64,000 nucleotides of DNA from Ranitomeya imitator. Its lineage: Eukaryota. Made by a program: the position numbers and the translations under genes. Location of the stretch: positions 415,648,001-415,712,000 of the forward strand of contig NC_091283.1 of NCBI RefSeq assembly GCF_032444005.1, written 5' to 3'. Shown one piece after another: positions 1-64,000 of the stretch. Every line of letters begins with the position of its first letter. The first letter of the stretch is position 1. A model generated the notes under the pieces. It saw nothing but the letters and a program-made list of their open reading frames with translations, was not told the DNA's origin and ran no database searches.

Positions 1-9963: not shown

Positions 9964-12900
9964 GTGAGCAGGGTACATTTCCTCCCCAGCCTCCCCCTAT
10001 TTATATCCCTGGCCACCATGCTTGGTGTATGCCTGCCAAGCTGATCCAATACTGTGTGCCATATGCTGCCTCCTCCTGGCATCCCTGTGCACTGTATGTA
10101 TTATAGCTGTGGGCAAGAGAGGGGCCTTACATGGCAAGAAGACTCAAGCTGGGCCCAATGAAGGGGTATTCCCAGAAGCAAAATTTGTTTGTTCGTTAGG
10201 GGTCTGACCACTTGAACCCCCTTGTAATTCTGAGGATGGGGCTCGAGAATTACAAGAACCTTGCTCTGTAGAGCCATGACTTGAATAGAGCCAAGTTGCG
10301 AATGCTCAACCTCCTGTCCATTACTTGTCTGAGGAACTGCCGAAGATAGTGGAGTGCTGTACTCGTCCCATGGGCAATGAGTGGAGCGGAAGTAGAGCAT
10401 GTGCACCTCTGCTTTGTTCACGACGGGGTTTCTGAAGACCCTAATTCTCCGAACCCCAAAGTGATCAGTGTTCTCTTTTAATTTTCATACTACCCCGTTA
10501 AGGATGATGGAGGCATTAGATAAAGGACCTGGTCTCCTAGCTCTACCTGCTCCCACTTGTGGCTTTTTTAGGCCTCGTTTGTGGAATTTAACGTTGTTAG
10601 ACACAAAACTCCTTAATGTCAACATCCAAAATATTGGCAGCCCCCGAGATGACAAGCAGCTCGTTGTCTTGTAGAGCTGTCATCGCATCGCTCCTTATTT
10701 AGAACTCTATTTTGACCCATCTCTATATGCTCAGGTGGTGCCTGAGCTCTCGTCTTCCTCCACATCAGCTCTGTATAGTGGAACATCTAAGAGCTTTGTG
10801 CCAAGTTCTACCCTTCATGGAAATCTTAAAGGGGTTCAGGTCCAAAACCTGTTAGGCGCGATGCTGCACTACTGAGGGATAATGTCCTTTTCTATTTCCT
10901 GATAGATGCCATGTGGTCATAAAGGCCTGACATGAATAGTAGCCATTTTGTGGCTGTGTGGGAACATTGAAGAGTTTTCTTGCTCCGCTCACTTTTGCAT
11001 TAAGCGGTGAGTCAGCTGGGTGATGTAAAGTCTAGTGATACCTGTCGACCGTGCATTTGTCTCATTCATTAATTAACAGTGGAGAGATGTGAGATAGTGG
11101 CCGATCTCATCCAGGCATATGTCCCAGCAGATATTGGTGGACGTGAGGCTGCTTACCCCACTAACTTCTCCATGTGAAAGTGAGCGGAGCAGGAAAACCC
11201 TTTTATATATTTGGTGCATTGGATCTTCAAAAATCTATATCCGAAGGTCAGAATCCCTCAGTAGGGCAGTAATTGTAGGCAGTCATTTATAGCAGACATA
11301 AAATAAATTATAAGGGTTTAGATTGCTTAGAGGGGTGTACCTCCCAATCCCCTGCCGTTCCTGTACCGACACTCCCCTGTTCTCTGCCAGTCTCTGTTCT
11401 CCCGACACCTGTAATGCCATTTCAAGATGACATCTACCCAATGCAGGGACTTCATTAGGGCAGGACATCATTGCTGGAGATCGGCAGGGAACCAGAAAAG
11501 CAGCGGCATAGAGGTGGCAGGGGATTGGGAAAGTGAAAATTATTTTTCTTGGGATTGTAAAATTCCTTTTAAAATGTTTTTTGTACAAAATTAATATAAA
11601 ATAAAGAGGATTAGGATTTTCTAACTAACTGCAGTGGGCAGAAATAGACTTCTGGTATATGACCCTGTCTGGTTCATCTTCCAGTTTTCACAATGTTGGG
11701 GGTTTGTACATGATTTTTGATCATTTCTCGTAGCTTGTTGTCCTGGTTAGGATAGGAGGAGGCAAGTGTGGGCCATACACAGATGGGCAGCACATGTATG
11801 AGGGTTCCCGCTATAAATCCTTCAGATCAATCATGTAATTAGGGACTATGTGAAGAACTCAAATCGCCAGTTTGAAGAAGCACTTAAAGCATCACTCCAG
11901 CATTTTTTTTTTAAATTTGATCACTGGAGTGGTTCTTAACCCCTTCCCGACATGCGCCGTACATATACTGCTCTGCGGGAGGTGCGTTTCCACAAAGAGC
12001 AGTATATGTATGGCCCTGCGATCGCGTGGCCTCACGCTGAGCGCCGCGGCAATCGCGTGCAGATATCAGCTGTATGTGACAGCTGACACCCCACAGCACC
12101 GCCCACGATCAGTGTTAGCACCGATCTCGGGAATTTAACCCCTCTGATGCCACTGTCATTAATGACAGCGGCATAGAGAAGCATTGCGCAGGGAGGGGCT
12201 CTCTGCACGCTTCCATCAGGACAACGCGATTGCAGGTCCTGCAGAGAGGTGGCATGCCTCCTTCCCTGCCTGTCAGACCCTGATCTGATACTCTACTATA
12301 TTAGAATCGATCGCTGATCTGACACTCTGCATTGCAATGTCCCATACCGGGACAACGTAAATAAAAAAATGTTAGAATGTGTAAAAATATATATATTTTT
12401 TTAAATCCCTAAGGCCACATTCACACGTTCCTTTTTGTCCCGCGGGTTTTCCCGCAGCGGATTTGATAAATCTGCAGGGCAAACCCGCTGCGGTTATCCC
12501 TGCAGATTTATCGCGGTTTGTCCTGCGGGTTCCGCTGCGGGATTTACCCCTACTATTGATGCTGCATATGCAGCATTAATAGTAATGTTAAAAATAATAA
12601 AATCATGATGATATACTCACCCTCTGACGTCCCGATCTCCTGGGCGCTGCAGGCGGCGGCCCGGTTCCAAAGATGCTGTGCGACCAGGACCTTCGGTGAC
12701 GTCACGGTCATGTGACCGCGACGTCACCGAAGGTCCTGGTCGCATAGCAAACCTGAGACCGGACGGCCGCGTGCAGCGCTGAGACTTCCGAGGGTGAGTA
12801 TAACATGATTTTTTATTTTAATTCTTTTTCTCTATCCCCATGATGGCACCACGGAGAGAGGGGTCCGCCCCCAGGGACAGGAAACCTACAGATGAAAAAG

Positions 12901-13536
12901 GGCGTACCTCTCTCCCACATCAGTTGGTTTCCTGTCCCTGACGGGGAACCTACAGCACGTACCTGAAGGATTCTTCCTGGGATTCCAGGGAGCTGGCCGG
13001 TCGGTTCCTGACAGGGGGCACCCTGTCACGGCTGGTTGCAGCGGGTTTTCTCCCCCCTTTTATTCCGACCCTGAAGCACCACCGCTGGGGTCGGCGGGCC
13101 CTGTGGGTGAGTGTGCCAGGGGAAGGCAGTAAAGAGGTTCCAGCCTGCCTTCCCCGTGAAAAAAAAAAAAAAAAAAGGGGGAGGAAGGAGGCAGGTGACG
13201 GCGGTCACCGATTCAGCCTCTGTACCGCTAGTCGGTACATGGAGGTAGCGGTGGCTATCTTTCCATGGCGGGCACAGGAACGCTAGAGCCGGCCCCACAG
13301 CACCGCCGATCACCGCCGCCCAAACTGGAAGTGCGGGGGCAGGCGGAACGAGAAATCGCGCGCACAGGCGTCCCCAATAATACCTTCCCTATAGGACGCC
13401 TGTGCCGCGAAACCGGAAGTGACGCGCGCGCCTGCGCAGATGGTCGCTTCTGCCGGCGGCAGATTCAAAAAAGCGTTCCCTAAGGCGTAAGCGTGGAAAT
13501 CCCCTCTTTGTTGGAAAACTGCAGAGTGGAGCCACT

Positions 13537-15073
13537 ATGAGTGGTAGAGAGGAGCAAGAGGCACAGGAATGTGCACAACTGTTACCTGAGCAATTACAGG
13601 TGCAGCGGCACCCGCGTTCACAGCACCAGCGGAAGGGAAATGCTTCGTCCCAGCAGCGCAGCAGCAGTGGTCGCTCAGGGTCACAACGCAGCCAAGTCTC
13701 TGGGAAATCTACACGACCGGCGACGAATCCAGTGGATGTAGTCCCGAGGCCAGAGACGGTATCTCACATTCACAAGTGGTGAGTGATCTACGTGAAAGTA
13801 ATAATGTAATACGAGATTATTTTTTCTTCTAGGGAAGAAAGTGTACAACTAAATCAAAGCACAAAGTTTGTGCGATATGTTCGGAAGAACTACCTTCCTC
13901 CTGGGAAAAAAAGCTATGCGGGTCTTGCATAGAAAAAAATCATTCAGGAGGAGTCCCCGGCGTTCGCATCAGACCTGAAAACATTAATAAAAAATCAGGT
14001 GGAGAGTGCCCTCAAAGGCATTAGAATTCCGAAGGAAAGATGTAGATCAGGTCATAAATCTCCTGAACCCAGCATAAACGAATCGGAAAGTGAAACATCT
14101 GACTCTAATGATTCATCAACATCCGAGACCTCTTCACTATCGTCAGAAGGGGGACGCAGTTGCTTTCCCATCGAAGAGACAGACGCACTGGTAAAGGCTA
14201 TTAGAACAACCATGGGTCTGGTAGATGAACGTCCCAAAAGAACAGCACAGGACATAATGTTCAGCGGATTAGAACAGAAGAAAAGAAGGGTATTCCCGAT
14301 AAATGAGAAGATTCATTCTTTAATCAAGAAAGAATGGAAAAAAACGGATAAAAAAGTTCTCTTGACTCCCAAGAGAAAATACCCGTTCGACGACCCAGCC
14401 TGCTCATCCTGGAGCAAGGCACCCAAACTGGATGTGGCCATAGCAAAGGCCTCCAAAAAATTTGCCCTGCCCTTCGAGGACATGGGCACTCTAAAAGAGC
14501 CGATGGACAAAAAAGCAGACACTTTCTTAAAACACTCATGGGAAGCAGCAGGAGGTGGTCTAAAACCAGCCATCGCAGCCACTTGCACGGCCTGTGCTCT
14601 AATGGTATGGCTTGAACATTTGGATTCCCAGCTAAAGGGAAAAGTCTCAAGAGACACAATACAGAAGTCAGTGTCCATGATGAAAGGGGCAGCAGCTTTT
14701 CTGGCGGACGCTTCGGTGGACTCTGAGATTAGCAGCCAGGTCGGCCTCTTTTTCCAACGCAGCAAGACGTGCCCTGTGGCTAAAGTGCTGGCCGGGGGAC
14801 TTGCAAACGAAGACCAAGTTATGCTCAATACCTTGCGAAGGGGAATTCCTGTTTGGATCAACGTTAGATGACATCCTCGACAAAGCGGGGGATAAAAAGA
14901 AATCTTTCCCCGGGTTCCCTAACCAGTCATATAGACGTTCCTTTCGGAACAGAAAGTTTATGCGGAGAAGACCCCCAAAAGGAAATAAGGATGGATGGGA
15001 AGACAGAAGAAATAAAAATAGGGGCTTCTTGTTCAACAAACCCCCCCCTCCTGATAATAAAAAATCCCAATGA
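13537..15073 (+). pseudogene. DIRS ORF1 (gag-like, zinc finger plus LAP2alpha-like domain) with a probable intron and two frameshifts
   Basis: ATG at 13537. After the acceptor at 13832 the frame reads CAICSEELPSSWEKKLCGSC. A +1 shift occurs in the A7 run at 13933-13939 and a 2-bp loss at ~14721-14725. The frame then reads RLAARSASFSNAARRALWLKCWPGDLQTKTKLCSIPCEGEFLFGSTLD to the stop at 15073. Confidence 0.72.
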
Positions 15074-16967
15074 AGGTATTCCCCAGGTTGGAGGGAGACT
15101 AGCCGAGTTTCTTCCAGCCTGGGAAAGAATTTCAAACAGCCCCTGGATCTTAGGCATTATACGAGAAGGCCTCAAATTCAAATTTCGTGTCCCTCCCGGC
15201 AACTTCTTCAGGATAACGCCTCAAAAACAGTCACACGAACAGTCAGCTCTCCAGAAGGAAATTCTGAACCTAGTCCAGAAAGGGGTATTGCAAGAAGTCC
15301 CATACCAGGAAAGAGGCACAGGTTTCTATTCTCCCCTCTTCCTCCGCAAGAAGCCGGACGGATCATACAGAACGATCATCAATCTAAAAAAATTAAACAG
15401 TTTCCTAGAGTTACAACATTTCAAAATGGAGACAATAAAATCTTGCGTAAGAATACTCTTTCCCTTGTGTTTCATGACTGTTCTAGATTTACGAGACGCA
15501 TATTACCATGTGCCCATCCACAGAGATTATCAAAAATATCTCAGACTGGCAGTGAATATCCAGGGGGAGGTAAAACACTTCCAATTCCGGGCTCTCCCCT
15601 TCGGGATAGCTATTGCTCCTCGGGTATTCACGAAAATAATGGCAGAAGTAATGGCCCACATACGGGAGCAGAACATTCTAATAGTTCCCTATCTGGACGA
15701 CCTCCTTGTAGTAGGGAACTCATTCCAACATTGCGAACAACAGTTGAATCAGGTCATGACTTCACTGTCGAGTCTAGGGTGGCTGCTAAACATAGCCAAG
15801 TCCAAGATGGTGCCATCCCAGGTACAGATGTACTTAGGGATAGTCCTAGACTCGATCACGCAAACATGCTATCTTCCTCAGGAGAAGATTCAGAAAATGA
15901 CACAGGCAGTGTTGCAGCTGACGGTATCCCCAGTCACTACCCTGAGGAAAGCAATGTCCCTGTTGGGCTCCATGACTGCCTGTATCCCGGGCGTACAGTG
16001 GGCACAATGTCATTCCCGGGATCTACAATGGGAGACTTTAGATTCAGGCATATCTCTGCACGGGAATTTAGACGAGCAGTTAAGTATATCACCAAACACA
16101 ATACACTCCCTAGCATGGTGGGCGGACCCAGGGAATCTAACCAAAGGGGTTCCTTGGGCTCTACCGACAGAAAAAATTCTAACGACAGATGCAAGCCCCT
16201 GGGGTTGGGGAGCACACATAGTCGATCAAGTGGCACAGGGGAATTGGAACAGAAGTCAAAAGCTAGACTCTTCCAACATGAAAGAACTGTTAGCGGTAAA
16301 GCTGGCCCTAACACATTTTCTATATCTCCTTCACGGGCATCATGTAAAAGTCTTCTCGGACAACCAAGTAGTGGTCGCATATCTAAACCACCAAGGGGGC
16401 ACCAGGTGTCGAGCTCTGATGGAGGTAACCCAATCCATCTTCCACATAGCGGAACACAGTCTAAAGTCCTTGACAGCTCTCCACTTAAAGGGCTCAGAAA
16501 ACCAGACTGCAGACTTCCTGAGCAGGACATGCTTAAAGCAGGGAGAGTGGGAGCTAAATCAGTTGGTCTTCGATCAAATCGTGAATCTCTGGGGTCTACC
16601 AGAAATAGATCTATTCGCGAACAGCCAAAACCACAAAGTGAAAACATTCTGCTCAATAGATCCCCGGGGGAACCCTGTAGCTCTAGACGCACTAACAATT
16701 CCTTGGAACTATCATCTCGCCTATGCGTTCCCTCCAATGTCGCTCATCCCCTTAGTGTTGAGGGAAATTCGGGAGGAGAGAGCTACAGTGATAGTAATAG
16801 CGCCATTTTGGCCCCGCAGAATATGGTTTTCTTGGCTAAGAAACATGTCCATATCGAGTCCTTGGGTTCTACCAGACTCTCCAAAACTTCTGTCCCAGGG
16901 TCCAGTATTTCACCCCAATGTAAAAAATTTACACATGACAGCATGGCTTTTGAAAGGAGGTTGCTGA
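14868..16967 (+). CDS. DIRS ORF2: reverse transcriptase / RNase H / methyltransferase-like domain, uninterrupted
   Basis: Motifs seen: GFYSPLFL..K.DGSYRTIINLK, LDLRDAYYHVPI, ALPFG, PYLDD (RT); TTDAS...KELLAV...SDN...ADFLSR (RNase H); DLFA...YAFPP (MT-like). The true start codon is uncertain. Confidence 0.93.
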   Translation: MTSSTKRGIKRNLSPGSLTSHIDVPFGTESLCGEDPQKEIRMDGKTEEIKIGASCSTNPPLLIIKNPNEGIPQVGGRLAEFLPAWERISNSPWILGIIREGLKFKFRVPPGNFFRITPQKQSHEQSALQKEILNLVQKGVLQEVPYQERGTGFYSPLFLRKKPDGSYRTIINLKKLNSFLELQHFKMETIKSCVRILFPLCFMTVLDLRDAYYHVPIHRDYQKYLRLAVNIQGEVKHFQFRALPFGIAIAPRVFTKIMAEVMAHIREQNILIVPYLDDLLVVGNSFQHCEQQLNQVMTSLSSLGWLLNIAKSKMVPSQVQMYLGIVLDSITQTCYLPQEKIQKMTQAVLQLTVSPVTTLRKAMSLLGSMTACIPGVQWAQCHSRDLQWETLDSGISLHGNLDEQLSISPNTIHSLAWWADPGNLTKGVPWALPTEKILTTDASPWGWGAHIVDQVAQGNWNRSQKLDSSNMKELLAVKLALTHFLYLLHGHHVKVFSDNQVVVAYLNHQGGTRCRALMEVTQSIFHIAEHSLKSLTALHLKGSENQTADFLSRTCLKQGEWELNQLVFDQIVNLWGLPEIDLFANSQNHKVKTFCSIDPRGNPVALDALTIPWNYHLAYAFPPMSLIPLVLREIREERATVIVIAPFWPRRIWFSWLRNMSISSPWVLPDSPKLLSQGPVFHPNVKNLHMTAWLLKGGC

Positions 16968-17974
16968 GGGATAAAGGGTTCTCTCCCAACTTGGTGTCCA
17001 CTCTATTACAGAGTAGAAAACCCGTAACCACTAGAATATATGGGAAAGTGTGGAAAAAGTTTATGTCGGTATCAGGGGCAGACCCGTCCGGGGAAATCCC
17101 AATAGGGAAAATACTTGAGTTCTTACAGAAAGGTCTGGAAAGAGGTTTAGCTACAAGCACTCTAAAGGTCCAGGTGGCAGCCTTAGGAGCACTGTATAAT
17201 TACGACTTGGCCAAAAATCGATGGGTCATGCGTTTCATTAAAGCCTCATCTAGATCCAGACCCATTCCCCTCCACAACTCGCCTCCATGGGATCTAAACC
17301 TTGTATTAAACGCTCTAACCAAACCTCCCTTTGAGCCCCTGACAGAAGTTCCTTTAAAGATCTTATCCCTAAAAACCACACTCCTAGTGGCCCTAACCTC
17401 GGCTCGTCGTGTCAGCGATATACAAGCGTTATCCTCATGTCCACCCTTTATTCAGATACTTGATGACAAAGTCATTCTTAAAACTGACCCGGCTTACCTC
17501 CCTAAAATATCGTCACAGTTTCATAGAACGCAAGAAATTTCTTTGCCCTCCTTTTGTCCCAACCCTAAAAATGAGGGGGAAAGAACACTGCATACCCTAG
17601 ACTTAAAAAGATGCCTGATCCAATATCTGTCAGCCACTAGGGAGTGCAGGAAGGATAGGGCTTTGTTTGTCTGCTTCCAGGGTCCACGGAAGGGACAAAA
17701 AGCATCGAAAGCCACGTTAGCAAGGTGGATAAGAGACGCCATCACCCTATCCTACTCATCCTGCGGGACAGCCATCCCGGAGAATATAAAGGCTCATTCG
17801 ACCAGAGCAGTGGCATCATCTTGGGCGGAGAGAGCTGGCGCTTCGATACAACAGATATGTAGAGCGGCCACTTGGTCTTCCCAGTCTACATTTTTCAAGC
17901 ATTACCGCTTAGACTTGACCTCCTCTGATACTACCTTTGGGCGAAGGGTTCTAGAGGCAGTGGTCCCTCCCTAA
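15443..17974 (+). CDS. DIRS ORF3: tyrosine recombinase (catalytic domain ~16935-17974), with the ORF overlapping ORF2
   Basis: SARRVSD (catalytic R), KAHSTRAV (HxxR) and STFFKHYRLD (catalytic Y). The reading frame is open for 843 codons. Confidence 0.93.
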   Translation: MRKNTLSLVFHDCSRFTRRILPCAHPQRLSKISQTGSEYPGGGKTLPIPGSPLRDSYCSSGIHENNGRSNGPHTGAEHSNSSLSGRPPCSRELIPTLRTTVESGHDFTVESRVAAKHSQVQDGAIPGTDVLRDSPRLDHANMLSSSGEDSENDTGSVAADGIPSHYPEESNVPVGLHDCLYPGRTVGTMSFPGSTMGDFRFRHISAREFRRAVKYITKHNTLPSMVGGPRESNQRGSLGSTDRKNSNDRCKPLGLGSTHSRSSGTGELEQKSKARLFQHERTVSGKAGPNTFSISPSRASCKSLLGQPSSGRISKPPRGHQVSSSDGGNPIHLPHSGTQSKVLDSSPLKGLRKPDCRLPEQDMLKAGRVGAKSVGLRSNRESLGSTRNRSIREQPKPQSENILLNRSPGEPCSSRRTNNSLELSSRLCVPSNVAHPLSVEGNSGGESYSDSNSAILAPQNMVFLAKKHVHIESLGSTRLSKTSVPGSSISPQCKKFTHDSMAFERRLLRDKGFSPNLVSTLLQSRKPVTTRIYGKVWKKFMSVSGADPSGEIPIGKILEFLQKGLERGLATSTLKVQVAALGALYNYDLAKNRWVMRFIKASSRSRPIPLHNSPPWDLNLVLNALTKPPFEPLTEVPLKILSLKTTLLVALTSARRVSDIQALSSCPPFIQILDDKVILKTDPAYLPKISSQFHRTQEISLPSFCPNPKNEGERTLHTLDLKRCLIQYLSATRECRKDRALFVCFQGPRKGQKASKATLARWIRDAITLSYSSCGTAIPENIKAHSTRAVASSWAERAGASIQQICRAATWSSQSTFFKHYRLDLTSSDTTFGRRVLEAVVPP

Positions 17975-18640
17975 GAGCTATCTATTCAAATCTCTCCGTG
18001 GTGCCATCATGGGGATAGAGAAAATGGTAGTTACCTGCCGATAACGGTATTTCTCTGATCCCATGATGGCACCCGTATATTCCCTCCCTTTTCACACACT
18101 TGTGTGCACTTGGTAATGTACCAGTAATTAGTTTTAGTCACGGTGCCTCTGTTAAGTTAAATTGGTTAAGTTTAATTTGTGTAAATATTGAGTTGCAGCT
18201 GAAGTTCTGTATAAGGCTCTGTAATCCAACTGATGTGGGAGAGAGGTACGCCCTTTTTCACCTGTAGGTTTCCTGTCCCTGGGGGCGGACCCCTCTCTCC
18301 GTGGTGCCATCATGGGATCAGAGAAATACCGTTATCGGCAGGTAACTACCATTTTTTTTAATACAAATATGGTTCCCGGGGCCTGGAGGAGAGTCTCCTC
18401 TCCTCCACCCCGGGTATAACCCGCACATTATCCGCATTACTTCCCGCATGGTGGGCACAGCCCCATGCGGGAAGTAAGCGGATCAATGCATTTCTATGGG
18501 TGCAGAATCGCTGCGATTCTACACAAAGAAGTGACATGGTCCTTCTTTTTTACCGCAGCAATTCTGCGCGTTTTTTTTCGGGTTTTTCCGCATCATGTGC
18601 ACTACGGTTTCTGTTTTCCATAGGGTAACATTGTACTGTA

Positions 18641-19027
18641 AAATAACAAAAGATGCAGCACTCACCAGATTCTTGCTGAAGATAGTGTCCTTTATTCGCT
18701 TAAAGCGATGTGAGACATTATGCGGAGAGGCGGCAGGAAAGAGGATTGGGTGCGGAAAGAATCCTCTTTCCTGCCGCCTCTCCGCATAATGTCTCACATC
18801 GCTTTAAGCGAATAAAGGACACTATCTTCAGCAAGAATCTGGTGAGTGCTGCATCTTTTGTTATTTAACAAGTTGGAAAGTCTGTCTGCTTTATATGCTA
18901 AGCACCACCCGACATCTGCAAACACATAGACTGGTGGCTTGAAGTTTATGCCGAGACTTCTCCTACACTGTTACTGCCTGTGAAGATTAACACATCGAGT
19001 GCCGCTCAGTTCCTTTTCTGCGGGTCA
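18641..19027. mobile_element. Short Penelope-like insertion with a 107-bp fold-back and a 16-bp TSD
   Basis: GTAACATTGTACTGTA is repeated at 18625-18640 and 19028-19043. The perfect arms are 18641-18747 and 18760-18866. The AATAAA...GAGTGCTGC segment resembles the 3' part of the element at 4660-7250. Confidence 0.7.
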
Positions 19028-19374
19028 GTAACATTGTACTGTACCCTGCATGGAAAACAGCTGTGGACCCGCAGCGGCAAAATCGCCGCGGTTCCGCAGT
19101 AAAAACCGCATAGTGTGAACATGGCCTAAATAAAGAGAAAAAATGAAATAGTATTTAACAATAAACACATTTATTTATGTAAATAAAAAACAAAATAATA
19201 AAAGTACACATTTGGTATCCATCCATAAAGACCTGCTCTATAAAACTGTCCCACTAGTTAACCCCTTCAATAAACACCCTAAAAAAAAGAGAGGCAAAAA
19301 ACAATGCTTTATCATCATACTTCCGAACATAAAGTGCAATAAAATGCGATCAAAAAGATGGATGTAATAACGTC

Positions 19375-20220
19375 CCGAGGTCCCAGTTCTTTTGTTTTCT
19401 TCAGCTGAGATCAGCTATCAAGTCATACCTACGTTCTGGGAGTATGACTCAAATCATTTCATCTTTCCCCTTAATAGGAATTCTTAAGTCGCAAGGTCCC
19501 CAGGGACTCATCTCTGCTTTATACACATACATGTTATCGGTGGGAACCAATTCTGCTATAGTGTCAATTAAGGGAAGGTGGGAAGGTCTAATTCTTGACG
19601 CTCAAGATGAGGATTGGGAGGAAATTCTTGAATCTCCGATTGGAGTGTCCCCATCAGTCAATAATAGAATGACCCAGTTATATATCATAGATCAGTCATA
19701 TTTAACTCCGTTGCGGCTTTTTAAGATGGGTCGGTTTCAAACATCGGAATGTTTGAGATGTCATTCGCTGAAAGCAAACCTTATACACATGGTATGGCGT
19801 TGCCCCATTATTCTGTCTTAGTGGAGCCAAGTAACGTCGCTGTTGACATCTCTAGTACAATCCCCTGTTCCTCTCAGTCCCTTAGTTTGCTTATTTGGGG
19901 TGCTAGACTACGAAATCTGGGGGCACTATGTTAACATTTTTCTACCTGAGACACTCTTTCTGGCTAGGAAGGTGTTGGCATTGCTCTGGATGGGTAGTGC
20001 ACATCCCTCTCTCGGGACGTGGATAGAATTGGTAAACTCAATCATACCATATGAGCGAACATTATATCAAAACAGGGGCTGCTTAAAGAAATTCAACAAG
20101 ATTTGGGACAGGTGGAACTCTTCTCATCTTACTGTATCGGGTGATGGTGGCCTGACACCACCATGAGTGTTTTGGTTAGAACGCATCAACTCATACTCTA
20201 CTTCATCAGATAGTTATTAT
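19375..20220 (+). mobile_element. L1-clade LINE 3' fragment (ORF2 C-terminus with Cys-rich motif), one in-frame stop
   Basis: ORFs 19444-19821 and 19843-20166 are in the same frame, separated by TAG. Motifs include CLRC....ANLIHMVWRCP and LARKVLALLW...KIWDRW. Confidence 0.82.
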
Positions 20221-20226
20221 AAGGTA

Positions 20227-21742
20227 CCGTATATACTCGAGTATAAGCCGACCCCCTAATTTTGCCACAAAAAACTGGGAAAACTTAATGATTCGAGTAA
20301 AAGCCTAGGGTGGAAAATGCAGCAGCTACTGGTAAATATTAAAAATAAAAATAGATAAAAGTAAAATTAATTGAGACATCAGTAGGTTAAGTGTTTTTGA
20401 ATATCCATATTGAATCAGGAGCCCCATATAATGCTCCATACAGTTTATGATGGGCTCCATAGGATGCTCCTTATTAAAATATGCTCCATATAATCCTGCA
20501 CAAATGTTGATTGACCCCATAAGATGCTGCATACAGACATTTGCCCCGTATAATGCTCCACAAATGTGGATTATGGCCCCATGAGATGCCCCATACAGAT
20601 ATTTGCCCCCATATCATGCTGCACATGGCCACATAAGATGCCCCATACAGATATTTGCTCCCATATCATGCTGCACATGGCCACATAAGATGCCCCATAC
20701 AGATATTTGCCCCCATATAATGCTGCACATGGTCACATAAGATGCTCCATACAGATATATAAGATGCCCCATACGGATATTTGCCCCCATATCATGCTGC
20801 ACATGGCCACATAAGATGCCCCATACAGATATTTGCCCCCATATCATGCTGCACATGGCCACATAAGATGCCCCATACAGATATTTGCCCCCATATAATG
20901 CTGCACATGGCCACATAAGATGCTCCATACAGATATATAAGATGCCCCATACAGATATTTGCCCCCATATCATGCTGCACATGGCCACATAAGATGCCCC
21001 ATACAGATATTTGCCCCCATATCATGCTGCACATGGCCACATAAGATGCACCATACAGATATTTGCCCCCATATTATGCTGCACATGGCCACATAAGATG
21101 CTCCATACATATATTTGCCCCATATGCTGTTGCTGCGAATAAGAAAATTACATACTCACCTCTCAGGCCCCCGGCACGTGCTATACTCACCTTTCCCGTT
21201 CCACTGCTGACCGCCACTGTGTCTTCCCCATCCTCTGCACCGACGTTCAGGAAGAGGGCGGCACGCACTAATCACGTCACCGCGCCCTTTGACCGGAGCG
21301 TCACTGCGGAAGACACAGCGGCGCCGAGGATGGAACGAGGAGCAGGTGAGTATCGCACACTGCCCCTGTCATACTTACCTGCTCCTGGCGCCGTCGCTGC
21401 ACCTCTGTTCCCCGGCGCCGCATTTTCTTCCTGTAGTGAGCGGTCACCGTTACTGCTCATTACAGTAATGAATATGCGGCTCCACCTCTATGGGAGGTGG
21501 AGCCGCATATTCATTACTGTAATGAGCAGTACCATGTGACCGCTCACTACAGGAAGAAGCTGCAGCGCTGGAAGAAGCAGGGACGTGCAGGGACCGCACC
21601 AGTAGTAGGTGAGTATAATTAGACAGTCCCCGCTCCCCCTCCCCTGCCGACCCCTGGGTATGACTCAAGTATAAGCCGAGAGGGGGACTTTCAGCCCATA
21701 AAAGTGGGCTGAAAATCTCGGCTTATACTCGAGTATATACGG
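20227..21742. mobile_element. Tc2/pogo-like non-autonomous element carrying a 52-bp minisatellite
   Basis: TA|CCGTATATACTCGAGTATAAGCCG ... CGGCTTATACTCGAGTATATACGG|TA. Confidence 0.85.
20520..21125 (+). repeat. 52-bp tandem repeat, ~10-11 copies
   Basis: Unit ATGCCCCATACAGATATTTGCCCCCATATCATGCTGCACATGGCCACATAAG. Confidence 0.92.
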
Positions 21743-21749
21743 TATATAC

Positions 21750-22250
21750 AGTACAGACCAAAAGTTTGGACACACCTTCTCATTTAAAGATTTTTCTGTA
21801 TTTTCATGACTATGAAAATTGTACATTCACACTGAAGGCATCAAAACTATGAATTAACACATGTGGAATTATATACTTAACAAAAAAGTGTGAAACAACT
21901 GAAATTATGTCTTATATTCTAGGTTCTTCAAAGTAGCCACCTTTTGCTTTGATGACGGCTTTGCACACTCTTGGCATTCTCTTGATGAGCTTCAAGAGGT
22001 AGTCACCGGGAATGGTTTTCCATTCACAGGGGTGCCCTGTCAGGTTTAATAAGTGGGATTTCTTGCCTTATAAATGGGGTTGGGACCATCAGTTGTGTTG
22101 TGCAGAAGTCTGGTGGATACACAGCTGATAGTCCTACTGAATAGACTGTTAGAATTTGTATTATGGCAAGAAAAAAGCAGCCAAGTAAAGAAAAATGAGT
22201 GGCCATCATTACTTTAAGAAATGAAGGTCAGTCAGTCCGAAAAATTGGGA
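21750..22250 (+). mobile_element. Tc1-like transposon, left end only
   Basis: TA|CAGTACAGACCAAAAGTTTGGACACACC TIR. Start of transposase at ~22165 (MARKKQPSKEK*VAIITLRNEGQSVRKIGK). Confidence 0.75.
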
Positions 22251-22689
22251 AATTTCAGTCTGCATTTAATTCGCATTAAGGCTCAGCGCACATTTATGCC
22301 ACGCACTGTGCTGAGCGCTTACATCGGGGGTTTCCGTGTAAATCTCTGAAATATGTGATTCAGACAAAACCCCAGGTGGAAAGTTCACTATATTGAGGCA
22401 GATGGAGGCACTGTGGACACCGTCTGACCTGTGATCCGGCGATGTCTGTCTTTTTAGGATTGCATAAAAGTGCCATCAGCCACAGTTTTGTGCACTTCTG
22501 AAAAGGACAGTGCTGAACAGAGGCCAGACGGAGTCTAGAGTAACTCTGCTCCCCCATTATAGTGAAAGGATCCCTCGGGGTTTTATCTGTCACGTCACTC
22601 AGAGATTTAGATGGAAACCCCAAAGGAAGTGCTCAGTGTAGAGTGCCGGATAAATGTGATCTCAAACTTTATGTAAAATGTTCCCAATA

Positions 22690-24430
22690 AAAGCTTCAAC
22701 TCAATCCACAAAACAAAGCAAGTCCCCACTCAGATCTGTCATCTCTTAACGGAAATATAAGGGGGGTGGGGGGGGGAGGGCCTCGACGTTACTGGTATCA
22801 CAAAGACTCTGGAAAAGCGAAGTGTCTCCTTGCCCCCAAATGAAATTCAGCAAATTCTCCAATCCCAAATCCAAATGCCCCCCCTCCCTTCTGAGCTCCA
22901 GTGTGCCTAAACCACATTTTGCGCCCACATGACTGGCATTTCTGTAGTGATGAGAGCCGGCCTAGTTTACGGGTTAGTCTCCTGAAGCATGAGCTGGGCA
23001 TAATGTTCTGGTGACTGCAACGTACTGGTCACTACAACGGTTTACAATTTTCAGTCAGCAACTTCCACTGCTGCTTGCTTTTAGAAAACACCCATGGAGT
23101 CAAAATCGTCACTACATCTGTAGATAAATTCCCAAATGGTTATAATTTCCAAAATGGGGTCACTTTGGGGGGATTCTGCTTTTCTAGCACTTAAGGCCTC
23201 TTTATATGGAATCCGCAAATTATTCTAGGAAAATCTGCACTCCAGGAGGCAAGTAGTGCTCCGTCCCTCCCAAGTCTCTCCATATGGCAAAGTAGTACTG
23301 TACATCCACATATAGGGTATTTCTACATTCAGCAGAGATTGTGGGACAAATTCTGGTGCCATTTTTACCCATTTCCCAATGTGAAAATGTAAAACTTGGG
23401 GCTAACACACAATCTTGGTGGTAAAAATGTAAATAATTTTTTCCTCACTGCTCAATGGTATAAAAGTTTGTGACACACCTGTAGTGTCAATATAATCACT
23501 GCACGCCTAGATAAATTTATTGAGAGGTTTAATTGTTAAAATGGCGTCACTTTTGGGGGGTTCTGGTGTTCTGGCACCCCAGCAGCTCTGCCAATGAAAC
23601 ATGGCACCCTAAAACAAGTGCAGCAAAATCTGCACTGTAATATGGTGCTTACTTCCCTTCTGAGCTTTGAACTGTGCCTCAAAAGTAGTTTTCGACCACT
23701 TATAAGGTATCGGTGAACTCAGGAGAAACTGCAAAACAAACTTTGGGGTCCATTTTCTCCTTTTGCCCTTGTCAAAATACAAAATTTATAGCTAAAAAAG
23801 ATTTTTGTGGGAAAAATGTGATTTTGTTTTTTTAAATTTTCACGGGTTAATGTTATAAACTTCTGTGACGCACTTGGGGGTTTAAGGTTCTCAATACACA
23901 TCTACTGTAGATAAGGTCCCAAAGGGGTCTAGTTTCCTAAATGGTGTCATTTGTGGTGGGAGGGTTTCCACTGTTTAGGCACATCAGGGGCTCTCGAAAC
24001 GCGACAAGGCGTCCGCTAATTATTCCAGCATATTTTACATTCTAAAAGGCAAATGGCGCTCCTTCCATTCCAAGCCCTGCCGTGCTCCAAAACAGTTGTT
24101 TGCCTCCACATATGGGGTGTCTACACTCAGGACAAATTGTGCAACAAATTGTATGGAGCAACTTCTCTTGATATCCTTATGAAAATGCAAAATTTGAAGC
24201 TAAAAAAGATTTATTTGGGAAAATTGTAAATTTTATTACATTTTTTTATTTTTTATTTCACGGCTTAACGTTATAAACTTCTGTGAAGCATCTGTGGGTT
24301 CAAGGTGCGCAATACACATCTAGATAAGTTTCGTAATGGGTCTGATTTCCAAAATGGGGTCATTTTTGGGGGGTTTCCACTGTTTAGGCACATCATGGGC
24401 TCTCCAAAAATGACATTGCGTCCACTAATT
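22690..24430 (+). mobile_element. Internal fragment of a piggyBac-like non-autonomous family with diverged ~390-bp subrepeats
   Basis: Recurrent blocks such as AAAATGGGGTCACTT..GGGGG and CCACATATGGGGTAT match, in inverted orientation, the repeat unit at 60760-62900. Confidence 0.6.
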
Positions 24431-24699
24431 GTGCGTTTGCTCTGGTTCTCATAGACTTGCATTGACAGTTTGTGATGTAGCTTCTGACTTACGACCAGTC
24501 AGAAGCCGCACTCACAAGGGAGGCTGCAGGACCCGAGCAGCTCAGAAAAACTGTGAAGATGACGGAGGGTGAGTATATAACCAGAGGCAGGGGGCTTGCG
24601 TGGTTAAACCACTACTCCCAACACTGAAAAAAGCAAATGCTGAAGTGGTGCTTTAAAGCTACAAGTTGTCTTCTGAGCTACTATACACAGGTCCTCCAT

Positions 24700-25000
24700 T
24701 GTAAGGTCTACACGACTGGTTCAGGGCTTCAACAAAACAGCAGGTCTTGTGGGGGGTTTCCAGTATTTTGCAAGTCTTGTGGGGTGTTCTCTGTATATGG
24801 CAGGTTTTGTGGGTTGTTCCCAGTGTACAGCTTGTCTGGTATGGTGTTTCTGGTATACGGAAGAACTTTTGGAGTGTTCCCAGTCTTGTGGGGTGTGACC
24901 GGTATATTACAGCTCTTGCAGATTGTTCCCAGGAAACTGCATCTCTTGTGGGGTGCTTCTGGGAAGCTGCATCTCTTGTGCGGTGTTCCTGATATGCAAT
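24700..25000 (+). repeat. Degenerate ~30-bp minisatellite related to the array at 44900-46620
   Basis: Units like GTCTTGTGGGGTGTTCTCTGTATATGGCAG. Confidence 0.65.
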
Positions 25001-25380
25001 GATCCAAGGGCAAGAAGTGAACCAGCGACAGGGTCATGTATCCGAGGCTCATTGACAATTCGTAGGAATGGAGAGGTCTAAGATTCTAAGGAATTTATAT
25101 AAAACATCACAATTGTTTTGATATGGCTTAAAACAAAGAAAAAATGAAGATCGTATAAAATAACATGGTGGACACCAGGCCTACGTGTTTTGAACCTTAC
25201 AGGCTTAACCTTGACCAAGTCAAGTTTTATATATAAAATAAATTTTTTTGTGGTTGCTGGATTTTTATTTCTTCTTTCATGGTTTCAGCTGAGGAGCGAG
25301 CCTGATCCCTCCGTGCATCTCGCCCCGCTCCAATATATCTTCTAAACCGTTTTGCTGATGAACTGTTTGTTTTGCTCATA

Positions 25381-26110
25381 ATAGAAAGGTGTCAGGACAC
25401 AGCATCGCAGTTATGATAGAAAGTTGTCAGGACATGCAGAGTATCGCAGCTTTAATAGAAAGGTGTCAGGACACACCAAGCATCGCAGCTATGATAGAAA
25501 GGTGTCAGGACTCGCAGGGCATCGCATCTATAATAGAAAGGTGTCAGGACATGCAGAGTATCGCAGCTTTAATAGAAAGGTGTCAGGACACACCAAGCAT
25601 CGCAGCTATGATAGAAAGTTGTCAGGACTCATAAAGCATCGCAGCTGTGATAGAAAGTTGGCAGCACTCGCAGAGCATTGCATCTATGATAGAAAGATGT
25701 CAGGACTTGCAGAGCATCACAGCTATGGTAGAAAGTTGGCAGCACTCGCAGAGCATCGCATCTATGATAGAAAGGTGTCAGGACTCGCAGAGCATCGCAG
25801 CTTAGATAGAAAAGTGTTAGGACACAGTGCATCGCAGCTATGCTAAAAAGGTGTCAGATATCGCATAGCATTGCAGCTATGATAGAAAGGTGTCAGGACT
25901 CGCAGGGCATCGCATCTATAATAGAAAGGTGTCAGGACATGCAGAGTATCGCAGCTTTAATAGAAAGGTGTCAGGACACACAGAGCATCGCCGCTATGGT
26001 AAAAAGGTGTCCGGACTTGCAGAGCATCAACGCTATGATAGAAAGTTGTCAGGACACATAGAGCATCGCATCTATGATAGAACGGTGTCAGGACACGCAG
26101 AGCATTGCAG
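25381..26110 (+). repeat. 39-bp tandem repeat with a partial 117-bp higher-order period
   Basis: Unit ATAGAAAGGTGTCAGGACACGCAGAGCATCGCAGCTATG. A trio of variants repeats at ~25415, ~25532 and ~25920. Confidence 0.88.
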
Positions 26111-26881
26111 CTTTTGCTAACGTCCTGTGGTCATACATAAGCGAAGGTCTGGTGGTGGAGTCCATGGGTCAGAGCTTTTTTGTGAGCAGCCTATGGGTGT
26201 CACACATTATTGTGGCTGTGATCTTATGTCTGAGCAGACATTGCAGACTAAAGTGGCATATATGCCAGGTGGTTAGCCCCCTGATAAAACACATACTAAG
26301 AAGGGAAGAATATAATAAGTACACACAGGTGCTGCCATGGCATTGAAGCTGTGGCTTTGGCAATGTCCATCGCACATGAATGATGGTGAGTTATAAGTCG
26401 TCCATGTTGGTGTGTGTGATACACTTCCGCCCTGGCTCGCTCTCGATGTTGGTGTCTCCTCTGTATTCACTCCACAAGCAACAGGAATCTCAACTGTGAG
26501 ATATCATTCACAGATGTCTATGCCGGGCCGCAGAACCTCCCCTTCACACTCGTAATTGGCAGCCAGTGACACTGGCAGGGGACCAGTCCCTATTTTATAG
26601 GCCAGGAGATCAGTCTATGCTTATAGAGCATGTGCACAGCAGCTGGGATGTCCTTGTTCGCCTGGTGGTCAGGCCCTTTGACGTTTTAAGCCATCTCGTG
26701 AAGGTTTATTGCATGGCTTGGATAGCATTTTTCCTCTAAAATCACTCCAGTCCACCTCCCCCTAGCTTGGAGTGACTGATAACAGGGAGAAATAGATTAC
26801 ATTGAAGTTCACAACAATGATATGTAAAATAGAGTTCCCCTTTAATTCTAGAGACCTTAACATATGTGTTTCTCCCTTTAG

Positions 26882-26984
26882 GATAGTATAAGCTTGCTCT
26901 TGGATGCTGTAAGAACCAGGAATGAAGACCTTGCTCAGACTTGGAAGAAATCGGAGCAGTGGGCGACAATCGAGCAGTTGTGCA
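26882..26984 (+). CDS. NPLOC4: NPLOC4 coding exon (DSISLLLDAVRTRNEDLAQTWKKSEQWATIEQLC+S), phase 0/1
   Basis: Bounded by ctttag| and |gtaagt. The 103 nt match NPL4 DSISLLLEAVRTRNEELAQTWKRSEQWATIEQLC. This exon is not in the ORF track. Confidence 0.96.
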
Positions 26985-27716
26985 GTAAGTGCCACAAGAT
27001 AAAATGAGTAACCGCGTTCACACCGAATTCTAAATACGGCGAATTCATGTATCATGTATGCATAGGCTATGCTATAAACTCTGGATGAGAAAGGGGGTTT
27101 GTCTATTTTACCAAAAGAGCCAATCGACATTATTCATTCCCTCCCAATAATTTCTATACACTCCCAATAGGAACTTGACTTGAAATATTCCCGCGACCCT
27201 AGGCCAGCAGCCATGTCAGTAGTACAGATAGGGGGTTCTTGAGCTGTGACCTCCACTAATTTCCAAAATGGTAGATCTCTGCAGATCTGAACTTGGTATA
27301 GTTCTCTTAGTATCTCCAAGGGGCGTATTAAAGGGTAAATCAACCACTATGAACTTGCGGCCATCTATATTGTATAGGTGACACCAGTGGTCTTACAGCA
27401 CCACCCAGTTCTGAGAGGACACGGACTGATGAGAATAGACTGGAGGCTGAGAAGTGATGACAGCAGGAAGTAAAGGAATTTTTTGTGGCTCTGAACAAAA
27501 CGATGAACAAGACAATTGGCGTCGGTACAGATGCTGCGAATATCCGTCACACATTTGTTACTCATTATGTAATGTATTATTAGAGCTCGCATGCTCATGA
27601 TGGCCATCACTGGGACTTAAGGGGCCACACCTGCTTCAAAATATATGCCGGTCTCTATTTCTTATCCATGCATGGGTTTTCCAGTCCTTATGAATAAAAT
27701 AGTCTCTTTCCTTTAG

Positions 27717-27877
27717 GCACGGTTGGGGTGCAACCATCAGAGCTTCAAGATTACGGGGCCATCGGGGGATCCACGCATGCTGCCTCATCAACGTCGATGT
27801 GGTCCTGTCAACACTGCACCTTCATGAACCAGGCTGGGACAGACCAGTGCGAGATGTGCCGCCTGCCCCGGACCTAG
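27717..27877 (+). CDS. NPLOC4: NPLOC4 last coding exon with NZF/RanBP2-type zinc finger and stop codon
   Basis: After ctttag|, the exon reads GC ACG GTT... = (S)TVGVQPSELQDYGAIGGSTHAASSTSMWSCQHCTFMNQAGTDQCEMCRLPRT*. The phase matches the previous exon. Confidence 0.97.
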
Positions 27878-30247
27878 CATCGGCGCACAGACGTTGGGGC
27901 TAGCAAGAAAGCACTATCAGGAGCTGATCTTAGGCGAGCCCCACCCTACAATGTCGCTTGTGTAGGGCTGTGTGAAGGAGACGTCTTAAGTTTGTCCATC
28001 CTCCAAGGGTAGTATGTAGGGGTGCAGAGCTTACGAGCCCACCAGCCACAACCTTTGCCCAGCCCATAAGGTATGGGAGGGGGGTTGGGTTGATAAGATG
28101 TTGTCTTGGTCCTTGCTTTGCCTCCTGGACGGTCTGCTGCCAGTTCTACAGCTTGGGCTTTCCTGCATATCTTCTTACACATTCACCTCCTTGATTGAAA
28201 ACGGAGCCTAGTTAAAGTGGTCATGTCTTGATGATTATTACTTTACCAAGAGGCAGCTCTTGCACCCGTCCCATTCTCTGCATCTGTCGGCACGCCATCG
28301 CTTTACTTTTTCACGCTGGCAACATCTGGATTGGCAACAAGCAAATCCGTACATCAGAGAAACTATCAGCTTTTACCCACCATGATCGCGATCCGCAAGT
28401 ATTACTTTAAATGCTAACGACCTTAGATTAAAGACAGACTTTTGGGTGGACTTCCTGTCATTGGTACTTGTTATTTTTCTTAAAGGGAAATGCTTATGTG
28501 GATCAGAAAACGTTGTAAAAAAAAAAAAACACACACAAAAAACTCCAGTTCTACACAGTGTATCGGGATTTATTTTCGTACCAGCCTCTCGATCATAGCA
28601 GGGTCCAGAACAATTTATATGTGTGAGGAAGAAAAGATCCGATTAACTGTCTATGACTACCAATAGGTGGCGGTACTGTAAGTCGGTGAGGAAGGGTCTG
28701 TCTGGGGGTCTTTAATTTGCTGCAGCAGGGAGAAAACCCTCGGATGTCTTCTCTTGCTCTCGTACAGGTCCAGTTGATTGACAGGTTTCTCCCATGTGTG
28801 CACATACGGAGAGACCTGTCGATGAACTAGAGGGGGTTGGGGAAAGTCTGCCAGGGGCTGCACCGGACTAGTCAGGTCTCTACCTATAGTACAACATTCT
28901 CTTGCCATTACCCAAAGGTGGTGGAGAACGTTTTACATTTTCATTTTCAGAAACGGTGCCACACTTGTCTGCAAGCGATGTCTGGTATTTCATTAGTCAA
29001 GCAAATGGGGTTGAGTTGCAATATCTCAAACCACCCAAGAGTGGTGCTGTTACTGGGAAGGGAAAATAGTCCCCTCTCCCTCCCCCCCCCCCCCCATTGT
29101 TTAATCTTATGCGACCCCCGACCTTTTTAACCTTCATCATTAGAACCTGTTCCCCAACTAGGTGACTTATAAGGCAATCCCTACATGACTTTTTATTAAA
29201 TTAGCTTTTTATAAGGTCTTCCAAAGCCCCATTAACCTGAGGGGATTAAGCAAAATGCTGTGATCCCCTGACGTATAAATCCTGCCAATGTAGCAGGTGA
29301 GTGGAAAGAACGGCGCAGTCGGCTCCGCTGGCACCAGGCGGTTGCAGTAAATCCTCTTCATGTATAATAGATTTCCATATCCCTATAGCGTTGTATATAA
29401 TGGATACAGTAAGACAAGCCTCTCAGGGCCACGCCGGACAGTATATTTAGATACGGAGTTAAAAAGCCCATATATCAGTACGTCTGACCCGCAGTGATCA
29501 CAGAAGTTTGCAGAGTGCCTTATTAGTACTGCCCTAGTGTGGGTTTACCATTAGCCCGCTCATTTGTTTAGGAGGGAGGAGGATATTTTTTTTTCTTACA
29601 CGTATATAAGATAAGAGGAAGAGTTTTTGCTTCTTAAAGAGGTCGTATCACTATATTGTATGAGAATCTGATAAATTAAGGCAGCAGGGGGCATGGCTAG
29701 AGTACAGGCAGGGATGTGTTGCCTAGCAACGTGATTTCTCTGGGTTCCGCACTAATCAGATTTCTGCGAGGATGCATGTATCTGACCGTAGTGACTACTG
29801 CCACCGCTGCAAACTTTTACCATTAAAACCTGCCAAGTGTTCTACGTGGAACGTATTACTCATCTGACTCCTTTGTTTCCACTAGAAGAAGGAGAGTCAT
29901 GTGCTAAGCTTAATGGCAGATGTGTGAACAGAGCAGAGGAATGGCTGATACTTACTACCATTTTTGCATGGCACCTTCTGTAGCATGGGATGTTGCCAAC
30001 CTGGCATCCCTCCGCTGAGCTAAAGAGGATCACCTCATATATTAGAAGAGAAGGACTGACGGCTGACAGATTATTGGCCACTTCGCATATGGAACAAAAG
30101 GTGTAGTCTGGTTGCCATGGACAGAACTTTTAAGGGCTAGTCTCACCAAGGCAGCCTCTGTAAATTTAATATTGGAACTCGGGACCCCTATCTATGACCC
30201 AGGAGGGAAAGGCACTTGAAGTATGGCTTTCGCTTTGAAGGACTTAA

Positions 30248-30587
30248 AGGGAACCTGTTGTACTGAAAATGGTATCTGATCTGCAGGCATGATGATATAG
30301 AGCAGGAGTAAGTGATCAGGTTTATAGAAAAAATGTAAGTAAAAGTTGCAATTTATTCATTCAATTCCATTATGTTTGCAAATGAGTCAAATGGGCAGTC
30401 CTATTCAGGCAATCACTGAGTGGAACCGCCCATTGGACTCCTACATAGAAACAGCAGGGTTTCAATGAATAGAATACTGAATGATTACTGAATCTTTTCC
30501 AACAAACTGCTATATCATTTTTCTCAGCTTTTCCTCTACATCGTGCTGTCTGCAGATCTGACTGAATGCTAATGTGACGGGTTCCCG
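30248..30587. mobile_element. Kolobok/T2-type MITE downstream of the NPLOC4 stop codon
   Basis: TTAA|AGGGAACCTGT ... GACGGGTTCCCG|TTAA. Confidence 0.7.
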
Positions 30588-30728
30588 TTAAACTGTCTTG
30601 ACTACTCATCTTGTGTCAGCTCCTATATTGAAGGGCTGACTGATGAGCCCAACCTGCTTTGAAATGGTCCATACAGCACTACTAGGAAGTGTCCATGATG
30701 AGCATTGACCCCTTCCTGACTTTGTTCA

Positions 30729-30907
30729 TTAATACTGAGTGAGGCTAAGCTGCCGTACACAATGCATCCCATAGAGGAGGCTAGCACAGTGTCGCAGGAA
30801 AACAAAATCAGAAAGGGGTTAATACTGAGTGAGGCTAAGCTGCCGTACACAATGCATCCCAAAGAGGAGGCTAGCACAGTGTCTCAGGAAAATAAAATCA
30901 GAAAGGG
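30729..30907 (+). repeat. 90-bp tandem duplication
   Basis: TTAATACTGAGTGAGGCTAAGC...AAAATCAGAAAGGG occurs at 30729 and 30819, with a few substitutions. Confidence 0.9.
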
Positions 30908-31918
30908 CACCAGCTCTCCACACTTTCTCATATATGTCCTGAAGGCTGTACCACCTCCTAAGGGAATCCTCCACATTGCACTAGCCCTAACATGTAAGAA
31001 TGGTCTCTGGACCCCAAAAAATGATCAGCTGTTTCTTCATTGTGTTCTGTTTCCCTGCAGCACCACCACAGGAGACATTAAGCATTACACAGTCGCTAAT
31101 CAAATCAGTGGGGGTTGCCTTTGTAAAGTAGAACCGGACAGGTCCTCCACAGTGAGACAAAACTCTTGTATACATGTGCTCAATTCTGGAAAAGGGTCCC
31201 TCCATTAATTCTGTGGTTGGATATTGAAAAAGGGGTTTGGCAAGTAATGCCAAATATTTCCTGCAGATTGGTCCATATATCAGAACCTTCAGTGGAAAAC
31301 CATATATATATACCGTACATATATATGTCCACTTCCAACCAATAATGTAAGGGAATCCTTTGCCCTACCACATTAGAGTCCAGCTGCCTCCCAAATGGTT
31401 CCATTTCTACCCTAACCAAAGTCTGGGTGTATTCTATGAGTCAAGAGGGAGCATGAACGCTTCCATCCCCAAGGGCCAGCGAGGGATGTCGATCTGTGTG
31501 GTGGGGCATCCTATAGACACCCTAATACTATGGGCTGTATCTCATGACAAGTGCCTTTTTAAGAAGGTCCCTTACATATTTCCATCGATAGGGTTGTGAT
31601 TAATGATGTAACAATATGTGCCCGGATTTTCTTCTATGGCCATCTAAAGTGTAGCAAAGTCTCTATGATCGTTCCACTGACAGATACAGGTCCATGGGGG
31701 AGTAGAAGGTATTGTGGGTCCTTGTGTGAGAAGGACACCCAGGTACCACCGGTGGTTTGCCGTGAGTACACCAGAGATCTTTGTGAAGTGTAGTGCCGCT
31801 TGACCTCTCCGATTTCTTTTATTCTTTCCTCATGGTGTACTTTCCCGCTGGGGCTTACAGGAGTGTGGGACACCAGGCGTCAGACAGGGTTGTGTGTATT
31901 TTAGCACTGTTGAATTTA

Positions 31919-31924
31919 AATAAA
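31919..31924 (+). terminator. Candidate NPLOC4 polyadenylation signal
   Basis: AATAAA followed by a GT/T-rich tract (GTTGTCTGTGTTATTTTT). Other candidates lie upstream (ATTAAA ~29194 and ~29822, AATAAA 30891), so this site is not unique. Confidence 0.4.
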
Positions 31925-32041
31925 TGCTTGACGAATAGCCACCGTTGTCTGTGTTATTTTTATAAGACCTCCCCCCACCCCCCAAGTTCATTAGTGTTCT
32001 TTGTAATTAAGGAATGTTGGCATCTAAGGAGCCTTCACTAT

Positions 32042-32345
32042 TAATGATGAGCGAACGTGCTCGGATAAGGTGTTATCAGAGCATGCTCCTGTGCTAACCA
32101 AGGGTCTTTGACATGCTCGAAAAATGTTTTAGTCCCCGCGCCTGCATGTCTCATGGCTTTTCGACAGCCACAACACATGCAGGGATTGCCTGTTTGTTAC
32201 GTAATCCATGAATGTTTTGTTGCTGTCGAACAGCCGCGAGACATACAGCCGCCGGGACTCTATTTTTCTAGCACTCCGAAGACACTCTGTTAGCACCCGA
32301 GCATGCTCTGATAACACTTTATCCGTGCCCGTTCGCTCATCACTA
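32042..32345. mobile_element. hAT-type MITE (304 bp)
   Basis: TIRs TAATGATGAGCGAAC / GTTCGCTCATCACTA. The 8-bp TSD TTCACTAT is at 32034-32041 and 32346-32353. Confidence 0.85.
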
Positions 32346-34106
32346 TTCACTATCTGATGGGATGGAGTTTGTGCCTGTTGTAAAAATATATAAAAAATTT
32401 CAAGCCCTTTTGGTCCTGGGGACAAATTTTCCCAGCTGAGTTCTTTGGAAACGCCATTGACTTTCGTAGTTCCTAATGGCTAATAACTTTTATACCCATG
32501 CCCACATACTCCCTGGGAGCCAGTGATTCAACTCTTACGCTAGTGCAGTCGTAATGTATAATATTTTATAATAACACAAGACCTCAAATGTTAAAAGGGT
32601 CCTCCAACACTACAATATTAGTCGCCGGTCCTTAGGAAAGTCCCATCAATATCAGGTCGGTAAGTGTTCAACGCAACGTTTAGTACCATTTATTAGAGGG
32701 GTTGTCCAGGCTTGGGGCTCTAGTCTGCAGTCACGCTATGTGAATTCAAACTTTGTTATCTGCACCGTGCGCGATGTCAGGATTCTCCAGCACCAAGAGT
32801 GGGCGGTCATTTGATTTGTATACTTCAGGCCACATGCTGACTAGACGTGTCTGGCCTTGCTCCATTCACTTGTATTGAGCAAGGCCACACACGTCTAGTC
32901 AGCGTGTGATCGCATACTTACCGGCACTGAAGAATCCTGACAGTGTGAACTCTGTGAGGATTCACACATCTGCAGTGAATGCAAACCTGACCCCCAAGCC
33001 TGGAAATTGCCTTAATGTTAGGTAAAAATGTATTTGTTCCCATTTCTCTAAGGTGTCTACCTATTTATCATTCTGTGCAGAAAACGCTATTTTGTGCTGT
33101 TGTTGATCAGTAACCGCAGCATAGTGACCGGTAAACAATAAGCTGTTGCTCCAAGGAGCCTTCAATCAGATGACTGGCAGGTTGTGGACAGTTGGACCCC
33201 CAGGACTAGAAAATCAGAAACTCTGCCATCCACCTACCACTGATTGTAAGTGAATGGAACTGAACTGGGTACTAAAGTACATTTGCTCCAAAAATTAAGA
33301 ACTTTTCAAAATGTCACAATTGAAACATCTGAAAATCTCAAATCCATAATGATAAACATGATAAAAAATTATAAAAGGTGCGAAAAATGCCAAAAACTGG
33401 ATCATAAAAAGTGCAAATGCAATAATGTCTCCGGTACTATTTTTATTTTTTTTAATAATCCCGCAGGAGCCTTTAATTTTACTATCATTACACAATTTGC
33501 AGCTTGTAAACCTCAACAATTCTCTCCACTGCCATAATAGCTTCCTGGCAGGTTACTGGTTAATAAGCCCATTGCTCCATGTTTATCTTCCGTCATACAG
33601 GAATGGTTTCCAGACCCCCAAGTCTCAAATCCCATAAGATTTCATGTAAAGCCGCGCTACCCCCCCCATAGATCTGCCCTTCCTGAGTAAATTATCTGCA
33701 AGGGATATAATGTAGAAATAAAAAAAAAAACCAAGCATTTGTGCATTGATTACATTGAAACGTAAGAAATGTAACCTAGGACATTTATGTTGTCCCCCTC
33801 CTCCTGTGTCAATCAAGGTTGTCTAGGGAAAAATAATAGCGGTCTTCCAAAAACAGCGCCACCCATGCCCACAGGTTGTATGTGGTATTGCAGAACCCAT
33901 TCACTTCCAATGTGCCGAGTATAGCATTCAGGACAGGTATGACATTTTCTACAAGAAAGCTGCCTTGTTTTTCTATAACCCTGGATATTTCTGACCACAT
34001 CGATTCCCAGATTCTGCTCCTAATTATCCCAAACTAGTAAGAGCGAATGGCTGGATCTCCCACAAGAAAGGGAGGGGATATGGAGGAGTCCAAAGTGGGC
34101 GAGGGC

Positions 34107-34112
34107 TATAAA
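34107..34112 (+). promoter_or_regulatory. TATA box of the unnamed secreted-protein gene
   Basis: GGGCTATAAACTGCGCGG lies ~80 nt upstream of a strong donor CAG|GTATGA at 34189/34190. Confidence 0.55.
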
Positions 34113-34134
34113 CTGCGCGGACTGGAGGAAGTCT

Positions 34135-34189
34135 GGAGGGACCAGGACCAGGGAAGGTGGAAGGACACGTGTGGGGAACAACGCAGCAG
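34135..34189 (+). other. Putative non-coding first exon of the unnamed gene (start approximate)
   Basis: Purine-rich segment ~25-30 nt after the TATA box, ending at CAG|GTATGA. It contains no ATG. Confidence 0.45.
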
Positions 34190-35795
34190 GTATGAGCACT
34201 AGATGGAGTTATGCTCCCAGTATGGACTGGCTTTACTCTCCGCAGCGTACTGGGAATCAGCTAAGGAATCCTTCATAACAGAAAAAAAAAGTTACATAAG
34301 AGTCCAGCTGTTTTTCCGATAAAGCATAGTGATGTAGCAGAGCTGAACACTTCATTAATAACCGTTATCACACTCTTAGCTCTGCTACATCTGTAACGTG
34401 GGAATTCTGCGCTGGTTCCCAGTATAGCATGATGTGACTGGAGAATAGAATTTTCTCCTGGTGTTAAGTATTATGTCCTAGTAGTCAGATCCTGTTGGGA
34501 GTCGTGGTGTTTTAGGTATAGATTGTATTTTGGTCATCTTTGGGGTTGTAGTGTTCGATGCATAGAATATTATAGAAATACATTAAGATCATGGTGAGTT
34601 CTCGGGTCCTGTTGGGAGTTGGAGTGTTTGTACGGATTATAATAGAGCTGTATTATGGTCATGTCCAGTGATCAGTACACATTACGGGTTGTAGCAGTCA
34701 ATCTATGCAGTATAATAGAACTACATTATGGTCATGTTGAGTGCTAGTTTTCGATGTACCGAATGTAATAGACTTGTATTATGGTCATGTTGGGGGTTGT
34801 AGTGTTCCCTGAGGAGGCTATAGCAGAATTGTATTAAGGGCATATTGGGGGTGGTAGTATACAATCTATGACCTATAATAGAATTGTATTAAGGTCATAT
34901 TGGGGGTTGTAGTATTCTATAAATTTGCATATTATAATAGTATTTCGCTCTTTTCTAGTGGTTGATCACGTTGGGGGTTGTAGTGTTCCCTGTATAGTTG
35001 GTAAGGATATTGAAGTCATGTCCAGTAGTTGGGCTGCCATTTTTGGAGGCGTTTCTTATGAACCTATACCTCCTGTCATGTGCGGTGGTGGTAACGAGAA
35101 GAACCAGCACAAGCAATGGGCTTCATCTTGTTTTCCATGCTCTGTCCTCCTCTCCTCTATTTACCCCCCGGGTCTTACGTCTTATAGTGTTACATAAGAA
35201 ACATACTAGTCTCATGACTTCATCTTATGTCCTAATTCTTGCCTCCTTAGGTTCTTGGGGAGGTATGTGTCCATCTGTTTATGAGAAATCATTCTGTACA
35301 TAGCGTGACTAGGAAAATGCAGGAAGGAGATTGAGAATGTTCTGAATGCTTTCATCATCCCGAGAACAGATGGGTTTTATCAGTTACGTTTCCCTCTCCA
35401 TCATACTCTCTCCATGCTCTTCAGGATCCACACAGGTGGATCTAGTCCATTCCTACTCAAGACTTTCAATAAAAGGGATAGACAAAAGCTGAAGGACAAC
35501 TATAAGTCCCAGGAAAACTTGACCTGGTTGACCTAGAAGTTGCACAGCTTTCTGAAACTTCACATAGTCATATCCTCCAAGACTCCCACCAGTCGTCTTT
35601 ACCAAGAAGATCTTCAAAAGCCAAGACCACGAATCTGGACACCATACTTTAGTACTTGTTCCAGAAGCGTTATTGGTCTAAGTGGTGAACCCACCATGAC
35701 CAAGTGATGCTCCTTCATCTACACCAAATGGTTTTAGGTCAGTCTACCAAATTATAATAACCTCTATTATTGTCCCTACAGTCTCAGGACCAACC

Positions 35796-35892
35796 ATGGA
35801 GAAGATCTTGCTATGTCTGTTGTTGATCTTCACAATAGGCTTGGCCTCTAAGCAAAAGCGAGAGCCATTAGAGTGGGACTACCGATCAGAAG
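35796..35892 (+). CDS. Unnamed secreted protein, coding exon 1 (MEKILLCLLLIFTIGLASKQKREPLEWDYRSE+A)
   Basis: Acceptor ccctacag| at 35781, Kozak CAACCATGG, hydrophobic signal peptide, and donor G|GTGAGA (phase 1). Confidence 0.88.
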
Positions 35893-37004
35893 GTGAGATG
35901 TGGGACTCCCACAGTGATTAGTGATGATGGGACTGTGGTGGGGGTCAGTCAGCAATGTAGGATGGAACACTCGGTGCTTGTTTTTAATTCATGGAAAATT
36001 GTTTCGGAGAAAGTTATCCCCTATACATAGAATGGGGGACCCCCAGCAATCCTGAGATTGAGGCTCTGCAGTCCAGACTTGAATGAAGCTGAGGTGCCAC
36101 CGCTCGGCCTCCGCTCCATTCATTGTCAATGGGACTGCCAGAAATGGTCGTGTACAGCGCTAGGCTTTCTCCAGCAGACACGTAGACAATGAAAAGTGCT
36201 GATGTCTCAGTTGCTGTTGGATCCCCAGAAATGAATAAATTAATGGAACATCATGACTGATCAGTCGGAGTGCCACGAGTTGGATTAATACAGATATTAT
36301 TAATGGCCTTTTCTGACTAAAAGTACCCATATGAATCCAATATCTGTTGGTTGAATGCTTGTTTAGTTGACAGATGTCCCTCCTGACACTGTGATATACA
36401 CATGAATGATCTGCTGGTCCAAGTGTGAATGTGTTCTTAACAGGGAGAAAGCCACTGCCAGACACTTGGTCGCTTGTGGCAAAAGGGTAGGGCATAAAAA
36501 TTTAACATGCCCAATACTTTCCTCTTTACTGATCTCTTCTGTCAAAGAAGAGTCATGAGGCCCTCATGCACATATGACTGATTGGCCGAAAATGGCAGGT
36601 TGGGCCAACCTCGTTCTTTAGGATAGGTCATTACCCATTCAGCAATTCCCTTATTTACCAGTGACGAGCAGAGACTACAGTCGGCCAGGCGTTTGCCGAG
36701 TACAGTAATTAGGGATCCTCATTTTGGAGGCTGGTAGAGTTCCAGTGATTGGACCACCATAGTGTACCCTAACTATACGGCATGGTGGAAATCCCCCCCT
36801 ACAGACACCACCTTTATAAATGCCCCATTAAGGCATGTTGACCTTTTATACCAGGCGCTCCGCCATGAAGATTTTTGCCAACTGGTGACAGCTACGACCT
36901 CCGTGTACACGTCGTCTACAATGTGATGCAGTCTCGTGTGATGTGGGTTGCTGTTTTTAGTTCTGGGCATAGAACAGAAGTTTCTCACTTCTTTGATTCC
37001 ACAG

Positions 37005-37134
37005 CGGAGAAAGTGAACATGCGAGGGTGCGCTAATCTAACCAATGTGTTGGACAACTGGAAATTTGCCATCCTGACACAGTTCAGAAACCTTCTTTTGT
37101 ATGATCATCACACTGTACTGCCGGACTATGGGAG
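37005..37134 (+). CDS. Unnamed secreted protein, coding exon 2 (EKVNMRGCANLTNVLDNWKFAILTQFRNLLLYDHHTVLPDYG+R)
   Basis: Bounded by ttccacag| and AG|GTGAGA. The 130 nt are phase 1/2, compatible with both neighbouring exons. Confidence 0.88.
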
Positions 37135-37569
37135 GTGAGAATCTCCGAGCCTACAGTTCTTCACGTCTACATCATCCGCTTAGTGTGGAGCTTTGTTTTT
37201 TATTGTGCAGTCCTTTGTCTCTGGCTGGGAGGAAGCTAGCTGTATCAGAAACCACCTTCCATTCCACTAGCTACAATGGAGACTAGAAAGATTATGGTCG
37301 TAGAGATGAGCAAATCTTTTGAAATTCAAATTTGCCAGATTCATCAAGTTTTCCCCCAAAAATATGATTTACCGTAAATTAACTCACTGAAATTTGCGGT
37401 TAGAAGACCTGTAACAGCGAGGTCTCCTATGACTGTAATCAATACTTTTCAAGCTCTTTACTGCAAACTTAAGGATTGCTGAGTGACCTCAACATTTATG
37501 GTTATGAATAAACTTTTGCACTGCAGTCCTGTTTTGCACATTATTTCTAATGTTTATGCAGTGTTTTAA

Positions 37570-38647
37570 CCCCTTAGCGACCGAGCCAATTTTGACCTTA
37601 ATGACCAAGCTCTGGTTATAGAGGTTATAGCTCTGAAATGCTTCAACGGATCCCACTGATTCTGAGATTTTTTTTCGTGACATAGTTTACTTCATGATAG
37701 TGGTACAATTTCTTTGATGTGACTTGCGTTTATTTATGAAAAAAAACCCCTGAAATTTGACAAATTTAGAAAATTTAGCAAGTTTCAAACTTTTAATTTT
37801 TATGCCCTTAAATCTGAGAGTTATATCACACAAAATAGTTAATAAATAACATTTCCCACATGTCGGCACAATTTTGTAAACCAAATTTTTTTTCTTGTTA
37901 GGACATTATAAGGGTTAAAAGTTAACCAGCAATTTCTAATTCTTCCAACATTTACAAAACCATTTTTTTAGGGACCACCTCACATTTGAAGTCCCTTTGA
38001 AGGGTCTATATGACAGAAGATACCCAAAAGTGACACCACTGTAAAAACTGCACCCTTCAAGGTGTGTAAAACCACATTTAAGAAGTTTATTAACCCTTCA
38101 TGTGCTTCACGAGAACTAAAGCAGTGTAGAAGGAAAAAAAGTAACATTCAACTTTTTTCACAAAAAATTTACGTTAGACCCAAACTTTTTTATTTTCACA
38201 AGGGTATCAGGAGAAAATGGACCACAAAATTTGTTGTGCAATTTCTCCTGAGTATGCAGATACCCCGTATGTGGGGGGAAAGCCACTGTTTGGGCACATG
38301 GCAGGGCTCAGAAGGGAGGGAGCACCGTTTGACTTTTTGAATTCAAAATTGGCTGGAATCAATGGCGGGTGTCATGTTTCATTTGGAGACCCCCTGATGT
38401 ACCTAAACAGTGGAAACCCCCCAATTCTAACTCCAACCCTAACACAGCCCTAACACCAACCACAGCCCTAACCCCAAAGAATGGAAAAAAATACATTTTT
38501 TTTATTTTATTATTTTTGCTTAACTAAAGGGGTGACAATGGGGGGGGGGGGTCTGATTTAGGGTTAGAAAAGCATTAAAAAGTGGCGCTGAGGAATAAGA
38601 CCCCTTAACTGCCACCGCTAATAGACGTATCGGTGGTCGTTAAGGGG
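37570..38647 (+). mobile_element. piggyBac-like non-autonomous element (internally deleted relative of the element starting at 60081)
   Basis: TTAA|CCCCTTAGCGACC ... GTCGTTAAGGGG|TTAA. Short CCCTAA-like run at ~38430-38475. Confidence 0.82.
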
Positions 38648-39069
38648 TTAAAGCTTTCTTATCTCGATTGCTAAGTGTTAGAAAAAATGACACTTCCTTA
38701 CTTTTTCAAGTAAGAGCACGGTGAGGATAGAAAGGAAAGCAATATTGAATTGTGGGGATAAAACAACTCTTGTTTAATGTTCGTTCAAAAAATGATTACA
38801 AAAATGAAGAAAAGTAAGTTCATAGCACACAAAATTTAGTATTCTAGAAGAGAAACCAAGCATTCATTGGTCTTACATATGGTCTTGAAGCATGATGTGG
38901 TCTGTGTTGGAGATTCCCAAAGTATGAGAGATCTGACTGAACAGGAGTTGGGTCTGCTTATATACTATTTTCACCCATAGACTTACGGTACATTGGTTTC
39001 TATTTTTCCTATCTCATAACCACATATGGCGATCTGCCGCTATGTTCATAGTCTGTACCATAGTTACTG

Positions 39070-39995
39070 ATGCCGGCCTGCTGTGAGCGCCACCCTGTGG
39101 TCGGCGCTCATAGCAGGCCTGCAATTAAGCTACATAGCAGCGATCTGATGATCGCTGCTATGTAGCAGAGCCGATCGAGTGGTGCCAGCTTCTAGCCTCC
39201 CATAAAGGCTATTGAAGCATGGCAAAAGTAAAAAAAAAATGTTTTTAAAAATATGAAAAAAAAAAAAAAATAAAATAAAAGTTTAAATCGCCCCCCTTTC
39301 GCCCCATCCAAAATAAAATATTAAAAAAAAAATCAAACCTACACATATTTGGTATCACCGCGTTCTGAATCGCCTGATCTATCAATGCAAAAAAAGCATT
39401 AACCTGATCGCTAAACAGCGTAGCGAGAAAAACATTAGAAACGCCAGAATTACGCTTTTTTTGCATTAAAATGCAATAACGGGTGATCAAAAGAACATGT
39501 CTGCACAAAAGTGGCATCATTAAAAATGTCAACTCGGCACGCAAAAAATAAGCCCTCACCCGACCCCAGATCACGAAAAATGGAGACGCTACGGGTATCG
39601 GAAAATAGCGCTTTTTTTTTTTTTCTTTAAAGCAAAGTTTTGAATTTTTTTTACCACTTAGATAAAATATAACCTGGACATGTTTGGTGTCTATGAACTC
39701 GTAATGACCTGGAGAATCATAATATCAGGTCAGTTTTAACATTTAATGAATCTAGCAAAAAAGCCAAGCAAAAAACAAGTGTGGGATTGCACTTTTTTTG
39801 CAATTTCACCACACTTGGAATTTTTTTCCCGTTTTCTAGTACAAGACATGGTAAAACCAATGGTGTCATTCAAAAGTACAACTCGTCCCGCAAAAAATAA
39901 GCCCTCACATGGCCAAATTGACTGAAAAATAAAAAAAGTTATGGCTCTGGGAAGGAGGGGAGCGGAAAACGAAAAAGGGCCATGGCATGAAGGGG
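39070..39995 (+). mobile_element. Partial copy of the 8031-9293 piggyBac-like family
   Basis: Shares GCTGTGAGCGCCACCCTGTGGTCGGCGCTC and downstream sequence. Ends CATGAAGGGG|TTAA. Confidence 0.75.
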
Positions 39996-40209
39996 TTAAA
40001 GAGCCATTTATTATCTCCAAATAGCCACATATTGACAGTTCTGACAAGAGCCCTATAGTTATGACAAACGGAGAACAGATGTATCTAGCAAGATTCTCAA
40101 AATGGCTCAATCGCACACTAACCAGAATCTCTGCTTGCTTGTTAGACTCTGCATGTATTATGTAATCTTCTATATCTTTTATTATTGTTATATTAATATT
40201 TTACACTAA

Positions 40210-40670
40210 GCAGTGATGTCCTCTCACTATCCAGACTCGCTATATAGCTGCTGCATTCCCTGCCTCTGATTTTATACAGGCTATGATAGTCCCTCTTGAT
40301 TGGCTGGGCTATACAGTGTCCTTTCACACACACATCTGTACTGTTTTATTCAGTTTTTCAAAACTCCCTCATCACTATTGCTAAGCTGTGATGTCCTATC
40401 ACTGTCCAGACTCACTATATCGCGGCTGATGCATTCCCTGCCTCTGCTTTAATACAGGCTATGCTTGATTGGTTGGGCTATACAATGTCCTTTCACACAC
40501 ACTATCTGTACTGTCTATTCAGTGTTTTAAAGCTTCCTTATCTCTATTGCTTGTGACATCCTTCCACTATCCAGGCTCGCTATATAACAGCTGCTGCATT
40601 CCCTGCCTATGATTTTATACAGGCTATGATAGGCCTCCTTGTTTGGTTGTGCTATACTATGTGATGTGAT
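40210..40670 (+). repeat. Three diverged ~170-bp tandem copies
   Basis: The block CACTATCCAGACTCGCTATAT...GCATTCCCTGCCT...ATACAGGCTATG recurs at ~40223, ~40400 and ~40566. Confidence 0.75.
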
Positions 40671-41231
40671 GGCTGCTAGGCATTATGGAGAAGCCTGTAC
40701 GGATATACCTAACCTCATCTGAGTCTTCTCTGCCTCATGCAATCTTCTGCTTTGTGTAAAATAGTGTTGGCCATTTTTTGGGGATATTCCAGGAATTGAA
40801 TAACAAATTGTTTGAATTCTTTAGGTTCAGCAAATTTACCCAATATTTGACACCAATCGACTTGCTCATCTCTGTAAGATCTGATCCTTCAGTTAGGCCT
40901 CCACCAAATAAGATAGGCCCCCCAGTTTGACTTCTACCATATTGATTGTTTCAAGCGCTTTCTAAATTGAACATGCCACTAGTAAAGCACCAAAGAGAAC
41001 ACAGTAACCTTTTTGGCTGGGTTTCTCCTTTTAAATGGCTTAAAAATAAATCAAATGTACCAGACCCAGAACCCTGTCCACAGTAGTGCCAGCCAGCCAA
41101 TGCCACTGAGAACCATTCAGAGCAGCCTCAGGGGTCCATGCACTCATAAGTTGGGCGCCTCTACTTTACTTTATGGATTTTGTGAAATTCGTAACCAATA
41201 ATTAATCATTTTGCCCTTCTCTTCCTTTTAG

Positions 41232-41475
41232 AATCAAGTCACTTTCCGAAGCTCTTGACGACTTGTATAAAGAGTTTAACGCTTTGAAGGAACGTCTCGG
41301 AGAGCTCACTACTAAATTTGATGGCGTGGAAGCCTTTGTGGACCAGATGAATGCTGGTCGGCACATGCCCCCTGCCAGGCCACCTTCAGCAGTTGAAGAC
41401 TCGTACTCTGTGCCAAGCCAAAGTGGTCAAACACGAAGAGTGAAAAAAGTTAAAGCACCTGTTAATCGGGTATAA
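41232..41475 (+). CDS. Unnamed secreted protein, last coding exon (IKSLSEALDDLYKEFNALKERLGELTTKFDGVEAFVDQMNAGRHMPPARPPSAVEDSYSVPSQSGQTRRVKKVKAPVNRV*)
   Basis: Polypyrimidine acceptor cttccttttag|A. Phase 2 joins AG+A = Arg. The frame is open to TAA at 41475 and shows a heptad pattern. Confidence 0.88.
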
Positions 41476-41632
41476 AACAAGTGATGGGGGATTGGAATTG
41501 GGAATGGCATGGTGCGATTGCTGTTGAGCTGTGTTTCTCCTTCTCTGCTCCTACCTGACAGTGGCGATGAATACAATGCTTAACAATCATAGTCTTCTGG
41601 ATGTCAGGCAGTGAGCCCCTAGCAGATTTTAA

Positions 41633-42020
41633 AGGGGATCTGTCACTTAAATATGTAACATTTTGTTCCTATCTTGTGTAAATGCCACTGTTCTCCTGAA
41701 TCCGGCATTGTTTCCCTTTTGTTTCTGCGCCTCCATTCCAGGGATATGGCTTCTTCTTCTCAGTAATTAAATCTATGTTTTTATACAAGTAGGTGTGGTC
41801 CTCAAGTAGACTCAATAGAGAAAATTACATCCTCTTAGCAAAAAAAAAAAAAAAGGCAAAAAAAAAACCCCCACAAGATCTTCATACCGGAAAGAAAGGA
41901 TCATATCTCAGGAACGGAGAGATGCAGAGACAAAAAAAAAAAACGTGCCAGATTTGGGAGAACAGCGGCATTTACACCAGGTATAAAAATTACATATTTA
42001 TAAAGAGTGATAGGTCCTCT
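41633..42020. mobile_element. Kolobok/T2-type MITE in the 3' region of the unnamed gene
   Basis: TTAA|AGGGGATCTGTCAC ... GTGATAGGTCCTCT|TTAA. Confidence 0.7.
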
Positions 42021-42454
42021 TTAAAGGAGAATTGACACTGAAATGAGGGCATAGAAGGACCAACAAGGCTTGGTAGGATATAAATCAGGTCTACCCGTGT
42101 CTCTTACTGCCATATTACCCTATGCAGTATTAATATTACCCTATATTACTGCATTTACCTGGATAATGCATATTCTTGTTGTACAATATAATCCTCTGTT
42201 GGGCAAGCCTTCTGTGATTGGGCCACTAGGGAGAGAGGGCGCAGTAGGAGAGTTCATACTGTCTATCTGGGACTCCTGTGTGTTCATTTTCTCTGTAGAG
42301 CGATATATGGAGTGAAGGGTAACCCCCAGCATTGTTTAGAGGACCGATACCTCTAAACAATGTTGAGTGGTCCCCTTTAATTATGACTTCCTGATCAGTG
42401 AGGTCACTTTCTGGTTTTATATTACAAACTCCTGTAACAGGTACACAGTTTTAT

Positions 42455-42460
42455 AATAAA
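42455..42460 (+). terminator. Candidate poly(A) signal of the unnamed gene
   Basis: AATAAA ~1 kb after the stop codon. Confidence 0.35.
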
Positions 42461-42699
42461 TATATTCTACACATGTGTCTGCTGCACTTGAATTTCAAAT
42501 CCGTTTTCATCTACATATTACTTGTCCATGAGTTTCTGCATTTTGACATTCTTCAATTAGTCCTGCTGGAAATATATGGCCCCTAGGGAGAAGGAAGACG
42601 AGTACAGTGTGTTTTTGTAATTTTAAAATAACTTTTAGCTGGGAATATTCATTTACTGAACGGGAACAATCTCTTTAATATAACACCGCCATGTATTGA

Positions 42700-44345
42700 A
42701 CAAAAAATAGAGCCATACTTTGTTCATGTACTGCTGCTACATAGTGAACAAAAAGTAGAGCCATACTGTGTTCATATAATACTTCCACATAGTGATAAAA
42801 TAATAGAGCCATACTTTGTTCATATACTACTGCCACAGTGATCAAGTAATAGAGCCATATTGTGTTCATATACTACTGCCACATAATGATCTAGTAATAG
42901 AGCCATACTGTGTTCATATAATTCTGCCACATAGTGATCAAATAATAGAGCCATACTGTGTTAATATACTACTGCCACATAGTGATCAAGTAATAGAGCC
43001 ATACTGTGTTCATATACTACTGCCACATAGTGATCAAGTAATAGAGCCATACTGTGTTCATATACTACTGCCACATAGTGATCAAATAAGAGCCATACTG
43101 TGTTCATATACTACTGCCACAGTGATCAAGTAATAGAGCCATACTGTGTTCATATACTACTGCCACTTAGTGATCAAATAAGAGCCATACTGTGTTCATA
43201 TACTACTACCACAGTGATCAAGTAATAGAGCCATACTGTGTTCATATACTACTGCCACATAGTGATCAAATAAGAGCCATACTGTGTTCATATACTACTG
43301 CCACAGTGATCAAGTAATAGAGCCATACTGTGTTCATATACTACTGCCACATAGTGATCAAATAAGAGCCATACTGTGTTCATATACTACTACCACAGTG
43401 ATCAAGTAATAGAGCCATACTGTGTTCATATACTACTGCCACATAGTGATCAAATAATAGAGCCATACTGTGTTCATATACTACTGACACATAGTGATCA
43501 AATAACAGCCATACTGTGTTCATATACTACTGCCACAGTGATCAAGTAATAGAGCCATACTGTGTTCATATACTACTGCCACATAGTGATCAAGTAATAG
43601 AGCCATACTGTGTTCATATACTACTGCCACATAGTGATCAAATAAGAGCCATACTGTGTTCATATACTACTGCCACAGTGATCAAGTAATAGAGCCATAC
43701 TGTGTTCATATACTACTACCACATAGTGATCAAATAAGAGCCATACTGTGGTCATATACTACTGCCACAGTGATCAAGTAATAGAGCCATACTGTGTTCA
43801 TATACTACTGCCACATAGTGATCAAATAATAGAGCCATACTGTGTTCATATACTACTGCCACAGTGATCAAGTAAGTCATACTGTGTTTATATACTACTG
43901 CCACAGTGATCAAATAATAGAGCCATACTGTGTTCATATACTACTGCCACACAGTGATCAAGTAATAGAGCTATACTGTGTTCATATAATACTGCCACAG
44001 TGATTAATAGAGCCATACTGTGTTTATATACTACTGCCACATAGTGATCAAATAATAGAGCCATACTGTGTTCATATACTACTGCCACACAGTGATCAAG
44101 TAATAGAGCCATACTGTGTTCATATACTACTGTCACAGTGATCAAGTAATAGAGCCATACTGTGTTCATATACTACTGCCACATAGTGATCAAATAATAG
44201 AGCCATACTGTGTTCATATAATACTGCCACAGTGATCAAGTAATAGAACCATACTGTGTTTATATACTACTGCCACATAGTGATCAAATAATAGAGCCAT
44301 ACTGTGTGCGTATAATATTGCCATGCATTGATCAAATAATAGAAC
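42700..44345 (+). repeat. ~45-48-bp minisatellite, ~35 copies
   Basis: Unit AGAGCCATACTGTGTTCATATACTACTGCCAC(AT)AGTGATCAA(G/A)TA(AT). Confidence 0.93.
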
Positions 44346-44899
44346 CTTACTGTATTAAAGGGGTTTTTCCCTTTCAGTAAATAAATATCACCAGTCCACT
44401 GGGGAGTCTCGTCACTGCTTCCGCTGTCTGGCATTGGCTGTGGCGGTGACGTCGCGTTGACAGCCAATCACTGAGCTGATCAGCTCTGAAGGGAGCACTG
44501 TCTACATGCTACTGAGCTCACTTCCTAGCTGTCGTCAACACCACAGGTAATGCCAGCAACCGGAAGTAATGGCGGAGACTCAGTGCTGGACCTAGGGAAA
44601 GTGAGTACAGTGCTGTTTTTTTTTTAAAGTATAATAACCTACAGTCCGAGACATTCATTTACTGACAGAGAACAACCCTTCCAACATAAGTCACATAATG
44701 ATGGATTTAGAGAACAATGCTATGTTCATATAATACCACCATATACTGATCAAATCATAGAACCATATTGTGCTCACATAATGTCCCGACATGAAAGACA
44801 GGTCAAGTGAATGGTTTATATCTCATGCCAATGGCACCCGAGCAACTGTGACCAGGACCAAATTGTGATGACTGGGTGAGGCTATCTCCAAAACAGCAG

Positions 44900-46620
44900 G
44901 TCTCGTGGGGTGTTCCCGGTATACGGCGGGTCTCGTGTGGTGCTGTCGGTATATGGCAGGTCTCGGGTATTCCCGGTATACGGCAGGTCTCGTGGGGTGT
45001 TATCGGTATACGACGGGTCTTGTGGGGTGTTCCCGGTATACGGCAGGTCTCGTGGGGTGTTATCGGTATACGACGGGTCTCGTGGGGTGTTCCCGGTATA
45101 CGGCAGGTCTCGTGGGGTGTTATCGGTATACGGTGGGTCTCGTGGGGAGTTCCCGGTATATGGCGGGTCTCGAGGGGTGTTGTCAGTATACGGCAGGACT
45201 CGTGGAGAGTTCCCGGTATACGGCAGGTGTCGTGGGGTGTTATCGGTATACGGCAGGTCTCGTGGGGAGTTCCCGGTATATGGCGGGTCTCATAGGGTGT
45301 TATCGGTATACTGCGGGTCTCATGGGGTGTTATCGGTATATGGCGGGGCTCATGGGGTGTTATCGGTATACGGTGGGTCTCGTGGGGAGTTCCCGGTATA
45401 TGGCGGGTCTCGTGCGGTGCTATCGGTATACGGCGGCTCTCGTGGGGAGTTCCCGGTATATGGCGGGTCTCGTGCGGTGCTATCGGTATACGGCGGGTCT
45501 CGTGGGGAGTTCCCGGTATATGGCAGGTCTCGAGGGGTGTTGTCAGTATACGGCAGGTCTCATGGAGAGTTCCCGGTATATGGCGGGTCTCATAGGGTGT
45601 TATCGGTATACTGCGGGTCTCATGGGGAGTTCCCGGTATATGGCAGGTCTCGAGGGGTGACCGTGTTGTCAGTATACGGCAGGTCTCGTGGAGAGTTCCC
45701 GGTATACGGCGGGTCTCGTGGGGAGTTCCCGGTATATGGCAGGTCTCGAGGGGTGACCGTGTTGTCAGTATACGGCAGGTCTCGTGGAGAGTTCCCGGTA
45801 TACGGCAGGTGTCGTGGAGAGTTCCCGGTATACGGCAGGTGTCGTGGAGAGTTCCCGGTATACGGCAGGTGTCGTGGAGAGTTCCCGGTATACGGCGGGT
45901 CTCGTGGGGTGTTATCGGTATACGGCGGGTCTCGTGGGGTGTTATCGGTATACGGCAGGTCTCGTTGGGAGTTCCCGGTATATGGCGGGTCTCATAGGGT
46001 GTTATCGGTATACTGCGGGTCTCATGGGGTGTTATCGGTATATGGCGGGTCTCATGGGGTGTTATCGGTATACGGCAGGTCTCGTGGGGTGTTATCGGTA
46101 TACGGCAGGTCTCGTGGGGTGTTATCGGTATACGGCAGGTCTCGTTGGGAGTTCCCGGTATATGGCGGGTCTCATAGGGTGTTATCGGTATACTGCGGGT
46201 CTCATGGGGTGTTATCGGTATACGGCAGGTCTCGTGGGGTGTTATCGGTATACGGCAGGTCTCGTGGGGTGTTATCGGTATACGGCAGGTCTCGTGGGGT
46301 GTTATCGGTATACGGCAGGTCTCGTTGGGAGTTCCCGGTATATGGCGGGTCTCATAGGGTGTTATCGGTATACTGCGGGTCTCATGGGGTGTTATCGGTA
46401 TACTGCGGGTCTCATGGGGTGTTATCGGTATATGGCGGGTCTCATAGGGTGTTATCGGTATACTGCGGGTCTCATGGGGTGTTATCGGTATATGGCGGGT
46501 CTCGTGCGGTGTTATCGGTATACGGCAGGTCTCGTTGGGAGTTCCCGGTATATGGCAGGTCTCATGGGGTGTTATCGGTATACTGCGGGTCTCATGGGGT
46601 GTTGCCGCTACACGGCAGCT
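44900..46620 (+). repeat. 30-bp minisatellite, ~57 copies
   Basis: Unit CTCGTGGGGTGTT(A/C)(T/C)CGGTATACGGCAGGT. Its length is a multiple of 3, which explains the long repetitive ORFs. Confidence 0.95.
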
Positions 46621-46645
46621 GCGGGAAGTTACACATGGTATTTAA

Positions 46646-47528
46646 AGGGAAACTGTCACCCCGTTTTTTGAGATTGAGCTATAAATACTGTTAAATAGGG
46701 CCTGCGCTGTGCGTTACTATAGTGTATGTAGTGTACCCTGATTCCCCATGTATGCTGAGAAATACATTACCAAAGTCGCCGTTTTCGCCTGTCAATCAGG
46801 CTGGTCTGGTCAGGTGGGCGTGTTCACAGCGCTCTTTTCTTCCCCAGCTTTCCGTTGGTGGCGTAGTGGTGTGCGCATGTCCAGAGTTCCGACTTCCCTG
46901 CGCCCACGTGAAGACACAGCGCGCGATCTGCGCTGTAATCCCTTGCATCGGTGGGGGCGGCCATCTTCCTGGGGCCGCGCGTGCGCAGATGGAGTGCTCT
47001 GCTGCACGGGGCTTCAGGAAAATGGCCGCGGGATGCCGCGCGTGCGCATTAGAGATCGCGGCGGCCATTTTCCCAAAGCCGAGTTTGCATCTCGGCTTTG
47101 GGAAAATGGCCGCCGCGATCTCTAATGCGCACGCGCGGCATCCCGCGGCCATTTTCCTGAAGCCCCGTGCAGCAGAGCACTCCATCTGCGCACGCGCGGC
47201 CCCAGGAAGATGGCCGCCCCCACCGATGCAAGGGATTACAGCGCAGATCGCGCGCTGTGTCTTCACGTGGGCGCAGGGAAGTCGGAACTCTGGACATGCG
47301 CACACCACTACGCCACCAACGGAAAGCTGGGGAAGAAAAGAGCGCTGTGAACACGCCCACCTGACCAGACCAGCCTGATTGACAGGCGAAAAAGGCGACT
47401 TTGGTAATGTATTTCTCAGCATACATGGGGAATCAGGGTACACTACATACACCATAGTAACGCACAGCGCAGGCCCTATTTAACAGTATTTATAGCTCAA
47501 TCTCAAAAAACGGGGTGACAGGTTCCCT
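46646..47528. mobile_element. Second copy of the palindromic Kolobok/T2 MITE (883 bp)
   Basis: TTAA TSDs at 46642-46645 and 47529-47532. Same family as 2005-2890. Confidence 0.9.
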
Positions 47529-47929
47529 TTAAGTGGCATGTGGCAATAATTCGCTTGGAAATTGTGAATTTTTTGCCTCATTTCATAAGGGGACAACAAA
47601 CAAGTTGTTTTGCATTCACAGAAATGTTTTCCGGATACACGTCCTGTTCCTGAGGGGTAAAATGTACAGTGACAGTAGTGACTGTCATTAAAATTCTTTC
47701 CTGTCCCTTAATTTGTACTTCGTTTCTTATAAGTAATTGTTGCTAGTGAACTACAAGTTCCAGCAATCGCCCCCGAACGCGAGTCCCCTCCCCCAAGCCC
47801 CCCCCCCCCCCAGGTCCCTTCATTTAATCTGCATGTACTCCTGTCACCCCCTAACCCCCACACCCTGTCACTCAAAGTGTTCATTAGCATATGACCCTCC
47901 CCTTCTCGGCACTTGTACTTGCTTACGAG

Positions 47930-48230
47930 AAGCGGGCGTGGTCTATGCCCTGTTAACCAATGAGCGCAGCTCTGAAGATCCGGTCAGTATGGCGGGCTTT
48001 TCCTCCCCGGGGTGAAGTTCGCAGTGTGGATTCAGAAGCCACGGTTGTCATGGTAACTGGAGACCGGCGGGCGGGAAATGGAGCGAGATCTCTGTATTAT
48101 TTGCGATTATTGGATTTTACTGAAGGGCAGTGAGAAATATCCTGTCAGCAGCGACGTCCTGAGCGTCACATACCCGTCTGCTGGGGAAGGTGACTAGTTC
48201 GTGAAGTGACTTCATTTCTTCATTCCTGAG
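47930..48230 (+). promoter_or_regulatory. CpG-rich promoter / first-exon candidate of a downstream gene (FAAP100 by mammalian synteny, unconfirmed)
   Basis: GGGCGTGGTC 47934-47943, CCAAT 47957-47961, ATGGCGG 47989-47995, X-box GTTGTCATGGTAAC 48044-48057 and E2F-like GGCGGGAAA 48070-48078. Candidate donors are GAAG|GTGACT and GAG|GTAAAA. Confidence 0.6.
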
Positions 48231-48354
48231 GTAAAAATGTAGCTATATGCGATTATTCATGTAGCTGTGGGGGTGCCAGCCTTTAATGTGGATTATGTGG
48301 TGACACCTGGGATTCTCTATACATGTCCATAGAGCAGTGGTCGAGCACATTGCG

Positions 48355-51300
48355 ATTACCCTCCCCCTTCGGTGTATAACATCCAGCCCCTCTTCCCCCG
48401 GACCCCCAGTGTATATCCTCCGCCTCCCCCCATGTATACTAAATGGACCCTCCCCCTTCGGTGTATAACATCCAGCCCCTCTTCCCCCAGTGTATATCCT
48501 CCGCCTCCCCCCCATGTATACTAAATGGACCCTCCCCCTTCGGTGTATAACATCCAGCCCTTCTTCCCCCAGTGTATATCCTCCGCCTCCCCCCATGTAT
48601 ACTAAATGGACCCTCCCCCTTCGGTGTATAACATCCAGCCCCTCTTCCCCCAGTGTATATCCTCCGCCTCCCCCCCATGTATACTAAATGGACCCTCCCC
48701 CTTCGGTGTATAACATCCAGCCCCTCTTCCCCCAATGTATATCCTCCGCCTCTCCCCCATGTATACTAAATGGACCCTCCCCCTTCGGTGTATAACATCC
48801 AGCCCCTCTTCCCCCAGTGTATATCCTCCGCCTCCCCCCCATATATACTAAATGGACCCTCCCCCTTCGGTGTATAACATCCAGCCCTTCTTCCCCCAGT
48901 GTATATCCTCCGCCTCCCCCCATGTATACTAAATGGACCCTCCCCCTTCGGTGTATAACATCCAGCCCCTCTTCCCCCAGTGTATATCCTCCGCCTCCCC
49001 CCCATGTATACTAAATGGACCCTCCCCCTTCGGTGTATAACATCCAGCCCCTCTTCCCCCAGTGTATATCCTCCGCCTCTCCCGCATGTATACTAAATGG
49101 ACCCTCCCCCTTCGGTGTATAACATCCAGCCCCTCTTCCCCCAGTGTATATCCTCCGCCTCTCCCCCAAGTATACTAAATGGACCCTCCCCCTTCGGTGT
49201 ATAACATCCAGCCCCTCTTCCCCCAATGTATATCCTCCGCCTCTCCCCCATGTATACTAAATGGACCCTCCCCCTTCGGTGTATAACATCCAGCCCCTCT
49301 TCCCCCAGTGTATATCCTCCGCCTCCCCCCCATGTATACTAAATGGACCCTCCCCCTTCGGTGTATAACATCCAGCCCCTCTTCCCCCAGTGTATATCCT
49401 CCGCCTCCCCACATGTATACTAAATGGACCCTCCCCCTTCGGTGTATAACATCCAGCCCCTCTTCCCCCAGTGTATATCCTCCGCCTCTCCCCCATGTAT
49501 ACTAAATGGACCCTCCCCCTTCGGTGTATAACATCCAGCCCCTCTTCCCCCAGTGTATATCCTCCGCCTCCCCACATGTATACTAAATGGACCCTCCCCC
49601 TTCGGTGTATAACATCCAGCCCCTCTTCCCCCAGTGTATATCCTCCGCCTCCCCCCCATGTATACTAAATGGACCCTCCCCCTTCGGTGTATAACATCCA
49701 GCCCCTCTTCCCCCAGTGTATATCCTCCGCCTCCCCCCCATGTACACTAAATGGACCCTCCCCCTTCGGTGTATAACATCCAGCCCCTCTTCCCCCAGTG
49801 TATATCCTCCGCCTCCCCCCCATGTACACTAAATGGACCCTCCCCCTTCGGTGTATAACATCCAGCCCCTCTTCCCCCAGTGTATATCCTCCGCCTCCCC
49901 CCCCATGTACACTAAATGGACCCTCCCCCTTCGGTGTATAACATCCAGCCCCTCTTCCCCCAGTGTATATCCTCCGCCTCCCCCCATGTACACTAAATGG
50001 ACCCTCCCCCTTCGGTGTATAACATCCAGCCCCTCTTCCCCCAGTGTATATCCTCCGCCTCCCCCCCATGTACACTAAATGGACCCTCCCCCTTCGGTGT
50101 ATAACATCCAGCCCCTCTTCCCCCAGTGTATATCCTCCGCCTCCCCCCCATGTATACTAAATGGACCCTCCCCCTTCGGTGTATAACATCCAGCCCCTCT
50201 TCCCCCAGTGTATATCCTCCGCCTCCCCCCATGTATACTAAATGGACCCTCCCCCTTCAGTGTATAACATCCAGCCCCTCTTCCCCCAGTGTATATCCTC
50301 CGCCTCCCCCCCATGTATACTAAATGGACCCTCCCCCTTCGGTGTATAACATCCAGCCCCTCTTCCCCCAGTGTATATCCTCCGCCTCTCCCCCATGTAT
50401 ACTAAATGGACCCTCCCCCTTCGGTGTATAACATCCAGCCCCTCTTCCCCCAGTGTATATCCTCCGCCTCTCCCCCATGTATACTAAATGGACCCTCCCC
50501 CTTCGGTGTATAACATCCAGCCCCTCTTCCCCCAGTGTATATCCTCCGCCTCCCCCCCATGTATACTAAATGGACCCTCCCCCTTCGGTGTATAACATCC
50601 AGCCCCTCTTCCCCCAGTGTATATCCTCCGCCTCCCCCCATGTATACTAAATGGACCCTCCCCCTTCGGTGTATAACATCCAGCCCCTCTTCCCCCAGTG
50701 TATATCCTCCGCCTCCCCATATGTATACTAAATGGACCCTCCCCCTTCGGTGTATAACATCCAGCCCCTCTTCCCCAAGTGTATATCCTCCGCCTCTCCC
50801 CCATGTATACTAAATGGACCCTCCCCCTTCGGTGTATAACATCCAGTCCCTCTTCCCCCAGTGTATATCCTCCGCCTCCCCCCCCATGTATACTAAATGG
50901 ACCCTCCCTCTTCGGTGTATAACATCCAGCCCCTCTTCCCCCAGTGTATATCCTCCTCCTCTCTCCCATGTATACTAAATGGACCCTCCCCCTTCGGTGT
51001 ATAACATCCAGCCCCTCTTCCCCCAGTGTATATCCTCCGCCTCTCCCCCATGTATACTAAATGGACCCTCCCCCTTCGGTGTATAACATCCAGCCCCTCT
51101 TCCCCCAGTGTATATCCTCCGCCTCTCCCCCAAGTATACTAAATGGACCCTCCCCCTTCGGTGTATAACATCCAGCCCCTCTTCCCCCAATGTATATCCT
51201 CCGCCTCTCCCCCATGTATACTAAATGGACCCTCCCCCTTCGGTGTATAACATCCAGCCCATCTTCCCCCAGTGTATATCCTTCGCCTCCCCCCCCCCCC

Positions 51301-54300
51301 CCCCCATGTATACTAAATGGACCCTCCCCCTTCGGTGTATAACATCCAGCCCCTCTTCCCCCAGTGTATATCCTCCGCCTCCCCACATGTATACTAAATG
51401 GACCCTCCCGCTTGGTGTATAACATCCAGCCCCTCTTCCCCCAGTGTATATCCTCCGCCTCTCCCCCATGTATACTAAATGGACCCTCCCCCTTTGGTGT
51501 ATAACATCCAGCCCCTCTTCCCCCAGTGTATATCCTCCGCCTCCCCCCCATGTATACTAAATGGACCCTCCCCCTTCGGTGTATAACATCCAGCCCCTCT
51601 TCCCCCAGTGTTTATCCTCCGCCTCTCCCCCATGTATACTAAATGGACCCTCCCCCTTCGGTGTATAACATCCAGCCCCTCTTCCCCCAGTGTATATCCT
51701 CCTCCTCTCCCCCATGTATACTAAATGGACCCTCCCCCTTCGGTGTATAACATCCAGCCCCTCTTCCCCCAGTGTATATCCTCCGCCTCCCCCCCCCATG
51801 TATACTAAATGGACCCTCCCCCTTCGGTGTATAACATCCAGCCCCTCTTCCCCCAGTGTATAGCCTCCGCCTCCCCCCCATGTATACTATTTGGACCCTC
51901 CCCCTTCGGTGTATAACATCCAGCCCCTCTTCCCCCAGTGTATATCCTCCGCCTCCCCCCCCCATGTATACTAAATGGACCCTCCCCCTTCGGTGTATAA
52001 CATCCAGCCCCTCTTCCCCCAGTGTATATCCTCCGCCTCCCCCCATGTATACTATTTGGACCCTCACCCTTCGGTGTATAACATCCAGCCCCTCTTCCCC
52101 CAGTGTATATCCTCCGCCTCCCCCCATGTATACTAAATGGACCCTCCCCCTTCGGTGTATAACATCCAGCCCCTCTTCCCCCAGTGTATATCCTCCGCCT
52201 CCCCATATGTATACTAAATGGACCCTCCCCCTTCGGTGTATAACATCCAGCCCCTCTTCCCCCAGTGTATATCCTCCGCCTCTCCCCCATGTATACTAAA
52301 TGGACCCTCCCCCTTCGGTGTATAACATCCAGTCCCTCTTCCCCCAGTGTATATCCTCCGCCTCCCCCCCCATGTATACTAAATGGACCCTCCCTCTTCG
52401 GTGTATAACATCCAGCCCCTCTTCCCCCAGTGTATATCCTCCTCCTCTCCCCCATGTATACTAAATGGACCCTCCCCCTTCGGTGTATAACATCCAGCCC
52501 CTCTTCCCCCAGTGTATATCCTCCGCCTCTCCCCCATGTATACTAAATGGACCCTCCCCCTTCGGTGTATAACATCCAGCCCCTCTTCCCCCAGTGTATA
52601 TCCTCCGCCTCTCCCCCAAGTATACTAAATGGACCCTCCCCCTTCGGTGTATAACATCCAGCCCCTCTTCCCCCAATGTATATCCTCCGCCTCTCCCCCA
52701 TGTATACTAAATGGACCCTCCCCCTTCGGTGTATAACATCCAGCCCATCTTCCCCCAGTGTATATCCTTCGCCTCCCCCCCCCCCCCATGTATACTAAAT
52801 GGACCCTCCCCCTTCGGTGTATAACATCCAGCCCCTCTTCCCCCAGTGTATATCCTCCGCCTCCCCCCCATGTATACTAAATGGACCCTCCCCCTTCGGT
52901 GTATAACATCCAGCCCCTCTTCCCCCAGTGTTTATCCTCCGCCTCTCCCCCATGTATACTAAATGGACCCTCCCCCTTCGGTGTATAACATCCAGCCCCT
53001 CTTCCCCCAGTGTATATCCTCCTCCTCTCCCCCATGTATACTAAATGGACCCTCCCCCTTCGGTGTATAACATCCAGCCCCTCTTCCCCCAGTGTATATC
53101 CTCCGCCTCCCCCCCCCATGTATACTAAATGGACCCTCCCCCTTCGGTGTATAACATCCAGCCCCTCTTCCCCCAGTGTATAGCCTCCGCCTCCCCCCCC
53201 ATGTATACTATTTGGACCCTCCCCCTTCGGTGTATAACATCCAGCCCCTCTTCCCCCAGTGTATATCCTCCGCCTCCCCCCCCATGTATACTAAATGGAC
53301 CCTCCCCCTTTGGTGTATAACATCCAGCCCCTCTTCCCCCAGTGTATATCCTCCGCCTCCCCCCATGTATACTATTTGGACCCTCACCCTTCGGTGTATA
53401 ACATCCAGCCCCTCTTCCCCCAGTGTATATCCTCCGCCTCCCCCCCATGCAGGGTGGATAAAAATCAATGTTTTTTTAAAAAAAAAATCAAAAAAATCGG
53501 ATTTTTTTTATTTAAATCGGATTTTTTTGATTTAAATCGGATTTTTTTGATTTAAATCAGATTTTTTTCAATAAACTGCTTTTTGAGGAAAATATTTTAC
53601 CATCCAAAGGTTCTTCCATCATGAGATAAAGCTGAGTTGTTTAACTCAGTAGAATAAAGGCTGTATATGTGTAACATTCCCAATGCCATGCTATTCCAGA
53701 GGTTTCTGTAGGATTAGTGGGCAGTTTCTCTCCTATATTATCACAGACGCTCGCTTTACTTACGCAGTTCTCAAAACTGAATTTGACTCCGCAGAGGTCC
53801 CAGTCTCTTCTTTAGGGCAAAAATGTTACAACATGAACAGAGTTGAGAAAAAGACCTTAATCCTATTGTTCTAGGATTAAGGAGGAGGAAGGGCAAGCAG
53901 ACAAGAAAATGAAAGTGAAACTTTGAGCACAATACTGCAGCATAGCCACAGACAGACAAGTCTGGATCTGTTTGTGTGTACGATCTGAGGTTTATTACAT
54001 TCTTTCCTTATAATGGCAGCAGGCCGTAAAAGAGACCCAGTTTGGGAATATTTTAATGAAGCTCCTTCGCCTATCGGTAAGGCAGGCATGCGTGCAAAAT
54101 GCAAACGATGCAACAAAGAGATGCAAAGCCTGGTGGCGCGAATGAGGCAACATCATGAGAAGTGCGGTGATGAAGAGGAGTCATCCTCCTCCTCACACTT
54201 AGATTCACATTCTTCTTGTGTTGTGCAGATCTATTCCACTCCAAAAAATCAGAAACATATTGTCTAACTTCTTGGACTTGGCACTGAAAGGGTTGATTCT

Positions 54301-55330
54301 GTATTCATAGGTTTGTAGAACAATAGGATTAAGGTCTTTTTCTCAACTCTGTTCATGTTGTAACATTTTTGCCGTGAAGAAGAGGCTGGGACCTCTGCGG
54401 AGTCAAATTCAGTTAGGTAGAAACTTTGATTTAAATCAAGCCTTACTGACTAGTGATTTAAATCGTGATTTAAATCAGTTAGATTTAAATCAAATCCACC
54501 CTGCCCCCATGTATACTAAATGGACCCTCCCCCTTCAGTGTATAACATCCAGCCCATCTTCCCCCAGTGTATATCCTTCGCCTCCCCCCCCCCCCCCATG
54601 TATACTAAATGGACCCTCCCTCTTCGGTGTATAACATCCAGCCCCTCTTCCCCCAGTGTATATCCTCCTCCTCTCCCCCATGTATACTAAATGGACCGTC
54701 CCCCTTCGGTGTATAACATCCAGCCCCTCTTCCCCCAGTGTATATCCTCCGCCTCCCCCCCATGTATACTAAATGGACCCTCCCCCTTCGGTGTATAACA
54801 TCCAGCCCCTCTTCCCCCAGTGTATATCCTCCGCCTCCCCCCATGTATACTATTTGGACCCTCCCCCTTCGGTGTATAACATCCAGCCCCTCTTCCCCCA
54901 GTGTATATCATCCGGGCCCCTCCACCTCAGCCCCTCTTTCCCCAGTGTATATCCTCCGGGCCCCCCCACCTCAGCCCCTCTTCCCCCAGTGGATATCCTC
55001 CGGGCCCACCCACCTCAGCCCCTCTTCCCCCAGTGTATATCCTCCGGGCCCCCCATCTCAGCCCCTCTTTCCCCAGTGTATATCCTCCTCCTCTCCCCCA
55101 TGTATACTATTTGGACCCTCCCTCCTTCGGTGTATAACGTCCAGACCCTCTTCTCTCTTGTATATACGTCAGGACTCTCACCCCTCCACCCCACCATGTA
55201 TGACCTCCAAGTACTTGGCTCTCAGTGGATAACTTCCGACCCCTCGTCCCCCCCCTGGTGTATAACATCCAGACACTCTCCCCCCCCCCCCCCTCCCCGG
55301 GTGTATAGCATCCAGCTTTTTGTGCCCCTC
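48355..55330 (+). repeat. ~82-bp C-rich satellite (~62 copies before the hAT insertion, resuming after it and decaying at ~54900-55330)
   Basis: Unit CATGTATACTAAATGGACCCTCCCCCTTCGGTGTATAACATCCAGCCCCTCTTCCCCCAGTGTATATCCTCCGCCTCCCCCC. Confidence 0.97.
53450..54503 (+). mobile_element. hAT transposon deletion derivative with a BED zinc-finger remnant, inserted in the satellite
   Basis: TIRs CAGGGTGGAT / ATCCACCCTG and the 8-bp TSD CCCCCATG (53442-53449, 54504-54511). Subterminal GATTTAAATC repeats. ORF 54013-54267 reads MAAGRKRDPVWEYF...AKCKRCNKEMQSLVARMRQHHEKC. Confidence 0.93.
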
Positions 55331-55469
55331 CTGTGTATAGCCTCCGGCCCCCCACTATGCCATCCTTTAATATGAGACAGAAGGGTTGATGGTAAAGAGC
55401 TCACTGATACTAATGCGGTCCTGTAATAGTGGCCACCGGGGTAACAAGTCCCTTCATCACATTTCTAAC

Positions 55470-56075
55470 ATCTTGCCCATCACCTGTGTGAGATATTATT
55501 GAAAAGTGGAACTGCAGCAACTCAGCCACAAAGTGGAAACCCCATAGCATTACAGAATGGGGTCACAGAGTGCTGAGAGGGCAGAAAAGTGACCACCGCT
55601 CTGCTGACTCCATAACTGCAGAGACCAGACCTCCTCTGGCATAACATAGCACAAGCACTGCGCCTGGCCGGGAGCTTCAAGGCCGAGCAACTGCAAGCAG
55701 CCTTACATCACCAAGCACAATGTCGAGCATCGGATGGAATGGTGTAAATTCGCCACCACTGGACTCTGGAGGAAACGTGTTCTTTGCAGGGACGGATTAC
55801 ATTTCTCTATGTGGCATCTGATGAGAAGGGTCTGGATATGATGAATGCCAAGAGGACATTATCCCCCTGACTGCAGTAATTGATGTGAAAGGTGGTCCTA
55901 CAAAGTATTGACTCAGGCAGGCTGAATACAAATGCATGTCACAATTGTTCAGATCTAAAAAATTTTAAATAATTCAAAATCCCATGTACAATTTCCTTTA
56001 TACTTCACAAATGCTAGCTGTAATGTGAAAATGTGGAAATGTTCACGGGTTATGAATACTTTTTCAAGACACTGT
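55470..56075 (+). mobile_element. Degenerate Tc1-like transposase remnant
   Basis: Fragments PYITKHNVEHRMEWCK...HWTL..KRVL, with frameshifts. Confidence 0.72.
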
Positions 56076-56195
56076 GAGGTTTGTCCGAAGGTGTGGAGAG
56101 TGAAGCCAGTGCTGATTGTCCACGATCCCTGAGAGAGTCTGTACCGACACTGCTAGAATGGCACCGGTGTTATGGTGTTATTATTTAACCCCTTA

Positions 56196-57001
56196 AGGTA
56201 CCGTTACACTAAACGACTTACCGACGATCACGACCAGCGATACGACCTGGCCGTGATCGTTGGTAAGTTGTTGTGTGGTCGCTGGGGAGCTGTCACACAG
56301 ACAGCTCTCTCCAGCGACCAACGATCAGGGGAAAGACTTCGGCATCGTTGAAACTGTCTTCAACAATGCCGAAGTCCCCGGGTAACCAGGGTAAACATCG
56401 GGTTACGAAGTGCAGGGCCGCACTTAGTAACCCGATATTTACCCTGGTTACCATTGTAAAAGTTAAAAAAAAAACAGTACATACTCACATTCCGATGTCT
56501 GTCACGTCCCCCGCCGTCAGCTTCCCTGCACTGACTGTCACCGCCGGCCGTAAAGCAGAGCACAGCGGTGACGTCACCGCTGTGCTCTGCTTTACGGCCG
56601 GCGCTGACACAGTGCGGGAAGCTGACGGCAGGGGACGTGACAGACATCGGAATGTGAGTATGTACTGTTTTTTTTTTTTTTTTTAACTTTTACAATGGTA
56701 ACCAGGGTAAATATCGGGTTACTAAGCGCGGCCCTGCACTTAGTAACCCGATATTTACCCTGGTTACAAGTGAACACATCGCTGGATCGGCGTCACACTC
56801 GCCGATCCAGCGATGACAGCGGGTGATCAGCGACCAAAAAAAGGTCCTGATCATTCCCAGCGACCAACGATCTCCCAGTAGGGGCCTGATCGTTGGTCGC
56901 TGTCACACATAACGAGATCGTTAGCGGGATCGTTGCTACGTCACAAAAAGCGTGACGTTGCAACGATATTGTTAACGAAATCGTTATGTGTGTAGGTACC
57001 T
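56196..57001. mobile_element. Palindromic Harbinger-like MITE inserted in the left terminus of a piggyBac-like element
   Basis: TTA|AGGTACC ... GGTACCT|TTA. Removing it restores TTAACCCCTTAGTGACAGAGCC, the same terminus seen at 60081. Confidence 0.8.
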
Positions 57002-57234
57002 TTAGTGACAGAGCCAAATTTTTTAAATCTGACCAGTGTCACTTTATGTGGTAATATGCAACGCTTCAACAAATCCCAGTGATTTTGAGACTGTTTTTTC
57101 GTGACACATTATACTTTATGATAATGGTAAATTTAGGTCAATATGTTTTGTGTCTATTTATAAAAAGTATCAAAAATTTGAGAAAAATGTTTAAAAATTA
57201 GCAATTTTCTAAATTTGAATGATTATCCCTTTTA

Positions 57235-58493
57235 CCCCTTTCTGACCTTGGACGGGATAGTACGTCCGAGGTCAGAAGCCCTGCTTTGATGCGGGCTACG
57301 GCGGTGAGCCCGCATCAAAGTCGGGACATGTCAGCTGTTTTGAACAGCTGACATGTGCCCGTAATAGGCGCGGGCAGAATCGCGATCTGCCCGCACCTAT
57401 TAATTAGTTAAATGCCGCTATCAAACGTAGACATCGACATTTAACTACCGCATCCGGCCGGGCGGCCGGAAATGACGGCATCGCCGACCCCCGTCACATG
57501 ATCCGAGGTCGGCGATGCTTCAATATTGTAACTATAGAGGTCCTTGAGACCTCTATGCTTACTGATCCCCGGCAGCTGTGAGCGCCACCCTGTGGTCGGC
57601 GCTCACAGCACACCTGATTTTCTGCTACATAGCAGCGAACAGCAGATCGCTGCTATGTAGCAGAGCCGATCGAATGGTGCCAGCTTCTAGCCTCCCATGG
57701 AGGCTATTGAAGCATATCAAAAGTAAAAAAAAATGTGAAAAAAGTAAAAAATATATAATAGTTTAAATCACCCCCCTTTTGCCCCTATCAAAATAAATCA
57801 ATAAAAAAAAAATCAAATCTACACATATTTGGTATCGCTGCGTTCAGAATCGCCCGATCTATCAATTAAAAAAAGCATTAACCTGATCACTAAACAGTGT
57901 AGTGAGAAAAAAATTCGAAACACCAGAATTACGTTTTTTTGGTCGCCGCGACATTGCATTAAAATGCAATAACGGGCGATCAAAAGAACGTATCTGCACC
58001 AAAATGCTATCATTAAAAACGTCATCTCGGCCCGCAAAAAATAAGCCCTCAACCGACCCCAGATCATGAAAAATGGAGACGCTACGAGTATCGGAAAATG
58101 GCGCAAATTTCTTTTTTTTTTTTAGCAAAGTTTGGAATTTTTTTTTACCACTTAGGTAAAAAATAACCTAGTCATGTTAGGTGTCTATGAACTCGTACTG
58201 ACCTGGAGAATCATAATGTCAGGTCAGTTTTATCATTTAGTGAATTTAGCAAAAACAAACAAAAAACAAGTGTGGGATTGCACTTTTTTTGTAATTTCAC
58301 CGCACTTGAAATTTTTTTCCCGTTTTCTAGTACACGACATGCTAAAACCAATGATGTCGTTCAAAAGTACAACTCATCCCGCAAAAAAAAAAAGCCCTCA
58401 AATTGACGGAAAAAGAAAAAAGTTATGGCTCTGGGAAGGAGGGGAGTGAAAAACGAACACGGAAAAACGAAAAATCCCAAGGTCATGAAGGGG
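57235..58493 (+). mobile_element. piggyBac-like non-autonomous element (same family as 8031-9293), nested in another piggyBac-like element
   Basis: CCCCTTTCTGACC ... CATGAAGGGG|TTAA. The left flank is TTTA. Confidence 0.8.
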
Positions 58494-58865
58494 TTAATCC
58501 AGATGGTCCTACCACATCAAACCATTAATAAATAACGTTTTGCACATGTCTGCTTTACATCAGCACCATTTGTAAAATGTTATTTTATTTTCTTAGCATT
58601 TTAGGAGGTTTAAAAATGTAGCAGCAATTTTTCATTTTTTCAAGGAAATTTACAAAATTTATTTTTTTATGGACCTATCCATGTTTGAAGTGACTTTAGG
58701 GGTCTCATATATTGGGAAACCCCCAAACATGATACCATTTTAAAAACAGCACCCCTAGACATATTGAAGACTACTGTCAGGTAGTTTATTAACCCTTCAG
58801 GTGCTTTACAGGAATTATTGCAAAGTGACATGACAGAAATGACAATGTGTATTTTTACATCCTAA

Positions 58866-59241
58866 GGCCGGCTTCACACTTGCGAGTTTTACGGACGTAA
58901 GAGCGCAGAAACTACGTCCGTAAAACTCGCAAAAAATACGGCACAATTATTCTCTATGCCTCTGCTCCTATCTGCCGTATTTTACTGATCAGTATTATAC
59001 GGCTTTCTACGGCCGTACAAAATCGCAGCATGCTGCGTTTGTCACCGTACTGCGCAAGAAATACGCCAATGAAAGTCTATGGAAGCGTGAAAAATACGGA
59101 TTACACACGGACAAGCAGTGTGACTTGCGAGAAATACGCAGCGCTGTTAGAGAGAAAAGCCGGCAATTCAGTGCGGTGTACAGTAAAATCACACTGACAG
59201 CTTACAGTAGAATAGGTAGAATAAATGTGTACACATAGAAT

Positions 59242-59276
<35 letters not shown>

Positions 59277-60050
59277 AGTGAGACACATATATGTATATAT
59301 ATTAATATTTATTCCAGCGCTATACAGCTTGAAAGCCGGTAATTCAATTACCGGCTTTTTCTTTCTCCTTCCTAAAACCCGACATGATTTGAGACATGGT
59401 TTACATACAGTAAACCATGTCTTCTCTCCATTTTTTTTGCAGATTCCACACTACTAATGTCAGTAGTGTGTATCTGCAAAATTTGGCCGTTCTAGCTCTT
59501 AAAATAAAGGGTTAAATGGCGGAAAAAATTGGCGTGGGCTCCCGCGCAATTTTCTCCGCCAGAGTAGTAAAGCCAGTGACTGAGGGCAGATATTAATAGC
59601 CTGGAGAGGGTCCACGGTTATTGGCCCCCCCCTGGCTAAAAATATCTTCCCCCAGCCACCCCAGAACAGGCACATCTGGAAGATGCGCCTATTCTGGCAC
59701 TTGGCCACTCTCTTCCCATTCCCGTGTAGCGGTGGGATATGGGGTAATGAAGGGTTAATGCCACCTTGCTATTGTAAGGTGACATTAAGCCTAATTAATA
59801 ATGGAGAGGCGTCAATTATGACACCTATCCATTATTAATCCAATTGTAGTAAAGGGTTAAATAAAACACAAACACATTATTTAAAATTATTTTAATGAAA
59901 TAAAAACAATGGTTGTTGGAGTATTTTATTCTACGCCCAATCCAGTCACTGAAGACCCTCGTTCTGTGAAAGAAAAAACATAATAAACCAACAATATACT
60001 TACTATACCCAGGCTTTCTAGGTAAGTTCCCACGATCTATGAACATCCAG
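58866..60050 (+). mobile_element. Harbinger-like element, left part
   Basis: TAA|GGCCGGCTTCACACTTGCG TIR-like start. The right TIR was not seen. Confidence 0.55.
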
Positions 60051-62899
60051 CAGAGGGCGCCTCACCGCAAATGAAGCTAACCCCTTAGTGACAGAGCCAA
60101 TTTGGTACTTAATGACCAGGCCAATTTTTGCAATTCTGACCACTGTCACTTTATGAGGTTATAACTCTGGAACGCTTCAACGGATCCCGCTGATTCTGAG
60201 ATTGTTTTTTCGTGACATATTGTACTTCATGTTAGTGGTAACATTTCTTCGATATTACTTGCGATTATTTATGAAAAAAACGGAAATAAGGCGAAAATTT
60301 TTAAAATTTAGCAATTTTCAAACTTTGTATTTTTATGCCCTTAAATCAGAGAGATATGTCATGAAAAATAGTTAATAAATAACATTTCCCACATGTCTAC
60401 TTTACATCAGCACAATTTTGGAAACAAAATTTTTTTTTGTTAGGGAGTTATAAGGGTTAAAAGTTGACCAGCAATTTCTCATTTTTACAACACCATTTTT
60501 TTTTAGGGACCACATCACATTTGAAGTCATTTTGAGGGGTCTATATGATAGAAAATAATGAAGTGTGACACCATTCTAAAAACTACACCCCTCAAGGTTC
60601 TCAAAACCACATTCAAGAAGTTTATTAACCCTTTACGTGCTTCACAGGAACTGAAACAATGTGGAAGGAAAAAATGAACATTTAACTTTTTTTTGCAAAC
60701 ATCGTAATTCAGAACCATTTTTTTTATTTTCACAAGTGTAAAAACAGAAATGTAACCATAAATTTTGTTATGCAATTTCTCCTGAATACGCCAATACCCC
60801 ATATGTGGGGGTAAACCACTGTTAGGGCGCACCGCAGAACTTAGAAGTGAAGGAGCGCCGTTTGACTTTTTCAATGCAGAATTGGCTGGAATTGAGATCG
60901 GACACCATGTCACATTTAGAGAGCCCCTGATGTACCTAAACAGTGGAAACTCCCCACAAGTGACACCATTTTGGAAACTAGACCCCTTAAGGAACTTATC
61001 TAGATGTGTGGTGAGCACTTTGAACCCCCAAGTGCTTCACAGAAGTTTATAACGTAGAGCCGTGAAAATAAAAAATCGCTTTTGTTTACACAAAAATGAT
61101 CTTTTCCCCCACAAATTCTTATTTTCACAAGGGTAACAGGAGAAATTAGACCACAAAAGTTGTTGTGCAATTTCTCCTGAGTACGTCGATACCCAATATG
61201 TGGGGGTAAACAACTGTTAGGGCGCACCGCAGAGCTTGGAAGAGAAGGAGTGCCGTTTTACTTTTTCAATGTAGAATTGGCTGGAATTGAGATTGGACGC
61301 CATGTCGCGTTTGGAGAGCCTCTGATGTGCCTAAACAGTGGAAACCCCCCACAAGTGACACCATTTTGGAAACTAGACCCCTTAAGGAACTTATCTAGAT
61401 GTGTGGCGAGCACTTTGAACCCCCATGTGCTTCACAGAAGTTTATAACGTAGAGCCGTGAAAAAAAAAAAATTGCATTTTTTTCTACAAAAATGATCTTT
61501 TTGCCCACAAATTTTTATTTTCACAAGGGTAACAGGAGAAATTAGACCACAAAAGTTGTTGTGCAATTTCTCCTGAGTACGTCAATACCCAATATGTGGG
61601 GGTAAACCACTGTTTGGGCGCACCGCAGAGCTTGGAAGAGAAAGAGTGCCGTTTTACTTTTTCAATGTAGAATTGGCTGGAATTGAGATCGGACGCCATG
61701 TCACGTTTGGAGAGCCCCTGATGTGCCTAAACAGTAGAAATCCCCCACAAGTGACCCCATTTTGGAAACTAGACCCCCCATGGAACTTATCTAGATGTGT
61801 GGTGAGAACCTTGAATGCCCAAGTGCTTCACAGAAGTTTATAATGCAGAGCCGTGAAAATAAAAAATATTTTTTTTTCCACAAAAAAGATTTTTTAGCCA
61901 CCAAATTTTTATTTTCACAAGGGTAACAAGAGAAATTGGACCCCAAAAGTTGTTGTCCAATTTGTCCTGAGTATGCTGGTACCCCATATGTGGGGGTAAA
62001 CCACTGTTTGGGCGCACGGCAGAGCTCGGAAGGAAGGAGCGCCGTTTTGGAATGCAGACTTTGATAGAATGGTCTGCGGGTATTATGTTGCGTTTGCAGA
62101 GCCCCTGATGTACCTAACCAGTAGAAACCCTCCACAAGTGACCCCATTTTGGAAACTAGACCCCCCAAGGAACTTATCTAGATGTGTGGTGAGAACTTTG
62201 AATGCCCAAGTGCTTCACAGAAGTTTAGAATGCAGAGTCGTGAAAATAAAAAATATTTTTTTTTCCACAAAAAAGATATTGTAGCCCCCAAGTTTTTATT
62301 TTCACAAGGGTAACAGGAGAAATTGGACTGCAATAGTTGTTGTCCAATTTATCCCGAGTACGCTGATGCGCCATATGTGGGGGTAAACCACTGTTTGGGC
62401 GCACGGCAGAGCTCGGAAGGGAAGGAGCGCCTTTTTGGAATGCAGACTTTGATAGAATGGTCTGTGGGCATTATGTTGCGATTGCAGAGCCCCTGATGTA
62501 CCTAAACTGTAGTAACCCCCCACAAGTGACCCCATTTTGGAAACTAGACCCCCCAGGGAACTTATCTAGATGTGTGGTGAGAACTTTGAATGCCCAAGTG
62601 CTTCACAGAAGTTTAGAATGCAGAGTCGTGAAAATAAAAAATATTTTTTTTTTCACAAAAAAGATTTTGTAGCCCCCAAGTTTTTATTTTCACAAGGGTA
62701 ACAAGAGAAATTGGACCCCAGAAGTTGTTGTCCAATTTATCCCGAGTACGCTGATGCCCCATATGTGGGGGTAACCCACTGTTTGGGCGCACGGCAGAGC
62801 TCAGAAGGGAGGGAGCACCATTTGACTTTTTGAGCGCAAAATTGGCTGTCGTGTTTGGAGACCCTGTGATGTACCTAAACAGTGGAAACCCCCCAATTC

Positions 62900-63781
62900 T
62901 AGCTCCAACCCTAACCCCAACACACCCCTAACCCTAATCCCAACCTCATCCATAATCCTAATCACTAACCCTAACCATAATCACAACCCTTACCCCAAAA
63001 CAACCCTAATGTCAACCCTAACCATAACCCTAATCAAAACCCTAAATCCAACACACCCCTAATCCTAATCTCAACCCTAACCTCAAACCTAACCCTAATC
63101 CCAATACACCCCTAATCACAACCCTAACCTTAACCCTAATCCCAAACCTAACCCTAATCCCAAGCGTAACCCTAATGCCAACCCTAACCCTAATACCAAC
63201 CCTAATCCAAACCCTAACCCTAATCCCAGCTCTAACCCTAACTTTAGCCCCAACCCTAGCCCTAACTTTAGCCCCAACCCTAACCCTAAGGCTACTTTCA
63301 CACTTGCGTCGTTTGGCATTCCGTCGCAATCCGTCGTTTTGGAAAAGAAACGGATCCTGCAAATGTTCCCGCAGGATGCGTTTTTTGCCCATAGACTTGT
63401 ATTGCCGACGGATCGTGACGGATGGCCACACGTCGCGTCCGTCGTGCACTGGATCAGTTGTGTTTCGGCGGAGCGTCGGCACAAAAAAAGTTCAATGAAA
63501 CGTTTTTTTGTACGTCGCATCCGCCATTTCTGACCGCGCATGCGTGGCCGTAACTCCGCCCCCTCCTCCCCAGGACATAGATTGGGCAGCGGATGTGTTG
63601 AAAAACTACAGCTGCTGCCCACGTTGTGCACAATTTTCACAACGTGCGTCGGTATGTCGGGCCGACGCATTGCGACGGCCCCATACCGACGTAAGTGTGA
63701 AAGAAGCCTAACCCTAAGTTTAGCCCCAACCCTAACCCTAAATTTAGCCCCAACCCTAACCCTAAATTTAGCCCCAACCCT
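62900..63781 (+). repeat. Degenerate (CCCTAA)n telomere-like repeats
   Basis: CCCTAACCCTAATCCC..., TTTAGCCCCAACCCTAACCCTAA variants, running up to the gap. Confidence 0.88.
63290..63708. mobile_element. Harbinger-type MITE inserted in the TAA of a CCCTAA unit
   Basis: TAA|GGCTACTTTCACACTTGCGTCG ... CGACGTAAGTGTGAAAGAAGCC|TAA. Confidence 0.88.
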
Positions 63782-63909
63782 NNNNNNNNNNNNNNNNNNN
63801 NNNNNNNNNNNNNNNNNNNNNNNNNNNNNNNNNNNNNNNNNNNNNNNNNNNNNNNNNNNNNNNNNNNNNNNNNNNNNNNNNNNNNNNNNNNNNNNNNNNN
63901 NNNNNNNNN
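63782..63909. other. Assembly gap (128 N)
   Basis: Run of N. Confidence 1.
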
Positions 63910-64000
63910 CTGCTGTTCTCCTGCCGGCCGGCAGATGGAGACAGATGGCGGGCGCACTGCGCATGCGTCCGCCATGTTCTGCTGCCGGCGGCCAGGAGGA

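Follow-up and report, generated by a model that had tools for sequence, protein, structure and literature searches.

A spliced NPLOC4-linked gene of Ranitomeya imitator belongs to an uncharacterised jawed-vertebrate family of putatively secreted coiled-coil proteins

Gene structure and transcription

The window analysed in this study, a stretch of 64,000 nt from Ranitomeya imitator, contains exons of NPLOC4 and, immediately 3′ of them on the same strand, a four-exon protein-coding gene. By tblastn with penguin, gar, and catfish exon peptides, earlier NPLOC4 exons were located at positions 1441-1545, 7627-7743, and 9841-9981, and its last two coding exons at 26906-26989 and 27716-27874 on the + strand. 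The last NPLOC4 exon ends at 27874 and the four-exon gene extends from ~34118, which agrees with the position directly downstream of NPLOC4 given in the initial annotation.

All four exons lie on the + strand. Exon 1 (34118-34189) is a non-coding 5′ UTR exon that contains no ATG and whose 5′ limit is at 34118 or slightly upstream. Exon 2 (35782-35892) carries the start codon at 35796, where an A at −3 and a G at +4 give the predicted Kozak ATG a good context; it encodes the first 32 residues and one further base, and ends in phase 1. Exon 3 (37005-37134; 130 nt) is entered in phase 1 and left in phase 2. The coding part of exon 4 (41232-41475), for which the sequence, the AF2 models, and a heptad table were used, terminates with the stop codon at 41473-41475 and is followed by a 3′ UTR of ~1 kb (41476-42475), where RNA contigs cover positions 41230-41705 and 41875-42475. 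The introns (34189|35782, 35892|37005, and 37134|41232) are all of the GT..AG type, and the 471-nt spliced coding sequence translates into exactly the 156-aa product that had been predicted from three coding exons with GT-AG sites and phases 1 and 2.

Each of the three predicted junctions was found in RNA contigs. The joints 35892/37005 and 37134/41232, which flank exon 3, occurred in contigs from all four runs (three studies), and the joint 34189/35782 was carried by contigs of two of these runs (X1 and X7). Single contigs of 754 and 787 nt contained all four exons. The RNA contigs started at 34118 and 34125 and the RNA depth was zero across positions 33600-34095, which shows that the transcript is not a read-through product of NPLOC4. 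At the other end, the contigs terminated at 42446-42475, which fits the predicted AATAAA signal that a motif scan placed at 42455-42460. The initial annotation had further proposed a TATA box with a non-coding first exon. This exon was borne out by its junction, and a TATAAA motif is indeed visible in the sequence upstream of it (34107-34112), but as contigs start already at 34118 the motif is too near for a canonical TATA-directed start. We conclude that the locus is genuine: a protein-coding gene of four exons with its own transcription, which is expressed and spliced as predicted.

Family membership and genomic neighbourhood

The product is identical at all 156 positions to the RefSeq entry XP_077109497.1 (“uncharacterized protein LOC143766035”) of Ranitomeya variabilis. 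Hence the gene is unnamed, as initially stated, but it is not unannotated; new here are its verification, the definition of its family, and a testable mechanism. Sequence identity of the product was 87% to the Leptodactylus orthologue, 67% to that of Xenopus, and ~73% over the core to those of sharks, with E-values ranging from 1e-107 to 1e-55 for full-length similarity to orthologues from frogs to sharks. Orthologues were detected in sharks, chimaera, coelacanth, ray-finned fishes, amphibians, reptiles, and birds. An exhaustive search yielded 93 representative homologues and word-indexed searches yielded 196-385, and all named sources were fish, amphibian, reptile, or bird. Zebrafish possesses three paralogues and Xenopus a single gene.

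The exon map with three coding exons, a middle exon of 130 nt, and intron phases 1 and 2 is common to the window, Leptodactylus, penguin, gar, and catfish, and the family tree agrees with the species tree. The gene order is NPLOC4, orthologue, FAAP100 in penguin, and NPLOC4, orthologue, RNF213 in gar and catfish; NPLOC4 exons also lie upstream of the orthologue on a bird Logan contig. Downstream of the Ranitomeya gene the window consists of tandem arrays, and neither FAAP100 nor RNF213 was matched there at E < 0.01. These results establish the Ranitomeya gene as an orthologue in an uncharacterised, NPLOC4-linked family of jawed vertebrates, which has been inherited vertically with fixed synteny and exon phases. 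They also agree with the initial suggestion of an uncharacterised gene of non-mammalian vertebrates, since the homologues that were found came exclusively from jawed vertebrates outside the mammals, always adjoining NPLOC4.

Databases list hundreds of orthologues as “uncharacterized protein” or by the names of zebrafish clones, such as si:ch73-127m5.3 and si:dkey-282h22.5 in fish, or as LOC108700980 in Xenopus laevis. The entries of the orthologue group are all automatic models for which no function, Pfam domain, or paper is recorded, and no publication turned up in literature searches for six LOC identifiers or for the three zebrafish clones by name or prefix. Consistent with the earlier remark that the product resembles no named vertebrate protein, no characterised family or Pfam domain matched it, nor did any solved structure or publication. 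It is rare for a small protein of the secreted type to be this conserved and yet to lack a name, a domain, a structure, and a paper.

Sequence conservation and predicted structure

Compared with Leptodactylus, dN/dS was 0.117 overall, 0.029 for the core, and 0.39 for the tail. The value for the core indicates very strong purifying selection. Two alignments (A1 and A2), which span three paralogue groups from sharks to birds, contained 24 invariant and 15-16 nearly invariant columns. The invariant set comprises an N-L-T sequon, an L-D-N-W motif, an L-P-D-Y-x-R-I turn, and a ladder of heptad Leu/Phe residues, and the Ranitomeya product carries all 24 invariant residues. Many of them are polar (D49, N50, D66, H67, D73, R76, S81, K95, E109, and D113).

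A putative signal peptide (approximately residues 1-17, 35796-35846 in exon 2) precedes the sequence K-Q-K-R. A hydrophobic N-terminus, defined by an 11-residue window with a mean Kyte-Doolittle value of at least 2.0, was present in 62 of the 63 aligned members; its sequence is variable and is followed by small residues. Exon 3 encodes Cys41 (37028-37030), the sequon N43-L-T45 (37034-37042), helix 1, and the invariant L-P-D-Y-G-R loop. N43 and T45 were invariant throughout the two alignments of 63 and 52 sequences, including all three paralogue groups, and the mature part contained exactly one cysteine in 56 of 63 members and none in the other seven, which belong to paralogue B. The heptad coiled-coil helix (residues 77-115, 41233-41349) is encoded in exon 4, and its a and d positions were hydrophobic in all 63 members. 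Also in exon 4, the proline-rich disordered tail contains the basic cluster R-R-V-K-K-V-K (41434-41454). Such a cluster was found in 48 of 63 members and is absent in birds and some fishes.

AF2 models of the full-length protein and of the core alone consisted of two long helices (pLDDT up to 95) and a disordered tail. These are monomer models with low pTM (0.29 and 0.40), from which helix packing and oligomeric state cannot be read. Pfam scans with the exon peptides, four full-length members, and the 63 aligned members returned only sub-threshold matches to generic coiled-coil models (DUF7310, DUF5798, and Spc7). Similarly, Foldseek against the Swiss-Prot AFDB, PDB, and AFDB clusters and an ESM-Atlas shape search retrieved nothing beyond the family itself and helical hairpins of a generic kind, and a profile search of the PDB revealed no solved relative, returning repeats of the DC-SIGNR neck and noise. 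Long TPR proteins that topped the exhaustive search (P0001, P0007, and others) were rejected as false positives caused by summing over coiled-coil/TPR repeats. In the ESM Atlas feature search, for which the threshold of a lead is 0.9, the full protein matched PLAC9, SMIM23, FIBIN, and noelin at 0.57-0.73; phage proteins retrieved at 0.8 with exon 4 alone were regarded as noise.

Proposed product and alternative explanations

With a probability of roughly 0.6, we explain these data by a conserved orphan gene for a secreted, glycosylated, and oligomerising coiled-coil ligand or adaptor. The N-terminal signal peptide would route the chain to the secretory pathway and be cleaved, and the invariant N43-L-T45 would be glycosylated there. 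The mature protein of ~14 kDa is predicted to form two long amphipathic helices (approximately residues 38-74 and 78-119) with the invariant L-P-D-Y-G-R-I turn between them. As helix 2 has 5.5 canonical heptads, the protein probably oligomerises as a coiled coil or helical bundle. The single Cys41 probably locks the oligomer as a disulfide-linked dimer, and because paralogue B has Val at this position, the disulfide would not be essential to the fold. The basic cluster at the end of the proline-rich disordered tail may anchor the chain on heparan sulfate or on the cell surface. The polar invariant residues listed above would face outward in this predicted arrangement, from which we infer a conserved partner, and thus a likely role as an extracellular ligand or adaptor and not as a mere structural rod. 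The initial reading of the product as a secreted factor of non-mammalian vertebrates is supported.

A luminal protein would be expected to have the same signal peptide and sequon, so that residence in the ER or Golgi, or a signal-anchored membrane protein, for example an assembly or cargo factor, has to be weighed against a secreted ligand. FIBIN, which is reported largely in the ER and Golgi, is among the weak language-model neighbours. However, the C-terminus has no KDEL-like motif, the hydrophobic stretch is only ~13-14 residues long and followed by small residues, as is typical of a cleaved signal and not of an anchor, and the basic tail is of the extracellular-matrix type, and we regard such a location as unlikely. 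The basic sites at both ends of the mature protein raise a different question, namely whether convertases cut at K-Q-K-R and at the C-terminal basic cluster and release small bioactive peptides from a prohormone or neuropeptide precursor, whose helical core would do no more than carry them. The small size, the signal peptide, and the tail cluster in 48 of 63 members are in line with such a precursor. Its expected pattern of constraint, however, is reversed here, because the helical core of 95 residues hardly varies (dN/dS of 0.029) while the segments that would be released evolve fast (dN/dS of 0.39 for the tail; a variable N-terminal stretch). Moreover, the N-terminal dibasic site is absent from the chimaera and catfish orthologues, and no glycine amidation signal is conserved, which makes processing of this kind distinctly unlikely.

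Kinship with a known family of small secreted coiled-coil proteins, whose function mammals would retain in a diverged paralogue, was also considered, PLAC9 being the nearest lead. After the family's own clusters, the closest language-model neighbours were PLAC9 (0.73 and 0.71), followed by SMIM23, the noelin N-terminal region, and FIBIN, but these scores are well below 0.9. None of the 63 members matched the models of PLAC9 (PF15205, also searched with the exon peptides), FIBIN (PF15819), or the noelin N-terminus (PF12308) at E-values up to 10, an exhaustive phmmer search gave no such proteins, and the structural searches gave only the family itself and generic helices; a literature search on PLAC9 returned nothing relevant. 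We therefore consider this kinship very improbable. A transcribed locus with a chance ORF and no functional protein can practically be dismissed, as it is refuted by the selection on the core (dN/dS of 0.029) and the conservation from sharks to birds, and is at odds with the retained intron phases and synteny and with the spliced mRNA.

A bolder version of the ligand or adaptor reading is offered tentatively, as we think it somewhat doubtful. The family might represent an orphan ligand of extracellular signalling in jawed vertebrates: a disulfide-linked dimer of glycosylated coiled-coil chains whose tail binds matrix and whose receptor is as yet undiscovered. It would have stayed near-unchanged from sharks to reptiles, evolved fast in birds, and been lost in mammals. 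If this were true, it would represent a hormone- or cytokine-like system that is invisible in mammalian model organisms. If the protein is a ligand, a receptor pathway of fish, amphibians, and reptiles would await discovery.

Absence from mammals

No mammalian member of the family was found in the homologue searches, the scope of which did not include mammalian genome DNA, and absence from mammals is supported but not proven by these sequence comparisons. Two divergent matches were checked as possible mammals. P0026 was rejected, as the NPLOC4 region of its GC-rich contig aligns in several frames with the penguin locus, and this sequence most likely comes from a bird. The other, P0076 (L005), is complete as a gene, though divergent. 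With no mammalian member found, the family has remained untouched by work on mouse and human. If mammals truly lost the gene, the loss in the NPLOC4-FAAP100 interval would be datable and may track a physiological change.

Comparison with known systems

The closest counterparts are the members of the LOC143766035 orthologue group, which represent the same gene and share its position 3′ of NPLOC4 and its exon phases. The paralogue si:ch211-76l23.4 (paralogue B) of ray-finned fishes and coelacanth is 55-65% identical and has the same architecture, N-L-T sequon, heptad helix, and invariant residues, but it differs by Val instead of Cys41 and resides at another locus (L006 in gar). Among the 120 best matches to this paralogue none was from a tetrapod.

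PLAC9 is a vertebrate protein of small size, in which a signal peptide is combined with a helical body resembling a coiled coil. No named protein lies closer in language-model space (0.71-0.73), which we take as resemblance without claiming homology; at ~95 aa PLAC9 is shorter than the 156-aa protein described here, and the fold searches gave no match to it. The N-terminal module of noelin/olfactomedin (PF12308), FIBIN (PF15819), and the fibrinogen chains (PF08702) are extracellular and have a cysteine beside a heptad helix that drives the formation of covalent oligomers. They are weak language-model neighbours (0.57-0.64) with no sequence or fold match. Except for FIBIN, these modules are joined to large globular domains, whereas the Ranitomeya protein consists of a coiled coil and a basic tail alone.

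Finally, the pattern L-x-x-L-Y-x-E-F-x-x-L-K-x-x-L-G-E-L resembles the tetramerising 23-residue repeat in the neck of DC-SIGNR/CLEC4M (PDB 3jqh). This match reached a summed E-value of 1e-6 over five repeats, with the single repeats being insignificant (i-Evalue 11-230), and kinship was rejected in favour of a convergent heptad pattern. Unlike DC-SIGN and DC-SIGNR, the Ranitomeya protein has one heptad helix, without a lectin domain (as judged by Pfam), a repeat array, or a transmembrane anchor.

A transcribed four-exon gene downstream of NPLOC4

In the window sequence, the gene on the + strand comprises a 5' UTR exon that ends at 34189 and is directly followed by GT, and three coding exons, namely exon 2 (35782–35892, with AG on its 5' side and GT on its 3' side), exon 3 (37005–37134), and exon 4, which starts at 41232 and also holds the 3' UTR. 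The ATG lies at 35796 with A at −3 and G at +4, the stop codon at 41473–41475, and the intron phases are 1 and 2. In silico joining gave a CDS of 471 nt, which translates into exactly the 156 residues proposed in the initial annotation, whose exon borders, GT-AG sites, phases, and Kozak ATG also match the window sequence.

The last exon and the 3' UTR were present in public RNA runs at 65–88% of the sampled words. Contigs from four runs, representing three studies, were aligned to the locus and contained all three predicted junctions, with 35892/37005 and 37134/41232 occurring in every run and 34189/35782 in two. Each RNA-supported joint had GT..AG ends, and single contigs of 754 nt (run X1) and 787 nt (run X7) crossed all four exons without mismatch. 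RNA depth was zero over 33600–34095, upstream of exon 1, showing that the transcript is independent and does not arise by read-through from NPLOC4. The contigs ended at 42446–42475, shortly 3' of the AATAAA at 42455, in agreement with this motif. At the 5' end, the proposed non-coding exon was found in spliced RNA and the TATA box was located at 34107–34112, but the contigs already begin at 34118. This is too close to the box, and a classical TATA-directed start is therefore doubtful. We regard it as virtually certain that the locus is a real protein-coding gene.

Within intron 3, the summed depth of RNA contigs was very high over repeat families at 37660–40150, reaching ~95,000 in X7, and many internal joints occurred there. 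They were read as expressed interspersed repeats outside the gene's transcript.

Genomic context and conserved synteny

The expected position directly downstream of NPLOC4 was borne out by the terminal NPLOC4 exons (26906–26989 and 27716–27874), located ~6 kb upstream of the gene. An NPLOC4 intron harbors a retrotransposon on the + strand (13999–17974) with reverse transcriptase and RNase H ORFs and a weak tyrosine-recombinase (phage integrase) match, which suggests a DIRS-like element. Directly 3' of the gene, five tandem arrays follow: 48/92-bp units (x35/18) at 42697–44353; a 30-bp unit (x56) at 44899–46603, which creates a spurious 594-aa ORF; an 82-bp unit (x61, 96% identity) at 48403–53449; a stretch at 54592–55088 with a four-copy 82-bp array (54592–54914) and a 44-bp array (x4.7; 54884–55088); and a 388-bp unit (x5.4) at 60721–62848. 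Degenerate, chromosome-internal telomere-like (CCCTAA)n sequence occurs at 62905–63289, near a 128-base N run (63782–63909). No FAAP100 or RNF213 exons were detected within the 64-kb window.

In penguin, NPLOC4, the gene, and FAAP100 follow each other on one strand, and in gar and catfish the order is NPLOC4, the gene, and RNF213. Reconstruction of the coding exons in Leptodactylus, penguin, gar, and catfish gave the same layout each time: there are three, the middle one is exactly 130 nt long, and the intron phases are 1 and 2.

Distribution and phylogeny of the protein family

The exon peptides matched no Pfam family. An exhaustive phmmer search of 1.84 billion representatives with the 80-residue exon-4 peptide yielded 93 matches, most of them 80–270 aa long and aligned at the same relative position, and word-indexed searches retrieved 196, 385, and 337 proteins with the shark, frog, and gar queries, respectively. 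The word-indexed searches uncovered homologues from sharks to birds, including chimaera, coelacanth, bichir, sturgeon, gar, bowfin, and teleosts (Ensembl names si:ch73-127m5.3, si:dkey-282h22.5, and si:ch211-76l23.4) as well as frogs, salamanders, turtles, and squamates. Apart from a few mislabelled entries, all named homologues are 'uncharacterized' or 'hypothetical'. Three annotation slips were noted in public records (P0133, P0209, and P0232): a tilapia orthologue sequence also bears a mammalian label (see below), the Labeo rohita orthologue is misnamed 'Nuclear localization 4 like' after the neighboring NPLOC4, and in the Ranitomeya imitator entry the 156 residues follow a false N-terminal extension of 140 aa. 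A cluster look-up identified XP_077109497.1 ('uncharacterized protein LOC143766035 [Ranitomeya variabilis]') as identical to the window product (156/156), which traces the window to a Ranitomeya poison frog. The gene has no name, but it is already modelled in RefSeq and hence not unannotated. The zebrafish names and several LOC identifiers returned no paper in full-text literature searches.

Maximum-likelihood analysis of the core region grouped the window protein with Leptodactylus within the frogs, and the branching of the tetrapods agreed with that of the species. Paralogue B (si:ch211-76l23.4), which lacks Cys, formed a 100/100 clade and was found, among the 120 best matches, only in ray-finned fishes and coelacanth. 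Faster-evolving teleost-only groups (C) occupied separate clades of their own. The bird branch was long (0.91 changes per site), and constraint on the family seems altered in birds. In bird orthologues (P0205, P0220, and P0225; L001 and L004), most of the basic cluster at the C-terminus is gone. A Logan contig (SRR31175736; L005:1-900) encodes a complete, unusually divergent member with very short introns, in which ~55% of 44 exon 3 residues and 63% of 43 exon 4 residues are identical to the window protein.

No mammalian protein appeared in any homologue list from the exhaustive and word-indexed protein searches. When all 93 representatives from the exhaustive search, whose list was complete, were compared with named proteins, each one apart from the long TPR-type false positives had its closest counterpart in a fish, amphibian, reptile, or bird. 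An nr entry labelled 'Mustela putorius furo' was read as contamination because the same sequence, a tilapia orthologue, is also filed as tilapia. P0026, considered as a possible mammalian member, is most likely avian; its GC-rich contig bears NPLOC4 exons just upstream of the family gene. The second doubtful case, P0076, is the complete, divergent member of contig L005 described above, which is 3.3 kb long. No gene is known to lie between NPLOC4 and FAAP100 in human. The protein searches support, but do not prove, the suggested loss in mammals or a divergence beyond recognition.

Constraint and predicted protein architecture

Nei-Gojobori dN/dS of the window CDS versus Leptodactylus was 0.117 for the whole CDS and 0.029 for core residues 25–120 (4 non-synonymous versus 26 synonymous changes), indicating strong constraint, and 0.39 for the tail. 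In alignments of 52–63 sequences that represent all three paralogue groups, 24 columns were invariant and a further 15–16 at least 90% conserved. The N-terminus is hydrophobic in 62 of 63 members yet variable in sequence, as signal peptides are, and is predicted to act as one; small and then basic residues come after it. The sequon N43-L-T45 is invariant in every aligned member, which is hard to account for otherwise than by glycosylation at this site; ER entry is thus predicted. The mature part contains a single Cys (C41) in 56/63 members, and the seven members with none all belong to paralogue B.

AlphaFold2 with the family alignment predicted a signal helix, two long helices (residues 29–69 and 80–118 in the first model, 38–74 and 78–119 in the core-only model) connected by an invariant L-P-D-Y-G-R-I turn, and a disordered tail. 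Helix pLDDT reached 95, and pTM was just 0.29 and 0.40 in the two models, as expected if the chain requires partners for packing. In helix 2, positions 77, 80, 84, 87, 91, 94, 98, 101, 105, 108, 112, and 115 are hydrophobic in all members with a continuous 3-4 spacing over 5.5 heptads, and conserved hydrophobics at 83, 88, and 111 broaden this stripe. The proline-rich tail terminates in R-R-V-K-K-V-K, with a comparable basic cluster in 48/63 members. In a comparison with P0104, P0129, P0121, and P0144, other frogs possess a tail segment of ~10–12 residues (T-L-x-L-x-P-G-I-L-x-N-Q type) that is absent from the window protein (exon 4 tail, 41400–41440), Anomaloglossus, and Leptodactylus, indicating a lineage-specific indel in the fast-evolving tail.

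Proposed function and family assignment

Transcription, splicing, conservation, and constraint of the gene are established, and from these and the predicted architecture we infer the remaining mechanism. With its signal peptide and invariant sequon, the protein would enter the secretory pathway. The heptad ladder and lone Cys argue for assembly into a coiled-coil or helical-bundle oligomer, which is probably disulfide-linked in those paralogues that carry the Cys; the basic tail resembles a heparin-binding motif. Residence in the ER or Golgi lumen is unlikely, as the protein is without a retention motif. A prohormone that releases peptides by cleavage at its basic sites appears rather improbable: such sites are present, but the segments freed would be the least conserved ones (tail 0.39 versus core 0.029), and the N-terminal dibasic site is absent in some species. 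A plain coiled coil needs the a/d positions alone, but polar positions predicted to face outward (D49, N50, D66, H67, D73, R76, S81, K95, E109, and D113) are also invariant, which argues for binding of a conserved partner in a ligand or adaptor role. We therefore favor, with a probability of roughly 0.6, a secreted oligomeric coiled-coil protein acting as a putative partner-binding extracellular ligand or adaptor.

The family is a biological orphan, though the gene is publicly annotated. It is a worthwhile target because it is conserved to unusual depth and apparently missing in mammals, yet many such 'LOC' genes exist. Distant kinship with PLAC9 is very improbable, since language-model scores of 0.71–0.73 stayed under the tool's own bar and neither an HMM nor a fold match was obtained; the protein likewise could not be placed among the PLAC9, FIBIN, noelin N-terminal, or lectin-neck families. 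Its sequence, its synteny, its exon structure, and the invariant residues all assign it to the LOC143766035 / si:ch73-127m5.3 orthologue group, and we class the gene with this family, which is catalogued but uncharacterised and whose general kind is that of the small extracellular coiled-coil glycoproteins.

Follow-up and report, generated by a model that had tools for sequence, protein, structure and literature searches.

The 64,000-nucleotide stretch of the Ranitomeya imitator genome analyzed here (the window) contains a spliced and transcribed frog gene, and comparison of its 156-aa product with database proteins places it in an uncharacterized orphan family of jawed vertebrates composed of three old clades. 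The reading that we favor, with a probability of roughly 60%, is that the protein is secreted and N-glycosylated, assembles into a disulfide-linked coiled-coil oligomer, is tethered to heparan sulfate through its tail, and binds a partner. The family has no Pfam model, solved structure, functional name, or paper in the searchable literature.

The gene has four exons, three of them coding, all on the forward strand. The non-coding 5′ exon lies at 34120..34189 (start approximate) and is indicated by contig ends located before 35779, which match 34163-34186 uniquely; a TATA-like "tataaa" is found upstream of it at 34108-34113, and its donor GT is at 34190. The first coding exon (35782..35892) carries the ATG at 35796 and precedes a phase-1 intron, the second (37005..37134, residues 33-76) precedes a phase-2 intron, and the coding part of the last (41232..41475) encodes residues 76-156 and the stop codon at 41473-41475. 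Joining 35796-35892, 37005-37134, and 41232-41475 across introns that read GT..AG gives a translation of 156 aa with a single terminal stop. In four runs, each from a different study, contigs of 717-787 nt leave out precisely 35893-37004 and 37135-41231, so the gene model is supported by transcripts; the runs are presumed to be RNA, and splicing is evident from the intron-skipping contigs. The second intron (37135..41231) is 4097 bp long, and its joint (37132>41230, GT..AG) is present in all four runs. High-copy repeats fill this intron from about 37.5 to 40.1 kb, where the very high summed contig depth comes from other loci. The 3′ UTR (41476..41711) has contig cover at least to 41711, with a possible ATTAAA signal at 41766-41771. 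A first-pass annotation of this DNA had given the gene as 35796-41475; its coding exons are confirmed by these data, but it missed the non-coding exon ending at 34189. The locus adds to the annotation a real gene that tracks based on open reading frames miss.

Directly upstream on the same strand is NPLOC4, whose last segment, at 27800..27877, encodes the NZF zinc finger WSCQHCTFMNQAGTDQCEMCRLPRT at the C terminus of that protein and the stop codon. In gar and gecko, NPLOC4 is likewise followed by an orthologue of the new gene 6-8 kb away. One carp orthologue entry is misnamed "Nuclear localization 4 like," the name of the neighboring gene.

Searches were run with single-exon translations and through orthologues, the joined 156-aa translation being used only in local sequence calculations. 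They yielded 36 word-search matches (exon-3 query, lowest E = 4e-19), 197 library representatives at E <= 1e-3, and 518 matches to the family profile. Family members are called "uncharacterized," "hypothetical," or "unnamed," or carry zebrafish clone-based names, apart from one apparent misnomer, and a literature search by these clone names and LOC identifiers found no paper on the family. Pfam, queried with the three exon translations and seven full-length relatives, returned only sub-threshold coiled-coil look-alikes (DUF7310, DUF5798, Spc7, and others). A shape search of the ESM Atlas recovered the family's own two clusters plus noise, a feature search there with exon 3 gave phage and bacterial matches with scores <=0.81, and one with a single orthologue gave nothing among the named clusters.

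Clade A, defined by Cys41 and an N-L-T sequon, includes the R. imitator protein and is found in sharks, ray-finned fishes, coelacanth, frogs, axolotl, lizards, and birds. Its members include si:ch73-127m5.3 and si:dkey-282h22.5 as well as entries from Discoglossus pictus, Ambystoma mexicanum, gar, bowfin, and bichir that are listed as "uncharacterized protein." Clade B (si:ch211-76l23.4) has Val41 instead of the cysteine and keeps the sequon. In clade C (si:ch211-243a20.3) there is no cysteine, the sequon is replaced by S-x-T and His67 by Pro, and the signal peptide is not followed by a basic cluster. Clades B and C nonetheless share with clade A the core of two helices, the loop with LPDY, the hydrophobic character of the heptad positions, and a patch of basic residues toward the C terminus. 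Since the cysteine is absent from clades B and C and the sequon from clade C, neither is needed for the fold. Lizard matches look to be clade A only, although not every match was checked. Mammals are not represented among the named family matches and, judged from those named matches only, seem to lack the gene.

The most strongly conserved part of the protein is an 85-aa helical core, which in named orthologues is 69-94% identical to the R. imitator sequence (94% in Discoglossus, 87% in gecko, 84% in basking shark, and 69% in birds); these values indicate very strong constraint. The bird copies are more diverged from the R. imitator protein and have a high content of Gly, Pro, Ala, and Arg. 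Three coding exons are common to orthologues, with boundaries in gar and gecko at about residues 32-35 and 75-77. Cys41 (37028-37030) and the adjoining sequon N43-L-T (37034-37042), both in the second coding exon, lie at the start of helix 1 within a C-[AS]-N-L-T motif that reads C41-A-N-L-T in R. imitator. Cys41 is present in 86/86 clade-A proteins and is the sole cysteine of the domain in 81 of these, and N43 is kept in 85/86 clade-A and 27/27 clade-B proteins. When positions 41-43 were left out of tree building, a single split, supported at 1.0, set apart exactly the Cys-bearing sequences; we used unrooted splits because midpoint rooting was uninformative. The first-pass annotation had described a single cysteine beside this sequon. 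The sequon, the only one in the translation, stands as described, and the mature protein does contain Cys41 alone, but a further cysteine (Cys7) lies within the signal peptide.

Predicted structure adds a second element to this picture. AlphaFold gives two helices with block-mean pLDDT of 82-96, a range that also holds for the helix at 80-118, followed by a tail of low confidence without secondary structure. Helix 1 (about residues 38-65) and an invariant loop, DH..LPDYGR, are encoded within 37005..37134. This long first helix was overlooked in the coiled-coil layout proposed earlier, which otherwise holds: the heptad helix L80-V112 (41242-41340, last exon) is part of a longer run of 12 consecutive L/I/V/F/M positions spaced by three or four residues, which we read as extending from I77 to M115. 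When the mature sequence was shuffled 20,000 times, no run came to 12 positions, the highest being 9, and the heptad positions are hydrophobic in all three clades. A lack of conservation in orthologues, which would have counted against the proposed layout, is therefore not seen for the heptads or for Cys41. On the surface of helix 2, K89, E90, N92, K95, and R97 are invariant, as is the loop DH..LPDYGRI. For the AlphaFold monomer models, pTM is just 0.27-0.31, and in the structure matches the two helices follow one long coiled-coil chain, with rmsd near 9 Å; the monomer model is thus extended, with both hydrophobic seams unburied. Those matches are generic, as a wide VIA-align search returned only long helices and coiled-coil chains at Z <=4.6, and Foldseek against the PDB gave no match at E <= 0.001. 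Direct-coupling analysis of a hairpin versus an extended arrangement had about 36 effective sequences, and its top pairs resemble alignment-gap artefacts.

The conserved Cys41, sequon, heptads, and basic tail fit a secreted, disulfide-linked coiled-coil oligomer. In the favored model, the signal peptide would be cleaved after Ala17 and Asn43 would carry a glycan, while the two amphipathic helices (at about 38-65 and 80-118), which the DH..LPDYGRI loop connects, would pack into an interchain coiled-coil bundle. In clade A, a disulfide bond between the lone Cys41 residues of separate chains would lock the assembly, which favors a dimer or another even-numbered assembly. A flexible Pro/Ser linker would present the basic C-terminal patch as a tether to heparan sulfate or another polyanion, and the invariant helix 2 surface residues and loop would point to a specific protein partner or receptor. 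KQKR22 is perhaps a short propeptide site, and we are uncertain of this step.

If instead Cys41 forms its bond with another secreted or membrane protein, and the coil pairs with a paralogue or some other partner, then the protein would belong to a hetero-complex as a covalent subunit or an adaptor. The unpaired cysteine in 81/86 orthologues, the invariant surface of helix 2, and the exposed seams of the extended monomer model would all suit such an arrangement. We nevertheless consider it rather unlikely: clades B and C have no cysteine, so a covalent bond of this kind would not be general to the family, and in lizards the matches, not all of them checked, look to belong to clade A alone.

The basic residues at either end of the protein raise the possibility of a prohormone, in which convertases would cut after KQKR22 and at RR145 and KK148 and the active product would be a freed peptide rather than the helical domain. 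The translation does contain KQKR at residues 19-22 (35850-35861, first coding exon, with EPLEWDYRSE next), RR at 144, and KK at 147, and K-x-[KR]-R directly follows the signal peptide in frogs, axolotl, lizards, coelacanth, bichir, gar, and bowfin. The convertase site proposed in the first-pass annotation is therefore present as a motif, but it is unevenly conserved: [KR]x[KR]R occurs in 28/86 clade-A proteins, with sharks showing RKS or QKY and many teleosts lacking the motif, and in 0/27 clade-B and 0/77 clade-C proteins. Any dibasic pair at this position is found in 49/86 clade-A, 23/27 clade-B, and 4/77 clade-C proteins. The clade-B frequency would favor processing, except that the basic run is there usually followed by Pro, e.g., KRRP, and Pro after a basic run would be expected to disfavor cleavage. 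Short basic propeptides are known from proPTH, proalbumin, and proapoA-II, yet a cut at residue 22 would free only about 5 residues. Release of a C-terminal basic peptide, which had also been suggested, finds no support here. Conservation peaks in the 85-aa helical core rather than in a short stretch bounded by dibasic sites, and the length of the linker that precedes the tail is free to vary. The case for a prohormone is weak, and we regard it as improbable.

The tail itself agrees with what had been described. The Pro/Ser linker (residues 116-143, 41350-41433) and the basic patch RRVKKVK (144-150, 41434-41454) are both present in the last exon; the linker varies in length and sequence among clade-A orthologues, and the patch is conserved, with a median highest count of K plus R per 10-residue window of 5-6 in all clades. 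Residues 116-156 have a pI of 11.5, with basic and hydrophobic residues alternating, and V146-K-K-V-K-A151, within the part lacking secondary structure in AlphaFold, fits the Cardin-Weintraub pattern XBBXBX.

Secretion is predicted from the N terminus. Residues 1-17 (35796-35846, first coding exon) read as a signal peptide by the rule that calls for an n-region, 7-15 residues of hydrophobic core, and small side chains at -3 and -1, with K3 in the n-region, a core from I4 to L16, G15 at -3, and A17 at -1; over the hydrophobic residues 4-17, the Kyte-Doolittle scale averages 2.9. The putative signal peptide with a G-x-A motif noted in the first-pass annotation fits this rule, and the same layout is kept in orthologues. 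Cleavage is inferred from the -3/-1 rule alone. The N-terminal stretch could instead be a signal anchor, or the protein could be retained in a compartment such as the ER or Golgi. We think this very unlikely, because the hydrophobic core is just 13-14 residues or so and ends with small residues near the predicted cut, the C terminus shows no KDEL-type signal, the conserved sequon implies exposure to the ER lumen, and the signal-peptide exon is followed by a phase-1 intron, which is common in secreted proteins. Hardly credible is a cathelicidin-type host-defense precursor, with a conserved pro-domain and a short cationic C-terminal antimicrobial peptide, which the high pI and alternating residues of the tail might suggest, since immune effectors that evolve fast would not be expected to show the 84% frog-shark core identity, the conserved cationic motif spans just about 8-10 residues, and no conserved cleavage site precedes it.

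A secreted protein that has remained nearly unchanged over about 450 million years usually has a specific and important partner. From the conserved surface residues, we guess at a role as a ligand; the hormone-like ligand or matrix adaptor put forward in the first-pass annotation is likewise conjectural. A bolder proposal, which we offer tentatively and consider possible rather than probable, is that the three clades constitute an undescribed family of extracellular signaling ligands that pre-dates the split between sharks and bony vertebrates and was lost in mammals, with the clade-A dimer disulfide-linked, retained on heparan sulfate, and acting on a receptor. The family probably owes its obscurity to its apparent absence from mammals, which leaves it without a human gene from which to take a name. 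Xenopus and zebrafish carry the family and are easily manipulated, which may offer a route to a new component of extracellular signaling or matrix in non-mammalian vertebrates.

Several well-known proteins resemble parts of this predicted architecture. Tetranectin (CLEC3B) and the collectin necks are secreted and combine a short coiled-coil oligomerization helix with a Lys-rich heparin-binding segment, and tetranectin has a three-exon layout with its signal peptide in exon 1. The short coiled-coil helix and the basic segment are shared with the orphan protein, in which both are predicted from sequence, but the basic patch is C-terminal here and N-terminal in tetranectin, and the orphan protein has no C-type lectin domain. 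A tetranectin-like reading was dropped for want of this domain, as the protein ends 41 residues past the helix and Pfam finds no such domain in the exons or seven relatives. No sequence homology with tetranectin or collectins came to light; among PDB sequence profiles, the DC-SIGNR neck and designed coils were the sole matches, and no individual stretch passed by itself. In proPTH, proalbumin, and proapoA-II, the signal peptide is followed by a piece of 5-6 residues ending in a dibasic pair; their sequences are unrelated to that of the orphan protein, whose putative site is only partly conserved. ApoA-II is in addition a small helical protein that dimerizes through one cysteine near its N terminus. 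Finally, PDGF, VEGF, and interferon-gamma are secreted oligomeric ligands retained on heparan sulfate by a disordered basic C-terminal tail, and although their core folds differ from that of the orphan protein, the basic C-terminal tail is alike, with heparin binding predicted here.

The unnamed gene of this window, which we refer to as the orphan gene, is a real, spliced gene on the forward strand. Read directly in the sequence, it has an ATG at 35796, a first coding intron with its donor GT at 35893 and its acceptor AG ending at 37004, and an intron 2 with its donor GT at 37135 and its acceptor AG ending at 41231. When the coding exons (35796-35892, 37005-37134, and 41232-41475) were joined by a local script, the 471-nt product comprised 156 codons and a single stop. 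In four public runs, each belonging to a different study, contigs 717-787 nt long cover 35779-35890, 37003-37132, and 41230-41679 or further, skipping both introns at GT..AG. Although the RNA nature of these runs is only guessed, the intron-free contigs show spliced transcripts of the gene. They also carry 25-68 extra letters upstream of 35779 with a unique match to 34163-34186, in an exon that ends at a GT donor at 34190 (+ strand), so the gene consists of a non-coding 5' exon and three coding exons; a TATA-like "tataaa" lies just before the 5' exon, at 34108-34113 on the same strand. The gene spans 5.7 kb here versus 1.3 kb in its gar orthologue because intron 2 (37135-41231) is filled with high-copy repeats. 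Its part at 37500-40120 consists of high-copy interspersed repeats; contigs of other loci there add up to a depth of tens of thousands, and the read layout contains many false short "joints."

The last coding exon of NPLOC4, which encodes its C-terminal NZF zinc finger, lies at 27800-27877 on the forward strand, some 6 kb before the 5' exon of the orphan gene. The gar and gecko orthologues likewise follow NPLOC4 immediately and in the same orientation, at a distance of 6-8 kb, and their three coding exons are broken at the same places as in the frog gene. In gar, the next gene beyond is RNF213-like (14747-21328 of the gar locus, L001); in the window, only repeats follow, up to 64 kb. Directly downstream are two satellite-like arrays, one of a 48/92-bp unit (42697-44353, about 35 or 18 copies) and one of a 30-bp unit (44899-46603, 56 copies). 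Further on, an 82-bp C-rich unit forms a 5-kb tandem array (48403-53449, 61 copies, 96% matches), followed by shorter arrays of related sequence (54592-55088); the C-rich array makes the GC skew very strongly negative across 48-55 kb. A palindromic element occurs twice (2126-2738 and 46722-47455), with ORFs on both strands whose translations are nearly the same (MECSAARGFRKMAAGCRACA...) and have no Pfam match. A run of N occupies 63782-63909. A retrotransposon with long open reading frames (13999-17974, + strand) precedes the last NPLOC4 coding exon by about 10 kb and presumably sits inside an NPLOC4 intron. Its ORF at 14868-16967 encodes domains for reverse transcriptase and RNase H (RVT_1, E = 2e-22), and an overlapping 843-aa ORF (15443-17974), which has no Pfam match, reads like a candidate tyrosine-recombinase portion of a DIRS-like element.

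Annotations of other species contain predictions of the gene, but nowhere has it been named or studied. Its relatives were sought with the single exons and with orthologues, the joined translation being used in local scripts alone. Exon 3 in a word search returned 36 proteins, all "uncharacterized," a core profile picked up 197 representatives (E ≤ 1e-3) in a set of 1.84 billion proteins, and a family profile found 518 proteins in a 90%-clustered collection. All names seen were "uncharacterized protein LOC...," "hypothetical protein," "unnamed protein product," or a clone-based zebrafish name, with one carp exception: the Labeo rohita orthologue (P0199) is deposited as "Nuclear localization 4 like," which looks like an annotation error from the neighbouring NPLOC4 gene. 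A literature search by the names of family members found no paper. No Pfam family was reached at threshold by the exons of the gene or by seven full-length relatives, PDB sequence profiles gave only coiled-coil noise, and fold searches with two AlphaFold models returned only generic long helices (Z ≤ 4.6). A shape search of the ESM Atlas recovered only the family's own clusters, "Si:dkey-282h22.5" and "Si:ch211-243a20.3," both restricted to Chordata.

A tree built from core columns, with positions 41-43 left out and clades read as splits, divides this jawed-vertebrate family into three. One split (support 1.0) holds all 86 Cys41-bearing sequences and nothing else; this is clade A, to which the frog gene belongs, with C-[AS]-N-L-T and named members in sharks and chimaera, bichir, gar, bowfin, teleosts, coelacanth, frogs, axolotl, lizards, and many birds. 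A second split, also with support 1.0, contains 76 of the 77 clade C sequences (V/I at 41, Ser at 43 and hence no sequon, Pro for His67; sharks, teleosts, lungfish, newt, birds), and clade B has V-A-N-L-T, with named members in ray-finned fishes and coelacanth. Over the core (residues 27-115), the frog protein shares 94% identity with Discoglossus, 88% with axolotl, 87% with gecko, 84% with basking shark, 79% with gar, and 69% with vulture, compared with 63-66% for clade B and 30-43% for clade C. Mammals were absent among the named matches inspected, from which the family would seem to have been lost there; that zebrafish members still stand under clone names suggests the lack of an assigned human orthologue.

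The sequence features listed in the first-pass annotation are real. Scripts run on the joined translation confirm the hydrophobic core at residues 4-17 with G15 at -3 and A17 at -1, KQKR at 19-22, N43-L-T as the only sequon in the 156 residues, and a basic tail (RR at 144, KK at 147; pI 11.5 over 116-156). The cysteine described as single is so in the mature part (Cys41), a second lying at position 7 inside the signal peptide. The heptad run is longer than had been stated, with twelve consecutive 3/4-spaced L/I/V/F/M positions, by reading from I77 to M115; shuffling the mature sequence 20,000 times never gave twelve, the maximum being 9. Most of these features also proved to be conserved. Cys41 is present in 86/86 clade A sequences, is the sole Cys of the conserved domain in 81 and is followed by a tail devoid of Cys in 76; the domains of clades B and C are almost always free of Cys. 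N43 is kept in 85/86 sequences of clade A and 27/27 of clade B, and clade C retains only Thr45. In all clades, heptad positions 80-112 are hydrophobic, W51, I55, L71-P72-D/E73-Y74, and R76 are invariant or nearly so (as are D66-H67, D86, K89, E90, N92, K95, and R97 within clades A and B), and a basic tail (e.g., RRVVVRKVKK, RRVIRKK, KRRVYIRRRK) follows a linker whose length varies greatly.

The bowfin and Discoglossus orthologues, modelled with AlphaFold from alignments of 16 and 85 sequences respectively, give the same picture. After a signal-peptide helix and a short helix (29-35) come helix 1 (about 38-65), a loop (66-79), and helix 2 (80-118; block-mean pLDDT 82-96 in the deeper model), and the tail is of low confidence and lacks secondary structure; pTM reaches only 0.27-0.31. 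In several structure matches, residues 36-124 align along a single long coiled-coil chain (rmsd near 9 Å), and the monomer model is therefore extended and kinked rather than a tight hairpin. The hydrophobic seams of both helices are probably buried between chains.

Beyond gene structure, conservation, and the predicted helices, what follows is a mechanism that we infer. The predicted signal peptide would direct the protein into the secretory pathway, where Asn43 may be glycosylated and the two helices could come together as a coiled-coil oligomer. The lone Cys41, at the N-terminus of helix 1, would form an interchain disulfide in clade A, and a dimer or other even-numbered assembly would best fit a single unpaired Cys. 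The Pro/Ser linker would hold out the basic patch, which would bind heparan sulfate or another polyanion; VKKVKA in this patch matches XBBXBX, the Cardin-Weintraub pattern. The LPDY.R loop and the invariant polar residues at the surface of helix 2 speak for a specific protein partner. Interest would be high if the protein were a ligand with its own receptor. The secreted, disulfide-linked coiled-coil oligomer proposed earlier fits the data well. Release of a C-terminal basic peptide, proposed alongside it, finds no support, since what is conserved in the tail is the basic patch, and no conserved site precedes it.

Proprotein-convertase cleavage is possible, but the case is weak. The putative site lies 1-5 residues past the predicted signal cleavage, so only a pentapeptide would be removed, and a post-signal [KR]x[KR]R occurs in only 28/86 clade A sequences. 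Within clade A, the basic cluster is clear in frogs, axolotl, lizards, coelacanth, bichir, gar, and bowfin; sharks (RKS, RRSR, QKY) and many teleosts have degenerate forms of it. Clade B mostly shows a dibasic run with Pro after it, and clade C almost lacks the cluster. Removal of such a short piece after the signal peptide is known from proPTH and proapoA-II, and the putative site of the orphan protein is not conserved across the family. The family itself has no characterised member, Pfam model, or structure, but its kind, the small, secreted coiled-coil glycoprotein bearing a basic tail, is a familiar one.
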